Assembly (NCBI GenBank): GCA_018657845.1
Contig: JABHWJ010000020.1
Location: forward strand, 190 to 64,189
Reading direction: 5' to 3'
Length of the DNA: 64,000 nt
DNA from: Candidatus Woesearchaeota archaeon
GTDB taxonomy: Archaea; Nanobdellota; Nanobdellia; Woesearchaeales; GW2011-AR9
Shown: positions 1-64,000 of the stretch, piece after piece
Position numbering within the stretch: the first letter of the stretch is position 1
How the letters are laid out: every line of letters begins with the position of its first letter
The notes under the pieces: generated by a model
What the model saw: the letters and a program-made list of their open reading frames with translations, nothing else
Told to the model about the DNA's origin: nothing
The model's database searches: none
Translations under genes and position numbers: made by a program

Positions 1-1303
1 ATTGTTCCCTTCCACTTAATGTTCCTGCATAATTCTTCAATCCTTTGGCCAATTCCATTTCTACGGCCCCAGCACCTGCAACAACCTTTCTCTCTCTTAA
101 GGCCGCAGCCAAATCTCCAATTGCATCAGTAACTGCTCTTTTAGCTTCTTCGGCAACATGTTCAGTTCCCCCTCCAATAAGCAGAGTCATTGCTTTAGGA
201 TTTTTACACCTTTCCACAAAAATCATTTCTTCATCGCCAACCTTCTCTTCTTTAACCAACCCAGCGTAACCCAAATCTTCTAAACTTAATTCTTTCAAAT
301 TAGTAATTATTTTTCCGCCAGTAGCTCGAGCTAGTTTTTCCATATCTGACTTTTTAACCCGTCTAGCAGCCATGATTCCAGCCTTAGCTAAGAAGTGTTG
401 TGCTAAATCATCAATTCCTTTTTGACAGAATAAAACATTGGCCCCAGAATTTCTAATCCGATCAACCATCTCTCGCAAAGATCTCTCTTCTTGCTCTAAA
501 AAAGCATTCAACTGCCCAGGATCTGTAATTTGAATTTTAGCATCAATCTCTGTATTTTTAATTTCTAAAGCCCCATTTATCAAAGCCACTCTAGCTTCCT
601 CTATTTTTTCTGGCATCCCTGAATGAACTCTTTCTTTATCTAAAACAATTCCTTCAATTAACTCACTATCTTCCGTACTTCCACCAATTCTTTTCTCTAC
701 TTTAATATCATCTAAATCTATTTTCAATTCCCCATTGATCTCTTCAGATATTCCTTTAACAGCTTTTAACACTAACTCCGCTAACTTCTCTTTATTAGTC
801 TCTGCGCCTTTTCCGGTCATTGCTGTAATCGCAACATTTCTCAGAATATCTTCATTTTCTAAAGAAACACCTTCTGCTAAGCTCTTCAAAATCCTTTGTG
901 CTTCAGCTTCTGCTAATCGATAACCCTTAGCTAAAATTGTTGGATGAATTTCTTGATCAAGTAAATCTTCAGCTTTTTTCAATAACTCTCCTGCCAAAAC
1001 AACCGCAGTAGTAGTTCCATCTCCCACTGCATCTTCTTGAGTCTTAGCAACTGCTACTACCATTTTCGCTGCAGGGTGTTCAATCTGCATCTCTTGTAAT
1101 ATAGTCACCCCATCGTTGGTGATAATAACTTCTCCCATCGCATCAACAATCATTTTGTCCATTCCCTTTGGACCTAAAGTTGTACGGACAGTTTGAGCCA
1201 CAGCCTTTCCTGCAGCAATATTATTTCTTTGAGCATCCCTACCAGTAGTTCTCTTAGTATCTTCTGGCAAGATAAAAATTGGTTGTGTATTTGAATTATC
1301 CAT
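1..1303 (-). CDS. ths: Thermosome (group II chaperonin) subunit, N-terminal ~434 codons; C-terminus lies beyond the window start
   Basis: Absent from the ORF track because it runs off the window. Manual minus-strand translation from the ATG at 1303 gives [108 protein letters not shown], the canonical thermosome/CCT N-terminus with the GDGTTT motif. Confidence 0.93.
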
Positions 1304-1304
1304 T

Positions 1305-1862
1305 TTATTCCTCCGCACCCTTCACTCTCTTATAAGTTTCAGTTAAATGTTCTAACTCTTTATCAATAATTTTCTTGGTAAACTGATACACCAATGGATT
1401 TCCCAGAACATAATTAGTTGTAATAAGGGCATACGCTTGTTCTATCCTTTTTACTCCATTCTGACTTGATAATGAATTATATTCATCGGCTGCCACAACT
1501 AAGGATTTTTCCCAAGCTCCAGTCATAGCCTCATCATCATTAAGATCTATTCCATCTGCCTTAACTCTTCTCTCCAGATCAGACCTCAGCTGTTTACAAA
1601 AGATCTTATAAAAAGCATCCTCACTTATCTCTGGAGGCCCATCATAAGCAAAACATCTTTTTTCATTATGTATCATTTCTTCAACAGAACAGTACTTCTC
1701 AATCGTTTTCCATGCCTCTGCAACTGCAGGATTTTGCTTCCTAAATGATTTGTCCTTCATTTGTGGAAACTGTTCTAACAATTCATCCTTTGCTTCCCCA
1801 TAGATTAAAATATCATTAGCAACTTGCTGTTGTACTAAAAAATCATAAACTGATTCTACCAT
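1305..1862 (-). CDS. Hypothetical protein (185 aa), immediately upstream of and abutting the thermosome gene
   Basis: Long ORF with no family motif recognised. Its stop codon (1305-1307) lies 1 nt from the thermosome ATG (1303), implying co-transcription. Confidence 0.6.
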
Positions 1863-1995
1863 TTATAACCACCCAATTAAATTTATTACCTCTTTCAAGC
1901 AGTAACTTCTTTATAAAGATTATGAAAATCATCTTTCTAGTACAATAATCTTTATTAACCCCGTTCCCTCCTACTTTCTTCAAAGGAAAACCCAA

Positions 1996-2811
1996 ATGAC
2001 ATCACAAATAATCTTCTTAGGTACTGCTGGAGATTCTTCAGTTACTGCTAAACAACTACGTGGTTCAGGTGGAATTGTTCTCCAAATCGAAGATTTCCAA
2101 TTTAATCTAGACCCTGGACCCGGAACTCTTAACAAGATGAAGGAATTTAGTCTCAACATAAGAGCTACCACTGCTCTTCTTGCTTCTCATGCCCATTTAA
2201 ATCATTGTAATGATATTAACGCGTTAGTTGATGCCATGACTCTTTCTGGATTAGATAAAAAAGGAGTCCTTATCGCCAATAAAACTATAATTGAAGGTAA
2301 TGAAAATTATAATCCTTATTTAACTAAATATCATAAAAACCTCTTAGAAAAAGTGATCACTTTAGAAAAAGGACAAAAAGTAGGTATTGAGTTAGTAGAA
2401 ATCCACGCCTTAAGTGCAGAACACACCGACCCCAATTCTCTCGGCTTTAAGTTCTACTGTCCACGATTTACTCTAGGTTACACTGGAGACACTAAATACA
2501 ATAAACAATTAGTTGAAGAACTTCAAGGTTCCGACATCTTAATCCTTAACGTTCCCTATCCTGGAAACAAATCTGAAAATCTTAATCTAGATACTGAGTC
2601 TGCAACCAAAATTATTGCCAAAGTAAAACCACGCTTAGCTATTATTACTCACTTTGGATTAGAAATGCTCAAAGCCGATCCAATTGTAGAAGCTCGAGAA
2701 ATTCAACGAGCAACTGGAGTACAAACCATTTCTGCAAAAGAAGGATTAATCATTTCCCCAGAAGCGTACGCAGCTAAATCTCCCCAACACAGATTAAGTA
2801 ATTTTTATTAA
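1996..2811 (+). CDS. Metallo-beta-lactamase-fold hydrolase
   Basis: N-terminal FLGTAG, then LASHAHLNHCND (HxHxDH-type motif, here HAHLNH), with later His/Asp-containing beta-lactamase-fold blocks (EHTD, ITHFG). Confidence 0.7.
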   Translation: MTSQIIFLGTAGDSSVTAKQLRGSGGIVLQIEDFQFNLDPGPGTLNKMKEFSLNIRATTALLASHAHLNHCNDINALVDAMTLSGLDKKGVLIANKTIIEGNENYNPYLTKYHKNLLEKVITLEKGQKVGIELVEIHALSAEHTDPNSLGFKFYCPRFTLGYTGDTKYNKQLVEELQGSDILILNVPYPGNKSENLNLDTESATKIIAKVKPRLAIITHFGLEMLKADPIVEAREIQRATGVQTISAKEGLIISPEAYAAKSPQHRLSNFY

Positions 2812-2822
2812 ACCCTAACTTC

Positions 2823-3698
2823 TTAGATCATTCCAATTAACCAAACAACTAATAATCCTAGAAAACATCCTGCACTGATAAAAGGCATTGCTGGATAAAA
2901 CTTTTCTTTGTCACCTTTCCAAAAGATAACCCACAAACCCGCAGCAGCAAACAAAGGAATCAAAAGAGCCTGCCACAAACCAATTTCCTTCAACACTATT
3001 CCTGCAAATATTAATGGAAACCCAATATCTCCTCCACCCAACATTGCGGTTCTAACTTTCTTCTTCACTGTCTTCTCACCTTTCTTAGGTTTCTTCAATT
3101 TCCCTAATTTATAAGGAATAAATAATCCTGCAAAAATCTTCGCTTTCATTTGTGACTTTGCTAACTTAATCATGTGCTTCGATTTCCAAACCGCATAAGC
3201 ATCATAAATAGAAATTAACACCAATAACACCACTCCTGCCCACAGACTAAATAAAGGAACAAAAATAGCCGCTAACCCCCCATAAATAAAAAGCTCAGTC
3301 CCATTCTGTATCCACACATTAGGTTTAAACACTTTCCACAACCCTAAACCTAACGCCAAAGCCAAAGCAAATCCTTCCCACATAAACGCATTAAAGGAAT
3401 AATCTAATGCTACCACTACTGCCAGTGTAAACCAAATCTTCCACACCAACATCAACTTATATTTCATCATCAAAAAAAGAAACATTGTCCCAATTAATAT
3501 CGCTCCCAAAACAATAAACGGAAAATAAGTTTGTTCTTTAACAGTTGGCTCTTTAACTAACCCTTCCTTAAACACAGTCTTCCCTTCCAGCATACTCTGT
3601 TCTGCATCAATGTAATTCCATAGAACTGCTAGTCCAATAAACTGAGCTAACAAAAATATAACTAACAACACCAAGGTGATCTTTAAAGAATGTTTCAT
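2823..3698 (-). CDS. Presenilin/signal-peptide-peptidase-like intramembrane aspartyl protease (A22 family, archaeal PSH-like)
   Basis: Polytopic membrane protein with a YD motif (ISIYDAYAVW), a GxGD motif (MLGGGDIGFPLIF) and a PAL-like motif (YPAMPF) in the canonical order. Confidence 0.7.
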   Translation of the reverse strand: MKHSLKITLVLLVIFLLAQFIGLAVLWNYIDAEQSMLEGKTVFKEGLVKEPTVKEQTYFPFIVLGAILIGTMFLFLMMKYKLMLVWKIWFTLAVVVALDYSFNAFMWEGFALALALGLGLWKVFKPNVWIQNGTELFIYGGLAAIFVPLFSLWAGVVLLVLISIYDAYAVWKSKHMIKLAKSQMKAKIFAGLFIPYKLGKLKKPKKGEKTVKKKVRTAMLGGGDIGFPLIFAGIVLKEIGLWQALLIPLFAAAGLWVIFWKGDKEKFYPAMPFISAGCFLGLLVVWLIGMI

Positions 3699-3730
3699 TA
3701 CTAAGAGCTAAATTTTCATAGTTTAAATAG

Positions 3731-5293
3731 TTAACTCAATCCAACTCCAGAAAAACTCTGCTCCGCTTTCTCTCCAGTATTACTCAATTTAACAAACTCC
3801 TTAAACAAAGGAACTTTTATTGGAACTGCAAACTTAGTAAATGTAGAAGTAACTAAAGCTTCTCCCTTATCTAAAGAAGCGATATTCCTATTATCCTGCG
3901 AAAGATCTTGAGGTGCACTCTCAATAATCGCTTGTCTCTCAGAACCCATTTCTATTCCCAAAATAATTTTAGTATTCATATTAGCTAAAATATTCTTAGG
4001 GATCTCTGAAGGCAACTGCGTTATCGCAATCAGACCAATTTTAAACTTCCTACCTTCCCTAGCAATACTTTCAAATACATTTGACCCTTGTTCCAAAACC
4101 CTTTTCCCCAAAACCCTAGGAGCTTCTTCCAGAACAATAGAAACTACCGCCTTATCTTCTAAAACTCCTTGTTTCTTATAATATTTATATTTTTCAAAAA
4201 TCTCAGTAGTGATCAAACCACCCACTAAAATCTCAATCGCTCCAGAGAAAAAACTGGTATCAATAATCACAATTTTTCCTTCTTCTAACTCTCGACAAAT
4301 ATCTCCAACTGTATTCTCTCCAGCAAACTCATCGAAAATACCTTGACAACAAACTCTTCCATCTACTAATTCCAACCCTAATAAAGAAATTAATTTCCTT
4401 TTTACAACCGAGATAGTGTCCTCATGAAAATTCATCCCTTCTATCTTCCGTTCCTCAAGCAAACACTTAATCCACTCATCTTTAAATTTCTTAGAATAGG
4501 CATACAAACATTGCCTCTGAGGATCGGATAAATTAACTGCCCCTTGAAAATGTTCTGGCTTCAATCTCTTTAAATTAATCTTCAATGTCCGCGCACCAAC
4601 CGGAGCATTACTAGGGGTATAATAACTAACTCTGTCTTTCTGGGGATGATCCTTTAATCCCAAACCATTTCTTCCATAGTATTCATCATGAGGGTCTAAA
4701 ACCAACATTCCTGCATATCCCTGGCCTAAAACATCCCACAATATGCAACTCATCAAATTACTTTTACCTTTTCCAGTAGAAGCTGGAATCAAAACATGAT
4801 GACTTAAAACTTCTTTTCCTGGAAGAAAAATATCAAAATCCATTTCCTTACTTCCGCTTCTTAATTTTCCTAAGAAAAATGGACTTTCTGGTTTAGTAAT
4901 AAAAAACAAATCTTCTTTTCTAATCTCTCTTACCTTATTAAAAAAAGAAGGCAACATTTTACAACTCCGACTATTCTCGCCAACCGTCAGCATAGGTTTC
5001 AAAAACGCTAATTGATAATTCCTTAAATTACTGTCCATTATCTCAAATGTTCCAGTTTCGCTGGACTGAGAACCATTACTACCTGTATTACTTTCTTCTA
5101 AATTCATTCCCGAAACCAACTCTAGATTTTGCTGAGATAGTTGAGAACCATATTGTAAATCATAAACTTGTAAAATAAATCGCTCGCCAATGTCTTCAAT
5201 CACCATTAACTCCCCTAATTCTACCTGTTCTCCGGCTTTAATTCTAATTACAATCTTTCCAAAATCTCCAGAAATCACCTGCCCCTTTGTCAT
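3731..5293 (-). CDS. HerA-like (DUF87/FtsK-HerA superfamily) P-loop ATPase with N-terminal HAS-barrel-like domain
   Basis: Walker A is [10 protein letters not shown] and Walker B-like is VVSIVLEEA. The N-terminal beta-barrel-like segment ([23 protein letters not shown]) and C-terminal ITQLPSEI...NTKIILG are typical of HerA/DUF87 proteins. Confidence 0.72.
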
Positions 5294-5391
5294 GAATCTT
5301 TAAAAGAAATAGTTCCTATTTAACATTTTGTATTCTTAACTAGAACCATTACCGATACTTTTTTAAATAACCCTCATTTTTACCATTAATC

Positions 5392-5646
5392 ATGGAAGGA
5401 ATCGTAATGCATTTTAGACAAGGACGTCATCACCAGAATACTGGGCAGAACATAATCAAAGTAGCAGAAACTGCTGAAGAAGCAGAAAAAACTATTGGTA
5501 AAACCGTTTCTTGGACCTCTCCTGCTGGCAAAGTGATTAAAGGAAAAATATCTGCATTACATGGTAAAAATGGTAATGTTAGAGCAATTTTTGCAGAAAA
5601 AGGACTTCCCGGCCAAGCTCTTGGTCAAAAAATTAAGATTGAATAA
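5392..5646 (+). CDS. rpl35ae: Ribosomal protein L35Ae
   Basis: GKTVSWTSPAGKVIKGKISALHGKNGNVRAIFAEKGLPGQALGQKIKI matches the L35Ae signature (HG..G.vra.F...lPg.a.G). A TATA-like ttttttaaataa lies about 25 nt upstream. Confidence 0.85.
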   Translation: MEGIVMHFRQGRHHQNTGQNIIKVAETAEEAEKTIGKTVSWTSPAGKVIKGKISALHGKNGNVRAIFAEKGLPGQALGQKIKIE

Positions 5647-5670
5647 TTCTTAAGAAAAAATTCTATAAAA

Positions 5671-6360
5671 TCAAACTTTTTTCAATTCATTTAATATTGG
5701 TAAAGATTGATTCTTAATTGCAGTTAATTGGGCTTTGATCCCATTTACCCGATTATTCCAATTCGCATCAGTTGTTCTTCTTGGTAATTTTCTAATCACT
5801 TCACTTTCTACTTTACTTCTCAGACTTTGTGCCGCAGAAGCATATCTATCAAAGAAACCTTGCCACTCTCCTTCATGTTCAGCACGAGCATGTTTAAGTT
5901 TTCTCCAAGTGTGATGAAATTCTTCTTTAAGATTATCCATCTTACGCTTAGCTTCTCTTCTATTCCCATCAGTTAATAAATTAGCTATCTCCTCTGTCAA
6001 ATTTAAAGCTTTAACTAAAGAATCAATTGGTACTAAAACTGCTTCTTTTCTTTTCCGTTTCTCTTCATCTTCTTTATTCTTCTTCTTCTGCTCTTCTCCA
6101 TGCTCTTTCTTTTCTTTCCTTTTCTTCTCTGCAACAGCCTTTCGATCTCCGATAAACTCTTTAAACTCTTTTCTACGCTTCTCTAGAGTATCATCTTTCT
6201 TTTTCTTTCCCTCAATTACCTTTCCACCACCAATTGATCCAATGAACACAAACTTCACTGCATACCACAGAATCATTGCTGAAACAACTATCAGGGCATA
6301 ATTGATAAAACCATTTATACTAGCTTCAACTGCATTAGAAAGTGTCATTCCAAGTGCCAT
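5671..6360 (-). CDS. Module 3, B-type: N-terminal TM anchor + K/E-rich linker + helical/coiled-coil domain (229 aa), unknown function
   Basis: TM helix is FINYALIVVSAMILWYAVKFVFIG, followed by KKKKDDTLEKRRKEFKEF...EKRKRKE and a helical C-terminus. The ATG shares 1 nt with the stop of the upstream A-type gene (TAATG at 6358-6362). Architecture matches 6989..7864 and 8446..9294. Confidence 0.7.
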   Translation of the reverse strand: MALGMTLSNAVEASINGFINYALIVVSAMILWYAVKFVFIGSIGGGKVIEGKKKKDDTLEKRRKEFKEFIGDRKAVAEKKRKEKKEHGEEQKKKNKEDEEKRKRKEAVLVPIDSLVKALNLTEEIANLLTDGNRREAKRKMDNLKEEFHHTWRKLKHARAEHEGEWQGFFDRYASAAQSLRSKVESEVIRKLPRRTTDANWNNRVNGIKAQLTAIKNQSLPILNELKKV

Positions 6361-6923
6361 TATAACAACTTACCTCCCAATATATTTACATGAGTTCTCA
6401 TTGCCGCTAAAATCCAAAATAAAAGTACACATAAGACTAATTTTAAAAATACATGAAACCTAGTTTCTTCTTCATCATTACCTGGAATTTTAAATAATAA
6501 AAAACCAATCCCTACTACTGGGCCTCCAATTAACAACAAAGCAACCATAGTTGCCCATCCAGTTCCAACACCTAATAATACACTAGGAGACAAAAAGATT
6601 GCTGTGATCGTAGCGAGAATTGCTGCTACTACTCCCCCTTGACCTCTATTCAAAAAACTTAATGCTCCTTTCTTGCCACCCATCATAGTAACTACAGCAA
6701 AAATGATCGTGAACACTAAAATCCAAACTAAAATTCTAGTAAAAGCAACTACTGAATTTCCTGAAGACATATTTAGAAAACCTAATTGTCCCATCCATAA
6801 GAATTTATTCCAGACTCCATTTAACATCCCAGTATTTCCAACTCCGGCAGCGCTAGTTCCACTACACCCCACAATAAATAAATTTAATAAAAACAATAAA
6901 CTATTCTTCACCAACCTTTTCAT
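6360..6923 (-). CDS. Module 3, A-type: lipobox signal peptide + four-TM membrane protein (187 aa), unknown function
   Basis: Signal peptide with lipobox LFIVGC/SG, then four G/A/I/L/V-rich hydrophobic helices. It is a divergent paralog of 7868..8410 and 9299..9883 (shared block VVAFTRILVWILVF vs LGFVRILIGILAF vs AVAFIRVILGVLIGF). Confidence 0.7.
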   Translation of the reverse strand: MKRLVKNSLLFLLNLFIVGCSGTSAAGVGNTGMLNGVWNKFLWMGQLGFLNMSSGNSVVAFTRILVWILVFTIIFAVVTMMGGKKGALSFLNRGQGGVVAAILATITAIFLSPSVLLGVGTGWATMVALLLIGGPVVGIGFLLFKIPGNDEEETRFHVFLKLVLCVLLFWILAAMRTHVNILGGKLL

Positions 6924-6988
6924 TCTCTTAAAGAATAATCTTAAACTTATAAACTTTTTGTTTGATTAGAATATATAAGAAAAATTAA

Positions 6989-7864
6989 CTAACCCATTAA
7001 CTCTCGAGTCTTAACCATAATTCCTTGTAAGTCTGTTACTGCTGCTTCTTGTTTATCTCTTGCTGACTTTAACTCTGCCCTCATAGAATTTCCAGTAGAG
7101 ATATTTAAATTATTCTTAATGGTAGTTAACCTTGACTGAAGGGTAGTTCCTCCCAAATTTCGAGTATAATTTACTGCAGAACCTCCAGTAAAATTAATCA
7201 ATTTAATGTGTCTCAAACTAGATTTAATAACTGTAGTATATTTTGATAAGACTTGATCCCTAAGCAAATCTTTAGTTTCTTTATGTTTCCTTAAAATATC
7301 TTTTTCCAAAGCCATTATTGGTTGTTTATCAACTTCATTATCATCTAAAACTCCCAATAGTCTCTCCATTTCAGTTTCTTGTCTAAAAGTATATCTTCTT
7401 ACTGCCCTAAAATGACTAATAGAATCTTTAATCTTCTGCTCTACAGCTTCAACTGCATTAACTAAAACGTCTCTCTGTCCAACATTGTTAAACTTGGTCC
7501 TTCCTAAAGCTGAATCTATAGCACCAACTGCTCGATCCATCTCAATTTCAATCGCATCAATTTTCTCTAACTCTTTTTCTTCTTCTATATGTTCTCTTAA
7601 AGTTCGAGTATGTGTTCTTCTTAATTTCTTTTTCCTAGACTTCTCTGCTTTATCAGAAGATTTCTTATAAGCATCTTTACCTTTATCCCACAGTTTCTTA
7701 CCGGTACCTTTTCCTAAGCCATACTCTTTACCACTCTTCTTTTCTCCCATAGGGTTAAAAGCAATCAAATATACAAAATAACCTGCACAACCTAATAGAA
7801 CTATCTGTACCCAATTCCCTAACAAGAGAATCCAAGTTACAAATCCATCTAAAGGTCCTGCCAT
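6989..7864 (-). CDS. Module 2, B-type: N-terminal TM anchor + K/E-rich linker + coiled-coil protein (291 aa), unknown function
   Basis: TM helix is WILLLGNWVQIVLLGCAGYFVYLIAF. Clear paralog of 8446..9294 (RRYTFRQETEMERLLGVLDD vs KKITWRQESKMEKLLRDYEE; ALEKDILRKHKET vs VLEKNILGLHEES). Starts 3 nt after the stop of the upstream A-type gene. Confidence 0.75.
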   Translation of the reverse strand: MAGPLDGFVTWILLLGNWVQIVLLGCAGYFVYLIAFNPMGEKKSGKEYGLGKGTGKKLWDKGKDAYKKSSDKAEKSRKKKLRRTHTRTLREHIEEEKELEKIDAIEIEMDRAVGAIDSALGRTKFNNVGQRDVLVNAVEAVEQKIKDSISHFRAVRRYTFRQETEMERLLGVLDDNEVDKQPIMALEKDILRKHKETKDLLRDQVLSKYTTVIKSSLRHIKLINFTGGSAVNYTRNLGGTTLQSRLTTIKNNLNISTGNSMRAELKSARDKQEAAVTDLQGIMVKTRELMG

Positions 7865-7867
7865 TTT

Positions 7868-8410
7868 CTAAACACTCACTCCGGTCACTAAATGAGCCCA
7901 GTGACCTATTTGTGATACTAACCACATTGCAAATAATACTCCCACCAATTTAATAACCGCAATACTTCGGTTAGGAGTTGGTGTACCCAAGATTAACCAC
8001 AAACCTGCGGCAATTGGTGTACCCATTATAATAAACGCAAACAGTACGGCATAAGTCGAAGCTATTGAAGTTAACACCGTTCCTGGTAAAAACACAGATA
8101 CCATCACTGCCAAAATTATTGCGATCCCAATTCCCATTGGCCTAGTTAATCCAGGGATTACTGAAACTCCAAGATAAAATAATATGAATGCTAAAATTCC
8201 AATTAAAATTCTTACAAAGCCCAAAACTTGATTATCTGCATTGGTACCTAAAAACTTTAATCTCCCAACATCTAAAACAGTATACCATGCATTTTTACCA
8301 GTTGTTCCTATATCCTCGAGAAAATTAGTTTGTGCAGAAACAAGAACTGAAGAACTAATTAATAAAATTAGAAACATCATCGATAAAAACATCAAGTTCC
8401 TCTTTTTCAT
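7868..8410 (-). CDS. Module 2, A-type: signal peptide (SPase I-type, VSA/Q) + four-TM membrane protein (180 aa), unknown function
   Basis: Begins MKKRNLMF like module 1 A-type. Shares LILGTPTPNRSIAVIKLVGVLFAMWLV with LILATPTHSRATAVVKIAAVLFMLWLV of 9299..9883. Confidence 0.75.
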   Translation of the reverse strand: MKKRNLMFLSMMFLILLISSSVLVSAQTNFLEDIGTTGKNAWYTVLDVGRLKFLGTNADNQVLGFVRILIGILAFILFYLGVSVIPGLTRPMGIGIAIILAVMVSVFLPGTVLTSIASTYAVLFAFIIMGTPIAAGLWLILGTPTPNRSIAVIKLVGVLFAMWLVSQIGHWAHLVTGVSV

Positions 8411-8445
8411 TTTTTTAATTATTCTCCTTAACTATTTAAAGTTTT

Positions 8446-9294
8446 CTAATGCCACGCTGGTTTAATCTTAGCAATTATTCCTCTCATGTTTTCCAGTGCC
8501 TTTTCTTGTTTATCTTCTGCCTCTTCTAGATTTTTCTTGACGTTTTCCATTTTACCAAACCACCCATCAAATGTTTTTTTAGTGGTGGCAGTAAAATTAA
8601 TCGGCCCACTAATCTTGGCCTTAGCACTTTTCTTTAAATTATTTGAGATTCCTTCTATTTCTTTTTCAGCTCCTTCTACAAATTTTGCGCTTTCTTCATG
8701 TAATCCTAAAATGTTCTTTTCTAAAACCTTGATGGGTCCTAGTTCTTTCTCATCAACCCCTGCTTCTTCATAATCTCTCAACAATTTTTCCATCTTACTT
8801 TCTTGTCTCCAAGTTATTTTTTTCAATTTTCTAAAATTTCTTTTTAAATCATTCAAACTTTCTTTTAAATTAGAAAACGTTTTTGCTAAAGTTTTTACTT
8901 CATCTATAGAATAAAACTTTCGCTTATTATAAATTCCTTCTAATTCTTCTTCAGCATCAGATAATTCTAAATCAACTAAACTTAATTTCTTTAGGTACTT
9001 CTCGTCCCCAACATACTCTCTTAATGCAGTAGTTTTTTCTTTCTTAGCATCTTTCTTGGATTGCTTTAATGCTTCATTCTTCTTTTCAGCATTTTTATCG
9101 GTACCTATCATCCATCCTGGGCCTTTCTTATGGGCTCCCTTCAACTTATCCAAAGACCACTTAGCTTCTTTATGTTCTCCTTCAGTTCCACCTTTAACAA
9201 AAAGGTAACCATAATAAATTAACATACCTACCAGTATTGCGTTCGCCCAACCTGTTAGGTTGGATACCCAGTCCATTAAACTTTCTAATACCAT
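8446..9294 (-). CDS. Module 1, B-type: N-terminal TM anchor + K/E-rich linker + coiled-coil protein (282 aa), unknown function
   Basis: TM helix is WANAILVGMLIYYGYLFV. Paralog of 6989..7864 (see there). Starts 4 nt after the stop of the A-type gene at 9299. Confidence 0.75.
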   Translation of the reverse strand: MVLESLMDWVSNLTGWANAILVGMLIYYGYLFVKGGTEGEHKEAKWSLDKLKGAHKKGPGWMIGTDKNAEKKNEALKQSKKDAKKEKTTALREYVGDEKYLKKLSLVDLELSDAEEELEGIYNKRKFYSIDEVKTLAKTFSNLKESLNDLKRNFRKLKKITWRQESKMEKLLRDYEEAGVDEKELGPIKVLEKNILGLHEESAKFVEGAEKEIEGISNNLKKSAKAKISGPINFTATTKKTFDGWFGKMENVKKNLEEAEDKQEKALENMRGIIAKIKPAWH

Positions 9295-9298
9295 CTTA

Positions 9299-9883
9299 TC
9301 ATAAACCCATTGATCTAAAAATTGTTGAAATAAAACCAGGAGTTGAAGACAATTTATAGGCCCAACTTCCTAATTCATTAACTAACCATAACATAAATAA
9401 CACTGCTGCAATCTTAACTACTGCTGTTGCTCTTGAATGAGTCGGAGTCGCCAATATCAAATACAGACCTATCGCTACTGGAGTAAACACTAATATAAAT
9501 GCAAACACTGCTGCCCAAGTTTCCCCAAACAACAAAATCAAAGAGGGTGGAAAAAATATAGTAACCACAATAGCTAACAATACTGAAATCCCTATTGCTG
9601 CACCATTAGGCAAACCAATTAAAGAGATTCCCAAATAAATTAAAAATCCGATCAACACTCCTAATATAACTCTAATAAATGCTACTGCCTTACTCTGACC
9701 GGTATTCAACCCAAGAGCCTCTAGACTCCCAATATCTACAACCAATTCAATTAATTGTGTCATTCCCAATCCATTAAATCCAGAATCTCCAGATTTTCCA
9801 GGAGAATCTTGAGTGGCACAACCAGAAAATAATAATAGAACTAACAATACAACTAAAAACATCATCAAATTCCTTTTTTTCAT
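9299..9883 (-). CDS. Module 1, A-type: lipobox signal peptide + four-TM membrane protein, unknown function
   Basis: The ORF track starts at 9892 (MELMKKRN). I prefer the ATG at 9883 (MKKRNLMMFLVV) because it matches the paralog start MKKRNLMF and lies about 29 nt from a TATA box at 9907-9919. Lipobox is LLFSGC/AT. Confidence 0.72.
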   Translation of the reverse strand: MKKRNLMMFLVVLLVLLLFSGCATQDSPGKSGDSGFNGLGMTQLIELVVDIGSLEALGLNTGQSKAVAFIRVILGVLIGFLIYLGISLIGLPNGAAIGISVLLAIVVTIFFPPSLILLFGETWAAVFAFILVFTPVAIGLYLILATPTHSRATAVVKIAAVLFMLWLVNELGSWAYKLSSTPGFISTIFRSMGL

Positions 9884-9906
9884 TAACTCCAAGTAAATTT
9901 CTAACC

Positions 9907-9919
9907 TATATAAAGTTTT
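9907..9919 (-). promoter_or_regulatory. Putative BRE/TATA promoter for the six-gene membrane-module cluster
   Basis: The minus strand reads aaaactttatata, resembling other TATA elements in the window (aaaactttataaa, aaacctttataaa). It lies about 29 nt upstream of the ATG at 9883, consistent with a leaderless transcript. Confidence 0.45.
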
Positions 9920-9954
9920 CTCTACCTCACCTTACAGATAACAAAGAAAATGAT

Positions 9955-10027
9955 TGTCTGCTTTGCCAAGAGAGGCGCATGAGTTCGGTGTTTTTGAGAA
10001 CTCATAACCGCGCCGTGCAAGCCGACA
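9955..10027. ncRNA. Candidate structured small RNA: 73-nt three-tier hairpin, GC-rich island, class and strand undetermined
   Basis: Upper stem is atgagttc (9979-9986) / gaactcat (9998-10005), 8 bp perfect. Middle stem is ggcgc (9974-9978) / gcgcc (10010-10014). Lower stem is tgtctgctttgc (9955-9966) / gcaagccgaca (10017-10027), with one mismatch and one bulge. The element is visibly more G+C-rich than its flanks and lies between two divergent TATA boxes, outside any ORF. Confidence 0.35.
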
Positions 10028-10046
10028 AATCACTTACCAAAGAAAA

Positions 10047-10056
10047 CTTTATAAAT
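10047..10056 (+). promoter_or_regulatory. Putative TATA box for the S19e-L39e-L31e-Cbf5 unit
   Basis: ctttataaat is preceded by purine-rich agaaaa (BRE-like). Its centre is about 28 nt upstream of the S19e ATG at 10080. Confidence 0.5.
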
Positions 10057-10079
10057 GAATCCATATCTCAACCTTAACC

Positions 10080-10532
10080 ATGACTCATATTAATCTAGTT
10101 AATCCAAATGAACTTATCAGCAGAGCTGCTGAAGAATTAAAAAACCAAAAACTGGTTCAACCATTAGAGTGGTCCAAGTTTGTTAAGACTGGCCATCACA
10201 AAGAACGTCAACCAGATAGTTTAGATTGGTGGTATGCTAGATCTGCTGCTATTCTTAGAACCATTAATAATAGAGGTCCTGTTGGAACCCAAAAATTAAG
10301 AACCAAATATGGCGGAAAGAAAAACCGAGGCCACAAACCAGAACATGCTTACAAGGCTTCTGGATCAATTATTAGAAAAATTCTTCAACAATTAGAAAAA
10401 TCAGAATTAATTCAAAAAACAGAGAAAGGAGTTCATAAAGGACGTATTCTTACTCCTAAAGGAATCTCTTTCCTTGATAAACTTGCAGTTCAAATTAATA
10501 AAGAAACACAAAAAAATAAACAAATTAAATAA
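10080..10532 (+). CDS. rps19e: Ribosomal protein S19e
   Basis: The sequence EWSKFVKTGHHKERQPDSLDWWYARSAAILRTINNRGPVGTQKLRTKYGG...GSIIRKILQQLEK is the S19e signature. Confidence 0.9.
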   Translation: MTHINLVNPNELISRAAEELKNQKLVQPLEWSKFVKTGHHKERQPDSLDWWYARSAAILRTINNRGPVGTQKLRTKYGGKKNRGHKPEHAYKASGSIIRKILQQLEKSELIQKTEKGVHKGRILTPKGISFLDKLAVQINKETQKNKQIK

Positions 10533-10537
10533 ATAAA

Positions 10538-10711
10538 ATGGCAAGAAATATACATCCTTCCAGAAAAAAGCGGTTAATTAAATTAGCTGGCCAAACTAAA
10601 TGGGCTCCCTTCTGGACTGTTTTCAAGATCTATGGTAAAGGTAGAAAAGTTCACCCTTCTCGTCACACCGATGTTAAAAGAAGTTGGAGAAGAACTAAAA
10701 CTAAAGCTTAA
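10538..10711 (+). CDS. rpl39e: Ribosomal protein L39e (57 aa; below the ORF-track size cutoff)
   Basis: Manual translation gives MARNIHPSRKKRLIKLAGQTKWAPFWTVFKIYGKGRKVHPSRHTDVKRSWRRTKTKA, typical of L39e. It fills the gap between S19e and L31e. Confidence 0.85.
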   Translation: MARNIHPSRKKRLIKLAGQTKWAPFWTVFKIYGKGRKVHPSRHTDVKRSWRRTKTKA

Positions 10712-10733
10712 TCTTGTTTATTAAAATAAAAAA

Positions 10734-11240
10734 ATGGCAAAAAAAGAAACTACTCTTGAAAGAACTTACAACGTTCCTTTACGTAAAGAATTCCAAAAAG
10801 TTCCTCGTTGGAGAAAAACAAAAAAAGCCAGCACCACTTTAAGAGAGTTTATTCAAAAACATATGAAATCTGAAGATGTTAAAATTGGTCCATTCTTAAA
10901 TAAACACCTTTGGAAACATGGAATTAAAAATCCTCCTCATCACGTTAAAATTACTGTTCAAAAAAATGAGAAAGGTGTTGTAAAAGCTGAACTCTTTGGT
11001 CATAAAATAGAAGAAGAAAAAAGTACCAAGAAAAAATCAAAATTGCAAGAAGTAGCTGAGAAAGCAGGTGTAAAGATGCCTAAGAAAACCGAAAAGAAGG
11101 CAGAGAAAAAAGAAGTAAATGAAGAAAAAGTAGAAACTAAAGAAGAAGTAAAAGAAAATAAAGAAGAACCAGTAGAAGAACCTAAAACTGAAGAATCTCC
11201 TGCACCTGAAACCACCGAAGCACCTGAAGAAAAAGAATAA
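10734..11240 (+). CDS. rpl31e: Ribosomal protein L31e with ~75-aa K/E-rich C-terminal extension
   Basis: The L31e core is ERTYNVPLRKEFQKVPRWRKTKKASTTLREFIQKHMKSEDVKIGPFLNKHLWKHGIKNPPHHVKITV. The tail is EEEKSTKKKSKLQE...EESPAPETTEAPEEKE. Confidence 0.88.
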   Translation: MAKKETTLERTYNVPLRKEFQKVPRWRKTKKASTTLREFIQKHMKSEDVKIGPFLNKHLWKHGIKNPPHHVKITVQKNEKGVVKAELFGHKIEEEKSTKKKSKLQEVAEKAGVKMPKKTEKKAEKKEVNEEKVETKEEVKENKEEPVEEPKTEESPAPETTEAPEEKE

Positions 11241-11303
11241 TTCTTTTAATTTTATCCAAAATTTTAAAAACTGTCTTAGTTAGCAATACTAAAATCTTAA
11301 AAA

Positions 11304-12278
11304 ATGAAATCCAAACAAATCTTCACCAAAATCAAAGCCGAAGGAACCTTCGGCAATCTTCCAGAACAACGCTCAATAGAAGAACTAACCAATTATGGAA
11401 TCATCAACTTAGACAAACCAGCCGGACCAACGTCTCATCAAGTTTCAGACAAGATTAAAAAAATATTCAAAGTTAAAAAAGCTGGCCATTCTGGTACATT
11501 AGATCCTCAAGTAACTGGAGTCCAACCCATTGCAATTGGAAGAGCTACCAAAATAACTCAATTTCTTCTTACTGCCCCTAAAGAATATGTGGGGATCATG
11601 CACATCCATAAATTGGTCGAACAAAATATTGTTGAAGAAACAATTAAACAGTTCATCGGGAAAATCCAACAACTTCCCCCAATAAAAAGTGCAGTCAAAC
11701 GTCAAATTCGAACTAGAGAAATTTATGAATTTGAACTTTTAGAAATTAAAAAACAAGATGTCCTTTTCCGTGTCAAATGCCAAGCTGGAACATACATTAG
11801 AAAACTTTGTCATGATCTTGGTCAAGCCATGAACGTCGGAGCACACATGGCAGAACTAAGAAGGACTCAGGCTGGACCATTTACTGAAGCAGACCATCTC
11901 GCATCCCTCCCTGATGTTAAAGATGCTTATCATCTCTACAAAGAAGAAGACAACTCCAAATTTCTAAAAAAGATTCTTCAGCCAATTGAAAACGCCACAG
12001 TTCATCTTCCAAAATGTTGGATCCTTGATACTACTATTACTAGCCTCACCCATGGAAGAGACCTTGCTGTTCCTGGAATCTCCAAATTAGAAAATTTCCG
12101 TAAAGACGAAACTGTTGCCATCCTCACCCTTAAAGGAGAACTTGTCGCAGTGGGAGAGGCCTTAATGTCTGGAGTAGAAATAAACACTAAAGAAAAAGGT
12201 TTAGCAATAAAAATAAGTAAAGTATTCATGGAAGCTATAGAAAATCAAGAAACTAAAAAAACACCACAAAAACAATAA
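11304..12278 (+). CDS. cbf5: tRNA/rRNA pseudouridine synthase Cbf5 (H/ACA RNP catalytic subunit), TruB + PUA domains
   Basis: NLDKPAGPTSHQVSDKIKKIF..KAGHSGTLDPQVTGV contains the TruB catalytic Asp motif. The C-terminal region is PUA-like. Confidence 0.9.
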   Translation: MKSKQIFTKIKAEGTFGNLPEQRSIEELTNYGIINLDKPAGPTSHQVSDKIKKIFKVKKAGHSGTLDPQVTGVQPIAIGRATKITQFLLTAPKEYVGIMHIHKLVEQNIVEETIKQFIGKIQQLPPIKSAVKRQIRTREIYEFELLEIKKQDVLFRVKCQAGTYIRKLCHDLGQAMNVGAHMAELRRTQAGPFTEADHLASLPDVKDAYHLYKEEDNSKFLKKILQPIENATVHLPKCWILDTTITSLTHGRDLAVPGISKLENFRKDETVAILTLKGELVAVGEALMSGVEINTKEKGLAIKISKVFMEAIENQETKKTPQKQ

Positions 12279-12296
12279 TAAACAACGACCAAATAA

Positions 12297-12890
12297 TTAT
12301 AATTCTATAGTCATCCCTTCCCACCCAGGATTAATTACTTTTGTTATTCCAATTTCATCTACTGCTCCTGCAGTTTCATGAATATGTCCGCACACAACTA
12401 ATCTTGGAACTATTCTTTCGATGAATTTTCTAAAATCTTTATTTCCCACATGGTCTTCATTAATTTTATCTGCACTAACTCCAAAAGGTGGGCCATGGGT
12501 AACTAAAATAATTTTTTTATCTTGATACTTCCCGTACCACCCTCTAGCAACTCCTCGAAATTCAGGATCAGATTGAGAGAATCCCCCTCCACCATAACCT
12601 AAAAATACAAAATCCTCTATCTCCACTGCTTTTTTGTGGAAGAAAACAAAATTCTTAAATTCCTTCGCTTTTTTCTCCATCTCTTCTTCAGCTTCATGAT
12701 TTCCATGGATTACTAGAATTTTCTTTCCGATTTTATTTAACTCTTGCATAAGATAACCCAAACTTCGTTCAAATGTAGATAAATCTCCTGCCACTACAAT
12801 AAAATCTATATCATCCTTCTTTGCTCTAGAAATCAACTTCTTTAATATTTTTTTATCTTCGTGCAAATCAACAAAAGTTAAAAATTTCAT
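12297..12890 (-). CDS. Calcineurin-like metallophosphoesterase (YfcE/MJ0936-like)
   Basis: Motifs appear in the canonical order: VDLHED, VVAGDL, HGNHE, VTHGPP, GHIHE. Confidence 0.8.
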   Translation of the reverse strand: MKFLTFVDLHEDKKILKKLISRAKKDDIDFIVVAGDLSTFERSLGYLMQELNKIGKKILVIHGNHEAEEEMEKKAKEFKNFVFFHKKAVEIEDFVFLGYGGGGFSQSDPEFRGVARGWYGKYQDKKIILVTHGPPFGVSADKINEDHVGNKDFRKFIERIVPRLVVCGHIHETAGAVDEIGITKVINPGWEGMTIEL

Positions 12891-12921
12891 TCTTTTTCTT
12901 GACCTCTAAGTCGACCAAAGA

Positions 12922-13677
12922 TTATTCTTGGCCTTCTACTTCGGGTTGAGAATCTTTATTATCTGGTTCTGGTTGAGAATCTTCATTCTTTACTTGGCCC
13001 ACCGAGTTCTCTGTTTCTTCAAGATTCTGTGTTTCTTCAGGCAAGGATTTTTCTTCTTCCTTCTTAACCTTAAGAGTAACTGCCTTTTTTGCTTGAGATT
13101 CTGGTTCTAATTTTACTACCCTAACTAATACATCTTTTACTGGACAGATTTTGCTTAATCTCTTTTTTGTTTCGATTTGGAATTTATTTCTCAATAAATT
13201 TTCCAAGAAAACATCTAAATTAGATTTATTAGCAAAATCAACTAAAGCTTCTCTAACTATCGCTCTCAAATCAGTACAAGTAGAATGGGGCACTTTAAAA
13301 GTAGTTGAAACTAAAGTTTTAATCCTAATAAGTTTACCCTCTTTAGTTCTGGTTATGAAAGATTCATCTGCTCGAGCCCCTCTTCTTTTAACCATTTTTT
13401 TAATGAAAAAAGGAACATAATTATAACCAATTCCTTCTGTTTCTAAATCGCTACCAGAAACACTTTTAACTTTTAAAGAAACATAAACATTTTGATCTCT
13501 TACACTACCAGTTAAATCTCTTAAACTTATTTTCATTTCTCTCCCGACTGCCACATTTGCCTCAGTGAGATAACTCTCTCCTATCTTTTTCTTTCCTAAG
13601 AAAGCAGGAGAATATATTGGGAACCATCTTTTCTTTTTTACTTTTATTTTAGCTGTTTTTTTTTGTGCTTTTGCCAT
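12922..13677 (-). CDS. rps3ae: Ribosomal protein S3Ae (S1e) with acidic C-terminal tail
   Basis: KKKRWFPIYSPAFLGKKKIGESYLTEANVAVGREMKISLRDLTG is the S3Ae N-terminal signature. The tail is EETQNLEETENSVGQVKNEDSQPEPDNKDSQPEVEGQE. Confidence 0.88.
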   Translation of the reverse strand: MAKAQKKTAKIKVKKKRWFPIYSPAFLGKKKIGESYLTEANVAVGREMKISLRDLTGSVRDQNVYVSLKVKSVSGSDLETEGIGYNYVPFFIKKMVKRRGARADESFITRTKEGKLIRIKTLVSTTFKVPHSTCTDLRAIVREALVDFANKSNLDVFLENLLRNKFQIETKKRLSKICPVKDVLVRVVKLEPESQAKKAVTLKVKKEEEKSLPEETQNLEETENSVGQVKNEDSQPEPDNKDSQPEVEGQE

Positions 13678-13990
13678 TTTATTTTATGAACCTCATAATT
13701 GTTATTTTATATTCCTAAATCTAATTTAGATACCCAATTTGTTTTTAAATTAAGAGATTGTTTAAAAAGGTATCGGAAAAATTTTTCTCTTGTGACATCC
13801 AAAAAATCACCTTCATCAAACCTCAAAGATAATTCCTTTTTTTAATAATAAAAATCCCAAAATAAGCCCATTTCTAGCCCCATTTCAAAAAAGAATATAA
13901 TAAATTGCCTTCTAATTAAGAAACCAAGCCCAAAATACCACCAGAAAGGGAAAAGAAACATATTTAAATAAGTGAATCCTCCAAATATCC

Positions 13991-15154
13991 ATGGGAAAAA
14001 AACTAGGTGTGGAATTAGAACTTCTAGTATTAGATTCTCAATTCAGAGAAACCAATCAAGCCGATGTTTTATTGGACGCCGCTAAAAATCAAGATCTTCC
14101 TTTAGTTGGAGAATGTTCACACGCCATGGTTGAACTAAATGGCAAGCCAGGAGATACTTTTTATGTCCTTGAAGACTTCATACATAATATTTCCAAACTA
14201 AATGAATTAGCTCGTAGCTTAAATCTTTATGTCCTCCCAATAGAAACTCCTTTGGACCCAAACTTTACTCCTAAAATCAGAGATCATCCTCGCTATTCCG
14301 CTAAAAGAAAATTATTAGGAGAAGAAAGATTTACGATTAGTGGGAAAGTATTAGGATTCCATACCCATTATGAATTGGAAGAATCAGACCAAAAAAAAGT
14401 TGATCAAATTAATTTCTTAACCTTAATGGATCCTCCAGCAATCACTATTAGTGCCAGTTCTCCTAAAAAAAACCCAGATGGAAGTTTATTCAATAACTGG
14501 AGAACCTATTCATACCGTAACATAGTTCATGAAAACCTTCCCTTTCAAGGCCACTTACAACAATTCAGACAATCATATAACGAATATTTAGAACAACTCG
14601 AAGAAGAATTCTCTAGGTTCATCAACTTAAGTGCGCAACAAGAGATTGATTTCTCTTCTTGTTCAACACAGTATAATTCTATCTGGGGCCCAGTAAGAAT
14701 TAACCCTGGTTACCAAACTGTAGAAATTAGAAGCCCCGGAGCTAATCCAGATTTACATCTTTTGTTCTCTCTCGCAACAATCATTAAGGGAGGATTAAGA
14801 AGAATTGCCGAGGACCCTTCTTCTGCTGAGGATAATGCTTATTTCAAACTCTTATTAAATGATGGAAATCCAGGAGAATCTTTTGAAATTCTTCAAGCCC
14901 TTAGTTATGATTCTATGCAATATGGATTAGCATCCGAGACTGTGACAAACTTTTGTCAAAACGCATACGACTTTTGTAAAGAATCATTAACTCCTAGAGA
15001 ATTAGCCCTCACCCAAAACTTGGACCCCTTTATCTCTTCAAGAAAGAATATGTCCGATTATATTCATTCCCTCAAAGGTTCAACCCAAGATAAATATTCC
15101 CACCTACACGACCTATATTTGGGATCTTTAAAAACATTGAAGGGATTCTTATGA
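13991..15154 (+). CDS. GCS2-family carboxylate-amine ligase (YbdK / glutamate-cysteine ligase family 2-like)
   Basis: LGVELELLVLD, then ECSHAMVELNGKP and GFHTHYE, match the GCS2 pattern G.E.E..lvd / E....qvE..t.p / G.HvHv. A TATA-like atatttaaata lies about 25 nt upstream. Confidence 0.7.
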   Translation: MGKKLGVELELLVLDSQFRETNQADVLLDAAKNQDLPLVGECSHAMVELNGKPGDTFYVLEDFIHNISKLNELARSLNLYVLPIETPLDPNFTPKIRDHPRYSAKRKLLGEERFTISGKVLGFHTHYELEESDQKKVDQINFLTLMDPPAITISASSPKKNPDGSLFNNWRTYSYRNIVHENLPFQGHLQQFRQSYNEYLEQLEEEFSRFINLSAQQEIDFSSCSTQYNSIWGPVRINPGYQTVEIRSPGANPDLHLLFSLATIIKGGLRRIAEDPSSAEDNAYFKLLLNDGNPGESFEILQALSYDSMQYGLASETVTNFCQNAYDFCKESLTPRELALTQNLDPFISSRKNMSDYIHSLKGSTQDKYSHLHDLYLGSLKTLKGFL

Positions 15155-16026
15155 AACAGATGAATCTTGGAGCAATCCTTCGGGCCCCACTGCCACAACT
15201 AATTGCTCAAGAGAATTATTTTGGAGACTATGATCATCTTCTTTTCTTAAAAAACGTGGGTCACAAACTTACAGTTTCCAGAAAAGGAAAACACTTTGAA
15301 CAGATAGCTGATAAAGAATTAGTCTTCTTCTTTGATTTTCCATTTAACTCCCAATTAGCAGAAGAGCTCAGTTCCTATGAACCTCATGTAAAATTTGTTA
15401 ATCAACCCAGCGCAGTCTTAAAAACTTCAGAAAAGGATTTTGAGTTTACTCATTTTAACAAATACTTACCTCCTACTATTTTGATAAGAAACTCCTCTGA
15501 ACTAGAATTAGAAGATTTTATTAAAACTCACAAAAAAGTTATTGCCAAACCCTTGGATGGCACTGGAGGAAAAGATATATTCCCTTTTGATTTATCAGAT
15601 GATTCAACTGAAAACATCGCCAGAAAAGTTTCTGAACTTCACACCAATCATCATTCAGGATACCTTCTCCAAGAGTTCATTGAGAATAAAGGCGACATAA
15701 GAGTTATTTGCTACAATGGAAAAATTCTTGGCCATTTTGGAAGATATAATCCAAACCACCACACCAATAATTTAAGTAATGGTGGATTTGTTACTCGGCC
15801 AGAACTTACTAATAAAGACGCTAACACTTGTGAAGAAGTCTCTTCTTATCTCAAAGATATGGGTGTTTATTACGCTGGAATTGATCTTTTAGAATCTCGC
15901 CTTTTAGAAGTAAACGTAGCTTGTCCTGGAGGGGTTGGAGTAGTCACCCCTCGCTATGGTCGATCTGTACATGATGCTTTTAGAATGTTTGAGCAAGAAA
16001 CATATTCGTTGGTTAAGCAAATTTAA
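15151..16026 (+). CDS. ATP-grasp ligase, glutathione synthetase (GshB)/RimK-like
   Basis: VIAKPLDGTGGKDIF, LLQEFIENKGDIRVICYNGKILG, NLSNGG and GIDLLESRLLEVNVACPGG match the prokaryotic GshB C-terminal ATP-grasp blocks. The start overlaps the upstream stop (ATGA at 15151-15154). Confidence 0.75.
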   Translation: MKQMNLGAILRAPLPQLIAQENYFGDYDHLLFLKNVGHKLTVSRKGKHFEQIADKELVFFFDFPFNSQLAEELSSYEPHVKFVNQPSAVLKTSEKDFEFTHFNKYLPPTILIRNSSELELEDFIKTHKKVIAKPLDGTGGKDIFPFDLSDDSTENIARKVSELHTNHHSGYLLQEFIENKGDIRVICYNGKILGHFGRYNPNHHTNNLSNGGFVTRPELTNKDANTCEEVSSYLKDMGVYYAGIDLLESRLLEVNVACPGGVGVVTPRYGRSVHDAFRMFEQETYSLVKQI

Positions 16027-16052
16027 TAAAGAATAACTCTTCACAAATTAAG

Positions 16053-16661
16053 ATGATTCCATATAAACAAACTACCCCATTTACAACTGCGGCATCTTCT
16101 TTATTAATAATTCTAAACCACTTCAATCCTTCAATAAAACTTACTCAAGAAAATGAATTTGATATTTGGAAAAATACTGTTAACCTCCCCACTCGAGCTT
16201 CTTCAATTTATGCCCTAGCCACTTACGCAAAACGACAAGGATTGAATCCAAAAGTAATTGTCGAAGAAAAAGAATATAATTTTCCAGATTATAGATTTTA
16301 TTGTTATAAAAAAGAAGATATTCAACACGCAGCTTTTTCAGCAGAACAACATCTTAAGGAAGCAGAAAAAAATAATATTTCCATTAAAGAAAAAGAAATC
16401 TTCCTTAAAGATATTAAAAAAGAATTAAATAAAAATCATCTCGTTCTTCTTAGAATAAACACTAAACCCTTAAGAAATGAAAAAAGAAACACCTCTAATT
16501 TTATAGTTGTTCACGGTTACCAAAATGAATTCTTCAATATCATCGATCCCTTATTCGGAGCCTTATCTATTCCCGAAGAGACTATGCAAGAAGCCTTCCA
16601 TACTCTCGAAACAAAAAAATATCGGGATCACCGCATGATCATTTTTGAAACTATCAAATAA
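16053..16661 (+). CDS. Peptidase C39-like (papain-fold) domain protein, catalytic Cys position occupied by Thr
   Basis: KQTTPFTTAASSLLIILNHF aligns to the C39 pattern Q-x5-C-G-x-A-x-L with C->T and G->A. The downstream NFIVVHGYQNEFFNIIDP retains the His and Asp blocks. Assignment is by eye only. Confidence 0.5.
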   Translation: MIPYKQTTPFTTAASSLLIILNHFNPSIKLTQENEFDIWKNTVNLPTRASSIYALATYAKRQGLNPKVIVEEKEYNFPDYRFYCYKKEDIQHAAFSAEQHLKEAEKNNISIKEKEIFLKDIKKELNKNHLVLLRINTKPLRNEKRNTSNFIVVHGYQNEFFNIIDPLFGALSIPEETMQEAFHTLETKKYRDHRMIIFETIK

Positions 16662-16695
16662 TTTTCATTAAATAAAATAACATTAAACTGAAACT

Positions 16696-17433
16696 ATGTG
16701 TCGGATGATTATAGCCATTGGAGAACTTAATTTTAACCCATTAATAGACAGTCTTATCCTCATGGCCGAAGATAAAAATGAACTTCATGAACACAACAAA
16801 AATAACCAAGGAAGTTTCCTCCACAAAGAAGGTTGGGGCATTGCCTACTTAGATCAAGACCAAAATTGGATAATTGAAAAATCTCCCCTTCCAATTTACA
16901 AAGATTCAAAAATAGACCAATGTAGAAACATAAACACCAACCTTGCTATTCTTCATGTTCGCAAAGCCACTAAAGGAATTGTCTCCCTAGAAAACACTCA
17001 CCCTTTCCAACAACAAGATTTTGTTTTCTGTCACAATGGGGGAATCCATGAAGAAATTCTCCACAGCCCTTCTTTTCAACCTCAAGGAAATACTGACTCA
17101 GAAAAACTCTTTTACTCATTATTAACTGAAATAAACCATCATCCTAAGATTGAAGATGCAATTAAAATAAATCTAAACAAGTATCACAATTACTCAGGGA
17201 TAAATTTATTTCTAGCCAACAAAAGCCATTCTTATATTTACATCAAAAAAAATAACCTCAAAGAATATTTCCAAATGAAACTAGGAATAAATAAAAATTT
17301 CTTAATTATCAGCTCAGAAATTCTTCCCAACCTTCCTGAAACTAAATGGCAAATATTGGAACAAGATGACTTAATTACTATCAATAATCAAACCAAAGAA
17401 TTCTCCATCGAAAACACATCTAACTCTCAATAA
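16696..17433 (+). CDS. Class-II (Ntn) glutamine amidotransferase-like protein (YafJ/EgtC-like)
   Basis: N-terminal MC (Cys2 nucleophile) is followed by RMIIAIG. The blocks GWGIAY, LHVRKATKG..SLENTHPF and FCHNGG are typical GATase_2/Ntn. Confidence 0.75.
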   Translation: MCRMIIAIGELNFNPLIDSLILMAEDKNELHEHNKNNQGSFLHKEGWGIAYLDQDQNWIIEKSPLPIYKDSKIDQCRNINTNLAILHVRKATKGIVSLENTHPFQQQDFVFCHNGGIHEEILHSPSFQPQGNTDSEKLFYSLLTEINHHPKIEDAIKINLNKYHNYSGINLFLANKSHSYIYIKKNNLKEYFQMKLGINKNFLIISSEILPNLPETKWQILEQDDLITINNQTKEFSIENTSNSQ

Positions 17434-18520
17434 CTGTTAATCCTTTAGCTATTAAAATCTTCCTCACCGAATTATTTATCTGTTCTTCAGAAATCTCTCC
17501 TCTTTCTACAGCTTCTTTAATTCTTAATATCATTTCCCAAATTTCATTGGGATCTTCGTTAAAGTTAATAATTAAATCATTTCCTGCCACCACTAGATCT
17601 ACATACATATTTTCTATAGCTAAATAATAATCCTTTAAACCCAACATATTCACTTCATCACTAACTATTAATCCTTTAAACCCCTCCTTTACTCCCTTAA
17701 TAACTTCTTTGGAAACAACCGAAGGATATCCCTCAGAATCGACGGCCCCAGAAACGATTATATGACTCACCATTACCATTCCTACTTCTCCTTTCTCAAC
17801 TAGATAATTATAAGGATACAAATCTTCTTCTGCTATTGTCGCCACCACCAAAAATTTATGGGGATCTTTTACAACTAATGTTTTTCCGGGATAATGTTTG
17901 GCTGTAGCAATAACTCCTTCACTTTGCAAACCCAAAATATAAGCTTCTGCCAACTCACCAATTCTTTTTTCATCACCAGGAAAACTCCTACATTTCCAAA
18001 TCTCATCATTCAAATCAACAACAGGGGCATAATTAACATTAAATCCCAATCCTGACAAAAACTTTCCTTCATCACTACCTTTTTCAAATGCCTCTCCAGT
18101 ACTATTAATTTCACTCACTGCCACAAATTGTTTAAAATTAGCAAAAGGATTCCAACAACCCTCTAAATCCACAGTTACAAAAAAAGGTATCTCCATTTCT
18201 TCCTGAAATTTATCAATTATTTCTTTATACAGCTCTCCGTTTTGTAAAGCAAACAAATGAATTCCTCCAACTTGCATATTTTTCCAAGCATGTAAATTAT
18301 GTAATCCCCCATGTACAATAACCATCTGAGCTATCTTTTGTTCCAAACTCATTGAACTTAAATCTACCACTCCATCCTTCACTTCAAATTTCTGTTGTGG
18401 GATCAACCACCCTTTTGCTTTAGCAATATTCAAAGAACCCAACACTAAAACAAGCACTATTAAAACTAAAAAAATCTTTTCACTCAAACCTCTTTTTCTT
18501 TTTTTTATTCTAATCACCAC
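17420..18520 (-). CDS. Glycoside hydrolase family 3 (NagZ-like beta-N-acetylhexosaminidase), N-terminally membrane-anchored
   Basis: GGIHLF, PVVDLN, KHYPG and GLIVSDEVNMLG (nucleophile Asp block) match the GH3 N-domain motifs. The N-terminal helix IFLVLIVLVLVLGSLNIAKA acts as anchor or signal. Confidence 0.78.
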   Translation of the reverse strand: MVIRIKKRKRGLSEKIFLVLIVLVLVLGSLNIAKAKGWLIPQQKFEVKDGVVDLSSMSLEQKIAQMVIVHGGLHNLHAWKNMQVGGIHLFALQNGELYKEIIDKFQEEMEIPFFVTVDLEGCWNPFANFKQFVAVSEINSTGEAFEKGSDEGKFLSGLGFNVNYAPVVDLNDEIWKCRSFPGDEKRIGELAEAYILGLQSEGVIATAKHYPGKTLVVKDPHKFLVVATIAEEDLYPYNYLVEKGEVGMVMVSHIIVSGAVDSEGYPSVVSKEVIKGVKEGFKGLIVSDEVNMLGLKDYYLAIENMYVDLVVAGNDLIINFNEDPNEIWEMILRIKEAVERGEISEEQINNSVRKILIAKGLTVIES

Positions 18521-18535
18521 TAACTCTCTTGAACA

Positions 18536-18886
18536 TCACCAAATAACTGATTGTTGACAATAATTGTAAGCCTTATCATTCAACCAATATTTTAACACCT
18601 TTCCTTCTCCAGTCTTACAAACCCAATCAACATCCCAATCTTCTAATCCTTCTACAACTAATTCGCAACCCAGTTGCTTTCTCACTTCCAAACAACAGGA
18701 ATCAATATCTCCCCACAAAGAATAATCTTCTTTCCAATTAACTACGCAGACTGGTTCTTCTTTATCCAGGAATAATTTTGCCTGTCCTAGTGAAGGTAAT
18801 TCCACTCCAAAAAGATTGATTAACAACAAAACTGCAATCAACCCCAATGAAACATTAATTATTGCCATCACTTTATCGGAAGCCAT
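18536..18886 (-). CDS. Small secreted/anchored Cys-rich protein (116 aa), unknown function
   Basis: The track ORF starts at 18958. I prefer Met25 (MASDKVMAIINVSLGLIAVLLLINLF) at 18886, which lies about 25-30 nt downstream of a minus-strand tatatataa element. Seven Cys follow the TM helix. The gene is 15 nt upstream of the GH3 gene on the same strand. Confidence 0.5.
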   Translation of the reverse strand: MASDKVMAIINVSLGLIAVLLLINLFGVELPSLGQAKLFLDKEEPVCVVNWKEDYSLWGDIDSCCLEVRKQLGCELVVEGLEDWDVDWVCKTGEGKVLKYWLNDKAYNYCQQSVIW

Positions 18887-18986
18887 CTTTAGAAATAATG
18901 AAAAATTATATATAAAACTATCTCCTTCTAAATGAAATAAACAACATAATTGAAACAATAAAAAATAAAAAACAAGAGGTAAAAAA

Positions 18987-19220
18987 ATGACTGTTAAAGT
19001 TTATTCTACACCTACATGTCCCTGGTGTAAAAAATTAAAAGCGTGGTTAAAAGAAAATAAAATTGCCTTCAAAGATCTCAATGTTGCTGAAGACGAAAAA
19101 GCTAGAGCGGAAATGATTGAGAAATCTGGTCAGATGGGCGTTCCTGTAACTGACATTAATGGAACAATTACTGTTGGCTTTGATGAAAAGAAACTTGAAG
19201 AATTATTAAAGAAAAAGTAA
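18987..19220 (+). CDS. Glutaredoxin-like / NrdH-like thioredoxin-fold protein (CPWC)
   Basis: VKVYSTPTCPWCKKLKAWLKENKIAF...GVPVTDING...VGFD has the classic Grx fold pattern with a CPWC active site. Confidence 0.85.
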   Translation: MTVKVYSTPTCPWCKKLKAWLKENKIAFKDLNVAEDEKARAEMIEKSGQMGVPVTDINGTITVGFDEKKLEELLKKK

Positions 19221-19244
19221 TTATTTTTTTATTATTATTTGTTA

Positions 19245-19700
19245 CTACTGTTCTATTTTTATTTTATCTGGCAGTTGATAAATTAACGAACCTTCTTGTA
19301 AATGGTAATCGATTACTAAGGCAGTTAACCCCATATCTATCACTCTCGACCTAGACCACATCGATCTTCCAGAAAGAAAATCAAAACATTCTTTATTTTT
19401 TGCTGCAGATTCGAGATATTGACACAAATCATCCCTATACAAAAATTCTTGTAAAATTCCTCTAGTTAAAGTATACTCTGGAAGTTCTTGTCTTCCGGCA
19501 TATAATGATTCAATATGTTCCGAAAGATAGAAACCCATCAAGTTATCAAGAAAACCTGCCGGAATTGCGCCTTTAAACCTTTCTGAAACTTTTAATTTTG
19601 GATGTTCATCGGGTGCCGGATTTCTAAGCACACCTACATTTATCGCATCAATAAACAATTCCAAAACATCATTATCCGAATTAACATCAAATAAAACCAT
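19245..19700 (-). CDS. Hypothetical protein (151 aa)
   Basis: An ORF of reasonable length in an otherwise unoccupied interval. No motif recognised. Confidence 0.5.
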   Translation of the reverse strand: MVLFDVNSDNDVLELFIDAINVGVLRNPAPDEHPKLKVSERFKGAIPAGFLDNLMGFYLSEHIESLYAGRQELPEYTLTRGILQEFLYRDDLCQYLESAAKNKECFDFLSGRSMWSRSRVIDMGLTALVIDYHLQEGSLIYQLPDKIKIEQ

Positions 19701-19753
19701 AAAAAATAAAAATAAAAAGAGTTTATATTAATTTCGTTAGTACAATACTTAAT

Positions 19754-20698
19754 TCATAACTTTTTCAAAACTTCTTTTGGATCTTTTCCTTCAAAAAGTA
19801 TCTCATACAAACCAGTTATCAAGGGTAACTCTAATCCAAACTTTTTCTTCAATCCAATTGCTTCCTTCAAGGTTGTTACTCCTTCAGCCACCATCGCCAT
19901 TTCATCAATCACTTCTTGCAACTTTCTCCCTTGACCCACTTCTTTACCAACTTTCCGATTTCTAGAATGCTCACTATTACAAGTAACAATTAAATCTCCC
20001 ACTCCTGCTAAACTCAAAAAAGTTTCTTCCTTTGCACCATAAGCAATTCCAACTTTCTTAATCTCTTCCAATCCACGAGTCATAATAAATGCTTGAGCAT
20101 TATCTCCTAAGCCCATTCCATCTAACACTCCCACAAACACGGCTACAACATTCTTCAACGCCGCTGCCACTTGCACCCCAATAATATCTTCTGTCAAATC
20201 AACAACCAAGTTCTCAGATTCAATAAGCTTACCTAACTCCTCCCTGCCTTCTCCTCCAGCTAACACGATTCCCGAAAACATTTTTTTACAAACTTCTTCT
20301 GCATGAGTTGGCCCATAAAGACAATACACTTCTCCCTTGACCTTCTCACCAATAACTTCACTAAGCAATCTTAAATCAGAACCAAAACCTTTTGAACAAA
20401 TAATAACTTCTTGTCCTTTCAAAAACTGAACAGATTGTTCCATTGTTTTCTCAGCATGATTTGAAGGAACCACCAACAATACTAACTCAGTCCCAGGAAT
20501 AACTTCTTCCATTTTATGGGAAGCAAAGATATTCTCGGGTAACTTTGCATCTGGCAATAATCTACAAACTCTTTCTTCTTGCATTTCCTTTGCTTGTTCT
20601 TCAATAAATTCCCAGACTTTGATTTCGTGACCATTTCCAGCCAGGTGCACAGCCAAAGCTGTCCCCCAACTTCCTCCACCCAAAATTGCGATTTTCAT
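19754..20698 (-). CDS. gpsA: NAD(P)H-dependent sn-glycerol-3-phosphate dehydrogenase (bacterial GpsA type)
   Basis: MKIAILGGGSWGTALAVHLAGNGHEIKVWE is the Rossmann motif. GPTHAEEV and CNSEHSRNRKVGKEVGQG match the GpsA blocks GPSfA.EV and S..SRNr..G..lg.G. Confidence 0.88.
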   Translation of the reverse strand: MKIAILGGGSWGTALAVHLAGNGHEIKVWEFIEEQAKEMQEERVCRLLPDAKLPENIFASHKMEEVIPGTELVLLVVPSNHAEKTMEQSVQFLKGQEVIICSKGFGSDLRLLSEVIGEKVKGEVYCLYGPTHAEEVCKKMFSGIVLAGGEGREELGKLIESENLVVDLTEDIIGVQVAAALKNVVAVFVGVLDGMGLGDNAQAFIMTRGLEEIKKVGIAYGAKEETFLSLAGVGDLIVTCNSEHSRNRKVGKEVGQGRKLQEVIDEMAMVAEGVTTLKEAIGLKKKFGLELPLITGLYEILFEGKDPKEVLKKL

Positions 20699-20737
20699 AT
20701 TTTAACAAAACCTCTTTTAGTTTAAATAAATTCTGCA

Positions 20738-21229
20738 TCACTCTACTACAATTATTCCAGTTTTGCCTATTACTATCCCATCCACATAAGTAAATCTTCC
20801 TTTTTCAGAGAACGTCCACCTAAATTCCTCACCCTCATTCAAAAACCCACTATTAATATTAGAAATCTTCCTCATTCCTCTAATTAAAACAGCAGTATAT
20901 TTCCTTGAATTTTTCCAACTCACTTCTTGTCCCACTTTAACTATTACCTCCTCTGGCTCAAAACCATCTTCAGTAACCATTATTTCCATTGGTTCAAAAT
21001 TCCAAGAACTCTCTTCATTTATGTATGGTTGATATTTCAAAAAAATCTCATCTTCTTCTTTTTTTATCTCTTCATTATTTAATCTAACAAATTTACTAAT
21101 CTCACAAGCATCTTCTCGACAATAATCAAAAAATGTTTCTCCTAAAACCAATTCCAAATTAACCACAAAACAAAAAACTACTATTAAACCTATAAGTATT
21201 CTTTTCAAACATCTCACCTTTCCTAACAA
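20738..21229 (-). CDS. Membrane-anchored/secreted protein, possibly cupredoxin-like beta-sandwich (tentative)
   Basis: N-terminal helix is ILIGLIVVFCFVVNLELVLG. The C-terminus, EEVIVKVGQEVSWKNSRKYTAVL...GEEFRWTFSEKGRFTYV, resembles cupredoxin-like domains, but no Cu ligands were seen. Confidence 0.4.
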   Translation of the reverse strand: MLGKVRCLKRILIGLIVVFCFVVNLELVLGETFFDYCREDACEISKFVRLNNEEIKKEEDEIFLKYQPYINEESSWNFEPMEIMVTEDGFEPEEVIVKVGQEVSWKNSRKYTAVLIRGMRKISNINSGFLNEGEEFRWTFSEKGRFTYVDGIVIGKTGIIVVE

Positions 21230-21300
21230 CTCACCAAACCATTATATATAGTTAATGAAACAAAAAATATATATACTTTCTACGCTCCCACTTCTTAAAA

Positions 21301-21564
21301 ATGAATGTAAACCTTTATGTGGTCCCCACTTGTTTGTGGTGTAAGAAGGCCAGAAATTTCCTCAAAAAGAAAAAAATTCCTTTCGAAGAACTAGATATTA
21401 ATGAAGAATCCCAATATCGAGAAGAAATCTTAGAAAAAACTAGTCAAATGGCCGTCCCAGTTATCGAGATTGATGGAGAAATTATCATCGGCTACAAAGA
21501 ACAAGAGATCAATGAACTAATCAAAAAAACTAAAGCAAATAACAAATTAGAAGAGGATATTTAA
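21301..21564 (+). CDS. Glutaredoxin-like thioredoxin-fold protein (CLWC)
   Basis: LYVVPTCLWCKKARNFLKKKKIPFEELDI...AVPVIEIDGEIIIGY has the Grx fold pattern. Confidence 0.82.
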   Translation: MNVNLYVVPTCLWCKKARNFLKKKKIPFEELDINEESQYREEILEKTSQMAVPVIEIDGEIIIGYKEQEINELIKKTKANNKLEEDI

Positions 21565-21565
21565 A

Positions 21566-21802
21566 ATGGTAAAATACAAAGTAACCCTTTTGAAAAATGA
21601 GTGTATTATGTGTGGTGCTTGTGCCGCAATCTGTCCAGATTTCTTTGAAATGGATGAAGATAATGTTTCTCATCTCAAGAACAGTATCCAAAATGGCGAC
21701 AAATGGGAATTAATTATAAATACCGAAAATGAAAAAGCAGAAATTCAAGAAGCTGTTGATGCTTGTCCAGTCGACATCATCAAAATCGAAGAAGAAAATT
21801 AA
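21566..21802 (+). CDS. Small ferredoxin (Fe-S cluster protein)
   Basis: CIMCGACAAICP...AVDACPVDII carries a CxxCxxC...CP cluster motif. It starts 1 nt after the stop of the Grx-like gene. Confidence 0.75.
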   Translation: MVKYKVTLLKNECIMCGACAAICPDFFEMDEDNVSHLKNSIQNGDKWELIINTENEKAEIQEAVDACPVDIIKIEEEN

Positions 21803-21812
21803 TTCTAATTTT

Positions 21813-22094
21813 TTATCTTACTTTATGTTCTTTTCTTAATTCATTAGCATATACTACTTGATGTTGTCTCAATTTTGTTAAAATGCGATTATGTTTCTTT
21901 AATAAAGTTCTAATATCTTCTCCTGCCTCTGCATGTCTTTTGGCATGTTTGTGAACACGCCCAAAATCACTCTCTCGCTCACCTCTCTTTTTATGCTTCT
22001 CTGCATTTTTACTCAACCGTTTCAATTTCTTATTTAAAACAATCAACTCTTTAGAATGAACATACAAATATGCTGCATGATTAACCAAGCTCAT
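21813..22094 (-). CDS. Hypothetical basic helical protein (93 aa)
   Basis: K/R/H-rich ORF. A minus-strand ttttataaag TATA lies about 25 nt upstream of the ATG. Confidence 0.45.
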   Translation of the reverse strand: MSLVNHAAYLYVHSKELIVLNKKLKRLSKNAEKHKKRGERESDFGRVHKHAKRHAEAGEDIRTLLKKHNRILTKLRQHQVVYANELRKEHKVR

Positions 22095-22125
22095 AACCCT
22101 AAGAATTACTTTTAACTTTATAAAA

Positions 22126-22800
22126 CTATTTTTTCTTCACAATAATCATACAATGATCTAATTGGAAAGGTTCCAAAGATTTAAAGTCAGCTACAATAAA
22201 CTCTTTTTCCAACTCTTGGCGAATCTCATTAAAAATACCTTTTGGCTTCCGCTTCACATCAATACTTCTTGCCTTCACTGCCAATAATCCATAGCCATCT
22301 TTCTTCAAAAACATTTTACAATTTTTGATAAATATCTCTGCTTGATTTTTTTGAGCAATATCTTGGTATACAATATCTACCAAACAAACCTTGTCTACAT
22401 ACTCCTCTGGGTGATTTGCATTAGATAACATGGGCACCAAATTTTTCCTATTCTCCGCCAAAAATACAAAATCCCTCATTACTCGAGGCGCAGGATCTAT
22501 TCCAAAAATTAATCCTTCTTCTCCCACTACATCAGAAAGATATGAACACGTATATCCATGTGAGGCTCCCAAATAAAGAATCACATCTCCTTTTCTTATC
22601 CCTATATTATGTGCTCCTTTCACAATCGCCGCCGCTAACTTACTTCGACGAGGTTCAAACTCTCGATAATCCACCCCACCATCTCTAACTACCCGTTCAC
22701 TAAATGGAGTTCCCTTAACAATACTTTTAGTATAAATCCTTTTACCTTTAATCTCTTGATAAATTTCAAAGATTTGATGATTCTTAATTTTCTTACTCAT
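22126..22800 (-). CDS. flpA: Fibrillarin (C/D box sRNP 2'-O-methyltransferase)
   Basis: SKLAAAIVKG, ILYLGASHGYTCSYLSDVVGEEGLIFGID, and VDIVYQDIAQKNQAEIF...LAVKARSIDV form the fibrillarin SAM-MTase signature. Confidence 0.92.
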   Translation of the reverse strand: MSKKIKNHQIFEIYQEIKGKRIYTKSIVKGTPFSERVVRDGGVDYREFEPRRSKLAAAIVKGAHNIGIRKGDVILYLGASHGYTCSYLSDVVGEEGLIFGIDPAPRVMRDFVFLAENRKNLVPMLSNANHPEEYVDKVCLVDIVYQDIAQKNQAEIFIKNCKMFLKKDGYGLLAVKARSIDVKRKPKGIFNEIRQELEKEFIVADFKSLEPFQLDHCMIIVKKK

Positions 22801-23726
22801 TGTCCAAATTTCTCCTCTAAATCTTTCTTATATTCTAATGCTTTAAACTCTCCCTTAAAATAATCTAAACGGATACACAAAATTAATTTATCTGCCAAAC
22901 TCCTAGCTACTTTCCCTCGTTCTTGTTTCTTAGCATTTTGGATAAGTGGATGATTGATTATAACTCCATATTTGGGACTCTTTGACCCGGTTTTAATATG
23001 TCTAAACAAAGCTTTCTCTGCCCCTAATAATTGTATTGTAGAAGCAGGCAACATAGCTAAATGTTTCAAACTTCTACCCAATTCAAACAATTTCGCCCCA
23101 ATAGTTACTCCAGCTAAAGCGAGTAAATTTGGACAATATGTTTTCATTATTTTCTGTAAATAATCTTCATGTTTTTTTCTCAAAGAATGCAAGCTTAAAA
23201 TTTCGTTACCCAGTAAAATCATCTCCCTAACATCCTCTTTACCTAAATCACTCCCCATTGTATCTTCTATTCCCAATTCTTTCATCAAATCTTTCTTGCT
23301 TCTCTCAACAATTAATTCTGTAAATTTCTCATTATCTTCTAAAGACTCCGCAAACTCCGGCAAATACCAAGAATACCATTCTCTCAAACGACGAGATAAC
23401 AGATTACAAACCTTATCCAACTCAATATAATTACTTATTGCTTGTATTATTAATAGGTCTTCAGAAACAGAACTCTTAATTTTTTTTTTAGTTAATACTA
23501 AATTCTGATTATAAAACTGAGTAAAATAATCTTTCTTCTTCAAAAAAGCTAGAACTTCTCCTAATTTCTCTTCAGGAACCTTCTTCAAATCTTTATACTT
23601 TTTCTTTAATCCTTCTTCAACACTCTTTCCACTTAACTTCCCTTTCTTAAATCTAACTTCTTCTACTAAGTTAAAATTGTTATCAAAAACAAAACTTCCT
23701 ACAATACTAGTAAATAAATACTTCAT
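22797..23726 (-). CDS. nop5: Nop5 (Nop56/58 homolog), C/D box sRNP core protein
   Basis: The NOP domain is LLALAGVTIGAKLFELGRSLKHLAMLPASTIQLLGAEKALFRHIKTGSKSPKYGVIINHP. The track start at 23789 was trimmed to Met22 (MKYLFTSIVGSFVF) at 23726, which is typical of Nop5 and lies about 25 nt from a tatatataaatatt element. A 4-nt overlap with fibrillarin is seen. Confidence 0.88.
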   Translation of the reverse strand: MKYLFTSIVGSFVFDNNFNLVEEVRFKKGKLSGKSVEEGLKKKYKDLKKVPEEKLGEVLAFLKKKDYFTQFYNQNLVLTKKKIKSSVSEDLLIIQAISNYIELDKVCNLLSRRLREWYSWYLPEFAESLEDNEKFTELIVERSKKDLMKELGIEDTMGSDLGKEDVREMILLGNEILSLHSLRKKHEDYLQKIMKTYCPNLLALAGVTIGAKLFELGRSLKHLAMLPASTIQLLGAEKALFRHIKTGSKSPKYGVIINHPLIQNAKKQERGKVARSLADKLILCIRLDYFKGEFKALEYKKDLEEKFGQ

Positions 23727-23804
23727 AATTATTCGATTTACAAAAAGATATATAAATATTCCCTGTCCTTTCGCCTTCACAACCAGCAAAGGTATGTTAA
23801 TCTA

Positions 23805-24080
23805 ATGAAAGACCAATTTATCAAAAATGACTGTCTCAAAAATTGCCTCTCTTGTTCTACAGCGTTAAAAGAAGAAAATTGGAATTCTATTTGGGAAGGA
23901 GAACACCATTATAAAACTAACACCTGCAATAATTGTGGAGAAAAATCCTGGATCAAAGTTAATTTTGATGGATCTGGAGATGATGACTGGAAACCTTTAG
24001 AACAAGAGAAAGAAGAACCAAATCTTGATGGTTTAATTGGCGCCACCAAATTAAATAAAAGTTTTGTTAGAGAGGGATAA
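23805..24080 (+). CDS. Small zinc-ribbon protein (91 aa), unknown function
   Basis: Carries two CxxC pairs, CLSCSTAL and CNNCGEKSW. Confidence 0.5.
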   Translation: MKDQFIKNDCLKNCLSCSTALKEENWNSIWEGEHHYKTNTCNNCGEKSWIKVNFDGSGDDDWKPLEQEKEEPNLDGLIGATKLNKSFVREG

Positions 24081-24110
24081 CTCTCTAAATTGAATTCTCC
24101 TCGATTTTAG

Positions 24111-24123
24111 AAACCTTTATAAA
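24111..24123 (+). promoter_or_regulatory. Putative BRE/TATA promoter of the ribosomal superoperon
   Basis: aaacctttataaa is identical to the 13-mer at 39436-39448 upstream of L34e. It lies about 243-255 nt upstream of the L3 ATG, implying a ~220-nt leader. Confidence 0.45.
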
Positions 24124-24345
24124 CAACCTCTTCTCCCAAGCCATAACTTAATCGAATCATGATCACACTGCTCTTAAAGAGTAAATGAATATGGTTTTAT
24201 TTGGCCTGAAAAAGTGAACATCCCCAATCTCAGATTCTGGATGTGATCTGCAATAGGCTGTTTAACACAAACAATGGAGACAAAGTATTATCATCTTTGT
24301 GACACTAAGCTTACAGAGTAAGCGCACGTGGCACATCTTTGGATG

Positions 24346-24365
24346 GTAACCTTTGTAAAGGTTAC
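24346..24365 (+). promoter_or_regulatory. Perfect 9-bp inverted repeat/hairpin ending at the base before the L3 start codon
   Basis: gtaaccttt gt aaaggttac is immediately followed by ATG (24366). It is a candidate translational operator or protein-binding palindrome. Confidence 0.4.
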
Positions 24366-25328
24366 ATGGGAAAAGCACATGCGTCAAGACGTGGAAGTAT
24401 GCAGTTCTGGCCGAGAAAACGGTCCAGGCACAATCTAGCTAGAATTAGATCTTGGCCCAGTAACAATGTCGCCAAACCATTAGGGTTTATTGGTTATAAA
24501 GCGGGAATGACCCACCTTATGGCGGAAGACAACCATCCAAAATCCATTACCAAAGGTCAAGAAATTTCTCTTCCTACCACAATTATCGATTGCCCACCAA
24601 TGTTTGTTTGTGGCGTTTCATTCTATAAAAAATCAATTCTTGGTTTACAAAAATCTTCTCAAATTTTTGCTGAAAAATTAAACAAAGACCTTTCTCGAAA
24701 AATTCAACTTCCTAAGAAAACAATTAATAAAATAAATGACATCACTGAATTTGCTGATCTTAGACTATTAGTACAAAGTCAACCTAAATTAACAACTACG
24801 GGAGATAAAAAACCACGATTACTTGAAATCGCTTTAGGCGGATCCAAAGAAGACAAACTTGCTTATGCTAAAGAAAAATTAGGACAAGAAATCAAAATTG
24901 AAGAAGTTTTAAACGAAGGTGATGCCTTAGATGTTCATGGAATCACTAAAGGTAAAGGATTCCAAGGAACAGTTAAGAGATTTGGAGTAATGGTCAGATC
25001 CCATAAAGCTGAAAAAACAAAACGAGGAATTGGAAACTTAGGAGCTTGGACCCCTAAAAGAGTGGATTATCGTGTTCCTCAGCCCGGAAAAATGGGTTTT
25101 CACTTAAGAACCGAATATAATAAACAAATTTTAAAAATTTCCTCTAATCCTGAAGAAGTAAACTCTAAACGTGGATTACATAAATATGGACTTATCAAAT
25201 CATCTTTCCTTTTAATTAAAGGGTCAGTTCCTGGACCAAGAAAAAGAGCATTAGTCTTGATTCCTACAATTCGACCTAACAAAAAAACTCACCCTGAAGC
25301 TCCAGCTATCAGTTATATTGCTAAATGA
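24366..25328 (+). CDS. rpl3: Ribosomal protein L3
   Basis: MGKAHASRRGSMQFWPRKRSRHNLARIRSWPS aligns with archaeal L3 N-termini (M..k.rPRrGSl.f.PRKRa...p.irsWP). The track start at 24339 was trimmed by 9 codons. Confidence 0.92.
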   Translation: MGKAHASRRGSMQFWPRKRSRHNLARIRSWPSNNVAKPLGFIGYKAGMTHLMAEDNHPKSITKGQEISLPTTIIDCPPMFVCGVSFYKKSILGLQKSSQIFAEKLNKDLSRKIQLPKKTINKINDITEFADLRLLVQSQPKLTTTGDKKPRLLEIALGGSKEDKLAYAKEKLGQEIKIEEVLNEGDALDVHGITKGKGFQGTVKRFGVMVRSHKAEKTKRGIGNLGAWTPKRVDYRVPQPGKMGFHLRTEYNKQILKISSNPEEVNSKRGLHKYGLIKSSFLLIKGSVPGPRKRALVLIPTIRPNKKTHPEAPAISYIAK

Positions 25329-26137
25329 AAATGAAATTACCACTACATGACCTAAAGAACCAGAAAAAATCTGAAGTAGAACTTCCTCTTCAATTTGAAG
25401 AAGAATATCGTCCAGATTTAATCAAAAGATCAGTGTTATCTCTACAGAGTAAATCTCGTCAGAAATACGGAGCTTCTCCCGAAGCAGGTATGCGTCATTC
25501 TGCCGAACTTAGTAGAAGAAGAAGAAAATACCGTGGTTCTTACGGATTGGGTATCTCTAGAGTAACTAGAAAAATCCTTTCTAGAAGAGGAACAAGAATG
25601 TATTGGGTAGGTGCACTTGCTCCTAGTACTGTTGGTGGTAGAAGAGCTCACCCACCTAAAGCAGAGAAAAACTGGGAACAAAAAATAAATAAAAAAGAAA
25701 ATCGAAAAGCTATCCGATCTGCAATGGCTGCTACCTTAAATAAAGACTTAGTACAACAAAGAGGTCATCACTTACCAGAAAGTTATCCTTTTATTATTGA
25801 TAATTCCTTAGAACAAATCTCTAAAACCAAAGAAATTAAAGAAACTTTAGAAAGCCTAGGATTTACTAAAGAACTAGAGAGATCTGCTATTAAAAAAATC
25901 CGTGCTGGAATGGGTAAACTTCGAGGAAGAAAATATCAAAAGAAAAAAGGCCCATTAATAGTTGTTGGAGAAGATTGCCCTTTAACTAAAGCTGCTAAAA
26001 ATATTCCAGGGATCGAAATCGTTCGAGCAGATCAAATAAATACCCACTTACTTGCTCCAGGTACTGCTCCCGGCAGAGTCACCATTTGGACAGATAACGC
26101 AATTAAACAAATCACTGAAAAAAAATTATTCATATAA
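25325..26137 (+). CDS. rpl4: Ribosomal protein L4 (L4/L1e)
   Basis: YRPDLIKRSVLSLQSKSRQKYGASPEAGMRHSAELSRRRRKYRGSYGLGISRV is the L4 signature. ATGA overlap with L3. Confidence 0.9.
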   Translation: MKMKLPLHDLKNQKKSEVELPLQFEEEYRPDLIKRSVLSLQSKSRQKYGASPEAGMRHSAELSRRRRKYRGSYGLGISRVTRKILSRRGTRMYWVGALAPSTVGGRRAHPPKAEKNWEQKINKKENRKAIRSAMAATLNKDLVQQRGHHLPESYPFIIDNSLEQISKTKEIKETLESLGFTKELERSAIKKIRAGMGKLRGRKYQKKKGPLIVVGEDCPLTKAAKNIPGIEIVRADQINTHLLAPGTAPGRVTIWTDNAIKQITEKKLFI

Positions 26138-26138
26138 C

Positions 26139-26441
26139 ATGGCTAAAAAAACTCAAACAGAATCTGTACCAAAGGATAACTTTGACCCATACCAAATAGT
26201 CAAATATCCTTCTTCAACAGAAAAAAGTATTCGTCAGATTGAGTTTGGTAACAAATTAACTTTTGTAGTTGATTCCCAAGCAAAAAAACCGGAGATCAAA
26301 CGAGCAATAGAGGAACTCTTCAAAGTTAAAGTAGTGAAAGTTAACATTCAAAATTCGCCAAAAGGAAAAAAATTAGCTTACGTTAAACTTTCTCCAGAAA
26401 GTCTAGCTTCAGATGTAAGCGCAGAATTAGGACTAATATAA
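26139..26441 (+). CDS. rpl23: Ribosomal protein L23
   Basis: PYQIVKYPSSTEKSIRQIEFGNKLTFVVDSQAKKPEIKRAIEELFKVKVVKVN matches L23. The track start at 26052 lies inside L4, so it was trimmed to the ATG 1 nt after the L4 stop. Confidence 0.9.
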   Translation: MAKKTQTESVPKDNFDPYQIVKYPSSTEKSIRQIEFGNKLTFVVDSQAKKPEIKRAIEELFKVKVVKVNIQNSPKGKKLAYVKLSPESLASDVSAELGLI

Positions 26442-26442
26442 A

Positions 26443-27150
26443 ATGGGTAAAAGACTAATCTCTCAAAGACGTGGACGTGGCACCGGACCATACAAATCTC
26501 CTGGCCACCGCTTTAAAGGAAAAATTGCCCTACCTAAGGCCATTGAAACTAATGGTGAAGTTTTAGATATTATTCATTGTGCAGGTCATTCTGCCCCTTT
26601 AATCAGCGTAATTTATGATAATGATGAAAAAACCCTTACTCCTGCCCCTCAGGGAATTAAAGTAGGAGACAAAATTGAAGTAGGAAAAACAAAAGATATT
26701 AAAGCAGGTAATATTCTCGAGCTTAAAGATATTCCTGAAGGAACTTCAGTTTACAATCTTGAACTAAAACCTGGAGATGGAGGTAAGTTTTGTCGAGCTT
26801 CAGGTACCTTTGCTAAAGTTGTTGCAAAAACCTCCAAACAAATTACTATCAAACTTCCTTCAAAAAAAGAAAAACACTTTCTTCCTGCCTGCCGAGCAGT
26901 TATTGGAACTGTGGCTGGATCAGGAAGAACAGAAAAACCTTTCCTTAAGGCAGGTACAAGAATGTTCGCTAAGCGAGCTAGAAACAAACTTTACCCTCGA
27001 GTATGTGGAATATCTATGAATGCAGTTGATCACCCATTTGGTGGAACTGGATCTCACCACAAGGGTCGACCAGATCAATCATCTAGACATGATCCTCCTG
27101 GAAGAAAAGCAGGTAAAATAGCTCCTAGCAGAACTGGTAAGAAACGATAA
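26443..27150 (+). CDS. rpl2: Ribosomal protein L2
   Basis: GKRLISQRRGRGT.., GDGGKFCRASGTFAKVV and MNAVDHPFGGTGSHHKG are the L2 signature blocks. Confidence 0.95.
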   Translation: MGKRLISQRRGRGTGPYKSPGHRFKGKIALPKAIETNGEVLDIIHCAGHSAPLISVIYDNDEKTLTPAPQGIKVGDKIEVGKTKDIKAGNILELKDIPEGTSVYNLELKPGDGGKFCRASGTFAKVVAKTSKQITIKLPSKKEKHFLPACRAVIGTVAGSGRTEKPFLKAGTRMFAKRARNKLYPRVCGISMNAVDHPFGGTGSHHKGRPDQSSRHDPPGRKAGKIAPSRTGKKR

Positions 27151-27162
27151 AGGTGAAAAAAT

Positions 27163-27543
27163 ATGGCAAAAGAATTCAAATGGCAAGGACTAGCAGAAGA
27201 AGAAATTAAAAACCTTGACTTAAAGGAATTCCTAAAACTTATTCCCGCTAGAGCTAGAAGATCTCTAAAACGAGGACATACTGAAGATCAAAAAACCCTT
27301 TTAAGTAAAATTGAAAAGAATGAAAAAAATATCAAAACTCATTGTCGTAACTTAATCATAATGCCTCAGATGATTGGTCTATCTATTGGAATATATAATG
27401 GAAGAACCTTTGTCCCTCTTATAATTACTGCAGAAATGCTTGGTCATACCTTGGGAGAATTTTCCCAATCAAGAAAAAATGTATCTCACAGTGCCGCTGG
27501 TGTTGGAGCTACTAGGTCCAGTAAGGCAATTTCAGCTAGATAA
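27163..27543 (+). CDS. rps19: Ribosomal protein S19
   Basis: THCRNLIIMPQMIGLSIGIYNGRTFVPLIITAEMLGHTLGEFSQSRK matches S19. An aggtga SD-like motif lies upstream. Confidence 0.92.
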   Translation: MAKEFKWQGLAEEEIKNLDLKEFLKLIPARARRSLKRGHTEDQKTLLSKIEKNEKNIKTHCRNLIIMPQMIGLSIGIYNGRTFVPLIITAEMLGHTLGEFSQSRKNVSHSAAGVGATRSSKAISAR

Positions 27544-27545
27544 AC

Positions 27546-28232
27546 ATGAAACCAAAACAAATCCTTAACCCAGAACACATCGCCAAAGCTTCAACTAGAA
27601 ACGTCCCTGTTTCTACAAAGCATTGCGTAGAAATTAGTTCCCACTTAAGGTATAAAACAACTGAACTAGCAAAAAGCATCCTTGAAGAAGTTGTCGAATT
27701 AAAAAGAGCAATTCCTTTCAAAAAATTCAACAAAGACATGGGCCATAAACCAGGGATGGCTGCTGGCCGTTATCCTAAAAAAGCTGCTCAAGAAGTATTA
27801 AACTTAATTCACTCTGTAGAAGCAAATGCCCAGTTTAAGGGATTAAATACCTCTGCACTTAAAATAATCAAAATTTTAGCTAACAAAGCTTCAATCCCTG
27901 CAACTGGTGGAAGAAAGAGAACTGGAACCAAAAGAACCCATTTAGAGATTGAAGTAAAAGAAATTAAACTTAGAAAAAAAGAAAGAACTAAAAAATCAGC
28001 TACAAAAGATACTAAAGACACAAAAGTTACCAAAGAAACTCCTCAAACTCAAGAGATTAAACCAGTAGAAAATAAAATAGAAGAACTTAAAGAAGATAAG
28101 CAAGAAGAAAAAACTGAAGCAGTAGAAGAAAAAGTCGAAGAACAGCCAGTTAAAGAGACTGAAACAGAAACTCCTATAGAAGAAGAAGTTAAAGAAGTCA
28201 AGGAAGAAACAAAAGGTGAACAGAAAAAATGA
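27546..28232 (+). CDS. rpl22: Ribosomal protein L22 with ~75-aa K/E-rich C-terminal extension
   Basis: The L22 core is STKHCVEISSHLRYKTTELAKSILEEVVELKRAIPFKKFNKDMGHKPGMAAGRYPKKAA. The tail runs KKERTKKSATKDTKDTK...EEKVEEQPVKETETETPIEEE. Confidence 0.9.
   Translation: MKPKQILNPEHIAKASTRNVPVSTKHCVEISSHLRYKTTELAKSILEEVVELKRAIPFKKFNKDMGHKPGMAAGRYPKKAAQEVLNLIHSVEANAQFKGLNTSALKIIKILANKASIPATGGRKRTGTKRTHLEIEVKEIKLRKKERTKKSATKDTKDTKVTKETPQTQEIKPVENKIEELKEDKQEEKTEAVEEKVEEQPVKETETETPIEEEVKEVKEETKGEQKK
28122..28175 (+). repeat. 54-nt module in the L22 tail, copy 1 of 2 (49/54 identical to 28943..28996)
   Basis: gtagaagaaaaagtcgaagaacagccagttaaagagactgaaacagaaactcct encodes VEEKVEEQPVKETETETP. Aligned by eye to copy 2 with 5 substitutions and no gaps. 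Confidence 0.8.
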
Positions 28233-29218
28233 TGGAAAGAGACTTCATCTCCCAGAAGATCAAAGAATTTCAGATTAAGAAACACATAGAATCTAAATTA
28301 AACCAAGTAGGACTATCTCAGATTAGACTTAAAAAGATTCCTTTAGGTGAAAAAATAATTATTTTTACTTCCCGGCCAAGTTTAATTGTTGGTTCCAAGG
28401 GAGCTAATATCAAAGATCTTACTCGTCAATTAAAAACAAAATTCAAATTAGAAAATCCACAAATTGAAATCAATGAAGTAAAAGATATCTTTTTAGACGC
28501 AAATGTTGTTGCAGAAAGAATCGTTTCTTCATTAGAAAGATTTGGATCTGCTCGATTCAAAGGCGTAGGACACAAAACTATGGATAATGTCTTGAAGGCA
28601 GGAGCAATCGGAGTAGAAATTATAATCTCTGGAAAAATCCCTGGATCTCGAGCTAAAAATTGGAGATTTTACCAAGGTTACTTAAAGAAATGTGGAGATA
28701 TCTCTGTATCTGGAGTTAGATCTGCTAAGAAAAGCGCCCTATTAAAAAGTGGAATTATAGGGATAAAAGTTAGCATCATGCCACCAGACATAGAATTACC
28801 CGATAATATTGAAATCCTCAACGAACCAGTAGAAATTATTGAAGAAATTTCTATTGAAAAAGAAACAGAGAAGAAAGTAGAAAAACCAAAAAAGAAACCC
28901 GCGGCTAAAAAAAGAAAAGCAACTAAAAAGAAAACAGAAAAAGTAGAAAAAAAAGTCGAAGAACAACCAGTTAAAGAAGCTGAAAAAGAAACTCCTGTTG
29001 AAGAAAAAGTAGAAAAAGAAATCAAAGAAGAAGTTAAAGAACCAATCGAAAAGAAAGAAAGCCAACCTAAAGAAAAACAAGAGAAACCAGCAGAAGAACC
29101 TAAGGTTGAAGAAAAACCTCAAGAAGCTCCTGCTGAAAAAAAAACTGAAGATCAAACAGAAAACGCAGAAGTTCCTGCAAAAACTGAAGATAACGAGAAA
29201 TCACCCGAAACACAATGA
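28229..29218 (+). CDS. rps3: Ribosomal protein S3 with ~130-aa K/E/P-rich C-terminal extension
   Basis: The KH-domain core is RLKKIPLGEKIIIFTSRPSLIVGSKGANIKDLTRQLK...GVEIIISGKIPGSRAKNWRFYQGYLKKCG. ATGA overlap with L22. Confidence 0.92.
   Translation: MMERDFISQKIKEFQIKKHIESKLNQVGLSQIRLKKIPLGEKIIIFTSRPSLIVGSKGANIKDLTRQLKTKFKLENPQIEINEVKDIFLDANVVAERIVSSLERFGSARFKGVGHKTMDNVLKAGAIGVEIIISGKIPGSRAKNWRFYQGYLKKCGDISVSGVRSAKKSALLKSGIIGIKVSIMPPDIELPDNIEILNEPVEIIEEISIEKETEKKVEKPKKKPAAKKRKATKKKTEKVEKKVEEQPVKEAEKETPVEEKVEKEIKEEVKEPIEKKESQPKEKQEKPAEEPKVEEKPQEAPAEKKTEDQTENAEVPAKTEDNEKSPETQ
28943..28996 (+). repeat. 54-nt module in the S3 tail, copy 2 of 2
   Basis: gtagaaaaaaaagtcgaagaacaaccagttaaagaagctgaaaaagaaactcct encodes VEKKVEEQPVKEAEKETP. 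Confidence 0.8.
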
Positions 29219-29415
29219 AAGCAAAAGAATTATCTAAATTGGAAGCGAACGAATTGAATGAAAAAATCAAAGAACTTCGTAGAGAATTAATTAAAGATAA
29301 TGCTCAAGTTCACTCTGGTGGGTCTCCTCCAAATCCTGGAAAACTAAGACAAACCAAAAAGAATATTGCCAGGATCTTAACTATTTTAAAACAAAAAGAG
29401 GTCAAAGTTAAATAA
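29215..29415 (+). CDS. rpl29: Ribosomal protein L29
   Basis: MKAKELSKLEANELNEKIKELRRELIKDNAQ matches L29, as do the position and size in the operon. Confidence 0.88.
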   Translation: MKAKELSKLEANELNEKIKELRRELIKDNAQVHSGGSPPNPGKLRQTKKNIARILTILKQKEVKVK

Positions 29416-29419
29416 AATC

Positions 29420-29725
29420 ATGGCAGAAGTATGTTCACAATGCGGGTTACCTCAAGATCTTTGTATCTGCGAAGTTATCGCCCGAGAACAACAAAAAATA
29501 GAAGTCAAGATTGAACGAAGAAAATTCGGAAAAAAATACACGATCATCACTGGCATCAAAAAAGAAGCCAACATCTCAGAGATTACCAAAAAACTGAAAG
29601 TAAAACTCGCCTGCGGTGGAACAGCCAAAGGAGATCAAGTTGAACTTCAGGGCGATCACAAATCGAGAATAAAACCACTCTTGGTGGAATTGGGTTTCCC
29701 CGAAGAGACGATCGAAATTAAATGA
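29420..29725 (+). CDS. sui1: Translation initiation factor SUI1 (aSUI1/eIF1)
   Basis: KIEVKIERRKFGKKYTIITGI...KLKVKLACGGTAKGDQVELQGDHKSRIKPLLVELGF is the SUI1 signature. Confidence 0.9.
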   Translation: MAEVCSQCGLPQDLCICEVIAREQQKIEVKIERRKFGKKYTIITGIKKEANISEITKKLKVKLACGGTAKGDQVELQGDHKSRIKPLLVELGFPEETIEIK

Positions 29726-29985
29726 TTTCGGTTAAGAAAATAAAAACTTTCCCTCACGAATTGATTGGACAGGAAATCGAAATCATCGATTCCACAAACA
29801 AAAGTGAACTTGGTTTGCAAGGGAAAGTCGTTGATGAAACAAAAAATATTTTGACCATCTCTCATGAAGGGAATGTCAAAAAATTAATCAAAAAAAACAT
29901 CACTTTCAAAATAAAATCTCTCAACTTAATAATTGAGGGAATGGCAATCACCAAAAGGCCTGAAGACAGAATCAAAGGAAAATAA
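29722..29985 (+). CDS. rnp1: RNase P protein component 1 (Rpp29/Pop4)
   Basis: HELIGQEIEIIDSTNKSELGLQGKVVDETKNILTI matches Rpp29. The conserved archaeal position between L29/SUI1 and S17 agrees. Confidence 0.85.
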   Translation: MISVKKIKTFPHELIGQEIEIIDSTNKSELGLQGKVVDETKNILTISHEGNVKKLIKKNITFKIKSLNLIIEGMAITKRPEDRIKGK

Positions 29986-29995
29986 GGATAACAAA

Positions 29996-30382
29996 ATGAA
30001 AAAAGAAATATTCGGCATTAAGTCGCCAGAAAAAGAATGTACTGACAAAAACTGTCCATTTCACGGACAAATAAATGTCAAAAAAGAATTCATTAAAGGT
30101 ACGATTATTAAAAGAGACATCCATGGTTCGGCAACAATCGTCTGGGAAAGATCTTATTTTATTCCTAAATATGAACGTTACGCTACTAGAAAAGCTAAAC
30201 TTAGAGCTCACAACCCTCATTGCATTGATGCCCAAATCGGACAAAAAGTCCTTGCTGTTAGAAGTCGACCTTTGAGTAAAATGAAAAATCATATTATCCT
30301 TCAAGTAATTGAAGAAGAATTAAAAAAAGAAGCACCTAAAAAAACCAATAAAGGTGCTCAACCAAAGGCAATATTAAAATGA
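29996..30382 (+). CDS. rps17: Ribosomal protein S17
   Basis: CTDKNCPFHGQINVKKEFIKGTIIKRDIHGSATIVWERSYFIPKYERYATRKAKLRAHNP matches S17. The track start at 29933 lies inside rnp1 and was trimmed to Met22. Confidence 0.9.
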   Translation: MKKEIFGIKSPEKECTDKNCPFHGQINVKKEFIKGTIIKRDIHGSATIVWERSYFIPKYERYATRKAKLRAHNPHCIDAQIGQKVLAVRSRPLSKMKNHIILQVIEEELKKEAPKKTNKGAQPKAILK

Positions 30383-30780
30383 AAGCAATAAAAGCAAATA
30401 TCACTCGGTCCTTACCATCTCAAGCCCGTATAATTTCCTGTGATAATTCAGGAGCTAAAATACTTAAAATTATTGCAGTTAAAGGCCATAAAACTTGCAA
30501 GGGAAGACTTCCTGCTGCAGGCGTAGGCGATTTAATTTTTGCTTCAGTTAAAAAAGGTAAATTAGATATTAGAAAAACAGTAGTTCCTGCAGTTGTTGTT
30601 CGGCAAAAAAAAGAATACCGTAGGCCTGATGGAACAAGAATAAAATTTGAAGACAATGCCGCAGTAGTCCTTAAAGATTTAAAAGGTAACCCTAAGGGAA
30701 CCATCCTCAAAGGACCAGTTGCTAAAGAAGCATGTGAACGTTGGCCAGCAATTGCCAAACTTGCTACAATCATAGTATAA
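30379..30780 (+). CDS. rpl14: Ribosomal protein L14
   Basis: ARIISCDNSGAKILKIIAVKG...GDLIFASVKKG...AVVVRQKKEYRRPDGTRIKFEDNAAVVL is the L14 signature. Confidence 0.95.
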   Translation: MKAIKANITRSLPSQARIISCDNSGAKILKIIAVKGHKTCKGRLPAAGVGDLIFASVKKGKLDIRKTVVPAVVVRQKKEYRRPDGTRIKFEDNAAVVLKDLKGNPKGTILKGPVAKEACERWPAIAKLATIIV

Positions 30781-30809
30781 AAATAATAAATAAATAAAAA
30801 CCAATAAAA

Positions 30810-31232
30810 ATGTCACAACAATTTTCCACAACTTGGAACGCGAGTAAACAACCTCGTAAACAGCGTAAATATAGATATAACGCCCCATTACATACAAAAC
30901 AAAAATTCCTTCAAGTTCACCTTTCCCCTGAATTAAGAAAGAAATACTCCTTAAGAAATATCCTAGTTAAAAAAGGAGATAAAATAAAAGTTCTTAGAGG
31001 ACAATTCAAAAAACAAGAAGGGAAAGTAGAGAAAGTATCTTTGAAATATGAACGAGTTTTTGTAACTGGTTTAGAAAAGATCAAAAAGGACGGAACAAAA
31101 ATTCCTGTTGCTTTTAACCCTTCCAATTTAATGATCCTTGAATTAAATTTAGATGACAAAAAGAGAAAACAAAAGGTAGAAACAAAGATGGATAAACCCA
31201 AAAGTAAACAACCTACTGAGGAGAAAAAATGA
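30810..31232 (+). CDS. rpl24: Ribosomal protein L24 (KOW)
   Basis: NAPLHTKQKFLQVHLSPELRKKYSLRNILVKKGDKIKVLRGQFKKQEGKVEKV matches L24. Confidence 0.9.
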   Translation: MSQQFSTTWNASKQPRKQRKYRYNAPLHTKQKFLQVHLSPELRKKYSLRNILVKKGDKIKVLRGQFKKQEGKVEKVSLKYERVFVTGLEKIKKDGTKIPVAFNPSNLMILELNLDDKKRKQKVETKMDKPKSKQPTEEKK

Positions 31233-31915
31233 AGAATCACTTAAAAGCTATTGCTGTGCCTAAAACTTGGCCAATTGACAGAAAGAAGAATGTATATATC
31301 ACTCGACCTAAGCCCGGTACTCATAAACTTTACTTTGGTATGCCTTTAGGTGTAATCCTTAGAGATTTCCTTCACCTTACTTCCACTATAAGAGAGGCAG
31401 GCAAACTGCTTAATAATAATGAACTTTTGGTTGATGGCAAGCGTGTAAAAGACACTCGAGCAATAGTTGGTTTATTTGATGCTATCTCTATCCCCAATAC
31501 TAAACAAAACTTCAGAATCCTTTTAGATAAAAAAGGACGCCTAACTATTCATGAAATTGACGCTAAAGAAAGTAAAATTAAACCATGTAAAGTAATTAAT
31601 AAAACCATCTTACCTAAAGGAAAAATACAAATTAATCTTTATGATGGAAGAAATATAACTTCAGACCAAAAATGTGCAGTGGGAGATACAGTTGTCTTTG
31701 ATACTACTAAAAATACAATATCTACAGTCCTCGAACTTAAACCTGGTGTTTTAATTTTCCTTACCCAAGGTAAACACGCAGGAAATGTTGGAGAACTAGT
31801 GGAATTAAATGGAGAAAAAGCAATCTGTAAATTGAACGGTGAAAATATTGAAACCACTAAAAAATACCTATTTGTATTAGGAGAAAAAAAGCCAGTTATA
31901 AAATTAATGGAATAA
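31229..31915 (+). CDS. rps4e: Ribosomal protein S4e
   Basis: HLKAIAVPKTWPIDRKKNVYITRPKPGTHKL...VDGKRVKDTRAIVGLFDAISI matches S4e. Confidence 0.92.
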   Translation: MKNHLKAIAVPKTWPIDRKKNVYITRPKPGTHKLYFGMPLGVILRDFLHLTSTIREAGKLLNNNELLVDGKRVKDTRAIVGLFDAISIPNTKQNFRILLDKKGRLTIHEIDAKESKIKPCKVINKTILPKGKIQINLYDGRNITSDQKCAVGDTVVFDTTKNTISTVLELKPGVLIFLTQGKHAGNVGELVELNGEKAICKLNGENIETTKKYLFVLGEKKPVIKLME

Positions 31916-31925
31916 AAATAGAACC

Positions 31926-32444
31926 ATGACCGAAACAAAATCAAATTTAATGAACGAAATCAAAGTTGCCAAGATCACTCTAAATATAGGTTCTGGTAAA
32001 GAGGAAAGTCGGCTTAAGAAAGCTCTTAAGTTATTACAAAAACTTGCCCCCAATAATCCAGTTAAAACTACCGCCAAAAAAAGAATTCCAGGATGGGGTT
32101 TAAGGCCAGGATTACCTATTGGTTGCAAAGTTACTATTAGAAAAGATTGTGACGAACTAATCAAAAGATTATTCGCAGCTAAAGAAAATACTTTGCCTCG
32201 GAAAAAATTTGACTCGCAAGGAAACTTTTCCTTTGGAATCCCAGAATATATTGAAATCACTGGATTAGAATATGATCCTGAATTAAAAATAATGGGCTTA
32301 GAAGTCGCCGTTACTTTAGAAAGACCAGGATTCCGGATTAAAAAAAGAAGAAACAAACAACAAAAAATTGGTAAAAACCAATTGATCAGTCAAGAAGACG
32401 CTATCAATTTTGTTCAACAAAAATTTAACGTACAGGTAAACTAG
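31926..32444 (+). CDS. rpl5: Ribosomal protein L5
   Basis: KITLNIGSGKEESRLKKALKLLQKL...RIPGWGLRPGLPIGCKVTIRK matches L5. Confidence 0.92.
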   Translation: MTETKSNLMNEIKVAKITLNIGSGKEESRLKKALKLLQKLAPNNPVKTTAKKRIPGWGLRPGLPIGCKVTIRKDCDELIKRLFAAKENTLPRKKFDSQGNFSFGIPEYIEITGLEYDPELKIMGLEVAVTLERPGFRIKKRRNKQQKIGKNQLISQEDAINFVQQKFNVQVN

Positions 32445-32454
32445 GTGAAATATT

Positions 32455-32685
32455 ATGACAACTTCAAACTACACTAAAGTTTTCAAACAATTGGACGCTA
32501 AACCAATAAAGAAAGCTAAATTCATAAAATTTAATCAACCTAACGAACGTTCCTGTGGCCGAGCCTTAAAACATTGCCGTAATTGTAACCGTAACGGTGC
32601 CCATATCGGTAAGTATGGCCTTAACCTTTGTCGCCAGTGTTTCCGAGAAATGGCTACAGAATTAGGATTTAAAAAATACTCATGA
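32455..32685 (+). CDS. rps14: Ribosomal protein S14 (zinc-ribbon type)
   Basis: [36 protein letters not shown] carries CxxC-x16-CxxC. An aggtga SD-like motif lies upstream. Confidence 0.9.
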
Positions 32686-32695
32686 GGATAAAAAA

Positions 32696-33085
32696 ATGTT
32701 AAACGACCCTTTGGCAGCAGCTTTGTCGAAAATTATGAACGCTGAAAAGTCCGGCAAGAAAGAAGTATTGATTAAACCTATCTCTAAAACCCTTAAGACG
32801 ACCCTTACTATCATGAATGACCATGGATACATTGGTTCCTTTGAGGAAACTGAAGATGGTAAAGGAAATTTCCTTAAAGTCAATCTACTTGGTAATATCA
32901 ATAAATGTGGAGTTATAAAACCAAGATTCTCCACCAAAAAAACCCAATTCGAAAAATGGGAAAAACGTTATCTTCCCGCTAAAGATTTTGGTTTAATCAT
33001 CGTCTCTACACCCAAAGGCATTATGATTCACAATCAAGCTAAAGAAAATAGTACTGGAGGAAAACTCTTAGCATACTGTTATTAG
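32696..33085 (+). CDS. rps8: Ribosomal protein S8
   Basis: MLNDPLAAALSKIMNAEKSGKKEVLIKPISK...IIVSTPKGIMIHNQAKENSTGGKLLAYCY matches S8. Confidence 0.93.
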   Translation: MLNDPLAAALSKIMNAEKSGKKEVLIKPISKTLKTTLTIMNDHGYIGSFEETEDGKGNFLKVNLLGNINKCGVIKPRFSTKKTQFEKWEKRYLPAKDFGLIIVSTPKGIMIHNQAKENSTGGKLLAYCY

Positions 33086-33094
33086 TTTCATAAA

Positions 33095-33634
33095 ATGAAA
33101 AACGATCTTAGAGAAGAAATTGAACTGCCCCAAGGCGTTACTGTGACTATTGGTGATCTTATCAAAGTTACTGGCCCCAAGGGAGAGGTAGAAAAAAAGT
33201 TAAGTCATCCCAGAGTAGATATTTCTCTCCAAGACAATAAAATAGTTCTCGAATCTAAAAAGGTCACTAAACGAGAAATAAAAAACCTTAACACTTTCCG
33301 CGCTCATTTAAGAAACATGGTCCAAGGAGTTCAAGAAAAATTTATCTATACTGTAAAAATTTGTTCAGGTCATTTCCCAATGAATGTTTCTGTATCTAAA
33401 AATGAATTAATAATCAAAAATTTCCTAGGAGAATCTCATCCTAGAAAACTTCCTATTAAACCAGGAGCAGAAGTAAAAATTGAAGGCACAGAAGTAATTA
33501 TTTCCTCTTGCTCCAAAGAAACCGCCGGCCAAACTGCAGCCGGTATCGAACAGCTTTGCAGAATAACCAATCGTGATAATCGAATTTTCCAAGATGGTTG
33601 CTACATTATTAACAAGGCAGGAAAGGAGATCTAA
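33095..33634 (+). CDS. rpl6: Ribosomal protein L6
   Basis: IELPQGVTVTIGDLIKVTGPKGEVEKKL... and the repeated L6 domain pattern, plus operon position. Confidence 0.9.
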   Translation: MKNDLREEIELPQGVTVTIGDLIKVTGPKGEVEKKLSHPRVDISLQDNKIVLESKKVTKREIKNLNTFRAHLRNMVQGVQEKFIYTVKICSGHFPMNVSVSKNELIIKNFLGESHPRKLPIKPGAEVKIEGTEVIISSCSKETAGQTAAGIEQLCRITNRDNRIFQDGCYIINKAGKEI

Positions 33635-33636
33635 AA

Positions 33637-34251
33637 ATGGAAAAAACAAAATTAATTGAAGTTAGGAACGCAGCTAAAAAAAGAAAACCTACATTTGTAA
33701 TAAAAGATACTCATAAAAAATCCAGAGTTCCTGCTCGTTGGAGAAAACCAAGAGGAAAACACTCTCCAGTTAGACAACACTATAAAGGAAAACCAAAAGT
33801 AGTTTCCACGGGATACTCCTCACCTAAGGCTGTTAAACACCTTCACTCTTCAGGATTACAAAAGATCCCAGTTAATAATAAAAAAGATCTTGAAACTATT
33901 GATCCCCTAACTCAGGGAATAGTTATCTCAAGTAATGTAGGAAATAAAAACAGAATCGAATTAATCAAAATTGCTTTAGAAAAGAAAATTAATGTTTTAA
34001 ATCTAAAAGATGCTCAAAAACACCTGGATTCCTTGCTTCAAAGCTTCCAAGAAAGAAAGAAAACCCAAGAAAGTAAACAAGTAGAAAAATCTAAAATAGA
34101 AGCAGACAAGAAAAAAGAAGCTGAAGAAAAAACTAAAAGGGAAGCAGAAGAGAAGAAAAAAGAAAACAGTGAAAAAAACCAAGAAGAAAAAATAGAGAAA
34201 AAAGAAGCAGAAAAGAAAGAATTCGATAAAACTCTAACTAAAAAACAATAG
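33637..34251 (+). CDS. rpl32e: Ribosomal protein L32e with K/E-rich C-terminal extension
   Basis: RKPTFVIKDTHKKSRVPARWRKPRGKHSPVRQHYKGKPKVVSTGYSSPKAVKHLHSSG matches L32e. Confidence 0.9.
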   Translation: MEKTKLIEVRNAAKKRKPTFVIKDTHKKSRVPARWRKPRGKHSPVRQHYKGKPKVVSTGYSSPKAVKHLHSSGLQKIPVNNKKDLETIDPLTQGIVISSNVGNKNRIELIKIALEKKINVLNLKDAQKHLDSLLQSFQERKKTQESKQVEKSKIEADKKKEAEEKTKREAEEKKKENSEKNQEEKIEKKEAEKKEFDKTLTKKQ

Positions 34252-34258
34252 GATCAAA

Positions 34259-34711
34259 ATGAAAAACAAAAAAGCATTAGCATCAAGAATCTTGAAAACA
34301 TCACCTAAAAAAATCAAATTCACAGCTGATGCTCTCGAAGAAATTAAAAAAGCAATTACTGGATCAGACATCCGGGGATTAATCGCAATCAAAAAGATTA
34401 CCAAATCCAAAGCCCCTCACCAATCTAGAGTAAGAGCTAGAAAAATAGCTGAACAAAAGAAAAAAGGAAGACAAAAGGGCCATGGAAGTAAAAAAGGAAA
34501 GAAATTTTCTCAGATCACCAAAAAAGAAAGATGGATGACTAAAGTAAGAACTCAGAGAAAGTTTATTAAAGAACTCAAGGAAAACCAACTCATCATAGCT
34601 AAAAATTATCGTCTATTGTACTCCCGAGTTAAAAGCGGTTACTTTAGAAACAAAAGACATATTAAACTTTACATTCAAGAAAATAACTTAATTACGAAAA
34701 ATGAGAAATAA
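34259..34711 (+). CDS. rpl19e: Ribosomal protein L19e
   Basis: LASRILKTSPKKIKF...IRGLIAIKKITKSKAPHQSRVRARKIAEQKKKGRQKGHGSKKG matches L19e. Confidence 0.9.
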   Translation: MKNKKALASRILKTSPKKIKFTADALEEIKKAITGSDIRGLIAIKKITKSKAPHQSRVRARKIAEQKKKGRQKGHGSKKGKKFSQITKKERWMTKVRTQRKFIKELKENQLIIAKNYRLLYSRVKSGYFRNKRHIKLYIQENNLITKNEK

Positions 34712-35282
34712 ACCAAAAGTATTACCATTTAAAAGAAGAAGAGAAGGTAAAACTAATTACAAAAAGCGTCTAAGGCTTTTGCTTTCCAAAAAACCTCGTC
34801 TAGTTATTAGAATGACCAATCAAAGAATAATTGCTCAGTTAGTTGAATTCCAGAACACCGGCGACTTAGTTAAAGTAGGAGTAGATTCTTATCAACTAAA
34901 AAATTATGGTTGGAATTTTTCTTTAAAGAACATGCCTGCAGCTTACTTGACTGGATACTTAATCGCTAAAAAGGCATTAGCAAGTAATATCTCTCAAGCC
35001 ATCTTAGATACTGGAAACAAAAGTGTGATTAAAGGCAATAAATTGTTTGCTTTCTTAAAAGGTGCAGTGGATGGTGGATTAGAAATTCCTCATTCAGAAG
35101 ACCTTTATCCTAGTGAAGAAAAAATCAGTGGACAACACATTGGTGATTATGCTACAAAAATTAAAGAAAATACCGAAGTTTATCAAAGAATATTTTCTAA
35201 TTATCTAAAAAATAAACTTGATCCCACCAAAATGGCGGAACAATTTAAGAAAACTAAAGAACAATTGGAACAATTAAAATAA
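34701..35282 (+). CDS. rpl18: Ribosomal protein L18
   Basis: FKRRREGKTNYKKRLRLLLSKKPRLVIRMTNQRIIAQLV matches L18. An 11-nt overlap with L19e is seen. Confidence 0.92.
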   Translation: MRNKPKVLPFKRRREGKTNYKKRLRLLLSKKPRLVIRMTNQRIIAQLVEFQNTGDLVKVGVDSYQLKNYGWNFSLKNMPAAYLTGYLIAKKALASNISQAILDTGNKSVIKGNKLFAFLKGAVDGGLEIPHSEDLYPSEEKISGQHIGDYATKIKENTEVYQRIFSNYLKNKLDPTKMAEQFKKTKEQLEQLK

Positions 35283-35283
35283 A

Positions 35284-36120
35284 ATGGCTAAAACTAATCC
35301 TCAAAATAAAAAAGGAAGATTCAATCGTCGAGACTCAAATAGATCTAGAGCTCCTGAAGAAAGAGTTGACCCTAGAGAAAATTGGAAACCAAAAACACAA
35401 CTGGGCCACCAAGTTAAAGATGGAACTGTTGTTGATATAAATGAAATTTTTGATAGTGGTGAAAGAATCCTAGAAGCAGAAATTGTAGAGGTCATTTTAC
35501 CAGACCTTAAATCTGACTTACTCTTAATTGGACAAGCTAAAGGTAAATTTGGTGGCGGGCAAAGAAGAATATTTAGACAAACTCAAAAGAAAACTAGAGA
35601 AGGAAATAAAATTAAATTTACTACTTGTGCTTTAGTTGGAAATGAAAATGGTTATTTTGGAGTATCTTTTGGAAAAAGCAAAGAAACTGTTCCTGCCCGA
35701 GACAAATCTATTAGAAAAGCCAAACTAGGCCTTACTAAGATTAGAAGGGGATGCGGATCTTGGGCCTGTAATTGTGGAACTCCTCATTCAATACCATTCA
35801 CAATCGAAGGAAAATGTGGATCTACCATCGTTAAACTTATGCCTGCTCCAAAAGGTAATGGTCTTTGTGTAGAAAAAGAATGTGCAAAAATTCTTAAGCT
35901 AGCTGGTATTAAAGATGTATTAAGTAAAACCAAAGGTCAAACCAAAACTAAAGTTAATCTCATCAAAGCCTTACTTCAAGCCCTTTCTAAATTAGGAGAA
36001 ACCAAAATTAAACCAGACCATATTGCTAAGTTAGGTTTAGTTGAAGGTCACCTTAAGGAAGTTGAAAGAGAAGAAGTAGAAGAAATCAAGGAAGATAAAA
36101 AAGATAAAAAAGAAAAATAA
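35284..36120 (+). CDS. rps5: Ribosomal protein S5 (with N- and C-terminal charged extensions)
   Basis: RRIFRQTQKKTREGNKIKFTTCALVGNENGYFGVSFGKSKETVPARDKSIRKAKL matches S5. Confidence 0.92.
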   Translation: MAKTNPQNKKGRFNRRDSNRSRAPEERVDPRENWKPKTQLGHQVKDGTVVDINEIFDSGERILEAEIVEVILPDLKSDLLLIGQAKGKFGGGQRRIFRQTQKKTREGNKIKFTTCALVGNENGYFGVSFGKSKETVPARDKSIRKAKLGLTKIRRGCGSWACNCGTPHSIPFTIEGKCGSTIVKLMPAPKGNGLCVEKECAKILKLAGIKDVLSKTKGQTKTKVNLIKALLQALSKLGETKIKPDHIAKLGLVEGHLKEVEREEVEEIKEDKKDKKEK

Positions 36121-36138
36121 ACTGATTATCAAACCAAA

Positions 36139-36642
36139 ATGACAGAAGAAAAAACCTCAGAACCAAAAACAGAAACTAAAGAACCTGCGACAACTAGCGA
36201 CAATAGTAAAAATAAGTTTGCGGCAGTTTTGGTTAGGGGACGTATTAACATACCTCAACCACTTAAAGATACTTTAGATATGCTTAAACTTCGGCGTAAA
36301 AACCACTGTGCAATAGTAGAAAATAATCCAGTTAATTTAGGAATGCTCAAAAAAGTTAAAGATTATATTACTTGGGGCGAAGTTTCTGAAGAAACAACCA
36401 AAGAACTCTTTGAAAAAAGAGGAGAAGAATACGCTGGACCTGAACAAGATCCTAAAGGGAAGATTGATTACTCCCGTAAATTTACTAAATATAATAACAA
36501 AAAATACAAAAAAAGATTTTGTCTTAGTCCTCCTAGAAAAGGATTTGGTAGAAAAGGAATTAAATTTCCTTTTACATTAGGAGGGGCTCTTGGTTACAGG
36601 GGAGATAAAATCAATGACTTGATTAAAAGAATGATCGAGTAA
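36139..36642 (+). CDS. rpl30: Ribosomal protein L30
   Basis: AAVLVRGRINIPQPLKDTLDMLKLRRKNHCAIVENNPVNLGMLKKVKDYITWGE matches L30. Confidence 0.9.
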   Translation: MTEEKTSEPKTETKEPATTSDNSKNKFAAVLVRGRINIPQPLKDTLDMLKLRRKNHCAIVENNPVNLGMLKKVKDYITWGEVSEETTKELFEKRGEEYAGPEQDPKGKIDYSRKFTKYNNKKYKKRFCLSPPRKGFGRKGIKFPFTLGGALGYRGDKINDLIKRMIE

Positions 36643-36688
36643 TTAAAAACATAAGATAATAAAAATAATAATAAAATCCTAAAAAAAA

Positions 36689-37180
36689 ATGGTTACTACT
36701 AAAAACAAAAAAGTTACTAAGTACCGAGCCCACACCACTCACGGCGGAGGTCATCGAAAAAAACGTCGTGGCGCAGGTAACCGTGGAGGTCGAGGTATGG
36801 CCGGTAGTGGAAAAAGAGCTTGTCAAAAGAAACAAAAGCATAGAAAATCATTTGGTGGCAAAGGATTCCATTCACATTGCCCAAGAACCATTAAATCCAT
36901 TCACCTTGGTGACCTAACAAAATTAATTATTAAAACTTCAGATTCTGAAGCTATTCAGAAAAAAGGTGATATCTATCAAGTAGATTTACTTAAATTAGGT
37001 TACCAAAAATTAATTGGTACTGGCAGTACTTCATTAAAGTTAGAAGTAAATGTTTCTGCTTTCACTAAAAAAGCAGAAGAAAAGATTGCTGCCGCTGGAG
37101 GAAAGATTGTTTATTCTAAGAATGAAGCTGTCAAAGTTAAGACCGAATCTTCCCCAGACCAAGAAAAATCAGAGGAATAA
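36689..37180 (+). CDS. rpl15: Ribosomal protein L15
   Basis: KYRAHTTHGGGHRKKRRGAGNRGGRGMAGSGKR matches L15. Confidence 0.9.
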   Translation: MVTTKNKKVTKYRAHTTHGGGHRKKRRGAGNRGGRGMAGSGKRACQKKQKHRKSFGGKGFHSHCPRTIKSIHLGDLTKLIIKTSDSEAIQKKGDIYQVDLLKLGYQKLIGTGSTSLKLEVNVSAFTKKAEEKIAAAGGKIVYSKNEAVKVKTESSPDQEKSEE

Positions 37181-37188
37181 GCAATAAA

Positions 37189-38577
37189 ATGTCTCTTTTG
37201 GACACTATTATCAATAATCTACCTGAAGTACGTGGCCCTAAGCAGAAACGTCTTTCTTTTAAAGAAAAATTAAAGTGGACCTTAATTATTTTGGTTCTTT
37301 TCTTTGTAATGGGTTTGGTTCCCCTATTTGGTTTAGGAGAAAACGCCCTTCAACAATTCGAATTTTTATCTATTATCTTAGGAGCAAGTTTTGGAAGTAT
37401 TCTTTCATTAGGAATTGGTCCTATCGTTACCTCATCTATTGTACTCCAACTCTTAGTTGGTACTGGTATTCTTAATTTAGATATGACTTCCACTCCCGGT
37501 CGTCAACGTTTTCAAGGAATGCAAAAAATTTTAGCAGTGTTCTTTATTATCTTTGAGGCAGCAATCTATATTTTAATGGGTGGACTCGCTCCATCTCCAG
37601 CATTAGCAGGAACACCACTTTTTGCCCAAATGCAAATGATTTTAATCTTCCAATTATTCTTGGGAGGAATACTCATTTTATTCATGGACGAAGTTATCAG
37701 TAAATGGGGCTTTGGTTCTGGAGTAAGTTTATTTATTGCCGCAGGAGTAGCCCAACAGATATTTATCCGTGCTTTTAATTTTCTTCCTGCGCCAAACCAA
37801 CCAGAACTTGCTGCTGGTGCAATCCCTGCCTTGTTCCAATCACTTTCGACGGGAAACCTCACTAATGCAGGGTTACAATTAGCCGCCTTAATTTCCACCA
37901 TACTGGTATTTATGATCTGTGTATATGGTCAGTCTATTAAAGCAGAGATTCCATTAAGCTTTGGTAAAGTCCGAGGTTATGGAATGAGATGGCCATTAAA
38001 CTTTTTTTATACCTCTAATATCCCAGTTATCCTAGTTGCCGCCCTTATGGCTAACATTCAGCTATTCGCTCGTCTTCTTGAACGTTGGGGTCATCCTATT
38101 TTCGGAACCTTTTCAGGAAACTCTCCAATTTCTGGATTAGTCTATTGGATTAATTCTCCTGATGTAGTTCAAAACATCATCAAAGGTAGTTTTAGTTTAA
38201 CTCAATTAGGTCAAGCTGCGATCTATGTCTCCCTTATGGTTGGTGGAGCAATAATCTTTAGTATCTTCTGGATGCAGACTGCTAATATGGATGCTAGAAG
38301 TCAAGCCAAACAAATCCTTTCTTCAGGATTACAAATTCCCGGATTTAGAAGAGATGAACGAGTTTTAGAAAAAATCTTAAGTAGATATATTTGGCCATTA
38401 ACCATTGTTGGTGGGGCATCTGTAGGTTTATTAGCTGCTTTGGCAGATTTGACCGGAGCCTTATCTAGAGGAACTGGTATCTTACTTGCAGTTATGATCA
38501 TCTATAAACTTTACGAAGAAATTGCCAAACAACACATGATGGATATGCATCCATCTATGCGTAAGTTCATGGAATAA
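37189..38577 (+). CDS. secY: Preprotein translocase subunit SecY
   Basis: A 10-TM protein at the conserved end of the spc-like operon. LKWTLIILVLFFVMGLVPLFG, GIGPIVTSSIVLQLL and GTGILLAVMIIYKLYEEI are typical SecY blocks. Confidence 0.93.
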   Translation: MSLLDTIINNLPEVRGPKQKRLSFKEKLKWTLIILVLFFVMGLVPLFGLGENALQQFEFLSIILGASFGSILSLGIGPIVTSSIVLQLLVGTGILNLDMTSTPGRQRFQGMQKILAVFFIIFEAAIYILMGGLAPSPALAGTPLFAQMQMILIFQLFLGGILILFMDEVISKWGFGSGVSLFIAAGVAQQIFIRAFNFLPAPNQPELAAGAIPALFQSLSTGNLTNAGLQLAALISTILVFMICVYGQSIKAEIPLSFGKVRGYGMRWPLNFFYTSNIPVILVAALMANIQLFARLLERWGHPIFGTFSGNSPISGLVYWINSPDVVQNIIKGSFSLTQLGQAAIYVSLMVGGAIIFSIFWMQTANMDARSQAKQILSSGLQIPGFRRDERVLEKILSRYIWPLTIVGGASVGLLAALADLTGALSRGTGILLAVMIIYKLYEEIAKQHMMDMHPSMRKFME

Positions 38578-38641
38578 TTATTTAATATTCCCTAAACCAT
38601 AACAATTATAAATAAACACAAACAAAGCATAACCAAACAAA

Positions 38642-39412
38642 ATGTCATTTTTAGATACCTTATTAAATCCAGTATTTGATCCTTTACTAAAGGCCACTGG
38701 ACCTTTTTTATCAATTCTAATTATTTCTTTACTTATCTCTGTAGTCATCACTTTTGTATACAAATGGGTGACTAATCAGACCCTTATGAAATCTCTTAAA
38801 GAAAAACAAAAAGAATTTCAACAAAAAATCAAAGGTCTTAGGGATAATCCTGGCGAGATGATGAAAGTACAAAAAGAAGCCATGAAAGTAAACATGGACT
38901 ATATGAAACAATCCTTTAAACCCACTTTAATCACTATGATTCCAGTCTTAATAATTTTTGGTTGGATGGCTGCTCATTTAGCTTTTGAACCAATCTTTCC
39001 CGGAGAACAATTTAGTGTTACTGCTGAATTTGAACCGGGCACTACAGATTACGCAGAATTAATTGTGGGAGAAGAACTTCAACTCCTCTCAGATAGTCAA
39101 CAAAAAATTGAAGAAAGCGTCACTTGGAAACTTACAGGTTCTCCAGGAGATCATATTTTGGAATTAAAACATGCTGACCAAGCTTATACTAAAAAAGTAC
39201 ATGTAGGTACAGATTTTAATTTGGCTGAGCAGATAACTCCATTTGAAGACTCCTCAATAAAATTGATTAAAATTGATTACAAAAAGTTAAAACCTCTTGG
39301 TCCAACATTTACCATTCCTGTAATTAAATGGCAACCTGGATGGCTTGGAATTTACATTATATTTTCTATTGTATTTAGTATGGGTTTAAGAAAAATTTTA
39401 AAAATTTATTAA
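38642..39412 (+). CDS. DUF106 / archaeal YidC-Oxa1-EMC3-like membrane insertase homolog with ~115-aa insertion before the last TM
   Basis: TM1 is followed by a charged coiled-coil hairpin (KSLKEKQKEFQQKIKGLRDNPGEMMKVQKEAMKVNMDYMKQSFKP), TM2 and a final TM. Its position after secY is conserved in archaea. Confidence 0.7.
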   Translation: MSFLDTLLNPVFDPLLKATGPFLSILIISLLISVVITFVYKWVTNQTLMKSLKEKQKEFQQKIKGLRDNPGEMMKVQKEAMKVNMDYMKQSFKPTLITMIPVLIIFGWMAAHLAFEPIFPGEQFSVTAEFEPGTTDYAELIVGEELQLLSDSQQKIEESVTWKLTGSPGDHILELKHADQAYTKKVHVGTDFNLAEQITPFEDSSIKLIKIDYKKLKPLGPTFTIPVIKWQPGWLGIYIIFSIVFSMGLRKILKIY

Positions 39413-39435
39413 TTCTAAACTCATCAAAATTACCC

Positions 39436-39448
39436 AAACCTTTATAAA
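39436..39448 (+). promoter_or_regulatory. Putative BRE/TATA promoter for L34e-L14e
   Basis: aaacctttataaa is identical to the 13-mer at 24111-24123. It lies about 125 nt upstream of the L34e ATG, implying a ~95-nt leader. Confidence 0.45.
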
Positions 39449-39493
39449 TAATCTTCTTAACAAGATCTTAAATCCCTTGAGGATTGATCTGAA

Positions 39494-39529
39494 GGCAACT
39501 TAGATCAGAAATGATATTTCTGAGTTGCT
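39494..39529 (+). promoter_or_regulatory. Two-tier hairpin in the L34e leader, with a competing alternative stem (39485-39490 / 39502-39507)
   Basis: Outer stem is ggcaact / agttgct, 7 bp including one G-U. Inner stem is cagaaat / atttctg, 7 bp with loop gat. The alternative pairing tgatct / agatca overlaps the bulge and inner stem. An SD-like gaggt lies at 39561-39565. Confidence 0.35.
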
Positions 39530-39571
39530 TATAAAATAAATAAAAATAAACAAACTAGACGAGGTTAAAAA

Positions 39572-39844
39572 ATGCCCAGAGGAATGTATAAATCCGGAAG
39601 ATTAAGAAAAATCTTTGTCAAGACACCTGGTGGAGAATCCACCATCCATTATAGACAAAGAAAACCATCCAAAGCAATCTGCGCTGATTGTAAAAAACAA
39701 CTTGCTGGAGTCCCTAGAGAACTCCCAGGAAAGTTAACCAAAATACCTAAAACGGCCAGAAGGCCAGACCGACCATATGGTGGAGTTCTTTGTTCTACCT
39801 GTATGAGAAAAAAACTACTACAACAAGTGAGGGAAGAAAAATGA
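39572..39844 (+). CDS. rpl34e: Ribosomal protein L34e
   Basis: YKSGRLRKIFVKTPGGESTIHYRQRKPSKAICADCKKQLAGVPR matches L34e. Confidence 0.9.
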   Translation: MPRGMYKSGRLRKIFVKTPGGESTIHYRQRKPSKAICADCKKQLAGVPRELPGKLTKIPKTARRPDRPYGGVLCSTCMRKKLLQQVREEK

Positions 39845-40320
39845 GCCTATTCACTATTGGAAGATTATGTGTAAAGTTAGCTGGAAGAGACGCAGGAAAA
39901 AAGTGTGTAGTTGTAGAAGAAATTGACAATACTTTTGTTCTTGTTGATGGAAACGTGCGTAGAAAAAGAGTTAACACTAAACACTTAGAACCATTAAAAG
40001 AAACCTTAGATCTTAAAGCTAAAGCTTCTCATGAACAAGTTAAAGCAGCTTTCGAAACATTAGGCCTATCTGTTTGGGACAAGAAATCAAAACAGTCTAC
40101 TGAAAGACCTAGAAGAATAAGAGCTATTAAAGAAAAAGTTGCCGAAGCAAAAAAAGAAGCAAAAGTTAAGAAAGAGAAAAAAACAGAAGCTACTTCTAAG
40201 GAAACTCCAACTAAAGGAATCGAAGCTACAGTGACTAAAGAAACTGAAACTGAAGAGAAGCCAGAAACTGAAAAACCTGAAGAAACATCTGAGAACCAAG
40301 AAGTTACAGAACAACAATAA
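39841..40320 (+). CDS. rpl14e: Ribosomal protein L14e (KOW) with ~80-aa K/E/T-rich tail
   Basis: MSLFTIGRLCVKLAGRDAGKKCVVVEEIDNTFVLVDGNVRRKRVNTKHLEPL matches L14e. The track start at 39790 lies inside L34e and was trimmed to the ATGA overlap at 39841. Confidence 0.88.
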   Translation: MSLFTIGRLCVKLAGRDAGKKCVVVEEIDNTFVLVDGNVRRKRVNTKHLEPLKETLDLKAKASHEQVKAAFETLGLSVWDKKSKQSTERPRRIRAIKEKVAEAKKEAKVKKEKKTEATSKETPTKGIEATVTKETETEEKPETEKPEETSENQEVTEQQ

Positions 40321-40375
40321 ACTTTTTCTTATTTCTTTTATTTTTATTTAATAAAAAAATAAAATAAAAAATAGA

Positions 40376-40960
40376 TTACATAGGAAAGCTTTTTGAAATC
40401 CATCCAAAAAACAAAATCGCCAACCCTAAAAAGATTGCCCCAAAAAGAACTGTTGGAACTAAAACTGCCGCCACACTTCTTGCCAAACTCAACTTCTGTC
40501 GTTCACTTAATCCAATTACCTGTAAGATTACAGAATAAATTGAAGCCAGCCAACCCAAAAGAGGAATTGAAGATAATACTCCTGGTGCAGAACCATAAGC
40601 CATAGCCTTAAACGTTTCTTTATATTCTTTTATTCCACCAAAAGCCCTAACAAATAAATGTATGACTCCTGCCCCCACAAACATCATTCCCCAAGATAAA
40701 AAAATCATCACAACAACTGTTAATATTCCTAATAATAGTCCAACCAAGATTCCTACGCCGCCAAACAATGAACTCACCAAAGAGAATCCCCCACTTGGAA
40801 TTAACCAAAACCCCATCACTATTGCGACCAGTAACCAAGAAATTGTTTGTAACTTCAAATAAAATATTGAAGGTTCTCTCAACCCCATTTTATTAGGCAG
40901 TTTAGAGAAAAATACTTTTGGGTCTAAGATCACTGTTTTCCATGTTTTAAAAAATCCCAT
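40376..40960 (-). CDS. Yip1-domain-like polytopic membrane protein
   Basis: The N-terminus WKTVILDPKVFFSKLP is followed by five hydrophobic helices, an architecture typical of the Yip1/DUF1282 family. Confidence 0.5.
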   Translation of the reverse strand: MGFFKTWKTVILDPKVFFSKLPNKMGLREPSIFYLKLQTISWLLVAIVMGFWLIPSGGFSLVSSLFGGVGILVGLLLGILTVVVMIFLSWGMMFVGAGVIHLFVRAFGGIKEYKETFKAMAYGSAPGVLSSIPLLGWLASIYSVILQVIGLSERQKLSLARSVAAVLVPTVLFGAIFLGLAILFFGWISKSFPM

Positions 40961-40975
40961 TTTTAATTCACCTCA

Positions 40976-41728
40976 TTATATTGGGGTGTCAACTTTAATA
41001 AATTTTGTCTTCACTCCAAACTTCTCCTTCACTAACTTCTGCAAGATCTTAACTCCCACAGTTTCAGTGGCATAATGTCCACCTACAATTAAACTTAATC
41101 CTAAATCTCTTGCTCGATTGTAATCTCCTAACTTAATTTCACCAACAATAAAACAATCTAGTCCTTCCTTAACAGCTTCACCAATAAACTCTCCGGCCCC
41201 TCCCGAAACAACCCCTATGGTTTTAATTTTCTTTTTCCCAAAATTATAAATTTTACAATCTGCCCCTAATTCTTTATCTAAAACCCTCTTTATCCAACTT
41301 AAACTCTTAACGTTAGCAAACTCTCCCTTATAACCCACCTTACTAGAACCATAACGACCAAATTTTCTTCTCTTCCCTAACCTCAAGAGCTCACATAAAC
41401 CAATATTATTTCCATATTTGTAATGTGCATCTAAAGGCAAATGAACAGCATACAAAGACATTCCTGTTTTCTTCACTGCTTCCGCTCTCAATTTATTTAC
41501 TTTTCTTTCTTTATCAAGTTTCCACTTAATCCCATGATGAACAACTAACAAATCCACCTTCTCTCGACTAGCTTTCTTAAACGTGGGCAAGTTAGCATCC
41601 ACTGCAAAACCTACATTCTTAATCTCTTTTCTCCCTTTAACTTGCAATCCATTTTTAGAATAATCTTTTAATTTACTTGTATCCAATTCGCGATTCAAGA
41701 AACCAACTACTTCTTTTACTTTTACCAT
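40976..41728 (-). CDS. NIF3-family dinuclear metal-centre protein (GTP cyclohydrolase 1 type 2-like)
   Basis: DYSKNGLQVKGRKEIKNVGFAVDA, VDLLVVHHG, AVHLPLDAH and GGHYATE are NIF3 signature blocks. Confidence 0.85.
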   Translation of the reverse strand: MVKVKEVVGFLNRELDTSKLKDYSKNGLQVKGRKEIKNVGFAVDANLPTFKKASREKVDLLVVHHGIKWKLDKERKVNKLRAEAVKKTGMSLYAVHLPLDAHYKYGNNIGLCELLRLGKRRKFGRYGSSKVGYKGEFANVKSLSWIKRVLDKELGADCKIYNFGKKKIKTIGVVSGGAGEFIGEAVKEGLDCFIVGEIKLGDYNRARDLGLSLIVGGHYATETVGVKILQKLVKEKFGVKTKFIKVDTPI

Positions 41729-41748
41729 TGTATTAAAATTTATTCAAA

Positions 41749-43419
41749 TTATTTAACTAATGAAAAAATCTTTCTTAAATCCAACTCTAATGCTGCAAGT
41801 GGCATAGCTAAACCCCAATTATCCAAAACCTGCGGAGAAACCTCTCCAATGATTCCCACTTCTTCCTTGCCAACATAAACATTCCCAGCCCTACCTGAAA
41901 TAAAAGAACCATGCTCTACTTCATTAATACTATATTCCAAACCAATAAAAGAAAACACCCCATCTAACACTTGCTTAATCTGAGTAAAATCTATTTTTTC
42001 TTCACATAACCCACAAACTAGTTTCTCAACATTTCTTGATTTAACATCGGCTTTCTTATCCGGATGAACCACAATCCCCACTTCAAAAACATTATGAGGA
42101 TATTCTTTATTTCTATTAGCAACCAATGATTTTATCACCTCAGGAATCAACCAGGACCTCACCATACTCAACCCCTTATCTTCAGTATTTTTACCTAAGG
42201 CCACATGTTCACTTTCTTTAATATCCATCTTAACATATTGATCTTGGTGATTAGTTAACGCAAAAGTTTTAACTTCCACCAAACCTCTTCCCACCAAAAG
42301 ATTACAAAGATCTTCAACAAAAATATTAAATGGTAACCTTTCTCCGATAGTAGAAACATTTGGCAAAGTTGGTTTTATATTATTGTATCCATAAGCCCTA
42401 GCTACATCATCAGCAATATCAACTTCATGCCAAACATCTGTTCTCACTGAAGGAATCTCTACAGTCACCCCTTCACCCTTAACAGTTGATACATTATATT
42501 GCATCTTTGGAAGAAATTTCACCAAATCTTTTGTTTTAAGATTTAATCCAATTAATTTATTAACAAGATTAGCAGTAATTTTTCTTTTCCCTTTTTTCAG
42601 ATTAGGACAATTTACAGATTTCTTTCCATCCTTAATCTCCACAGAAAAAATCTTTCCTCCCCAATCATTAAACATTGTCGCCAATATGTTCATCACATCA
42701 TCCAATGCTTCTTCACTCGGACCAGTACACTCAACAAAAATATCCTCAGTCTCTGAATCTATTTTCCCCAATCTAGCCGAATTTATTATTGGGGGCATAG
42801 ATAAAACTTCGCTATTATTATCTATTTGCAATGGAAACTTATCACTTCCTTCTAACAAATGTGCATAATCTCTTCCAGTTGGATGTCTCTGAAGAATCTT
42901 CATTCCACTTAACTCTTCTCTCATCCCTAAGGGAACAAAATTGATTAACTCTGGCTTTTTAGCACAATAAGTAACTGGAAAATTAATTTTACTTAAATCA
43001 TAAACTCCAATCGCAACCTTCTTTCTTTTCCTTCCATAAGTATCATGGAGTTTTTCTTGAATCCACATTAAAGATTTTATATTCTCATCATCAAAATCTA
43101 CACCCTTAACTACAAAAGATCGCGTAAACGGACGATACTTCTTCACCGAAGAATCAATCTTATGAACATATTTACTTTTATTAATTTTAATTTCTTCATA
43201 TTTTTTAACAAATCCTTTGTAACTATTAATTGCCCTAGCCAATCCTTCAGGAGTAATCAAATCTACTCTTTCTGCAGTTATCTCTATCTTAATTTCATCA
43301 CCTTCAACTTCATCAAGCTCCATCCCAAGATCTACTAAAGTTTCTTCTAGTTCTTCCAAAGAAATTTTCTTCTTTACTAATCCTTGTAATTTTTTAAAGC
43401 TAGTATCTACAATTACCAT
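41749..43419 (-). CDS. pheT: Phenylalanyl-tRNA synthetase beta subunit (archaeal type)
   Basis: MVIVDTSFKKLQGLVKKKISLEELEETL is the typical archaeal PheT start. B3/4 and B5 domain blocks (e.g. IDIADDVARAYGYNNI) are present. The track start at 43479 lies inside pheS and was trimmed to Met21. Confidence 0.9.
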   Translation of the reverse strand: MVIVDTSFKKLQGLVKKKISLEELEETLVDLGMELDEVEGDEIKIEITAERVDLITPEGLARAINSYKGFVKKYEEIKINKSKYVHKIDSSVKKYRPFTRSFVVKGVDFDDENIKSLMWIQEKLHDTYGRKRKKVAIGVYDLSKINFPVTYCAKKPELINFVPLGMREELSGMKILQRHPTGRDYAHLLEGSDKFPLQIDNNSEVLSMPPIINSARLGKIDSETEDIFVECTGPSEEALDDVMNILATMFNDWGGKIFSVEIKDGKKSVNCPNLKKGKRKITANLVNKLIGLNLKTKDLVKFLPKMQYNVSTVKGEGVTVEIPSVRTDVWHEVDIADDVARAYGYNNIKPTLPNVSTIGERLPFNIFVEDLCNLLVGRGLVEVKTFALTNHQDQYVKMDIKESEHVALGKNTEDKGLSMVRSWLIPEVIKSLVANRNKEYPHNVFEVGIVVHPDKKADVKSRNVEKLVCGLCEEKIDFTQIKQVLDGVFSFIGLEYSINEVEHGSFISGRAGNVYVGKEEVGIIGEVSPQVLDNWGLAMPLAALELDLRKIFSLVK

Positions 43420-43420
43420 T

Positions 43421-44959
43421 TTACAAAATCTTAACCCTCTTATGTCTTCTAATCCAATCCAGATCAACTTCTGGACCAAACAACTCCTTAAGTTTACTTT
43501 TCCCAGTTAACAATGCTGCAATTCTTGAAGAACCCATCCCCCAAGCAATTACAGATTTTTTAATTCCATAAGGAGCCAAAGCTTCTGGTCTAAAGATTCC
43601 CGAATTGATTAATGCATACCACTTCCCCAATTTCTCATTATAATAATGAGCCTCCATACTAGGTTCAGTATACGGATTAAAAGTGGGCTTAAACTTTATT
43701 TTTGTTATTCCTAGTTTGGCATAAAACTCTTTTACAAAACCCATCAAATCTGCTAAATTTAAATCATCGCCCATGATAAACCCTTCTGCCTGCCCAAACT
43801 CTGGTAAATGAGTTGCATCAGTCGCTTCATTTCTAAAATTGTCTGCAATATAAAAATACTTACAATCGCAATTTAATTTCTTTTCATAAAAATATCTAAA
43901 TGTCGTAGCAGTACTATGTTGCCTTAAAATTAACTTTTTAGCTGCTCCTTGATCCCACAATTTAGTATGTCCTGTAGATCCAGTACCGCCACCATTTTCA
44001 TGAGCGGCCTTAACTTTAGAAACAAACTTCGCATCAGGCAAATTTCCATCTTGGTCTAAATAAAAAGTATCTTGGGCTTCCCTCATAGGATGATCTTGAG
44101 CAATCCACATTGAATCCATCCCCCAAAAAGCTGTTTCTACCCATGGTCCTTCCATTTCTTTAAAACCCATTTCTAAAAAAGAATCTCTAATAATATTCAA
44201 AGCTTCATTGTATGGATGTCTTCTTCCTCCCTGAACCTTAGGAACATTAACTTCTACATCATAAGCCCTAAAATTTTTACCCTTCCAACTCCCTGTTTTC
44301 AACATCCCGGGAGTTAATCTATTAACTACATCTTCTCCTAAGTCTTTCTTGACTAACCGCTTTCCAAGTGCAGTCAACATCACAGAAACACTTCTTTCCT
44401 CTTCAACCTTCAATAAATTCTTTCTCTTCTTCAACTCATCAAAAGCAAATTTATCAATATCTTTAATAGAATCAAAATCAATAGATTTCTCTTTCTTAAA
44501 TCTCCGTAAAAACTGTTCTTCTAAACTTCCTTCTTTTAACAGTTTATCTCCTTGTGGCCCCATTTTAAAGATTAACTGTCCTTCTTTCTGAACATCAATT
44601 GCTACTTTCCGTTTCAATAATCCAATACAAGCATTAATCTCTTCCTTACTTAACCCAGATTTTTTAGCCACTTCATCTAAATTAATGAACTTATCACCCA
44701 ATACTGAAAGAAATTTCCTCTCGGGCAATCCCTCTTTAAGATATTTCTTTCCATTTTTATCTAAAACTACAACTTTCTTTTTCTCACTATCAATTTTCAA
44801 AACTTCTTTGTTCTCTAACCATTGTAATGCTCGCATAACTTCTACTTCTTTCAACTTAGCAGCCTTAACAATTCTAGAAAGCTCACTCTCCTTCTTCAAC
44901 ACCGGTAGAACAGTTCTCTCTAAGGGATGAAGCTTAGACACCAAAGATTTAAGTTCCAT
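43421..44959 (-). CDS. pheS: Phenylalanyl-tRNA synthetase alpha subunit
   Basis: N-terminal winged-helix repeats are followed by a class II core (HPMREAQDTFY, FRNEATDATHLPEFGQAEG, GMGSSRIAAL). Confidence 0.92.
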   Translation of the reverse strand: MELKSLVSKLHPLERTVLPVLKKESELSRIVKAAKLKEVEVMRALQWLENKEVLKIDSEKKKVVVLDKNGKKYLKEGLPERKFLSVLGDKFINLDEVAKKSGLSKEEINACIGLLKRKVAIDVQKEGQLIFKMGPQGDKLLKEGSLEEQFLRRFKKEKSIDFDSIKDIDKFAFDELKKRKNLLKVEEERSVSVMLTALGKRLVKKDLGEDVVNRLTPGMLKTGSWKGKNFRAYDVEVNVPKVQGGRRHPYNEALNIIRDSFLEMGFKEMEGPWVETAFWGMDSMWIAQDHPMREAQDTFYLDQDGNLPDAKFVSKVKAAHENGGGTGSTGHTKLWDQGAAKKLILRQHSTATTFRYFYEKKLNCDCKYFYIADNFRNEATDATHLPEFGQAEGFIMGDDLNLADLMGFVKEFYAKLGITKIKFKPTFNPYTEPSMEAHYYNEKLGKWYALINSGIFRPEALAPYGIKKSVIAWGMGSSRIAALLTGKSKLKELFGPEVDLDWIRRHKRVKIL

Positions 44960-45004
44960 CTCCCAATAGAACCAATCATCATTTATAAAATTAACTTACT
45001 CTGC

Positions 45005-46426
45005 TCAAGATCCAACACATTTAAGATAGAAAACAATGATATCGGCAAACTTTGATAATGCTCTTCTTATAGGAATCGCGTGAATTCTGTCTAAAGGACT
45101 AGTTAGAACTTTTACTTTGTGTAAACCCACTTCTTCAACTCCTGCGGTTTGTTTGTTCAAAAACCAACTGGGATATCCTCCAGGCAATGATGTTAATTCT
45201 TTTAGAAAGTTTTCGGGACCAGTTCCACCCATACCCATTCTAGCATCGACAGAAAATGCTCCTGAATAGACAATCCCCTTTGGTCCAACTGCAGATTGTA
45301 ATGTCATCTGCCCCAGATGGAGGTTCATTCCAGTAGCAGAATATTCATCCAAGATCAAAACATTTTTCCCCAAGAGTTCCTTCTTTTGTCTTGGTGAATA
45401 AAACTCACCATGTTCTCTAATAAATTTTAACTTCACTCTTCTGCTTTTAGGGATCCGATTAATCACCCATGCCACCACTAACCCCAAGATTCTTGCACTT
45501 CTATCTAAAGCGTAAATAAAATCGATTTTTTTGTTGTTTACTACCCTAACTACTCGACTCGAAAAAATCACCAGTGCCCAAATTTCCATCAAAGTGATAT
45601 GGTTGTAAATCTTTGATTTTATTATCTTTTTAATAGTCTTACTGATAGTGTCCCAAGATGGGCTTACTTTTGGATGAGCATATAATTTTTGGAACAAAAG
45701 TAATATCTCTCGTACTTCTCTCATTCTCCCTCTGTCTATTTGGCCCAGAGAATGGCCACCCTTAATTAACTGGTAAGTCAAATCCACCAAATCTCCTATT
45801 TCCTGTCTAGCAATTAATAAAAACTTCTTTTCTCCTTCATCCCGAGAGTACTTTAATTTGGCAGATATTTCTTTTTCCAATGCTGTTTGAATTCCTTCTT
45901 TTAATCTTTTTTTTGTTCCAGAGTGTTTGAAAGTAAGTTTATCCAACAAAGATAATAATGCAAGAATATCTTCTTCAGCTTCTTTGGCTTCTTTATCCAG
46001 TTCATCCCAATTAATATCTTCTTCTTTTAATTCTTTTCCAAACGTTCCCGTCATTCGTGATAATTTTTTTGCCAACCTATTTCCATATAACTCTAAATGT
46101 TCTCGTAGTTTTTTCTTAGGAACATCACTAAATGCAATAACCAAATTATTCTCATAACCCATTTCTTCCAAGTTTTTTAATAATTCATGAAGAAGCTTGT
46201 CTTGGATTCGTTCTTCTACCCAGAGTCCCCTCCGACTAAATCCCCCTCTTAAAATGCTTTTGAGTTCAGCAACAGCAGCTTGGTTGATTGCCTCAACTTT
46301 TTTTGGATCTTTTTCTTTATCTGTATTTATTTTTCTTATTTTAAGAAGTTGTAAAACAATCTTTAGATCCTTGTGTTGTTTAAGCAAGTAATCCCTATCT
46401 TCCATAACTGGTAATATTTTCTCCAT
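45005..46426 (-). CDS. Two-domain protein: N-terminal ~270-aa charged helical domain + C-terminal type-I phosphoribosyltransferase-like domain
   Basis: GKNVLILDEYSATGMNL matches the PRPP-binding loop pattern (four hydrophobic residues, two acidic, then xxTG). IDFIYALDRSARILGLVVAWVI resembles the PRT core helix. The N-domain has no recognised motif. Confidence 0.5.
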   Translation of the reverse strand: MEKILPVMEDRDYLLKQHKDLKIVLQLLKIRKINTDKEKDPKKVEAINQAAVAELKSILRGGFSRRGLWVEERIQDKLLHELLKNLEEMGYENNLVIAFSDVPKKKLREHLELYGNRLAKKLSRMTGTFGKELKEEDINWDELDKEAKEAEEDILALLSLLDKLTFKHSGTKKRLKEGIQTALEKEISAKLKYSRDEGEKKFLLIARQEIGDLVDLTYQLIKGGHSLGQIDRGRMREVREILLLFQKLYAHPKVSPSWDTISKTIKKIIKSKIYNHITLMEIWALVIFSSRVVRVVNNKKIDFIYALDRSARILGLVVAWVINRIPKSRRVKLKFIREHGEFYSPRQKKELLGKNVLILDEYSATGMNLHLGQMTLQSAVGPKGIVYSGAFSVDARMGMGGTGPENFLKELTSLPGGYPSWFLNKQTAGVEEVGLHKVKVLTSPLDRIHAIPIRRALSKFADIIVFYLKCVGS

Positions 46427-46510
46427 TTGAAATAAAATAAAGTTAATCTATTTAAACTTTTTTCACAAGTAAAATAAATAAATTAAAAGAAGAAAAAATA
46501 AAAACAAGAA

Positions 46511-47305
46511 TTACGCCTTGTTCCAAATTGCATTAAACATGCCATCCATTGCTGATGCAAAATAAGGAGTCTTTACCCACACACCCATATCATAAGTCGG
46601 GTGAACTTCTTGATCACTCATCAGCATAAACACTAAATCATTACTATCAATAGTAACAAACCTAGAGCTTATTTTATCTACATGTTTAACCTCAGCAATT
46701 CCTTTTAATTCATTAGATAAGTGCTTATTCTCTTTATTCAATGGGGCAGCAATCCTAATCTTAACTCCTTTTTTCTTTGCAAGCTCCAACAAAGGCTTAA
46801 GAGATTCAGTTTTTCTCAAGAATCCTTGATGAGAAGTCATAATATTAATACTTGTTTTAGCATCTTTGACCATCATATCTAAGTGATTATAAAGATTATG
46901 CCTTCCTCTTAAACAACCACTTAATTCATTTGGATCAACTAAAGAAATTCCATTAGTGTGTAATGAATCTAATTCTTTCAATAAATCAGAACTTTTTAAA
47001 TTATCTAATCGCTTGATTTTTTCTTGTGCATTTAAATGCATATTTTTCTTTACCCGATCAACCACTTCATTCGGAGGAATTGCAATATACTTAATTGGCT
47101 TACCCAATTTCATCATTACAAATCCTTTTTTCTCTAAACTTTCTAGAACATCATAACTCCTAGACCTAGGAACATCAGCAATATCAGATAACTCTCCCGC
47201 GGTAGAAACTCCCCTGGAAAGAATAGATGCCCACAATTTCACCTCGTACAAGTTTAAGTCGAAGTATCTTCTTAACTTGCTTAACATTTCTTCTTTAACA
47301 ATCAT
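46511..47305 (-). CDS. TrmB-family transcriptional regulator
   Basis: LNLYEVKLWASILSRGVSTAGELSDIADVPRSRSYDVLESLEKKGFV is the TrmB wHTH signature. A TrmB-like C-terminal domain follows. Confidence 0.82.
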   Translation of the reverse strand: MIVKEEMLSKLRRYFDLNLYEVKLWASILSRGVSTAGELSDIADVPRSRSYDVLESLEKKGFVMMKLGKPIKYIAIPPNEVVDRVKKNMHLNAQEKIKRLDNLKSSDLLKELDSLHTNGISLVDPNELSGCLRGRHNLYNHLDMMVKDAKTSINIMTSHQGFLRKTESLKPLLELAKKKGVKIRIAAPLNKENKHLSNELKGIAEVKHVDKISSRFVTIDSNDLVFMLMSDQEVHPTYDMGVWVKTPYFASAMDGMFNAIWNKA

Positions 47306-47327
47306 TTTTTACACAACCCCCTTTTTG

Positions 47328-47345
47328 TTACTTGGGTATAAGTAA
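47328..47345. promoter_or_regulatory. Palindrome TTACTT-N6-AAGTAA in the TrmB-family gene promoter region (candidate operator)
   Basis: Lies 23-40 nt upstream of the ATG at 47305 and overlaps the TATA-like region. It is nested inside a second inverted repeat, cacaacc (47312-47318) / ggttgtg (47364-47370). Confidence 0.35.
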
Positions 47346-47434
47346 AATTAACTACTATTAAAAGGTTGTGGTTTTGCAGGATATAGTTCTTTTAACCCTT
47401 TTTACAAAAGCTATAAAAAAACCAATAAAAAAGT

Positions 47435-48481
47435 TTACCATTCTAATTTGTACCTCAATAAAGCGCCAATTCCGCCCAGTCCTTTTAACTTCTTTCCGGC
47501 TTCATGTTCACTAGAAATTATGTGTACCTTTCCCTTAAGCAAATCTACCTGTTTCATGATTGCATCTAACGCTTCATACTCCCCTTTCTCTCTTAACTCT
47601 CTAATTAAATTATCTCCCACCAGCAAAGTACTTACTGCTCCAGCATCTACTGCATTCTTTACTTCCTTAAATCCATAAGCCACTAAACCCTCTTTGCTTA
47701 TTTCTACTAATAAATCTTCCACTAATAACTTTTCTTCCCTAGATCTAGATTTCCTAAAAGCATCATTTAATTCTGGTCTCTTTAATACTTCATCAACTGC
47801 ATTTTCACTTACCGAACTACACGTAGCTAAAATAACTTTTTTCTTTAATTCTTCCTCAGAAATCTTCCGATGTAAATCTTCTTTAAAAAAAGCTGGACTT
47901 GCCACCACAATATTCTCTGGGTTGTGTCGTTCATTATAACTTTGCAAGGCATTAATTATTTCTTGATAAAAATCTCCTTTGGCTACAACCCCTTCACTTT
48001 TTTTAGAAACATCTCCTTTTAATCTTAACAGAATCTCAAACCCTCTCCGTTTAGATAAAGCAAATAATGCATCTTCTCTATCCATCACACAAATTAAAAA
48101 ACTAAATTTTTTCTCTGTCGCTTCTTTTAATTTTTGTTTCTGATAATCTAACCAAGACGGTTTTTCCAAAGTAAATTCTTCTCCTTCACTTAAACTAATG
48201 GTATGATAACTTCCCTTAGGAACTTCTTCAGGACCTTCTGTCACAGTCCCATTTAATCTTAATTGTTCTCCCAATTCTACTTTTTCTACTTCAACCCTCA
48301 AAAAATAAGTTTTCTTAACTGTTTTAGCATTCTCTCCTTCTCCAATCTTAACTTTCCTAGTCGTTTTTCCTTTAACTAAATCTCCGATGTCAATTATGTG
48401 ACTTAAGTACCACAAATCGTCAATATCTTCGACCTTTAACTTAACAATACCTTTCCCAAAATCAGAGTGGATTAAATTCAT
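47435..48481 (-). CDS. pelA: Pelota (Dom34) mRNA surveillance / ribosome rescue factor
   Basis: GIVKLKVEDIDDLWYLSHIIDIGDLVKGKTTRKV matches Pelota. The C-terminal eRF1-like domains include AVDAGAVSTLLV. Confidence 0.9.
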   Translation of the reverse strand: MNLIHSDFGKGIVKLKVEDIDDLWYLSHIIDIGDLVKGKTTRKVKIGEGENAKTVKKTYFLRVEVEKVELGEQLRLNGTVTEGPEEVPKGSYHTISLSEGEEFTLEKPSWLDYQKQKLKEATEKKFSFLICVMDREDALFALSKRRGFEILLRLKGDVSKKSEGVVAKGDFYQEIINALQSYNERHNPENIVVASPAFFKEDLHRKISEEELKKKVILATCSSVSENAVDEVLKRPELNDAFRKSRSREEKLLVEDLLVEISKEGLVAYGFKEVKNAVDAGAVSTLLVGDNLIRELREKGEYEALDAIMKQVDLLKGKVHIISSEHEAGKKLKGLGGIGALLRYKLEW

Positions 48482-48496
48482 ACCTTACAGAAAAGG

Positions 48497-48506
48497 TTTA
48501 TATATT
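48497..48506 (+). promoter_or_regulatory. Putative TATA box for the surface-protein cluster
   Basis: tttatatatt is preceded by aaaagg and lies about 25 nt upstream of the ATG at 48527 (leaderless geometry). Confidence 0.45.
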
Positions 48507-48526
48507 ATAAAGGTTTTCGAAAAGAC

Positions 48527-49714
48527 ATGATCGCTACTAATAAAAGAGGACAAGCTGCTGCGGCTGCAGTTTTCATTGCCATCCTTCTCGGATTAATCAT
48601 TATGTATATTGTTATAATTCCTCCTTCAGAGAGGGCTGAACTCCTTGGAGAAGAAACTACCACTACTACTTCAGATGGAACAACTATTACTTCATCTGGT
48701 GCTGATGTCCTCCTGATTAGCAAACCTGGAAAAATTGATTACTTGGCTCAAGACACCATTGAACATCCATTATCCTCAATAAATATTTTTACTAAAACCG
48801 AAGATAAAATTCTAGATGAAAAAGATAGTCTGATTACTAAAACTGGTCTTTTTTCAAAAAAATCTGCGAATATGACTTTTTTTATCTCTGACTTAAAAAA
48901 TACTGAAAACCACATTCTTAATTTTAACATCAAAGAAGCAGATGGTACTCTTTACATTAATCTAAATGGTCAAGAAGTTTTTGCTAAAGAATTAAGTTCT
49001 GGACAAAACCCAGTAATAAAATTGCCTACCTCTGCCTTAAAAGAAGGAAATTTTTTAGAATTTGTAGTTTCCTCACCTGGTGCAGCATTCTGGTCAACTA
49101 ATGAATATGCTTTAGAAAACATCAAAGTAGTAGCTTCTGTAACTAGCATCTCTGCTCAAAATTCCAAAAGTACTTTCTTAATTTCAGAAACAGAAAAAAA
49201 TAACTTGAAAACAGTTGTCTTGGAATTTTATCCTGAATGTATTGAAAAAACAGGGAAACTAACTGCTTGGGTAAACAACAAAGAAATCTATTCTGGCCTT
49301 CCTTCGTGTGGCGCAGAAAAAATTGAATTAGAAGTTGCTCCTGAATTGATTAATCAAGGAGAAAATTCTCTTGCCTTTAAGGTAGATGAAGGAGAATACA
49401 CTATCTCTCCCGTAGCCATAATCTCCGAATTAGAAGAAATTGAATTCCCTACTTTTTATTTCGAATTAACCAATGAACAATATAATGAAATCCAAGATGA
49501 AGACAACACTGTAAAACTTGCTCTTTCCTTTGTAGATATCGTTGATATTAACAAAGGAGATCTTGTTATTAATGGAGAAACAGTTCCTTTTGAGATTAGC
49601 GATGCTTCTCACAAAATTGATATCTCCAATAAAATTGTTCAAGGAAGCAACTCCATTAAAATTAGACCAAAGAAAACTTTAGAAGTAAGAGAACTTAAAG
49701 TAACCCTAGAATAA
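48527..49714 (+). CDS. Secreted/surface protein with type-IV-pilin-like (class III) signal peptide and three internal beta-rich repeats
   Basis: The N-terminus MIATNKRG/QAAAAAVFIAILLGLIIMYIVII fits the archaeal prepilin motif ([KR]G followed by a hydrophobic helix). A T/S-rich linker follows. Three repeats appear: LYINLNGQEVF...LKEGNFLEFVV, LTAWVNNKEIY...INQGENSLAFKV and DLVINGETVPF...IVQGSNSIKIRP. Confidence 0.6.
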   Translation: MIATNKRGQAAAAAVFIAILLGLIIMYIVIIPPSERAELLGEETTTTTSDGTTITSSGADVLLISKPGKIDYLAQDTIEHPLSSINIFTKTEDKILDEKDSLITKTGLFSKKSANMTFFISDLKNTENHILNFNIKEADGTLYINLNGQEVFAKELSSGQNPVIKLPTSALKEGNFLEFVVSSPGAAFWSTNEYALENIKVVASVTSISAQNSKSTFLISETEKNNLKTVVLEFYPECIEKTGKLTAWVNNKEIYSGLPSCGAEKIELEVAPELINQGENSLAFKVDEGEYTISPVAIISELEEIEFPTFYFELTNEQYNEIQDEDNTVKLALSFVDIVDINKGDLVINGETVPFEISDASHKIDISNKIVQGSNSIKIRPKKTLEVRELKVTLE

Positions 49715-49770
49715 ATTAAGTAGTTTTGGTGAAATAACTCTTATATTCATTATTCAAAAAGAGGATAAAG

Positions 49771-51708
49771 ATGAAGGATGTGGGTAGTGGCATTAACAGT
49801 TATCTCCATAAATCTAATTCTAATTATGAAAAAACCTTTCACGAAAAAAGTTTCTTTGAAGAAGAGGAAGAAGAATCTACTGACAAAGAGTACAAAACTT
49901 TGACCGGCCGTCAACAATCAATAATTAAACAACAAATGACTTCTGGATCAAGCACCTTGGAAGAAACAAAAGAACTAAAAAAAATATCTGCCCGGCTCAG
50001 AGAACTAGAAGGAGAAGAAGGAGATGTTGCAAAAGAAGAAAAAGGAGCCGCTAAAGAAGAAGAAACAGCTGCAAAAGAAGGAGAAAAAGCATCTGAAGCC
50101 CAAGAAAGCTATTGGAAAAAAATGCTTAAATCTGGAGGGAAAAGCACTTGGGACTCCCTCAACAAAGAAAGATCTTTTCCTAAAAAAGAACCCAAAGAAA
50201 AATCAACTGGAACATCTTCTAGTCTTGCTTTGTATGTACTCTTATTTATTATTGCTGCTTTAGACTTATTTGCAAAAAAAAGTATTGGTTATGAACCTAA
50301 AGCTGCCCTTTTAATTTCCACAGTTACTGGAATAATTTTCTTCCTCTCCACCAAAAGCCATCCTGGACAAAGATTAACAGTTATTGGTGCATTTGTACTT
50401 GATGCAGCCTTCTCCCAAGGCCTTCTTTACCTAGTTCCAGAAACAGGAATTAAAGAAACCTTAATCGCCATTCATGTTTTCATTTGGATTATCTTAGCAG
50501 TTATTCTTTTCCTCTGGAATTTCTTTGAACATCTTGCTGAAGGACACAAACCTTCAGTACTGGCTGATTTAACATTTGTAGCCATTCTTGGCTTTATTAT
50601 TTTCATATCTTATCCTTTGATTATAGAAACCCAATTAATTCAAGCCAATACTCATTCAGACTATTTCCAAGTCGCTAAAGAAAAAGCAGAAGAAGTTAAA
50701 GTTAAATTTTCAGAAACTTCTCAAAAATGGTCAGATTATCTTCAATGTTCTTTAGAAAAAGATGCTAAAGACCCAAGTATTCAACCTTGTCTAAAAAAGA
50801 AACGCGCTGAACGTTTCTGTGAAAATGATAACAAACCTCTCTCTCCAAATTACAATAAATGTGTTCAAAACTTACTTGAAGAAGGTAAAGCAATAGGGGG
50901 AAAAACTGATTCTTCATACACCGAACATTCTTCTTTAAAATTTAACACAGAAGAATTCCCTGGAACTGTTTATACTGGTCTCCCTAACCCAAAAATAATA
51001 CTTGAAATTAATAATCCCCGCGAACTTTCTCTAAGTGTAGACTTTTACTGCAATTTCTCTAAATTAAAAGAGAATTTCCCCGGAACTCCCAGCCCCATAA
51101 CTCTCACCAAATTAGATGATAATTTCAAAGAAATACCCCTGACCTGCAAACCCCCTAAAAAGTTAGAAAAGGGAAGTTGGAGAGTTTCTTATTCGGCCGA
51201 AGTTTCTGGTTTAGAAACAAAATCTACTCTTCAAAAAATTTATGTAAATCCTGAGAAAACAAAACAACAAAAAGACCAAACCAAATCCCAATTTTACTCT
51301 GGAAAAGGTTATGTTTCCTCTTCATCTCCAGAACTTGCTAGAATCAATTTTATGATAGAATCTTCTAAAAATCCTTTGATTGAACTTGACAATGATAAAT
51401 TCCCTATCCTCTCCTCTTCCATTGAAAACCTTGGTTCAGGAGAAATAATCTCTATTCAAGAATATTCTATTGACCTTAAGAAAGATCTGGATATTGTTGA
51501 CAAAAATTTTGATAAAGAGTGTTTATTCAAATCCTCTCCTCAAGTTAATTTTAAAGATAAAAAAATCCCCTTAACCTCTTGCACGTTAGAGCTTGTTAGA
51601 AATGAATTAGCTAGCATCAAACATTTCGTTCCTAGAACTTACCACGCACTCTTAAAATATAAATATAGAATGACCAAAGAACTAACTATGGAGGTGGCAG
51701 CATCATGA
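49771..51708 (+). CDS. Large membrane protein: ~150-aa acidic/K-rich N-domain, five TM helices, ~340-aa Cys-containing C-terminal domain related to the downstream lipoproteins
   Basis: TM helices begin at LALYVLLFIIAALDLFA. The C-terminus YHALLKYKYRMTKELTMEV resembles the paralog endings LKFEYDYELTMPF, ITLDYNYMESI and LTFEYVYKELI. ATGA overlap with the next gene. Confidence 0.6.
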   Translation: MKDVGSGINSYLHKSNSNYEKTFHEKSFFEEEEEESTDKEYKTLTGRQQSIIKQQMTSGSSTLEETKELKKISARLRELEGEEGDVAKEEKGAAKEEETAAKEGEKASEAQESYWKKMLKSGGKSTWDSLNKERSFPKKEPKEKSTGTSSSLALYVLLFIIAALDLFAKKSIGYEPKAALLISTVTGIIFFLSTKSHPGQRLTVIGAFVLDAAFSQGLLYLVPETGIKETLIAIHVFIWIILAVILFLWNFFEHLAEGHKPSVLADLTFVAILGFIIFISYPLIIETQLIQANTHSDYFQVAKEKAEEVKVKFSETSQKWSDYLQCSLEKDAKDPSIQPCLKKKRAERFCENDNKPLSPNYNKCVQNLLEEGKAIGGKTDSSYTEHSSLKFNTEEFPGTVYTGLPNPKIILEINNPRELSLSVDFYCNFSKLKENFPGTPSPITLTKLDDNFKEIPLTCKPPKKLEKGSWRVSYSAEVSGLETKSTLQKIYVNPEKTKQQKDQTKSQFYSGKGYVSSSSPELARINFMIESSKNPLIELDNDKFPILSSSIENLGSGEIISIQEYSIDLKKDLDIVDKNFDKECLFKSSPQVNFKDKKIPLTSCTLELVRNELASIKHFVPRTYHALLKYKYRMTKELTMEVAAS

Positions 51709-52607
51709 GAAAGCTTTTCATCTTCACTTCAATATTAATTCTTTTAATTATCTCTTCTTGTCAACAAGGCCCCGGAGAAGAAGTCTTGGGCACAGATTTC
51801 AAAAACAATTACATTGGGGAAGTAGTCATCGATTTGATTCCTTTGATGCCTCCTGAAAAAGTTCATGAAGACTCTGATTTTAGAGTTGGAACATACATCC
51901 GTAACCAAGGAGGTTATAAAGCTACAAATGTAGAATTAACCTTGGTTGGTTTTGACGAAGATCAATTTTATTATGGTTTAAATAACGGAAAACAATACTT
52001 TGATTTTGCCGAAACTCTTAAAACCATTGGCACCTTAGAAGGTAAACGTCTTGAAAATTCTCAAGGAGACTTCGACAGAGTGGAATATCTTGGTAGAACA
52101 AAAACTCTTCCCGAAGGACAAGAACAGATTTCCTTCAATTACGGGTTAATTTTAAACTACCATTATAGCAATGAATTAGTTCAAGAAATCTGCATTAACC
52201 CTAAGTTTTATGATGTTTCTTCGGTAGGTTGCCAATCTCATAATGTTGATGGTCAAGATGTTCGTTTAGAAGACGGTATTTCTTTAATCGGCCAAGGGTC
52301 TCCATTAGGAGTTAAAGAAATGGAAGTTGTTATCCACCCGGGAGACAAACCAACCTTAGAAGTTCGTTTTGATGTAAAGAATCTTGGCCAAGGGATAGCT
52401 AAAAACATTCAATTAAATTTGGGACAATTAATCACCAAACCTATGAAGTGTGAAGTTAAACAAAAAAACTTCCGGGATGAACAAGAAGCTACCATTGTTT
52501 GTAACTTCAACCTTAATGATCAATCATCATACACTGCCCCCGTTTATCTAAAATTCGAATATGATTATGAATTAACTATGCCTTTCCCATTTAACTTTGT
52601 TGAGTAA
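51705..52607 (+). CDS. Lipobox protein, paralog 1 (two beta-sandwich, CARDB-like domains; tentative)
   Basis: Lipobox is LLIISSC/QQG. The blocks FRVGTYIRNQGGYKATNVELTLVG and SPLGVKEMEVVIHPGDKPTLEVRFDVKNLGQG are shared with 52662..53600 and 53686..54594. Confidence 0.65.
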   Translation: MRKLFIFTSILILLIISSCQQGPGEEVLGTDFKNNYIGEVVIDLIPLMPPEKVHEDSDFRVGTYIRNQGGYKATNVELTLVGFDEDQFYYGLNNGKQYFDFAETLKTIGTLEGKRLENSQGDFDRVEYLGRTKTLPEGQEQISFNYGLILNYHYSNELVQEICINPKFYDVSSVGCQSHNVDGQDVRLEDGISLIGQGSPLGVKEMEVVIHPGDKPTLEVRFDVKNLGQGIAKNIQLNLGQLITKPMKCEVKQKNFRDEQEATIVCNFNLNDQSSYTAPVYLKFEYDYELTMPFPFNFVE

Positions 52608-52661
52608 ACTTATCTTTATACTCAAATAACCAAAAGACTTATATAACAAAAAATAATATCT

Positions 52662-53600
52662 ATGTCAATGAAAAAGAAGGTGTTTAAGGTAATTTTGTTA
52701 GTAATCGTTTTAATTTTAATAGCTTCTTGTGGATTCAAACCAAGTACTGGAGAAACTCCTCAAGAAACTTCAGTTATTCTAAAACAAGTTCAGACTGGAA
52801 CTCAAGGAATTGTAGCAAATTTCGTTCCTAATTATCCTCCTCCAGATATGTATGACATTACAGAACTTTTAGTTTTAGCAGAAATAAAAAACAAAGGAAA
52901 TTATGACCTTGAACCTGGAGCCTGCCATATTCATTTAACTGGATATGCTGACCAAATCATTAAAGGTATGCCTACTTATCTTCCTTGTGGAATGATTGAA
53001 GGAAAAGACATCCACAACTTAGAAGGAGGATTCAATCAATTAGAATTTCGCTCCAGTAACATAAAACTTCCTCCAAAATTATTTGATTATCATGCTCCTT
53101 TAAATTTATTAGCTTGTTATAAATATCAAACTGTTGCTAACCCTCAAGTCTGTGTCGAGAATAACCTCTACCAGATTGCTTCCGAACAAAAAGCTTGTAT
53201 TGTTAAAGATGTTTCTGGAGGTGGTGGCCAAGGAGCTCCACTCGGAGTAAGTTATGTCAGACCCCAAATGGCTGGTAGTAAAGCAATCTTTGAAATATCT
53301 ATTCAAAACTTTGGTACTGGAAAAGTTCTTTCTCCAACTATTGGCACTCACCAATGTGCTAAAGACCTCACCTATAAAGACTATGATTTAGTTGCTTATT
53401 CCGTTAAATTATCTGGAGTAAATAACCTCCTCTGTAAACCCCAAGGATTCCTTCGTCTTTACAATGGTCAAGGAAAAATTATTTGTTCTGCCATCGTCCC
53501 TAACACTCCTGCCTATGAAACTCCCATTACAATTACCTTAGATTATAATTATATGGAATCCATTCTTAAAACTATTCAGATCATTAAAACACCAGAATAA
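52662..53600 (+). CDS. Lipobox protein, paralog 2
   Basis: Lipobox is LILIASC/GFK. The blocks LLVLAEIKNKGNYDLEPGACHIHLTG and GAPLGVSYVRPQMAGSKAIFEISIQNFGTG are present. It has its own upstream cttatataac TATA. Confidence 0.65.
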   Translation: MSMKKKVFKVILLVIVLILIASCGFKPSTGETPQETSVILKQVQTGTQGIVANFVPNYPPPDMYDITELLVLAEIKNKGNYDLEPGACHIHLTGYADQIIKGMPTYLPCGMIEGKDIHNLEGGFNQLEFRSSNIKLPPKLFDYHAPLNLLACYKYQTVANPQVCVENNLYQIASEQKACIVKDVSGGGGQGAPLGVSYVRPQMAGSKAIFEISIQNFGTGKVLSPTIGTHQCAKDLTYKDYDLVAYSVKLSGVNNLLCKPQGFLRLYNGQGKIICSAIVPNTPAYETPITITLDYNYMESILKTIQIIKTPE

Positions 53601-53685
53601 GCAGAAAATTTATATATCTTAAATAATTCTATTCTCTATTAAAATAAAATTTAAAATAAAACTTAAATTAAAAGAGGCGATTGTT

Positions 53686-54594
53686 ATGAAAAAATATATT
53701 TTACCAGTTCTAGTATTGGGGCTAATGTTACTTGTTGCTTGTGAGGGGGGAGAAGATCCAGTCACAAACGGAGGAGCATTTATCGGAGGAACAGATGGAT
53801 TACTTGCTTCCTTTGAACCATTAAGTGTACTTGACGATGGAGTTTACACTATTTTTGATACAGAAGACTTTCCTTTAGAAGTTATTCTTAACAATAAAGG
53901 AGAACAAACTCTTGTTGCTGGAGAAGTTACTCTTAAATTACTTGGCCCAGCCAAACCAGACTTTGACGGAATTTCCTCATGGGAACTTCAAAACAACGAA
54001 GAAATTGAGAAAATTTCTGAATTCAATCCTTCTGGGGGAGAAGAAGTTATTTCATTTACTCCTAACGCTTATGCTAAATACAAAAGCGAAGTTATTGGTT
54101 ACACAGACATAACTTGGAATCTTGAATATGATTACAATTATAAAACATATTTAATTGTTAATGATGTTTGCTTTAAAGAAGACACCACCGATCCAAAAGT
54201 TTGTACAGTAAAAGAAGCTAAAACTTTCTCTGTATCTTCCGCACCAATTACTGTGACTAGTGTAGAAGAAGACGCTGGAGGAAAAGGAATTATTTTAGTT
54301 AAGGTTGCTATTAGTAACGCTGGAACTGGACAATCCACTAACCCGGGTGAAGAATTTGACCTTAGATTTGATCAAGTTTCTTATGTAATTGATGAACCAG
54401 AACTTTGGGAATGTAAATCTGGTGGTCGAGAAGGAGAAGCTCGTCTTGTTGACGGAACTGCAGAAGTTATTTGTAGATTAAAAGAACCATTGGCAGAAGG
54501 AGAAATCTACACTAAGCCAGTTAAGCTAACTTTTGAGTATGTCTATAAAGAACTTATTCAAGAAAAGTTAAGAGTTAAAGAAAGCGCAGAATAA
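53686..54594 (+). CDS. Lipobox protein, paralog 3
   Basis: Lipobox is MLLVAC/EGG. The blocks FPLEVILNNKGEQTLVAGEVTLKLLG and SAPITVTSVEEDAGGKGIILVKVAISNAGTG are present. It has its own upstream atttatatatc TATA. Confidence 0.65.
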   Translation: MKKYILPVLVLGLMLLVACEGGEDPVTNGGAFIGGTDGLLASFEPLSVLDDGVYTIFDTEDFPLEVILNNKGEQTLVAGEVTLKLLGPAKPDFDGISSWELQNNEEIEKISEFNPSGGEEVISFTPNAYAKYKSEVIGYTDITWNLEYDYNYKTYLIVNDVCFKEDTTDPKVCTVKEAKTFSVSSAPITVTSVEEDAGGKGIILVKVAISNAGTGQSTNPGEEFDLRFDQVSYVIDEPELWECKSGGREGEARLVDGTAEVICRLKEPLAEGEIYTKPVKLTFEYVYKELIQEKLRVKESAE

Positions 54595-54622
54595 GTTTTT
54601 TAATTTCTTTTTTTTATATTTT
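54595..54622 (+). terminator. Oligo-T tract terminator candidate after the surface cluster
   Basis: T6 (54596-54601), T8 (54608-54615) and T6 (54619-54624) follow the stop codon directly. Archaeal RNAP terminates at oligo-T. Confidence 0.4.
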
Positions 54623-55162
54623 TTAAGAAAGTTCTCTTTTTAGAATTTTATGAGCATTATTTATTTTTTTGAACTTTTCTATAGAACCGCCCAAAACATC
54701 AGGGTGATATGTTTTAGCCATTTTTTTATAACTTTGATTAATTATTTCTAAATCATTACAATCTTCTTCAACTCCCAAAAGTTCCCTCGCTTCTTTACGT
54801 TTTTCTTCAACGTTTTCATCTTCAGAAAAATCAATAATAAACTGCTTAACCGTCTTTTCTTCATTAAGCACAGCATTAATTTCCCCTTCAATTACTTTAA
54901 GCACCACATAAAGATTTTCAACAAACTTTCTAGATTGATTATAACTATAATAAAGACGCTCACCGTTTAAGTACCAAAAAGCAAACGCACGTCCTCTTTT
55001 ATACGCAACTGGTTGCAAATGTACTTCCACATCATCTTCAGTTAACCCTAGTTTCTTAAGCAAAGAGAGAATACTGTTTTTATATTGTATTGCTCTCCTA
55101 TCAAACGAATCTCTGACTAGCGGAGCGTTAAATTCATGTCCCTTCACTGTGATTTTAGCCAT
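54623..55162 (-). CDS. Protein with C-terminal J-domain (DnaJ-like, HPD motif) and unknown N-terminal domain
   Basis: The C-terminus DLEIINQSYKKMAKTYHPDVLGGSIEKFKKINNAHKIL has J-domain helices II-III with HPD. Confidence 0.7.
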   Translation of the reverse strand: MAKITVKGHEFNAPLVRDSFDRRAIQYKNSILSLLKKLGLTEDDVEVHLQPVAYKRGRAFAFWYLNGERLYYSYNQSRKFVENLYVVLKVIEGEINAVLNEEKTVKQFIIDFSEDENVEEKRKEARELLGVEEDCNDLEIINQSYKKMAKTYHPDVLGGSIEKFKKINNAHKILKRELS

Positions 55163-55314
55163 TTTTCTTTATGATTACATCAAAATCGACCGTTTGTTTA
55201 TAAATCTAAGTGAAAAAATGAGATTAAACACCCAATAAGAACATTAACTAGTAAAATATCTTGACTTATATTAAACATCAAATGATTCCCGAAGATTTAC
55301 TTTTTCTAGATTCA

Positions 55315-56078
55315 TTATGAATACTGCATTATAAAGTCCACAATTGAACCAGTTACTTTTTCAAATTCCCCTGGCCCTTTAAAAAAATGATCGGCATTTT
55401 CAATAACTTCTAATTTACAAATGGGAATCAAAGAAGTGGTTTTCTTGCTTTGTTCTATGGGAACTGTGATATCTTTGTCTCCATGAACAATTAAAGTAGG
55501 GGTCTTGATTTTTCTATAATTCTCATAATTACCATTATAAGTTTCAGCATCCTCAAAGAAAGAATAGTTTAGTTTTATTTTTCCTTTTGGGCCACTAAGA
55601 TAATTAATAAATCCATTTTCTTTCCAATTATTAATCTCTTCTTTACTTTTTTGAGCAATAAGTTTTCCGAGATAATCAGAAACGGGGGCTTTAAGTGCTA
55701 AAACAAACAAGTCTTCAGTTTTAGAAGCAGCAACCAAACTAGCCATCCCTCCAAAACTACTACCAACTAAACCAATTTTAGTATAATCTTTTTCTTTTAG
55801 GAATTTAATTGCAGAAAGAACGGCAGCTACTGCTAAAGAAATAGTGGTATCTGCAAACTCGCCTTCACTTTCACCATGACCATAAAAATCAAAACGAAAA
55901 GTAGAAATATTTTTTTGTTTAAAGATTCTTGTAAAGCAACATAAGTCCTACTATTTTTACTAGAACTAAAACCATGACATAAAATAATTATTGGTTTGTC
56001 TTTATTTCCTGTAGGGTTTGATAAGATTCCAGAAAGTTTGTTTCCCATATTATCCACAAAAGATATTTTTTCTTCCAT
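55315..56078 (-). pseudogene. Alpha/beta-fold hydrolase interrupted by a frameshift in an A7 tract (T-run 55910-55916 on + strand)
   Basis: Frame 1 (56078 down) reads ...PIIILCHGFSSSKNSRTYVALQESLNKK and then becomes nonsense. Re-reading one A gives NISTFRFDFYGHGESEGEFADTTISLAVAAVLSAIKFLKEKDYTKIGLVGSSFGGMASLVAASK..., continuous and in frame with track ORF 55315..55746 (verified codon by codon). The GSSFGG nucleophile elbow and C-terminal ENADHFF are present. Confidence 0.8.
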
Positions 56079-57040
56079 TATCTACTTCCAACCAATAAAA
56101 CAAAAGCTAAAAAACTCTCTAACTGTACATACTCATCAGAACCTTCTACCATTCTAAATTCAATTTCTCCACATTTATCCACTAATTCCACTTTCTTACG
56201 ATCTTCTAACTCCAGGTTCCATATTTCTCTTTGAATCTGTTTGATTACATCCAATCCACTTAAACCATAATCCAACATCAAAGATAATAACTTCTTTCTA
56301 GAATCTAAAAAATCTCCTTTAGCAGCCACTTCTAAAATTTCCTTAACCTCTTTTGGTTTAGCCACAGAAGCCATTGAATACACATTCTCTGCAGTTATTA
56401 CATTATTTGATCCAGTTGCACTACAACTCTGCATCACGTTCTCTAATCGCCTACAATCTCCTTCTGTGACTTCAAATAAAGCTTTCTTTGCTTCTTCATC
56501 AATCTGTAAATTCTCCTCACTGGCAATCTTATTGATCATTTCAAAAATATTTTCTTCACTCAACGGCTTAAATCTAAACACTGCACATCTTGATTGAATC
56601 GGATCAATTATTTTAGAAGAATAATTACAACTCAAAATGAACCGACAAGTCCTAGTATAATTCTCCATCGTACGACGAAGTGCCTGTTGAGCTTCTTTAG
56701 TCAAAGCATCACTTTCATCCAAGTAAATTAATTTAAAGGGAACATTACCAATAGATTTGGTTCTCGCAAAATCTTTAACTTTAACCCTAACTACATCTAT
56801 TCCTCTTTCATCAGAAGCATTTAACTCAAGAACATTTTGTTTCCAATTTTCACCAAATAATTCTTTGGCAATAACTAAAGACAAAGTAGTTTTTCCTACA
56901 CCTGCAGGCCCAGAAAATAACAAATGAGGCATACTTCCAGTACTAACAAAAGCCTTAACTTTAGAAACTATTTCTTCCTGGCCCTTAACTTCTCCAAAAG
57001 TTTGTGGCCTATATTTCTCAGTCCAGATAGCTGAATCCAT
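56078..57040 (-). CDS. rfcS: Replication factor C small subunit
   Basis: WTEKYRPQTFGEVKGQEEIV, LLFSGPAGVGKTT, IYLDESDALT and SRC-type CRFILSCNYSSKIIDPIQSRC are RFC boxes. Confidence 0.93.
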   Translation of the reverse strand: MDSAIWTEKYRPQTFGEVKGQEEIVSKVKAFVSTGSMPHLLFSGPAGVGKTTLSLVIAKELFGENWKQNVLELNASDERGIDVVRVKVKDFARTKSIGNVPFKLIYLDESDALTKEAQQALRRTMENYTRTCRFILSCNYSSKIIDPIQSRCAVFRFKPLSEENIFEMINKIASEENLQIDEEAKKALFEVTEGDCRRLENVMQSCSATGSNNVITAENVYSMASVAKPKEVKEILEVAAKGDFLDSRKKLLSLMLDYGLSGLDVIKQIQREIWNLELEDRKKVELVDKCGEIEFRMVEGSDEYVQLESFLAFVLLVGSR

Positions 57041-57103
57041 AATAATTTCACAACAACGCTACTTTATAAGTTTTACCTGTCTACAAACAACTCATCCTAA
57101 TTC

Positions 57104-58156
57104 CTAATCCTTCTTCAAATGAATTGTCCTAGTAGGGAATGCTATCTCAATTCCTTCTTTAACTAAAGTCTGATAAATCTTCTCAGTCGCTTCTAACCAT
57201 TTAGAATAAGCATCATCCCAATCTACCCAAAACCGAGCTTGGAATTCTAGACTAGAATCTCCCATTTTAACAAAAATAACATCCATATATGGATCATCAT
57301 AAATATCTTGAATTTTCTTTAACGCTGCAAGAACAACAGTCTTAACTCTTCCAATATCTGCTCCATAAATTACTCCAAATTCAACAATTTTACGCACCCT
57401 AGTATTGGGTTCAACATAATTCCTAATCTTCATGTTTGCTAATTGTCCGTTAGGAACAAATAATATTTCTGCATTATAAGTTTTTATTTTAGTACTTCTT
57501 AACCCAATATCTTGTACAACGCCTAAATCACCACTTTCTAATCTTATTGGATCTCCTACCTTAAAATTCTTATCTACCAGAATAGAGATCCCACCAAAAA
57601 CATTTTTTAATGAATCTTGTAATGAAAAACCCAACACTATTCCTAAAATTCCTGCCCCCGCTAAATAAGGGGTTATGTTTATTTCCCATATTCTCAAAAT
57701 CCACAAAATTCCAATAATTATAAACACCACTTTCACAATCTTATGAAACAGAGGCAATAAAACATCATCCAAGTTACTTTTAGTTTTTTTAGCAATGGTC
57801 TCTCCCCAAACATCAATAATTACGTCCGCAGTCTTAGATATAATCAACACAAACACAATTGCCATCAAAGAATTAACTAATTTATTTACAATCCCGTTGA
57901 TACCTAAATTTAATATCGCTAATTTCAAACCCAATGCAAGAATAAAATAAAACAATGGATTCTTAATATTTTCAAAAATCAAGTCATCAACTTTAGTTTT
58001 AGTCTTTTCGGCCCATTTTTGTAAATATTTTCCAAAGATCCACAGGGTTATTGCCCCCAAGAATCCCATAATAATCAAAATCAACAGAGATTGAACATAC
58101 ACATTATTTATGTAAGGAACTCCTTCCGTCAAACCCAATAATCTATCTATAATCAT
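57104..58156 (-). CDS. Small-conductance mechanosensitive channel (MscS family)
   Basis: N-terminal TM helices precede the MscS core GFSLQDSLKNVFGGISILVDKNFKVGDPIRLESGDLGVVQDIGLRSTKIKTYNAEILFVPNGQLANMKIRNY. Confidence 0.88.
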   Translation of the reverse strand: MIIDRLLGLTEGVPYINNVYVQSLLILIIMGFLGAITLWIFGKYLQKWAEKTKTKVDDLIFENIKNPLFYFILALGLKLAILNLGINGIVNKLVNSLMAIVFVLIISKTADVIIDVWGETIAKKTKSNLDDVLLPLFHKIVKVVFIIIGILWILRIWEINITPYLAGAGILGIVLGFSLQDSLKNVFGGISILVDKNFKVGDPIRLESGDLGVVQDIGLRSTKIKTYNAEILFVPNGQLANMKIRNYVEPNTRVRKIVEFGVIYGADIGRVKTVVLAALKKIQDIYDDPYMDVIFVKMGDSSLEFQARFWVDWDDAYSKWLEATEKIYQTLVKEGIEIAFPTRTIHLKKD

Positions 58157-59937
58157 TTTTTATTCAAGCTTTTCTTAGCAAAATCATTTAATTCTATATG
58201 TACTTCTTTGAGCTCTTTCTGATCAACAACCAAAGGACAACCATCCATCAGATTTTCTGCAGACTTTGATTTTGGAAACGCAATCACTTCTCGAATATCT
58301 TCTGTCCCACACATTAAAGCCACCAATCTATCAAATCCTAAACCAAATCCTGCGTGAACCGGCCCACCATAACGATACGCCTCCAAAAGAAATCCAAATT
58401 TATCCTTTGCTTCTTCTTTACTCATCCCAATAACCTTCATCATTCTCTCTTGAATTTCTACATTACTATTCCTTATCGAACCAGAGTAAAGTTCAGTTCC
58501 ATTCAAAACTAAATCATATAGCTGTCCGTAAACTTTAGACGGATCTTTTTCTAAATACTTTAAATCTCCTTCTCGAGGAGCAGTAAAAATATGATGCATT
58601 GGATCCCATTTTTCCTCATCTGAGTTCCATTCAAATAAAGGAAAATCAGTGATAATACAAAAATTAAATTCTTTCTCATTAATTAAATTTAGTTCTTGTC
58701 CTAATCTTTGTCTCACCCTACTCAAAGTACCATTAGTAACTTTAACAGAATCTCCAACTAAGAAAATCATATCTCCTTCTTTTGCTCCTAATGTTTTAAT
58801 CAATTCCTTTTGAATCTTCTCAGAGAAAAATTTGGCGACATTACTTTCTAATACTCCTTTACTAACTTTCATCCAGACCATTCCTCCGGCCCCACAACTT
58901 CTAGCATAATCTAAATAAGTATCAATCTTCTTTCTACTAAACTCTCCTCCTCTAGGAACAAGAATTCCTTTAACAATCCCTTTGTTCTTAGCCACTTCTT
59001 TAAAAACCTTGAACTCTCCTCCTTTAACAATGGAAGTGACATCCTTTAGTTCCAAACCAAACCTTAAATCTGGTTTATCATTTCCATATCTTAACATGGA
59101 TTCATCGTAAGTCATTCGTAAAAAAGGAGTTTTTAATTTAACATTCAAAACTTTCTTAAATATTTGTTCCATTAATTCTTCAGTCAACTCAAAAATATCT
59201 TCTTGTTCTGCAAAACACATTTCCACATCTAATTGTGTATGTTCTGGCTGCCTATCTGACCTTAAATCTTCATCCCTTAAACATCGAGGGAATTGAAAAT
59301 ATCTATCAAAACCGGCCACCATCAAAATTTGCTTATATAACTGTGGACTTTGAGGAAGAGAATAAAATTTTCCTGGATGAACTCTTGAAGGAACAATGTA
59401 ATCTCTCGCCCCTTCGGGAGTTGGTTTAATTAACATTGGCGTTTCAATCTCCAAAAAATCCCTAGCTGATAAAAATTCTCTTGCTACTTGCATAGTTTTA
59501 TGTCGAATTACAAACTTTTCTTGTACAGAAGGTCTTCTCAGATCTAAATACCTATACTTCATCCTTGTATCTTCGCCAGAAGGTTTTCGATCATCTATTT
59601 CTATTGGAGGAACCTCTGATTTATTGAATACTTTTAATTCTGAAACAATTACTTCTATTTCTCCAGTTTTTAACTTAGGATTAGCCATCCCCTTTGTTCT
59701 AGACCTAACTGCTCCTTTAGCCTGGATTACATCTTCTCTCCTTAACTTATCAGCCATCTTGTGGACTTCTTTATTATGAGAAGGATCAAAAACTATTTGG
59801 GTCAACCCATATCTGTCTCTTAAGTCAATAAAAATAACTCCTCCGTGATCTCTTCGCGAGTGTACCCACCCACATAAAGAAACTTTTTTCTTTAATTCCT
59901 TCTTGCTTAATTCTCCACAAGTGTTTGTTCTTAACAT
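58153..59937 (-). CDS. aspS: Aspartyl-tRNA synthetase, long bacterial-type form (594 aa, with GAD-like insertion)
   Basis: MLRTNTCGELSKKELKKKVSLCGWVHSRRDHGGVIFIDLRDRYGLTQIVFDP matches the bacterial AspS N-terminus. Class II motifs are present (FRCLRDEDLRSDRQPEHTQLD, GFGLGFDRLV). Length and the insertion fit the bacterial type, not the archaeal ~430-aa type. Confidence 0.9.
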   Translation of the reverse strand: MLRTNTCGELSKKELKKKVSLCGWVHSRRDHGGVIFIDLRDRYGLTQIVFDPSHNKEVHKMADKLRREDVIQAKGAVRSRTKGMANPKLKTGEIEVIVSELKVFNKSEVPPIEIDDRKPSGEDTRMKYRYLDLRRPSVQEKFVIRHKTMQVAREFLSARDFLEIETPMLIKPTPEGARDYIVPSRVHPGKFYSLPQSPQLYKQILMVAGFDRYFQFPRCLRDEDLRSDRQPEHTQLDVEMCFAEQEDIFELTEELMEQIFKKVLNVKLKTPFLRMTYDESMLRYGNDKPDLRFGLELKDVTSIVKGGEFKVFKEVAKNKGIVKGILVPRGGEFSRKKIDTYLDYARSCGAGGMVWMKVSKGVLESNVAKFFSEKIQKELIKTLGAKEGDMIFLVGDSVKVTNGTLSRVRQRLGQELNLINEKEFNFCIITDFPLFEWNSDEEKWDPMHHIFTAPREGDLKYLEKDPSKVYGQLYDLVLNGTELYSGSIRNSNVEIQERMMKVIGMSKEEAKDKFGFLLEAYRYGGPVHAGFGLGFDRLVALMCGTEDIREVIAFPKSKSAENLMDGCPLVVDQKELKEVHIELNDFAKKSLNKK

Positions 59938-60007
59938 AAGTTCTTTTTATTCATATATTTTATATAAATGTTACTGCTTCTGAAACACCAAAAACATTAA
60001 ATATTTC

Positions 60008-60217
60008 TTGTTATTTCTAGTAACTATGGAATTGATTACTTTATTAATTGTTATCTGCATTGCAATAGGCGTAGTAATCTTAGGAAGCCTATTTTCTTAT
60101 GTCTTAAGGTTCCTCTTCTATGCCCTTTTAGTGAGCTTAGCTGCAGTCTTCTTATTTGGCGTTTCTTTCTCAGAACTCATTGAATTCGTCAAGAACTTGG
60201 TCTTTTTAGCTTTCTAA
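60008..60217 (+). CDS. Small two-TM membrane protein, unknown function
   Basis: A hydrophobic 69-aa ORF, possibly starting at MELITLL (60026). No motif recognised. Confidence 0.4.
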   Translation: MLFLVTMELITLLIVICIAIGVVILGSLFSYVLRFLFYALLVSLAAVFLFGVSFSELIEFVKNLVFLAF

Positions 60218-60268
60218 ATTCTTCAACTCACCGTAACATTTAAAACCTTTAATTCTTTTCTGCAGAAC

Positions 60269-60631
60269 ATGGGACTATTTGGTAAATTATTTCATAGGCA
60301 CAAAGAAGATGACTTATTTGGAGATAAATCTTTTGGAAAAGATACCTTAGGATTACAAAGTTCTTCTCCGTTTCCAGAATCTACTCCTGAACCAACAACT
60401 CCAGATCCTTTTGCTTCTACAGAACCATCTCATCCGATGACTTCTGAGTCTGCTTCCCCTTTCGCTCAACCAACAACCCCTCAATTAACTCAACCAGGTA
60501 CAATGGACCGTGACTTAGAATTAATTAATAGTAAACTTGATACTCTTAAAGCCATTCTTACTTCTATAGATCAAAGGATTGCTCAATTAGAAAAAGCCGC
60601 CGGTATTGAAGAAAAAAAGTTGCCATGGTAA
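60269..60631 (+). CDS. Hypothetical protein: N-terminal amphipathic MGLFGKLF, P/T/S-rich disordered middle, C-terminal coiled coil
   Basis: ORF overlaps the lspA start by 7 nt. The C-terminus is DLELINSKLDTLKAILTSIDQRIAQLEKAAG. Confidence 0.5.
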   Translation: MGLFGKLFHRHKEDDLFGDKSFGKDTLGLQSSSPFPESTPEPTTPDPFASTEPSHPMTSESASPFAQPTTPQLTQPGTMDRDLELINSKLDTLKAILTSIDQRIAQLEKAAGIEEKKLPW

Positions 60632-61059
60632 AAAAATATCCTCAGTTAACTCTTTTCACAATTATAACCTTAGTAATAATTCTTCTTGACCAACTCACAA
60701 AATATATCATCTTAAAATTCCAACCAAATCTAAACCTAAAAATTCTTTCCATTCAATTTATCCAAAACACTGGTGCGGGATTCGGAATCTTCAAAGGACA
60801 AACATTCATCCTAGCAATTATCTCTTTAATTGTTGCAATAGTCATCCTCGCTTATTACAAAAGAATCCCTAAAGAAAACATTCCTCAAGTTCTAGTTGCC
60901 CTATTACTCGGAGGAACCCTAGGCAACATGATTGACCGATTCTTCCGTGGCTATGTAATTGATTTCCTTAACTTCCACTTCTGGCCAGCCTTCAACATTG
61001 CTGACGCTGCCCTATCGATCTCAGTAATCGGATTAATCATTTACTTCTGGAAGAAATAA
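60625..61059 (+). CDS. lspA: Lipoprotein signal peptidase (signal peptidase II, LspA; A8 aspartyl protease)
   Basis: The conserved LspA boxes appear in order: DQLTK, IQNTGAGFGIF, GGTLGNMIDRFFRGYVIDFL and WPAFNIADAALSISVIGLII. The protein has four TM helices and is 144 aa. Confidence 0.88.
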   Translation: MVKKYPQLTLFTIITLVIILLDQLTKYIILKFQPNLNLKILSIQFIQNTGAGFGIFKGQTFILAIISLIVAIVILAYYKRIPKENIPQVLVALLLGGTLGNMIDRFFRGYVIDFLNFHFWPAFNIADAALSISVIGLIIYFWKK

Positions 61060-61084
61060 AATTTATAAAAAAGAAATAAAAAAA

Positions 61085-61573
61085 TTAAATATATTCTCTT
61101 GTAGGATTATCTCCAATAAAAGAAGTTACTAACTTTTTACTTGGTTCCTCTACCTTACTAAGATCCACCACATATAAACTTCCTTCTCTTTTTCCTACTT
61201 CCATCAGATAATCTGTAACTAAACCTTCTCCAGCAGTAAGACAAGGAAATAATTTTCCTGGAAGAGTAAAATCTCCGTCCACTTCCCATTCACTATCACC
61301 CAAGGCAACATAAGCTGTACTTCCTTCTCTTGATAATGAGAATGGTTGACTTTCCATACTTCCACCCAAGAAATCAAATTTAACTTCAATATCCATTATA
61401 TCTTCAATCCCTTCACCGGTTAAATCTTTATATTTAGCTACCTCTCTAACTGGTTGAGAACTATTAACTCCATATTCCACAGTTCCACTTTTACCATAAC
61501 TATTAAGAGCTAAATTATATCGATAAACCATATTCTCAACTAAATTCATCAAATCCATTTTCAATTCCTCCAA
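61085..61573 (-). CDS. Hypothetical protein (162 aa)
   Basis: ORF in an otherwise empty interval. No motif recognised. Confidence 0.5.
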   Translation of the reverse strand: MEELKMDLMNLVENMVYRYNLALNSYGKSGTVEYGVNSSQPVREVAKYKDLTGEGIEDIMDIEVKFDFLGGSMESQPFSLSREGSTAYVALGDSEWEVDGDFTLPGKLFPCLTAGEGLVTDYLMEVGKREGSLYVVDLSKVEEPSKKLVTSFIGDNPTREYI

Positions 61574-61600
61574 TCAATAGAATAAATAAAATAAAAAAAA

Positions 61601-62188
61601 TTAAACACAATTATGTGCTTTGTATCCTTTTTTCTTCGCTTCTGCGTCGTTTGTAAACCATACTTGACGATTCTCAACAATCTTCTTCGCCCAACTACAA
61701 GTAGCTACGTGATACACAGAACCCATTTTACTAGCAACATATTTACCTGGTTCATAAACAGCCTTAGTTTCTTCTTCAACAATTTCTACCGGAGGTGCAG
61801 GAGCTTCTAGAACCATACTATGGGGTTCTTCTGTAGTCTGGCATTCAGAATGGCAAACATTACTCCGACTAGGTAGGCTCATTAAAAATCCTACCAAAGT
61901 CAGGAATAACACTACTAAATACACTTCGCCTCTAAAAAACCATATTGCTGCCACGTTTAACAAGTTCAACCAAAACATGACAAACAATACTCTTTCTCCC
62001 CAAATTCTTCTAAAACCGGCTAACCCGATTAGAGTTAAAAACATTAACACTAAGATCAACACTAACTCTGCTTTGAGTAATTTTCCTCCAAAAGAAACAA
62101 CTATTTGGGCCATAACCAAAAACAAAGCTAAAAACAAAACCAAATAAACAAAATATTTTCCTAATCTTTTTTCGTTTACCATACTCAC
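61601..62188 (-). CDS. Four-TM membrane protein with C-terminal Ada-like metal-binding domain
   Basis: The C-terminus YHVATCSWAKKIVENRQVWFTNDAEAKKKGYKAHNCV matches the Ada_Zn_binding-type pattern yH...C...k.i...N...F.....A...GY..C..C. Confidence 0.55.
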   Translation of the reverse strand: MSMVNEKRLGKYFVYLVLFLALFLVMAQIVVSFGGKLLKAELVLILVLMFLTLIGLAGFRRIWGERVLFVMFWLNLLNVAAIWFFRGEVYLVVLFLTLVGFLMSLPSRSNVCHSECQTTEEPHSMVLEAPAPPVEIVEEETKAVYEPGKYVASKMGSVYHVATCSWAKKIVENRQVWFTNDAEAKKKGYKAHNCV

Positions 62189-62269
62189 TCGAGGAAAAAC
62201 CAGTTATATAAGTATTTCCATTTTAGAGTAGATACAAAGAAACCTATATAATTAAAACATAAAATATGC

Positions 62270-62587
62270 TTAAAACTCTTCTTCGATGTTCTTCAAATAA
62301 CCTTTTCTCTTCAAGAATGCAACTTCTGCCTTACTTCGATATTTATAAACAACATCTCCTTTAGCATCTCCACCCAATTCCCAGGGCTCTATTAATACTA
62401 CATCATTTTCTCTAACCCACAGCCTTCTTCTTAATCGGCCAGGAATCCTACAAAGTCTCTCTTTTCCATCCAAACAAAGGACTCTCATCCGACTTCCTCC
62501 CAATCTTTGTTGCACTACCCCTAATACTTCTCTACCTTGAGGTAATCTTACTCTTAACAAAGCTGGTTGTTCTGGTGGTTTACCCAT
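62270..62587 (-). CDS. eif1a: Translation initiation factor aIF-1A
   Basis: VLGVVQQRLGGSRMRVLCLDGKERLCRIPGRLRRRLWVRENDVVLIEPWE...VVYKYRSKAEVAFLKRKGYL is the S1-like eIF1A signature. A minus-strand ttttataaag TATA lies about 30 nt upstream. Confidence 0.92.
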   Translation of the reverse strand: MGKPPEQPALLRVRLPQGREVLGVVQQRLGGSRMRVLCLDGKERLCRIPGRLRRRLWVRENDVVLIEPWELGGDAKGDVVYKYRSKAEVAFLKRKGYLKNIEEEF

Positions 62588-62690
62588 TTAAAAACAAATA
62601 ATTAGCAGTACTTTATAAAACTTTACGGAAATAACTCTTTTTTATTACACTTAATAAATTTAATCCAAATTATAGAAAACTCTCCAAATC

Positions 62691-62710
62691 AACTAGACAA
62701 CTAGACAACC
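62691..62710 (+). repeat. Tandem 8-mer aactagac x2.5 directly upstream of the Hef promoter
   Basis: The sequence aactagac aactagac aacc is followed by ctatttaaatta (TATA-like, 62720-62731) and the ATG at 62750. Confidence 0.6.
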
Positions 62711-62749
62711 ACCACAAAACTATTTAAATTACCTTAACTAAAAAAATCC

Positions 62750-64000
62750 ATGATCAAAAACTTCACTCCCAGACTTTATCAACAAACTATTCTGGGTACT
62801 GTCAATAATTTCAACGCCTTAGTTGTTCTTCCTACTGGCCTTGGAAAAACCGCCGTTGCCTTCCTTCTTGCCGCCCAACGCCTTCACCAACATCCTAATT
62901 CTAAAATTCTTTTCCTTGCCCCAACCAAACCATTATGTGAACAACACCTTCAAACCTTAAAAGATCATCTTGACCTCCCCGAAGAAAAATTCACCATTTT
63001 CACTGGGAACGTTCCCCCTAAAAAACGTCAAGAACTTTGGAAAGATTCTCAAATTATTATCTCTACTCCTCAAGGATTAGAAAATGATATCATCAACAAC
63101 CGCATCAACTTAAAAGAAGTCTCCCTTGTCATCTTTGATGAAGCCCACCACGCCACTGGAGATTATGCTTATGTCTGGATTGCTAAACAGTATGACAAAA
63201 CTTCCCCACAATCAAGAATCCTTGCCCTCACTGCTTCTCCTGGATCTGATTTAGAAAAAATAAAAGAAGTTTGTCAAAACCTTAAAATAGAGAGGGTTGA
63301 AGTAAGAACAGAAGATGACCCGGACGTCAAGCCTTATATTCAAGAAGTGAAAACCAACTGGCTCAAGGTAGATTTTCCACCCCAATTACAAGCCATCCAA
63401 AAAAAATTAAAAGAATCTGTAAAAAGTAAACTTATTGAAGCCCAAAATCATGGTTATTGTAACTCTTCTAATCTAACTAAAGGACAACTCCTTTTTCTCC
63501 AAATCCAATTACAAAAAAAGATATCTTCCGGTTACCGCAATTTCGAAATCCTAAAATCTATTTCCTTAATTGCAGAAGCCCTCAAAATAGAACATGCCCT
63601 CGAACTCCTTGAATCACAAGGCCTCGTTCCTTTAAACCATTATTTTAAAAAATTAAGGAGTGAATCTCTCAATTCTAAAGTAAAGGCAGTAAAAAATCTC
63701 ATGATTGATGAGAATTTCAAATCTGCGATTTATCTCACTGAACAACTTATTGATCAAGGATTTTCTCACCCCAAAATAATTAGACTTAAAGAAATTGTCC
63801 AAGAAACCCACACAAAAAACCCTCAAGCTAAACTGATTATCTTCACTCAATTCCGTGATTCTGCTGAAGAAATTACTAAACACCTAGATCAATTAAAAAT
63901 AAGTAACCACCTTTTCTTTGGACAAGCAAAAAGAAAGGGAGTTGGTTTTTCTCAAAAAGAACAAAAACAAATTCTCGATCGTTTTCGTGTTGGGGAATTT
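62750..64000 (+). CDS. hef: Hef/FANCM-like superfamily 2 helicase, N-terminal ~417 codons (continues past window end)
   Basis: Absent from the ORF track because it is open-ended. Manual translation gives MIKNFTPRLYQQTILGTVNNFNALVVLPTGLGKTAVAFLLAA (motif I), VIFDEAHHATG (DEAH, motif II), LALTASPG (motif III) and IIFTQFRDSAEEI (motif IV region). Confidence 0.88.
   Translation, partial: MIKNFTPRLYQQTILGTVNNFNALVVLPTGLGKTAVAFLLAAQRLHQHPNSKILFLAPTKPLCEQHLQTLKDHLDLPEEKFTIFTGNVPPKKRQELWKDSQIIISTPQGLENDIINNRINLKEVSLVIFDEAHHATGDYAYVWIAKQYDKTSPQSRILALTASPGSDLEKIKEVCQNLKIERVEVRTEDDPDVKPYIQEVKTNWLKVDFPPQLQAIQKKLKESVKSKLIEAQNHGYCNSSNLTKGQLLFLQIQLQKKISSGYRNFEILKSISLIAEALKIEHALELLESQGLVPLNHYFKKLRSESLNSKVKAVKNLMIDENFKSAIYLTEQLIDQGFSHPKIIRLKEIVQETHTKNPQAKLIIFTQFRDSAEEITKHLDQLKISNHLFFGQAKRKGVGFSQKEQKQILDRFRVGEF

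What the first reader, a model, noticed from the sequence alone, without database searches (positions are those of the whole stretch)
5671..9892. Triplicated, translationally coupled two-gene membrane module of unknown function (signal-peptide four-TM protein + N-anchored coiled-coil protein)
Six consecutive minus-strand genes form three A-B pairs. A-type proteins are 180-197 aa with a cleavable signal peptide, a short exposed segment and four G/A/I/L-rich TM helices. Two A-types carry lipoboxes (LLFSGC, FIVGC) and one has an SPase I-type site (VSA/Q). B-type proteins are 229-291 aa with one N-terminal TM helix, a K/E-rich linker and a long helical or coiled-coil region. Positive-inside charge suggests the B-type body is cytoplasmic. 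Paralogy is visible directly. Two A-types begin MKKRNLM and share LILATPTHSRATAVVKIAAVLFMLWLV / LILGTPTPNRSIAVIKLVGVLFAMWLV. Two B-types share ITWRQESKMEKLL / YTFRQETEMERLL and VLEKNILGLHEES / ALEKDILRKHKET. The third pair is more divergent but has the same architecture. Within each pair the genes are 3-4 nt apart or overlap by 1 nt (TAATG), while pairs are 35-65 nt apart, so the conserved unit is the A-B bicistron. I recognise no enzymatic motif and know of no described family with this paired architecture. It could be an envelope or cell-contact complex diversified by duplication, or a conduit-like assembly. The hydrophobic signal-peptide A proteins only superficially recall VirB2/VirB6-type components. 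A HerA-like ATPase lies ~380 nt further along the same strand, but an opposite-strand L35Ae gene separates them, so that link is speculative.
Basis: partly seen in the sequence, partly recalled or inferred. Interest (0 to 1): 0.8.

Follow-up and report, generated by a model that had tools for sequence, protein, structure and literature searches.

The report
Undescribed Woesearchaeota two-protein membrane module
Three back-to-back gene pairs encode a previously undescribed membrane complex, a four-helix membrane core plus a single-pass partner carrying a cytoplasmic four-helix bundle, that is conserved at one genomic spot in Woesearchaeota (tiny DPANN archaea) and has no assigned function.

Summary
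Six minus-strand genes (5671-9892) form three A-B pairs with the stated lengths, spacings and paralogy. Each pair has its own BRE/TATA-like promoter.

The A-B unit is real and conserved. In 43 non-redundant related loci, 50 of 60 stand-alone A genes are followed within 40 nt by a B-family gene. Another 17 genes are natural A-B fusions.

The "triplication" is better described as two old paralogous unit types. Type I is A1B1 and A2B2, and type II is A3B3. They sit side by side at the same place (S19e/L31e/Cbf5 | units | L35Ae/HerA-like/SPP) in all the Woesearchaeota/Nanoarchaeota-labelled MAGs found. The window carries one extra type I copy.

Charge counts and an AlphaFold2 model of a natural fusion give this layout:
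- a signal peptide;
- an outside amphipathic helix;
- four TM helices (A);
- a fifth TM helix (the B anchor);
- a charged cytoplasmic spacer;
- a confident four-helix bundle.

Pfam, NCBIfam, PDB (sequence and fold), PHROGs and PADLOC give no family. Long relatives carry papain-like protease or beta-sandwich domains in the spacer. The HerA neighbour reflects general synteny, not an operon.

Function is unknown. My best guess is a transmembrane adaptor or tether. This is a new lineage-specific family of moderate interest.

The parts
9299..9883 (-). A1: type I A subunit. It has a signal peptide with a lipobox (LLFSGC), an outside amphipathic helix (G-x-L-x-x-LG motif) and four TM helices.
   Evidence: ORF. 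The start is set to the ATG at 9883 from promoter spacing. AI HMM E = 3e-55. P0002 is identical and is from a Ca. Woesearchaeota MAG.
8446..9294 (-). B1: type I B subunit. It has an N-terminal TM anchor (N-out/C-in), a charged linker and a helical C-terminal domain.
   Evidence: ORF. BI HMM E = 6e-86 and BII HMM E = 1.4e-8. Its start lies 4 nt after the A1 stop.
7868..8410 (-). A2: second type I A subunit, with an SPase I-type site VSA/Q.
   Evidence: AI HMM E = 6e-65.
6989..7864 (-). B2: second type I B subunit.
   Evidence: BI HMM E = 4e-84. Its start lies 3 nt after the A2 stop, in the same frame.
6360..6923 (-). A3: type II A subunit, the best-conserved type (about 50-55% identity across MAGs). 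It has a lipobox FIVGC.
   Evidence: AlphaFold2 model (pLDDT 73.8; helices 33-45, 56-81, 93-110, 113-145, 155-186). AII HMM E = 2e-68.
5671..6360 (-). B3: type II B subunit. It has a TM anchor, a roughly 70-residue K/E-rich spacer and a C-terminal four-helix bundle inferred from the fused orthologue model.
   Evidence: It aligns over its full length to the B half of the natural fusions, whose model gives a four-helix bundle with pLDDT above 90. It overlaps A3 as TAATG.
9907..9918 (-). BRE/TATA-like promoter element (AAACTTTATATA), 24-35 nt upstream of the A1 ATG.
   Evidence: All 5 matches in the window lie 23-36 nt upstream of a start codon, against 2.0 matches expected by chance.
8433..8444 (-). 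BRE/TATA-like promoter element (AAACTTTAAATA) upstream of A2, directly after the B1 stop codon.
6946..6957 (-). BRE/TATA-like promoter element (AAAGTTTATAAG) upstream of A3.

Best explanation
**What it is (shown).** This is a lineage-specific two-subunit cytoplasmic-membrane complex, so far found only in MAGs labelled Woesearchaeota or Nanoarchaeota.

- **A subunit.** A is exported by a cleavable signal peptide, lipobox-type in a minority of members. It lays a conserved amphipathic helix on the outer face and crosses the membrane four times. It is the slowly evolving core, with G/P-rich conserved motifs in TM2-TM3.
- **B subunit.** B inserts N-out/C-in with one TM helix. In natural fusions this helix follows A directly as a fifth helix. 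B then projects a charged, slightly basic spacer and a compact four-helix bundle into the cytoplasm.
- **Two unit types.** Two old paralogous unit types (I and II) are always encoded side by side. Each is a separately promoted, tightly coupled bicistron. The window has an extra type I unit.

**How it most likely works (inferred).** The complex is a transmembrane adaptor or tether. The A/B five-helix membrane module is the anchor, and perhaps a sensor of the outer face. The spacer holds the four-helix bundle at a distance from the membrane, where it recruits a cytoplasmic partner. In long relatives the same spacer carries an enzyme or a rigid domain (papain-like protease, beta-sandwich repeats) to the membrane. 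Types I and II probably act together as a hetero-oligomer.

**Confidence.** The anatomy and evolution are well supported (about 0.85). The tether function is a guess (about 0.35-0.4).
For: **Gene structure and coupling**
- Each pair has its own BRE/TATA-like element.

**Conserved adjacency and type-specific pairing**
- 50 of 60 stand-alone A genes are followed by a B-family gene.

**Independent A-B fusions in both types**
- The fusions align end to end with A3 and B3.

**Whole-unit paralogy**
- hhalign A-I/A-II E = 5e-36 and B-I/B-II E = 1e-9.

**Topology from mean K+R per segment**

| Segment | Mean K+R |
|---|---|
| A N-region | 1.06 |
| A loop 1 | 2.75 |
| A loop 2 | 0.03 |
| A loop 3 | 2.11 |
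| A C-tail | 0.39 |
| B N-flank | 0.2-0.4 |
| B C-flank | 4-6 |

**Signal peptides**
- They are present family-wide: lipobox-like in 10 members and AxA-like in 64 of the 77 members scored.

**AlphaFold2 model of the natural type II fusion P0039**
- Mean pLDDT is 81.7.
- There are five TM helices and a 64-residue helix running from the membrane into a four-helix bundle with pLDDT above 90.

**Fold comparison**
- Foldseek matches the bundle only to generic adaptor or ligand-binding four-helix bundles: 4HB_MCP, FAT domains and designed bundles, with target-normalised TM-scores of 0.6-0.78.

**Spacer**
- The charged stretch has a median length of 37 residues in type II (range 22-72), is about 54% charged, and has a mean net charge of +3.9.
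- The spacer tolerates insertion of Peptidase_C1, CarboxypepD_reg repeats or (PTPPG)n, while the C-terminal helical domain is kept.

**Conserved position**
- The units sit at the same core-genome position in 41 species-level MAGs.
Against: - No partner of the four-helix bundle is known.
- No experiment or expression data exist.
- The membrane core (A) is far better conserved than the cytoplasmic domain. A-II members share about 50-55% identity, while B-II members share about 20-25%. This is the opposite of what a passive anchor with a functional head would show. It points to an activity within the membrane, such as a channel, translocase or lipid/carrier binding.
- I could not inspect PAE or inter-helix contacts, so the A:B interface rests on the fusions and on pLDDT only.
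- Beta-sandwich (CarboxypepD_reg/SdrD_B) and Pro-rich inserts are more typical of extracellular stalks. This keeps the opposite topology alive.
- A type I/type II hetero-complex is inferred only from co-occurrence.
Confidence: 0.4

Rival explanations
1. Channel, transporter or translocase. Oligomers of the conserved 4-TM A subunit (plus the B helix) form a pore or a lipid/carrier-binding site. The B cytoplasmic bundle is a regulatory or gating appendage. Such a conduit could serve nutrient or lipid uptake in a genome-reduced DPANN cell.
For: - A is the most conserved part. It has near-invariant Gly/Pro-rich intramembrane motifs: A-x-F-x-P...VLLA-x-G-x-GW, LIGGP, and an invariant R at the start of TM1, K in TM4 and W.
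- The monomer model has a low pTM (0.46), as expected if the helices need partners.
- In many relatives the units sit next to variable glycosyltransferase islands.
Against: - There is no sequence or fold similarity to any transporter or channel family. Pfam and NCBIfam give nothing at E <= 1. The PDB profile search gives 0 hits. The best Foldseek match has E = 0.41 and TM-score <= 0.25.
- There is no internal repeat or inverted-repeat symmetry.
- Nothing is known about oligomer state.
Confidence: 0.25
2. Cell-surface stalk. The B body is actually outside the cell. The charged, Pro-rich or beta-sandwich spacer is an extracellular stalk, and the four-helix bundle (or the protease) is a tip that contacts the host cell or the S-layer of this presumed episymbiont.
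For: - Long relatives carry CarboxypepD_reg/SdrD_B-like beta-sandwich repeats, (PTPPG)n linkers and papain-like proteases in the spacer. These are domain types common in surface proteins.
- B is fast-evolving and the units expand in tandem, up to five units in L050. This fits surface diversification.
- Glycosyltransferase islands lie adjacent.
Against: - B lacks a positively charged N-flank. The mean K+R is 0.2-0.4 in the N-flank and 4-6 just after the TM, so B does not look like a signal anchor.
- With a cleaved signal peptide and four TM helices in A, the fused fifth helix must run out-to-in.
- In the protease fusions the segment right after TM5 is strongly basic, for example CRKKSTSYEQLGEQRREGLRR.
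Confidence: 0.12
3. Membrane part of a HerA/FtsK-type ATPase-driven secretion or DNA-transfer machine, resembling Ced or a type IV secretion system. A would play a VirB2/VirB6-like role and the neighbouring HerA-like ATPase would act as the motor.
For: - A HerA-like ATPase (3731-5293) lies 378 nt beyond B3 on the same strand. It lies within 9 kb in 13 of 16 related loci that have enough flank.
- The ATPase is divergent. Its scores are far below the bona fide HerA cut-offs, and it has weak CedD and VirB4 similarity.
- No NurA is adjacent.
Against: - An opposite-strand L35Ae gene always intervenes, and often several kilobases of unrelated genes do too.
- The linkage is no stronger than that to S19e or L35Ae: 24 of 31 and 14 of 16 loci.
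- The divergent members L051, L048 and L021 have no HerA nearby.
- A and B give no TrbC/VirB2, TrbL/VirB6 or Ced hits.
- The locus is core and syntenic, not an island.
Confidence: 0.08

Closest known systems
Bitopic membrane tethers such as ZipA (and EzrA-like N-anchored helical proteins) of bacterial division
   Same: B has the same order of parts as ZipA as I recall it from the literature. That order is a short N-terminus outside, one TM helix, a charged flexible or helical spacer, and a compact C-terminal protein-binding domain in the cytoplasm.
   Different: - There is no sequence similarity. ZipA_C and other Pfam models are not hit at E <= 1.
- The C-terminal domain is an all-helical four-helix bundle.
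- B is obligatorily paired or fused with a 4-TM signal-peptide protein, which ZipA is not.
- No link to FtsZ has been shown.
MotA/MotB, ExbB/ExbD and TolQ/TolR: two-gene membrane modules made of a polytopic subunit and an N-anchored single-pass subunit
   Same: Adjacent, translationally coupled genes encode a multi-TM protein followed by a single-TM protein whose helix is expected to pack against the polytopic partner.
   Different: - There is no MotA_ExbB or ExbD Pfam hit.
- A has a cleaved signal peptide, an N-terminus outside and no large cytoplasmic loop.
- The B body is cytoplasmic and helical, not a periplasmic domain.
- The polar residue at the start of the B TM (FIDYA) is not invariant. 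It is N in the window's B3.
Ced / type IV secretion membrane components (VirB2/CedA1-like pilins, VirB6/CedA) with a VirB4/HerA-type ATPase
   Same: Small, very hydrophobic signal-peptide proteins are encoded near a HerA/FtsK-superfamily ATPase.
   Different: - No family model is hit.
- A has four TM helices and shows no detectable tandem-hairpin repeat.
- The ATPase is not in the same transcription unit, and its linkage matches the background synteny.
Four-helix-bundle adaptor or sensor domains (FAT domain of FAK/Pyk2, p130Cas C-terminal domain, 4HB_MCP)
   Same: The C-terminal domain of type II B is an up-down four-helix bundle of about 130 residues. It superposes on these with target-normalised TM-scores of 0.6-0.78.
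   Different: Foldseek E-values are only 0.015-0.3 and sequence identity is about 10-17%. This is a generic fold match, not evidence of homology or of a shared ligand.

Membership tests
Type IV secretion / Ced DNA-import system | VirB2/TrbC- or CedA1-type pilin subunit (a two-helix hairpin after a signal peptide), detectable with Pfam or NCBIfam models | tested here: not met
   There are no TrbC/VirB2 or Ced hits for A1-A3 or for 14 fusions at E <= 1 or 0.01. A has four TM helices and no internal hairpin repeat.
Type IV secretion / Ced DNA-import system | VirB4/CedB-type ATPase encoded in the same gene cluster or operon as the membrane components | tested here: not met
   The HerA-like ATPase is separated by the opposite-strand L35Ae gene and by variable inserts. 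It scores 67.7 bits against a 600-bit cut-off for CedD and 11.6 against 643 for VirB4. It is absent near L021, L048 and L051.
MotA/ExbB/TolQ - MotB/ExbD/TolR ion-driven motors | MotA_ExbB channel domain in the polytopic subunit, and an invariant acidic residue in the single TM of the partner | tested here: not met
   There is no Pfam hit. The acidic residue at the TM start of B-II (FIDYA) is replaced by N in the window's B3 and is absent in B-I.
ZipA-type FtsZ membrane tether | C-terminal ZipA_C FtsZ-binding domain | tested here: not met
   There is no ZipA_C hit. The modelled C-terminal domain is an all-helical four-helix bundle.
ZipA-type FtsZ membrane tether | Binding to FtsZ and localisation at midcell | not testable with these tools
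   This needs experiments or a multimer prediction with the organism's FtsZ.
HPF/RaiA ribosome-associated protein (the NCBI name given to one B-II homologue, P0185) | Ribosomal_S30AE domain above the Pfam gathering score | tested here: not met
   The score is 18.5 bits against a 23.7-bit cut-off, with E = 0.0035. The hit lies in the K/E-rich linker (residues 45-107) of one member only.
F/A-type ATP synthase peripheral stalk subunit b | ATP-synt_B domain above threshold, and location in an ATP synthase operon | tested here: not met
   There are only sub-threshold compositional hits: E = 0.0087 for P0190 and E = 0.61 for B1. No ATP synthase genes are nearby.
Anti-phage defence systems with HerA | A/B or their neighbours match PADLOC defence models, and the locus is a variable island | tested here: not met
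   A and B have no PADLOC hits. Only the HerA-like ATPase hits generic HerA models. The locus is core and syntenic across 41 MAGs.

The most novel reading that the evidence does not exclude
The A/B units are the membrane core of a so far unrecognised cell-envelope machine specific to Woesearchaeales. In this reading, a hetero-oligomer of type I and type II five-helix modules forms a conduit or contact device at the symbiont surface. Its cytoplasmic four-helix bundles dock motors or enzymes, such as the conserved neighbouring HerA-like ATPase or the tethered papain-like proteases. This would be a new kind of trans-envelope apparatus underlying DPANN host dependence.
Probability: 0.12. Interest if true: 0.85.

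Novelty: categorically new. Interest (0 to 1): 0.6.

Why it matters
Woesearchaeota are among the most abundant and least understood DPANN archaea. None of their lineage-specific core membrane proteins has a known role, and how these tiny cells build their envelope, divide or exchange material with hosts is an open question.

This family is:
- core: it sits at the same locus in every related MAG recovered;
- abundant: 403 clusters at 50% identity;
- always present as two paralogous units;
- clearly modular.

The modularity, together with the split or fused A-B unit, defines a concrete interacting pair. The confidently modelled cytoplasmic four-helix bundle can be used directly as bait for partner hunting.

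If the family proves to be a tether for division or cytoskeletal proteins, a conduit, or a membrane platform for proteases, it would add a new component to archaeal cell biology. If it is only a structural membrane protein, it remains a useful phylogenetic marker for the order.

Tried and rejected
1. **Family libraries.** Pfam, NCBIfam, PADLOC and PHROGs scans of all six proteins, of B-II homologues and of 14 + 6 fusions gave nothing above threshold.
2. **PDB sequence searches.** The A profile gave 0 hits. The B and fusion profiles gave only compositional helical hits such as apolipoproteins, haemagglutinin HA2 and ATP synthase b.
3. **Foldseek.** The A3 model against PDB gave nothing (best E = 0.41). 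The fusion model against PDB and BFVD gave only generic four-helix bundles.
4. **First B-family search.** The word-indexed search with the three window B proteins returned only self hits, probably because K/E-rich words swamped the candidates. A linker-trimmed 27-sequence profile returned 11 B-II proteins but no fusions.
5. **Genome scan.** It was repeated with type II only.
6. **Internal duplication in A.** Comparing TM1-2 with TM3-4, as a tandem VirB2-like hairpin would require, gave hhalign probability 1.7%. I rejected this idea.
7. **NurA partner of the HerA-like ATPase.** The neighbouring genes in relatives are APH kinase, Fic and others, not NurA.
8. **The 'HPF/RaiA' name** given by NCBI to one homologue is a sub-threshold hit in the linker. 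I rejected it.
9. **Literature.** Full-text searches for DPANN or Woesearchaeota with HerA, membrane or secretion found no description of this family. A 2026 preprint on haloarchaeal CdpC describes a different, zinc-finger FtsZ anchor.
10. **Cluster look-up** of divergent long members gave no taxonomy beyond one Woesearchaeota label.

Full report
**1. Observation**

The six minus-strand ORFs are present as described.

| Gene | Coordinates | Length |
|---|---|---|
| A1 | 9299-9892 | 197 aa from TTG |
| B1 | 8446-9294 | 282 aa |
| A2 | 7868-8410 | 180 aa |
| B2 | 6989-7864 | 291 aa |
| A3 | 6360-6923 | 187 aa |
| B3 | 5671-6360 | 229 aa |

For A1, the ATG at 9883 is the more likely start.

I read the junctions directly:
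- A1 stop, then 4 nt, then B1 ATG.
- A2 stop, then 3 nt, then B2 ATG.
- A3/B3 overlap as TAATG.
- The pairs are 35 and 65 nt apart.

Each A gene is preceded by the same BRE/TATA-like element, AAA[CG]TTTA[AT]A[AT][AG], 23-35 nt upstream of its ATG.
- The pattern occurs five times in the window, against 2.0 expected by chance.
- All five copies sit 23-36 nt upstream of a start codon. The other two are upstream of S19e and of the ORF at 45005-46426.
- So the three pairs are three separately promoted, tightly coupled bicistrons with short or no leaders.

Paralogy is statistically solid:
- A1 vs A3: BLASTP E = 2e-9.
- A1 vs A2: 39% identity. B1 vs B2: 30% identity.
- B1 vs B3 is not significant pairwise.
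- Family profiles connect them. hhalign gives B-I vs B-II probability 96.5%, E = 1e-9 over 157 columns, and A-I vs A-II probability 99.9%, E = 5e-36.
- The B-II HMM hits B1 at 1.4e-8.

There are no other copies in the window.

**2. Source organism and distribution**

A1, A2, A3, B1 and B3 are identical to proteins of a Candidatus Woesearchaeota MAG with locus tags HOC13_020xx.
- A word-indexed search with the A profile found 33 proteins of 168-187 aa, none with a Pfam domain.
- An exhaustive HMMER search of 1.84 billion cluster representatives found 403 clusters at E <= 1e-3 and 186 at E <= 1e-10.
- A scan of one genome per GTDB species found 41 loci. All are in MAGs titled Woesearchaeota, Nanoarchaeota or Nanoarchaeia, or in bulk-submitted bins titled 'uncultured Methanosarcinales' that share the same Woesearchaeota gene order and are probably mislabelled.

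**3. Conserved context and the real unit structure**

I called ORFs in 50 loci and labelled them with the window's proteins. The result is one canonical map:

S3Ae> Metallophos> ... Cbf5< L31e< S19e< | type I unit | type II unit | (variable insert) L35Ae< HerA-like> SPP>

- Type I corresponds to the window's A1B1 and A2B2. Type II corresponds to A3B3.
- Both types are present side by side in essentially every locus that is long enough.
- So the window's 'triplication' is an old two-type arrangement plus one additional type I copy. A second complete type I pair was not seen in my sample of relatives.
- Copy number varies from two units to five in a row, as in L050.

Adjacency among 60 stand-alone A genes in 43 non-redundant loci:
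- 50 are followed on the same strand within 40 nt by a B-family gene. The gap is mostly -1 to +4 nt.
- A-I is followed only by B-I, and A-II only by B-II.
- Most exceptions are contig ends, extra 'orphan' A-like genes with N-terminal extensions, or start-calling problems.

**4. Rosetta-stone fusions**

In many genomes the type I unit is a single 381-536 aa protein. In several, the type II unit is a single 371-454 aa protein.
- In all of them the order is signal peptide, four TM helices, short linker, fifth TM helix, charged spacer, helical domain.
- The fifth helix aligns with the N-terminal anchor of stand-alone B. The window's A3 and B3 align end to end with the type II fusions.
- Independent fusion in both types is strong genomic evidence that A and B act as one physical unit.
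- It also fixes their relative topology.

**5. Topology**

Mean K+R per segment across 36 type II A proteins:

| Segment | Mean K+R | Note |
|---|---|---|
| N-region after the signal peptide | 1.06 | D+E 2.4 |
| Loop 1 | 2.75 | |
| Loop 2 | 0.03 | |
| Loop 3 | 2.11 | |
| C-tail | 0.39 | |

For B, the N-flank has 0.2-0.4 K+R and about 2 acidic residues. The 25 residues after the TM have 4-6 K+R.

Every full-length family member has an N-terminal signal peptide. It is lipobox-like in 10 members and AxA-like in 64 of the 77 members scored. Lipobox proteins are predicted to be common in DPANN (PMC12462473).

By the positive-inside rule, this gives:
- A: N-terminus out, four TM helices, C-terminus out.
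- B: N-terminus out, C-terminus in, so the B body is cytoplasmic.

The caveat is that the TM2-turn-TM3 segment is one continuous hydrophobic stretch of about 50 residues. No dedicated topology predictor was available.

**6. Structure**

*A3 alone, with 32 sequences.*
- Mean pLDDT is 73.8 and pTM is 0.46.
- The helices are 2-21 (signal peptide), 33-45 (conserved amphipathic helix carrying the G-x-L-x-FLG motif), 56-81, 93-110, 113-145 and 155-186.

*Natural type II fusion P0039 (374 aa), with an alignment of fusions, A-II, B-II, A3 and B3.*
- Mean pLDDT is 81.7.
- The four A helices are 46-70, 82-99, 102-134 and 143-169.
- The fifth TM helix is 176-206, with pLDDT 83-90.
- A single 64-residue helix (210-273) runs through the charged spacer into a four-helix bundle (to residue 371) with pLDDT mostly above 90.
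- I could not access PAE or coordinates, so the packing of TM5 on A is not independently verified.

*Spacer composition.*
- The charged stretch has a median length of 37 residues in B-II (range 22-72) and 28 in B-I.
- It is about 50% charged, with a mean net charge of +2 to +4.

**7. Comparison with known families**

Nothing known matches.
- Pfam and NCBIfam at E <= 1 give only noise for all six proteins.
- The same holds for B-II homologues and for 6 type II and 14 type I fusions.
- PADLOC and PHROGs give nothing.
- The PDB sequence-profile search gives 0 hits for A. For B and the fusions it gives only compositional hits.
- Foldseek with the A model gives a best E of 0.41 and TM-score <= 0.25.
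- Foldseek with the fusion model gives only generic four-helix bundles against PDB and BFVD: 4HB_MCP ligand-binding domains at E = 0.015, FAT domains, talin VBS and designed bundles. None reaches E <= 1e-3.
- There is no internal repeat in A.
- One homologue carries the NCBI name 'HPF/RaiA family ribosome-associated protein'. This traces to a sub-threshold hit in the K/E linker and is spurious.

**8. Long relatives**

About a dozen of the 150 listed representatives are 560-913 aa long. They keep the N-terminal five-TM module and a C-terminal helical domain. They carry extra material in the spacer:
- A papain-family Peptidase_C1 domain behind a Pro-rich linker (P0044, P0069, P0076, P0115). One sits in the canonical locus as the fifth unit, at L050 5728-8442.
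- CarboxypepD_reg/SdrD_B-type beta-sandwich repeats (P0040, P0067).
- (PTPPG)n repeats (P0084).

So the spacer is a modular, insertion-tolerant connector. In some lineages the module tethers an enzyme. These insert types are more usual outside cells, which is the main argument for the opposite topology. However, the segment just after TM5 in the protease fusions is strongly basic, which fits a cytoplasmic location.

**9. The HerA neighbour**

The 520-aa protein at 3731-5293 is a HerA/FtsK-superfamily ATPase.
- It hits Pfam DUF87 at E = 9e-23.
- Its NCBIfam HerA scores are 80-84 bits against cut-offs of 800-970.

Linkage figures:

| Neighbour | Distance | Loci |
|---|---|---|
| HerA-like ATPase | within 9 kb downstream | 13 of 16 |
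| L35Ae | within 9 kb downstream | 14 of 16 |
| S19e | within 1.5 kb upstream | 24 of 31 |

- The opposite-strand L35Ae gene always intervenes, often with several kilobases of glycosyltransferase, kinase, HAD or phosphoesterase genes.
- HerA is missing near L021 and L048 and near the divergent member in L051.
- No NurA is adjacent.
- The link is therefore positional synteny. A functional connection is neither shown nor excluded.

**10. Interpretation**

*Shown.* This is a conserved, lineage-specific two-subunit (or fused) membrane protein unit with five TM helices. It has an outside amphipathic helix, a cytoplasmic charged spacer and a four-helix bundle. It exists as two old paralogous types that are always co-encoded.

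*Inferred, about 0.4.* It is a transmembrane adaptor or tether that holds a protein-binding bundle, or in long variants an enzyme, at the inner face of the membrane. Types I and II may form a hetero-oligomer.

*Main rival, about 0.25.* The strongly conserved Gly/Pro-rich membrane core is itself the active part (channel, translocase or carrier-binding site) and B is regulatory. The conservation asymmetry favours this. A-II members share about 50-55% identity, while B-II members share about 20-25%.

*Lesser rivals.*
- An extracellular stalk or host-contact device, if the topology is reversed (about 0.12).
- A HerA-driven secretion or DNA-transfer apparatus (about 0.08).

**11. Verdict**

The family appears undescribed. 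Its function remains unknown.

Interest is moderate to fairly high for archaeal and DPANN cell biology. The family is core, abundant and modular, and it offers clear experimental handles. However, no mechanism is yet established, and it is confined to one order-level lineage as far as these searches reach.

Noticed in passing
window 6946-6957 (-), 8433-8444 (-), 9907-9918 (-), 10044-10055 (+), 46449-46460 (-): The 12-mer AAASTTTAWAWR occurs five times, against 2.0 expected. Every copy lies 23-36 nt upstream of a start codon (A3, A2, A1, S19e and the ORF at 45005-46426). This looks like the organism's BRE+TATA promoter consensus with very short leaders.
   Followed up: partly
L003 9346-15161; L006 9248-12522; L025 5003-9636; L020 11159-13339; L021 11203-13324; L035 11203-15609: In many relatives a variable island sits on the opposite strand between the type II B gene and L35Ae. 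It holds GT2/GT4 glycosyltransferases, APH-type kinases, HAD hydrolases and 390-420 aa Metallophos proteins. The window has no such insert.
   Followed up: partly
L050 5728-8442; L013 12356-13360 (truncated); proteins P0044, P0069, P0076, P0115, P0040, P0067, P0084: Long family members carry a papain-like Peptidase_C1 domain, CarboxypepD_reg/SdrD_B beta-sandwich repeats or (PTPPG)n repeats. These sit between the fifth TM helix and the C-terminal helical domain. A Cys right after TM5 is conserved in these long forms.
   Followed up: partly
L006 1984-4452; L003 15682-16564 (and L004, L005, L011): Relatives carry inteins (Intein_splicing + LAGLIDADG) inside Cbf5/TruB (822 aa) and inside the HerA-like ATPase (1036 aa). 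The window's copies are intein-free.
   Followed up: no
protein P0185 (B-II homologue, L028 2301-2972): NCBI names it 'HPF/RaiA family ribosome-associated protein'. The only support is a sub-threshold Ribosomal_S30AE hit (18.5 bits against 23.7) in the K/E-rich linker, so this is probably a misannotation.
   Followed up: yes
L014, L015, L017-L019, L021, L026, L029, L035, L037, L044, L047-L049: Fourteen genome records titled 'uncultured Methanosarcinales archaeon' (TPA bins) carry this Woesearchaeota-type locus with the same synteny. The titles are probably wrong taxonomic labels.
   Followed up: no
protein P0036 (738-bp ENA contig): This 148-aa predicted protein is 100% identical to half of B3, yet it carries a precomputed GTP_EFTU Pfam hit. 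It is probably a chimeric contig or ORF.
   Followed up: no
C-termini of type II B proteins and fusions, e.g. L003 8564-9331, L006 8525-9241, L016 6262-7044, L025 4300-5070: Many end in a Pro/Gly-rich tail whose last residue is Pro (...GTP...GYP...GSP...IRP). This may be a short C-terminal docking motif. The window's B3 lacks it.
   Followed up: no
window 3731-5293 (-) and 2823-3698 (-): The HerA-like ATPase is consistently followed on the same strand by a presenilin-type signal peptide peptidase (SPP, PF06550) in relatives. It has no adjacent NurA. Its scores are far below the NCBIfam HerA cut-offs, so it is a divergent stand-alone HerA/FtsK-family ATPase of unclear role.
   Followed up: partly
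window, whole (2-kb bins): GC skew alternates between about -0.3 to -0.4 and about 0 in long blocks. The blocks follow the coding strand: minus-strand gene blocks at 1-10 kb, 16-24 kb, 40-48 kb and 56-64 kb. This indicates a strong purine bias of the coding strand.
   Followed up: no

Follow-up and report, generated by a model that had tools for sequence, protein, structure and literature searches.

In glutathione synthesis by GshA and GshB or by GshF, gamma-Glu-Cys-Gly is made in two ATP-dependent steps, and in ergothioneine synthesis a gamma-glutamyl group is added by EgtA and then removed by EgtC. Gamma-glutamyl amides are cleaved by GATase_4-type enzymes such as EgtC and yeast Dug3, and the characterised stand-alone GATase_4 proteins are hydrolases, not ammonia donors. 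ATP-grasp enzymes can also add amino acids to the carboxylates of proteins, as RimK does on S6 and TTL on tubulin. Iyer et al. (Mol Biosyst 2009) reportedly catalogued in silico amidoligase-peptidase neighbourhoods of the kind considered here. The MATCAP/TMCP enzymes are C-terminal carboxypeptidases (PMC10499314). Here, we describe a locus of a marine Woesearchaeote (DPANN) in which relatives of several of these enzymes lie in what would be one leaderless operon built from two modules.

Results

In the window (the whole stretch of 64,000 nucleotides that was analysed), four co-directional ORFs of 387, 291, 202 and 245 aa were read on the + strand behind a TATA-like box:

13963..13970, + strand: TATA-like box TTTAAATA, a putative promoter (direct sequence reading)
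13991..15154, + strand: GCS2/YbdK-fold carboxylate-amine ligase, 387 aa (Pfam, Foldseek, motifs)
15151..16026, + strand: GshB-derived ATP-grasp ligase, 291 aa (Pfam, invariant catalytic residues, HMMER)
16053..16661, + strand: DUF3335 papain/C39-fold protein, 202 aa (Pfam, AF2, Foldseek, catalytic-position table)
16696..17433, + strand: stand-alone class-II (Ntn) GATase_4 amidohydrolase with Cys2, 245 aa (Pfam, PDB match, motifs)

The GCS2 and ATP-grasp genes overlap as ATGA (ttcttATGAaacag), gaps of 26 nt and 34 nt separate the ATP-grasp, DUF3335 and GATase_4 genes, and the 3' end of the GATase_4 gene shares 14 nt with a convergent GH3 gene. The 313-nt upstream gap (13678-13990) contains mechanical ORFs of only 24-48 aa, and an Rfam scan of this gap gave no match. 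The TTTAAATA box lies about 22 nt 5' of the first ATG, a distance compatible with a leaderless archaeal transcript, and it is the likely promoter of a leaderless operon; judging from the gene spacing, the four genes would be co-transcribed. The four ORFs, the ATGA overlap, the 26-, 34- and 313-nt gaps and the TATA-like box had been named in the original prediction and were present in the sequence, and the quoted motif GIDLLESRLLEVNVACPGG and Cys2 (N-terminal MCRM) were both found in the translations. Its operon-like layout stands as described, no precursor gene is evident nearby, as it had noted, and Pfam agrees with each of its four domain calls (GCS2, 1.5e-8; GSH-S_ATP, 1e-30; DUF3335, 'Peptidase_C39 like', 3.6e-20; GATase_4, 1.8e-22). 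Since the identical 202-aa DUF3335 protein and the same gene arrangement were found in at least five independently assembled metagenomes (L001-L005), the arrangement is not an assembly artefact.

The GCS2 protein is predicted to be a gamma-glutamyl-amine (gamma-Glu-X) ligase. All of its NCBIfam matches were far under the cut-off; its family profile matches E. coli YbdK (1r8g) at 1.3e-6, and the GxElE, sMvE and GfHvH motifs are conserved in the family; the enzyme looks active. When its AF2 model (pLDDT 91) was searched with Foldseek, the top structural matches were all YbdK or gamma-glutamylcysteine ligases, the gamma-GCS half of the fused GshF among them, with TM of 0.65-0.73 to YbdK and TMq of 0.70 to the plant Glu-Cys ligase 2gwc. 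TM to PafA/Dop was only 0.35-0.41, and the suggested link to Pup ligases is therefore not retained.

By its sequence, the second ligase branches off from glutathione synthetase (GshB) and is trimmed relative to it. Its score against the NCBIfam GshB model was 126.5 bits (cut-off 272), E. coli GshB (1gsa) matches it at 2e-17 over residues 68-266 only, and the N-terminal domain is shortened relative to GshB, with no GSH-S_N (GshB N-domain) found by Pfam. An exhaustive HMMER search showed that the family is very rare, with about 10 cluster representatives among 1.84 billion, and that its nearest outgroup is true GshB (40/40 match GshB models). The invariant ATP-grasp catalytic residues (K133, Q174, R184, R198, N207, D245, E253 and N255) are kept and the enzyme appears catalytically competent, but motifs conserved in GshB are altered, from RxDPPFD to FFDFPFN and from NVTSPT to NVACPGG. 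Because of these altered motifs and the missing N-domain match, its substrate could be larger than, or different from, a gamma-glutamyl dipeptide. The enzyme is predicted to extend the GCS2 product by one residue at its C-terminal carboxylate.

For the DUF3335 protein, the AF2 model (pLDDT 95.5) has the same fold as the papain-fold enzymes PeiR, the Nostoc phytochelatin-synthase-like Alr0975 with a glutathione acyl-enzyme, and C39 double-glycine peptidases (Foldseek TM ~0.5-0.57, probability 1.0), although its identity to any solved structure is 10-15%. Alr0975 is a glutathione-cleaving enzyme. The catalytic positions of these enzymes align with those of DUF3335 (Gln, the nucleophile +6 at the helix N-terminus, the His strand and Asp-Pro); unlike them, the window protein has Thr12 at the Cys position and its His is deleted, while Asp165 is retained. 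When the catalytic positions were tabulated across 67 sequences, a distant clade was seen to retain Cys/His/Asp. Family identity over 66 species is 41-75%, with a large number of Arg/Lys positions reaching at least 85% conservation among the 67 sequences. The protein cannot be a trimming peptidase here because the Cys/His dyad is absent; it is most likely a pseudo-peptidase, presumably resembling degenerate, non-catalytic C39-like domains of the kind found in HlyB, and its most likely role is that of a non-catalytic binding protein or adaptor/regulator for a peptide or partner enzyme.

The GATase_4 protein is a predicted gamma-glutamyl-amide (or glutamine) hydrolase. EgtC was its best NCBIfam match (48.6 bits, cut-off 218.65), and it matches the YafJ-like structure 1te5 in the PDB at 4e-10. 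The MCR[MI] N-terminus with the Cys nucleophile and HNG are present in all 30 relatives, and the R of HxR and TD[ST]E in every member; the window protein, which shares 49-52% identity with its counterparts in L018, L027 and L036, keeps every Ntn/glutamyl-pocket residue and looks active. In related loci, the usual place of GATase_4 is directly behind a ligase of GCS type (~12 loci with the GCS2_449 type, ~3 with the 516-aa GCS-like c25), and in ~9 loci it is beside DUF3335 without a GCS-type ligase.

The neighbourhood comparison showed that the four-gene set is a composite of two modules and not a conserved unit: the window's order occurs in 0/66 species-level relatives, and its GCS2 is 47-51% identical to the GCS2s of the cassette elsewhere and 24% identical to the GCS2 held at this site by the closest relatives. 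Module A (13991-16026) is an imported, rare, translationally coupled GCS2 + ATP-grasp cassette, and module B (16053-17433) is the lineage's resident DUF3335 + GATase_4 pair. The cassette was compared at nine loci (L078, L080, L082, L083, L091-L094 and the window). At each of the nine, the gene immediately behind this type of GCS2, in most cases overlapping it, codes for a second ligase, either GshB-like or GspS/eukaryotic-GS-like. A peptidase gene comes next at every examined locus but the window, provided that the contig extends to the downstream gene; in other DPANN contigs the peptidase belongs to the MATCAP/QEGLA metallocarboxypeptidases or, where the ATP-grasp is replaced by a GspS-like ligase, is a C39-like cysteine peptidase with intact residues. 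The pairs that precede MATCAP in other DPANN contigs are orthologues (34-51% identity) of the ligase pair in the window. No MATCAP gene was found in the window, where it was lost or never present, and the cassette's usual regulator is absent as well. Without MATCAP, the cassette sits upstream of DUF3335 + GATase_4 where the closest relatives have a different GCS2, and in L082 it is likewise directly upstream of DUF3335. The cassette has a GC of 0.36 and a coding-strand GC skew of -0.05 to -0.12, compared with a GC of 0.31-0.33 and a skew of -0.27 to -0.29 in the DUF3335 and GATase_4 genes.

DUF3335 is the constant anchor of a variable ligase/hydrolase island in Woesearchaeota. Over 66 species, the gene content of the site is highly variable and also includes toxin-antitoxin genes, glycosyl-related genes and regulators, but amide ligases and amidohydrolases with many unrelated folds are strongly over-represented among the accessory genes (three types of GCS2, at least four ATP-grasp types, GATase class I and II, AstE, M55 and Asp/Glu racemase). 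GCS-type ligases recur beside GATase_4, GshB-like ATP-grasps beside MATCAP, and GspS-like ATP-grasps beside an intact C39-like peptidase; each ligase type is thus placed beside a hydrolase that could undo its bond, which agrees with the build-then-trim logic originally suggested. Adjacency to S3Ae is general synteny, present with or without ligases. The neighbouring S3Ae and L31e proteins have long, Glu-terminated acidic tails.

Discussion

The explanation we tentatively prefer, while giving it somewhat less than an even chance, is that the putative operon makes and recycles a small gamma-glutamyl peptide, by building gamma-Glu-X-Y and taking off the gamma-glutamyl group; glutathione is probably not the product. 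GCS2 would activate the gamma-carboxylate of L-Glu and couple an amine or amino acid X to give gamma-Glu-X, and the GshB-like ATP-grasp would activate the C-terminal carboxylate of gamma-Glu-X and add Y to give a glutathione-like gamma-Glu-X-Y. GATase_4, whose Cys1 nucleophile is intact, as is its pocket for a glutamyl group with free alpha-amino and alpha-carboxyl groups, may strip the gamma-glutamyl group for turnover or deprotection. In sister loci, Y would be removed by the MATCAP/QEGLA metallocarboxypeptidase whose gene is missing here, and DUF3335 would most likely bind the peptide or a partner enzyme. Against this explanation, both ligases score far under every curated equivalog cut-off, and DUF3335 persists in many genomes without a neighbouring ligase; since the four genes do not form a conserved unit, the two modules may not act on one molecule. 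Of the original prediction as a whole, the folds, the layout and the ligase-plus-hydrolase logic stood, whereas the conserved unit, the active C39, the Pup link and membership in the Egt or Gsh pathways did not; for these pathways, the scores lay under the curated cut-offs and the partners were absent.

A fairly unlikely alternative is the reversible C-terminal tagging of a protein or peptide, in which the GshB/RimK-type ATP-grasp, and perhaps GCS2, would add amino acids to a C-terminal or side-chain carboxylate, GATase_4 and, in relatives, MATCAP would erase them, and the dead DUF3335 would be the reader or adaptor. The MATCAP/QEGLA homologue that follows the ATP-grasp in relatives belongs to a family that in eukaryotes trims the C-termini of proteins (PMC10499314), the ATP-grasp, with its N-terminal domain reduced, could admit a bulky substrate to its site, a reader role would suit a pseudo-peptidase with a retained binding groove, and the acidic tails of the adjacent S3Ae and L31e finish in Glu. 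However, no conserved small substrate or tag gene was found at the locus, the GCS2 model matches gamma-GCS and YbdK rather than PafA/Dop, the S3Ae neighbourhood is found irrespective of ligases, and the glutamyl pocket kept in GATase_4 is that expected for small gamma-glutamyl compounds.

It is also unlikely that there is no common pathway, with the site downstream of S3Ae/metallophosphoesterase being a recombination hot spot where the cassette (with MATCAP lost), DUF3335 and GATase_4 are merely adjacent. The variable gene content of the site, the different GC and skew of the cassette and the absence of its usual regulator and peptidase fit this possibility. The enrichment for amide ligases and amidohydrolases of unrelated folds, the cassette immediately 5' of DUF3335 in L082 too, and the close spacing of the genes (26 and 34 nt) after only one promoter-like box, which suggests co-expression, point the other way.

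A genuine glutathione (or gamma-Glu-Cys) pathway, with GCS2 as GshA, the ATP-grasp as GshB, a Dug3-like degradation by GATase_4 and use of the thiol by glutaredoxin-like proteins, is quite improbable. The best database matches are indeed GshB for the ATP-grasp, whose nearest outgroup is true GshB, and Glu-Cys ligases or YbdK for GCS2, and two glutaredoxin-fold genes lie within 5 kb. These genes, however, are of the YruB family and are syntenic in relatives without either ligase, and lend no support to a glutathione-type thiol. The scores are 2- to 10-fold under the GshA and GshB equivalog cut-offs, GSH-S_N is undetected, the RxDPPFD and NVTSPT motifs are altered, and the extreme rarity of the ATP-grasp family is unlike a housekeeping thiol pathway. 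Very improbable is glutamine-dependent amidation, in which GATase_4 would supply ammonia to a GCS2/GS-like ligase amidating a carboxylate (a split amidotransferase, e.g. for a compatible solute or modified amino acid): GATase_4 keeps the full class-II glutamine-binding set and lies directly behind GCS-type ligases in ~15 related loci, and the GS/GCS fold includes ammonia-using ligases (GS matches of the GCS2 model), but two genes separate it from GCS2 in the window, characterised stand-alone GATase_4 enzymes such as EgtC and Dug3 are hydrolases of gamma-glutamyl amides, and ~9 loci have it beside DUF3335 with no GCS-type ligase.

With synthesis and recycling of a small gamma-glutamyl peptide as the preferred explanation, the closest known systems each cover a part of the locus. 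Like GshA + GshB and GshF, it has a gamma-GCS-fold ligase followed by a coupled ATP-grasp nearest to GshB, with two sequential ATP-dependent amide bonds predicted; unlike them, its set is embedded with hydrolases. The GCS2-type ligase together with a stand-alone GATase_4 Ntn hydrolase recalls the adding and removing of a gamma-glutamyl group by EgtA and EgtC, but the GATase is a resident gene outside the ligase cassette, and no EgtB, EgtD or EgtE was found either by the scan of the window or at those related loci that were examined. In prokaryotic neighbourhoods of QEGLA/MATCAP (TIGR02421, PF08014) with a GshB-like ATP-grasp, which also occur on rhizobial megaplasmids (Sinorhizobium/Ensifer, plus FGase), the bacterial ATP-grasp keeps the GSH-S_N domain, and the archaeal cassette has a GCS2 ligase in addition. 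Relatives of the locus pair an ATP-grasp with a MATCAP-family carboxypeptidase that could undo its bond, as in the tubulin tyrosination cycle of TTL and MATCAP/TMCP (PMC10499314), although the window ATP-grasp is of the GshB lineage, not TTL. Finally, in L091, L092 and L094 the second ligase is GspS/CP-ATP-grasp-like, with Pfam matches that are weak or faint. A papain-fold Cys peptidase with intact residues comes next, and the two proteins are a split counterpart to the Gsp synthetase + CHAP amidase of GspSA; in the window, the GshB-like ATP-grasp takes the place of the GspS-like ligase.

Organization of the four-gene locus

The four co-directional genes predicted from the sequence were all found on the plus strand of the window, and profile searches with Pfam matched all four of the predicted domains.

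13991-15154, plus strand: GCS2 ligase, 387 aa (Pfam GCS2, 1.5e-8)
15151-16026, plus strand: GshB-like ATP-grasp, 291 aa (Pfam GSH-S_ATP, 1e-30)
16053-16661, plus strand: DUF3335 'Peptidase_C39 like' protein, 202 aa (Pfam, 3.6e-20)
16696-17433, plus strand: GATase_4, 245 aa (Pfam, 1.8e-22)

The first two genes are joined by an ATGA overlap, and gaps of 26 and 34 nt follow the ATP-grasp and DUF3335 genes, respectively. The 313-nt upstream gap is closed by a TATA-like TTTAAATA about 22 nt 5' of the GCS2 ATG, which fits the expectation for a leaderless archaeal mRNA. This gap had been read as non-coding, and the reading holds, as the ORFs called there are purely mechanical and do not exceed 48 aa, with no precursor gene, and Rfam found no RNA. 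The identical 202-aa DUF3335 protein was assembled in the same four-gene arrangement from several independent metagenomes (loci L001-L005), and the flanks consist of archaeal core genes (S19e, L31e, Cbf5 and S3Ae, fibrillarin/Nop, and the L3-L4-L23-L2 operon). PADLOC models match none of the four proteins, and a defence system is excluded as far as PADLOC goes.

Conservation of the gene set in Woesearchaeota

The four genes are a composite and not a conserved unit. Whether the set is conserved in related genomes had been raised as a question, and the neighbourhood survey speaks against this: a DUF3335 profile scan of one genome per GTDB species gave 66 loci, all in DPANN MAGs, and none of the 66 has the gene order of the window. 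Neighbouring genes were called as ORFs and grouped by phmmer and clustering, and Pfam and NCBIfam were run on the cluster representatives. The homologues are all named Woesearchaeota or Nanoarchaeota, which is partly by design since the scan used DUF3335 motifs typical of Woesearchaeota. DUF3335 is the constant gene of a variable island at the 66 loci, usually placed after Cbf5, a metallophosphoesterase gene (-) and S3Ae (-), and before a GH3 gene (-), a gene for a protein of about 115 aa (-) and a glutaredoxin-like gene.

Genes found beside DUF3335 (L numbers denote individual loci)
GATase_4: 27 loci (26 species and the window)
GCS2 of 400-450 aa ('GCS2_449 type'): 21 species
GCS/GCS2-like ligase of 516 aa: 4 species
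GshB-like or RimK-like ATP-grasps: 9 loci, window included
433-aa protein with weak CP_ATPgrasp_2 / eukaryotic GSH_synth_ATP matches: 4 species
Class-I GATase / peptidase C26: L017, L059, L067, L070
AstE-like deacylase: L025, L045
Asp/Glu racemase, RimK-like ATP-grasp, second ATP-grasp-like gene and M55 D-aminopeptidase: L031, L037
Nothing relevant: L012, L016, L029, L040

In the closest relatives (L027, L036 and L008), whose DUF3335 is 58-70% identical to that of the window, the order is GCS2 (402 aa), DUF3335, an unknown 251-aa gene (-) and GATase_4, with no ATP-grasp. The racemase set lies upstream of DUF3335 in L031 (4453-7948), with the same layout in L037 and partly in L019, L022 and L076; its Asp/Glu racemase (PF01177, 2e-43), RimK-like ATP-grasp, second ATP-grasp-like protein (weak DcsG match) and M55 D-aminopeptidase (9.5e-54) look like a module for the synthesis and degradation of a D-amino-acid peptide. 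In one Woesearchaeote (L006), genes for a MazE/ParE-type toxin-antitoxin pair (8634-9263) have been inserted immediately 3' of DUF3335, as would fit an insertion hot spot.

A putative imported ligase cassette

Relatives of the two ligases, eight for the ATP-grasp and ten for GCS2, were obtained by a word-indexed search, and a metagenome scan with the ATP-grasp profile gave one true relative (L083) and seven generic ATP-grasps. In the related loci examined, the cassette GCS2 (384-444 aa) is always followed by a second ligase, either overlapping or within a few bases. In L078, L080, L082, L083 and L093, a GshB-like ATP-grasp (277-297 aa) takes this second place, and the next gene encodes a MATCAP/QEGLA metallopeptidase (PF08014 and TIGR02421, 1e-34 to 1e-37). 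In L091, L092 and L094, the second ligase is a GspS/CP-ATP-grasp-like protein of 427-429 aa, and the next gene encodes a C39-like protein with intact Gln/Cys; His and Asp are also present in L091, the sole complete copy of the three. The cassettes of L080, L083 and L094 occupy the same island, with a metallophosphoesterase or S3Ae gene upstream, and in L082 the order is GCS2, ATP-grasp, MATCAP and DUF3335, the last being 64% identical to the copy in the window and likewise carrying Thr12.

The window GCS2 shares 47-51% identity with the cassette GCS2s of L078 and L082 and 37% with that of L080, but no more than 24% with the GCS2 resident in L008 and L011. For GATase_4, the resident copies of L018, L027 and L036 share 49-52% identity with the window protein. 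In this lineage, a rare and apparently imported ligase cassette, which normally travels with its own peptidase but here lacks MATCAP, fills the site of the closest relatives' resident GCS2, upstream of DUF3335 and GATase_4. No MATCAP gene was found within the 64 kb. Base composition agrees weakly with a separate origin of the cassette, which has a GC content of 0.36 and a coding-strand GC skew of -0.05 to -0.12, against 0.31-0.33 and -0.27 to -0.29 for DUF3335 and GATase_4.

Two further genes accompany cassettes elsewhere. A conserved protein of about 139 aa (MVILFDQ[FY]N[ML]PE[SN]IFEIIF[AS]TKQQVIVA...) is encoded 3' of the cassette peptidase in L091 (10251-10670) and L083 (about 4760-4942), two cassette types that differ in other respects; the window lacks this protein, which could be a regulator or a substrate. 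A divergent TrmB/MarR/AsnC-like regulator of 317-323 aa lies on the minus strand just upstream of GCS2 in L078, L091, L092 and L093, and is missing from the window, where the upstream gene is S3Ae.

The pairing of MATCAP with an ATP-grasp is also found in bacteria. On rhizobial megaplasmids, MATCAP/QEGLA (PF08014, 1e-88 to 4e-95) is directly followed by a full-length GshB-like ATP-grasp, as in L095 (Sinorhizobium medicae pSMED01, 2524-8234) and L096 (Ensifer adhaerens), and 116 plasmid records carry such a MATCAP homologue. An FGase-like gene lies about 1.8 kb upstream of the pair in L095. A bacterial 440-aa ORF beside MATCAP was considered as a hidden GCS2 and rejected (hhalign probability 0.4%); it is possibly a spurious high-GC ORF.

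Assignment of the two ligases

The GCS2 protein belongs to the GCS2 fold (PF04107, 34.8 bits against a gathering threshold of 21), its family profile matches E. coli YbdK (1r8g) at 1.3e-6, and the GxElE, sMvE and GfHvH motifs and an AsSP segment are conserved in the family. Using its AF2 model (pLDDT 91), Foldseek found YbdK (TM 0.65-0.73) and plant Glu-Cys ligase (TMq 0.70), together with the gamma-GCS half of GshF and E. coli gamma-GCS. At the level of curated families, the best model was TIGR02050 with 57.4 bits against 176.4, and Glu-Cys ligase models gave 18-40 bits against cut-offs of 332-437; a PDB search with the single sequence found no match. Gamma-glutamyl ligase chemistry is our best guess for this protein. 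A link to the Pup ligase family, which had been raised as another option, is not supported by the fold ranking: PafA/Dop and glutamine synthetases were far weaker (TM 0.32-0.41), with PafA (4bjr) and Dop at 0.35-0.41, below every gamma-GCS and YbdK match. A conserved small ORF that could encode a Pup-like tag is likewise absent from the locus.

The ATP-grasp represents a small side branch of glutathione synthetase that has diverged from it. When 1.84 billion representatives were searched exhaustively with HMMER, only about ten family members were found at >=188 bits, and below them a plateau of 310-320-aa proteins at about 135 bits, of which 40 of the 40 tested matched GshB models (down to 1e-113 to 1e-128). 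The window protein itself falls below the GshB equivalog cut-offs (126.5 bits against 272 for NF003573 and 107.4 against 299.05 for TIGR01380), and the next-best relatives pass them, as P0147 does with 303.8 and 299.2 bits. The GSH-S_N domain (PF02951) was not matched; the alignment to E. coli GshB begins at query residue 68 and target residue 100, about 47 alignment columns are missing from the N-domain, and the GshB motifs RxDPPFD and NVTSPT have become FFDFPFN and NVACPGG. The catalytic residues (Lys, hinge Gln/Glu, Arg and the Mg-binding D/E-x-N) are kept, and K133, Q174, R184, R198, N207, D245, E253 and N255 are invariant in the family. The reaction type, addition of an amino acid to a C-terminal carboxylate, has likely been retained, and the GshB substrates probably have not. 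RimK acting on S6, a housekeeping role that had been named as a possible objection, is not supported: the RimK model (TIGR00768, 69.3 against 143.4) stayed under its cut-off and scored lower than the GshB models. A 225-aa protein on a 3434-nt ENA contig (P0123) shares 90% identity with the window ATP-grasp over the N-terminal half of the latter, but carries the annotation PF01041 (DegT/DnrJ aminotransferase). The assembly may be chimeric, or a close relative may have a genuinely fused or truncated gene.

Assignment of the DUF3335 and GATase_4 proteins

For the DUF3335 protein, the predicted C39-like fold was recovered and the predicted amide cleavage was not. The papain-like fold is supported by PF11814 (72.8 bits against 25) and, using the AF2 model (pLDDT 95.5), by Foldseek matches at probability 1.0 to C39 double-glycine peptidases, to the pseudomurein endoisopeptidase PeiR and to Alr0975, a primitive phytochelatin synthase of Nostoc solved as a glutathione acyl-enzyme; a PDB sequence search found no match. 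The window copy has neither the catalytic Cys nor the His. Q6 is kept, but the nucleophile position, six residues past this Gln at the N-terminus of helix 9-24, is T12. The strand expected to start with His opens with N149, a two-residue His-bearing segment being deleted, and Asp165-Pro166 is kept.

Among 67 sequences, Thr occupies position 12 in 43, Cys in 15, Ser in 4 and Gly in 3. N[SP]HY, the two-residue insertion supplying the His, occurs only in a distant clade (loci L056, L058, L059, L064, L067-L070 and L072), where eight of the nine members also have Cys12 and L070 has Ser12. On this evidence, active cysteine peptidases were ancestral to the family, and the Cys/His dyad has been lost in the clade of the window. 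Identity across species is nevertheless 41-75%, and the two clades share residues such as E35, W39, R48, Y75, Y85, R134 and R191, each present in 65 or more of the 67 sequences. Such conservation reads as the signature of a putative pseudo-enzyme that would still bind something.

The fourth protein is a class-II (Ntn) amidotransferase with Cys2, as predicted (GATase_4, 80 bits against 23), and carries MCRM, HVRKAT, HNGG and TDSE. The MCR[MI] N-terminus and HNG are found in 30 of 30 relatives, and the Arg of HxR and TD[ST]E in every member. In GlmS and PurF, the Cys is the nucleophile, the Arg binds the alpha-carboxylate, Asn-Gly forms the oxyanion hole and the Asp binds the alpha-amino group. 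With these residues kept, the protein should act on glutamine or on gamma-glutamyl amides with free Glu alpha groups; EgtC and Dug3 act on the latter. GATase_4 lies directly 3' of a GCS-type ligase in about 15 relatives. Ergothioneine synthesis is not indicated: the EgtC model gave 48.6 bits against 218.65, EgtA was not matched, and no co-located EgtB, EgtD or EgtE was seen, with neither a sulfoxide synthase nor a methyltransferase in the gene tables at the locus or in the clustered neighbourhoods of the 66 relatives.

Possible functions of the locus

Across the island, each ligase type adjoins a hydrolase that could reverse its bond: the GCS-type ligase recurs beside GATase_4, the GshB-like ATP-grasp beside MATCAP, and the GspS-like ATP-grasp beside an intact C39-like peptidase. 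This recurrence bears out the build-then-trim logic of the original prediction. In the simplest reading of the window, which we favour tentatively, gamma-Glu-X-Y is synthesized and its gamma-glutamyl group removed. GCS2 would make gamma-Glu-X, the ATP-grasp would extend it to gamma-Glu-X-Y, and GATase_4 would take off the gamma-glutamyl group; the C-terminal trimming step would be missing in the window, and DUF3335 would serve as a non-catalytic binder or adaptor. The folds, the residue conservation and the gene linkage are directly supported; we infer the substrates, and also that the two modules are linked.

The cassette may instead tag the C-terminus of a protein or peptide, which would suit the MATCAP link and the opened N-domain of the ATP-grasp; with no tag or substrate gene at hand and a GATase pocket of the small-molecule type, this is somewhat unlikely. 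An extended version, which we put forward as quite improbable, is a reversible write/erase/read system of amino-acid tagging in DPANN archaea, related to the ancestry of the tubulin-tail code. Here, a short tag with a gamma-glutamyl moiety would be written onto the carboxylate of a protein or peptide by the gamma-GCS-fold ligase and the GshB-derived ATP-grasp, erased by GATase_4 and, in sister genomes, by a MATCAP-type carboxypeptidase, and read by the conserved, catalytically dead DUF3335, repurposed from peptidase to reader or adaptor.

Adjacency at a hot spot alone, with no common pathway, is an unlikely account of the locus. A true glutathione or gamma-EC pathway seems quite improbable, since both the curated cut-offs and the motifs speak against it. 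Glutaredoxin-like proteins encoded nearby were considered as support for this pathway and rejected, as they belong to the YruB family and are syntenic with or without the ligases. A split glutamine-dependent amidotransferase is very improbable.

Comparison with known systems and significance

By the tests run, the window set belongs to none of GshAB, EgtAC, RimK and PafA. An in silico catalogue by Iyer et al. (2009) reportedly contains amidoligases clustered with peptidases of unrelated folds. Our literature search on DUF3335 returned a single classification paper, that on DUF1704/MATCAP/ATP-grasp/QEGLA found nothing, and that on Woesearchaeota and glutathione gave nothing relevant among titles or abstracts. 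No paper was found on the Woesearchaeal island, the degenerate DUF3335 anchor, the cassette of GCS2 and trimmed GshB, or the MATCAP/C39-like alternation.

The presence of four genes for ATP-driven amide chemistry next to the ribosomal core in a reduced DPANN genome suggests something needed. If the ligase pair makes a gamma-glutamyl tripeptide, this would be a new low-molecular-weight peptide or thiol for the lineage, in which, to the best of our knowledge, none of this kind is known. The island combines three ligase types, each with a bond-reversing hydrolase, anchored by a peptidase fold that lacks the catalytic dyad yet is strongly constrained, and DUF3335 offers a clear archaeal case of a pseudo-enzyme. 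Testable partners are provided for three poorly understood families, namely DUF3335, prokaryotic MATCAP/QEGLA and stand-alone GATase_4. The fact that MATCAP homologues repeatedly accompany GshB-like ATP-grasps, in bacteria as well as in archaea, may also bear on the origin of the eukaryotic tubulin detyrosinase. A tagging system, if true, would be a prokaryotic counterpart, and possibly an evolutionary source, of the eukaryotic ATP-grasp/MATCAP tubulin-tail code.

Other features of the window

A gene at 17420-18520 (-), coding for a GH3 beta-N-acetylhexosaminidase-like protein anchored in the membrane at its N-terminus, converges on GATase_4 with a 14-nt overlap. Next comes the gene for a conserved Cys-rich membrane protein (about 115-140 aa), and both genes are syntenic across Woesearchaeota. 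It is curious for an archaeon that the GH3 product weakly resembles NagZ (80.5 bits, cut-off 207). Two YruB-family glutaredoxin-like genes and an adjacent 78-aa ferredoxin-like gene lie within 18987-19220, 21301-21564 and 21566-21802; the former have CPWC and CLWC motifs and score 97.3 and 84.3 bits with TIGR02196, whose cut-off is 88.55. Most relatives also carry the first of the two downstream of the island.

S3Ae (12922-13677, -) and L31e (10734-11240, +) have long acidic C-terminal extensions with a final Glu (...PEVEGQE and ...EAPEEKE), the kind of tail that RimK-type ligases extend. General synteny accounts for their adjacency to the ligases, and they are only a lead.

Finally, the whole window (1-64000) shows a strong strand asymmetry: plus-strand GC skew is -0.3 to -0.4 over minus-strand genes and about 0 over plus-strand genes. 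Coding-strand skew is +0.23 to +0.52 in minus-strand genes and -0.29 to +0.08 in nine of the ten plus-strand genes measured, the exception being a small glutaredoxin-like gene (+0.23). This asymmetry seems to reflect a window-wide C excess on the plus strand superimposed on G-richness of the coding strand.
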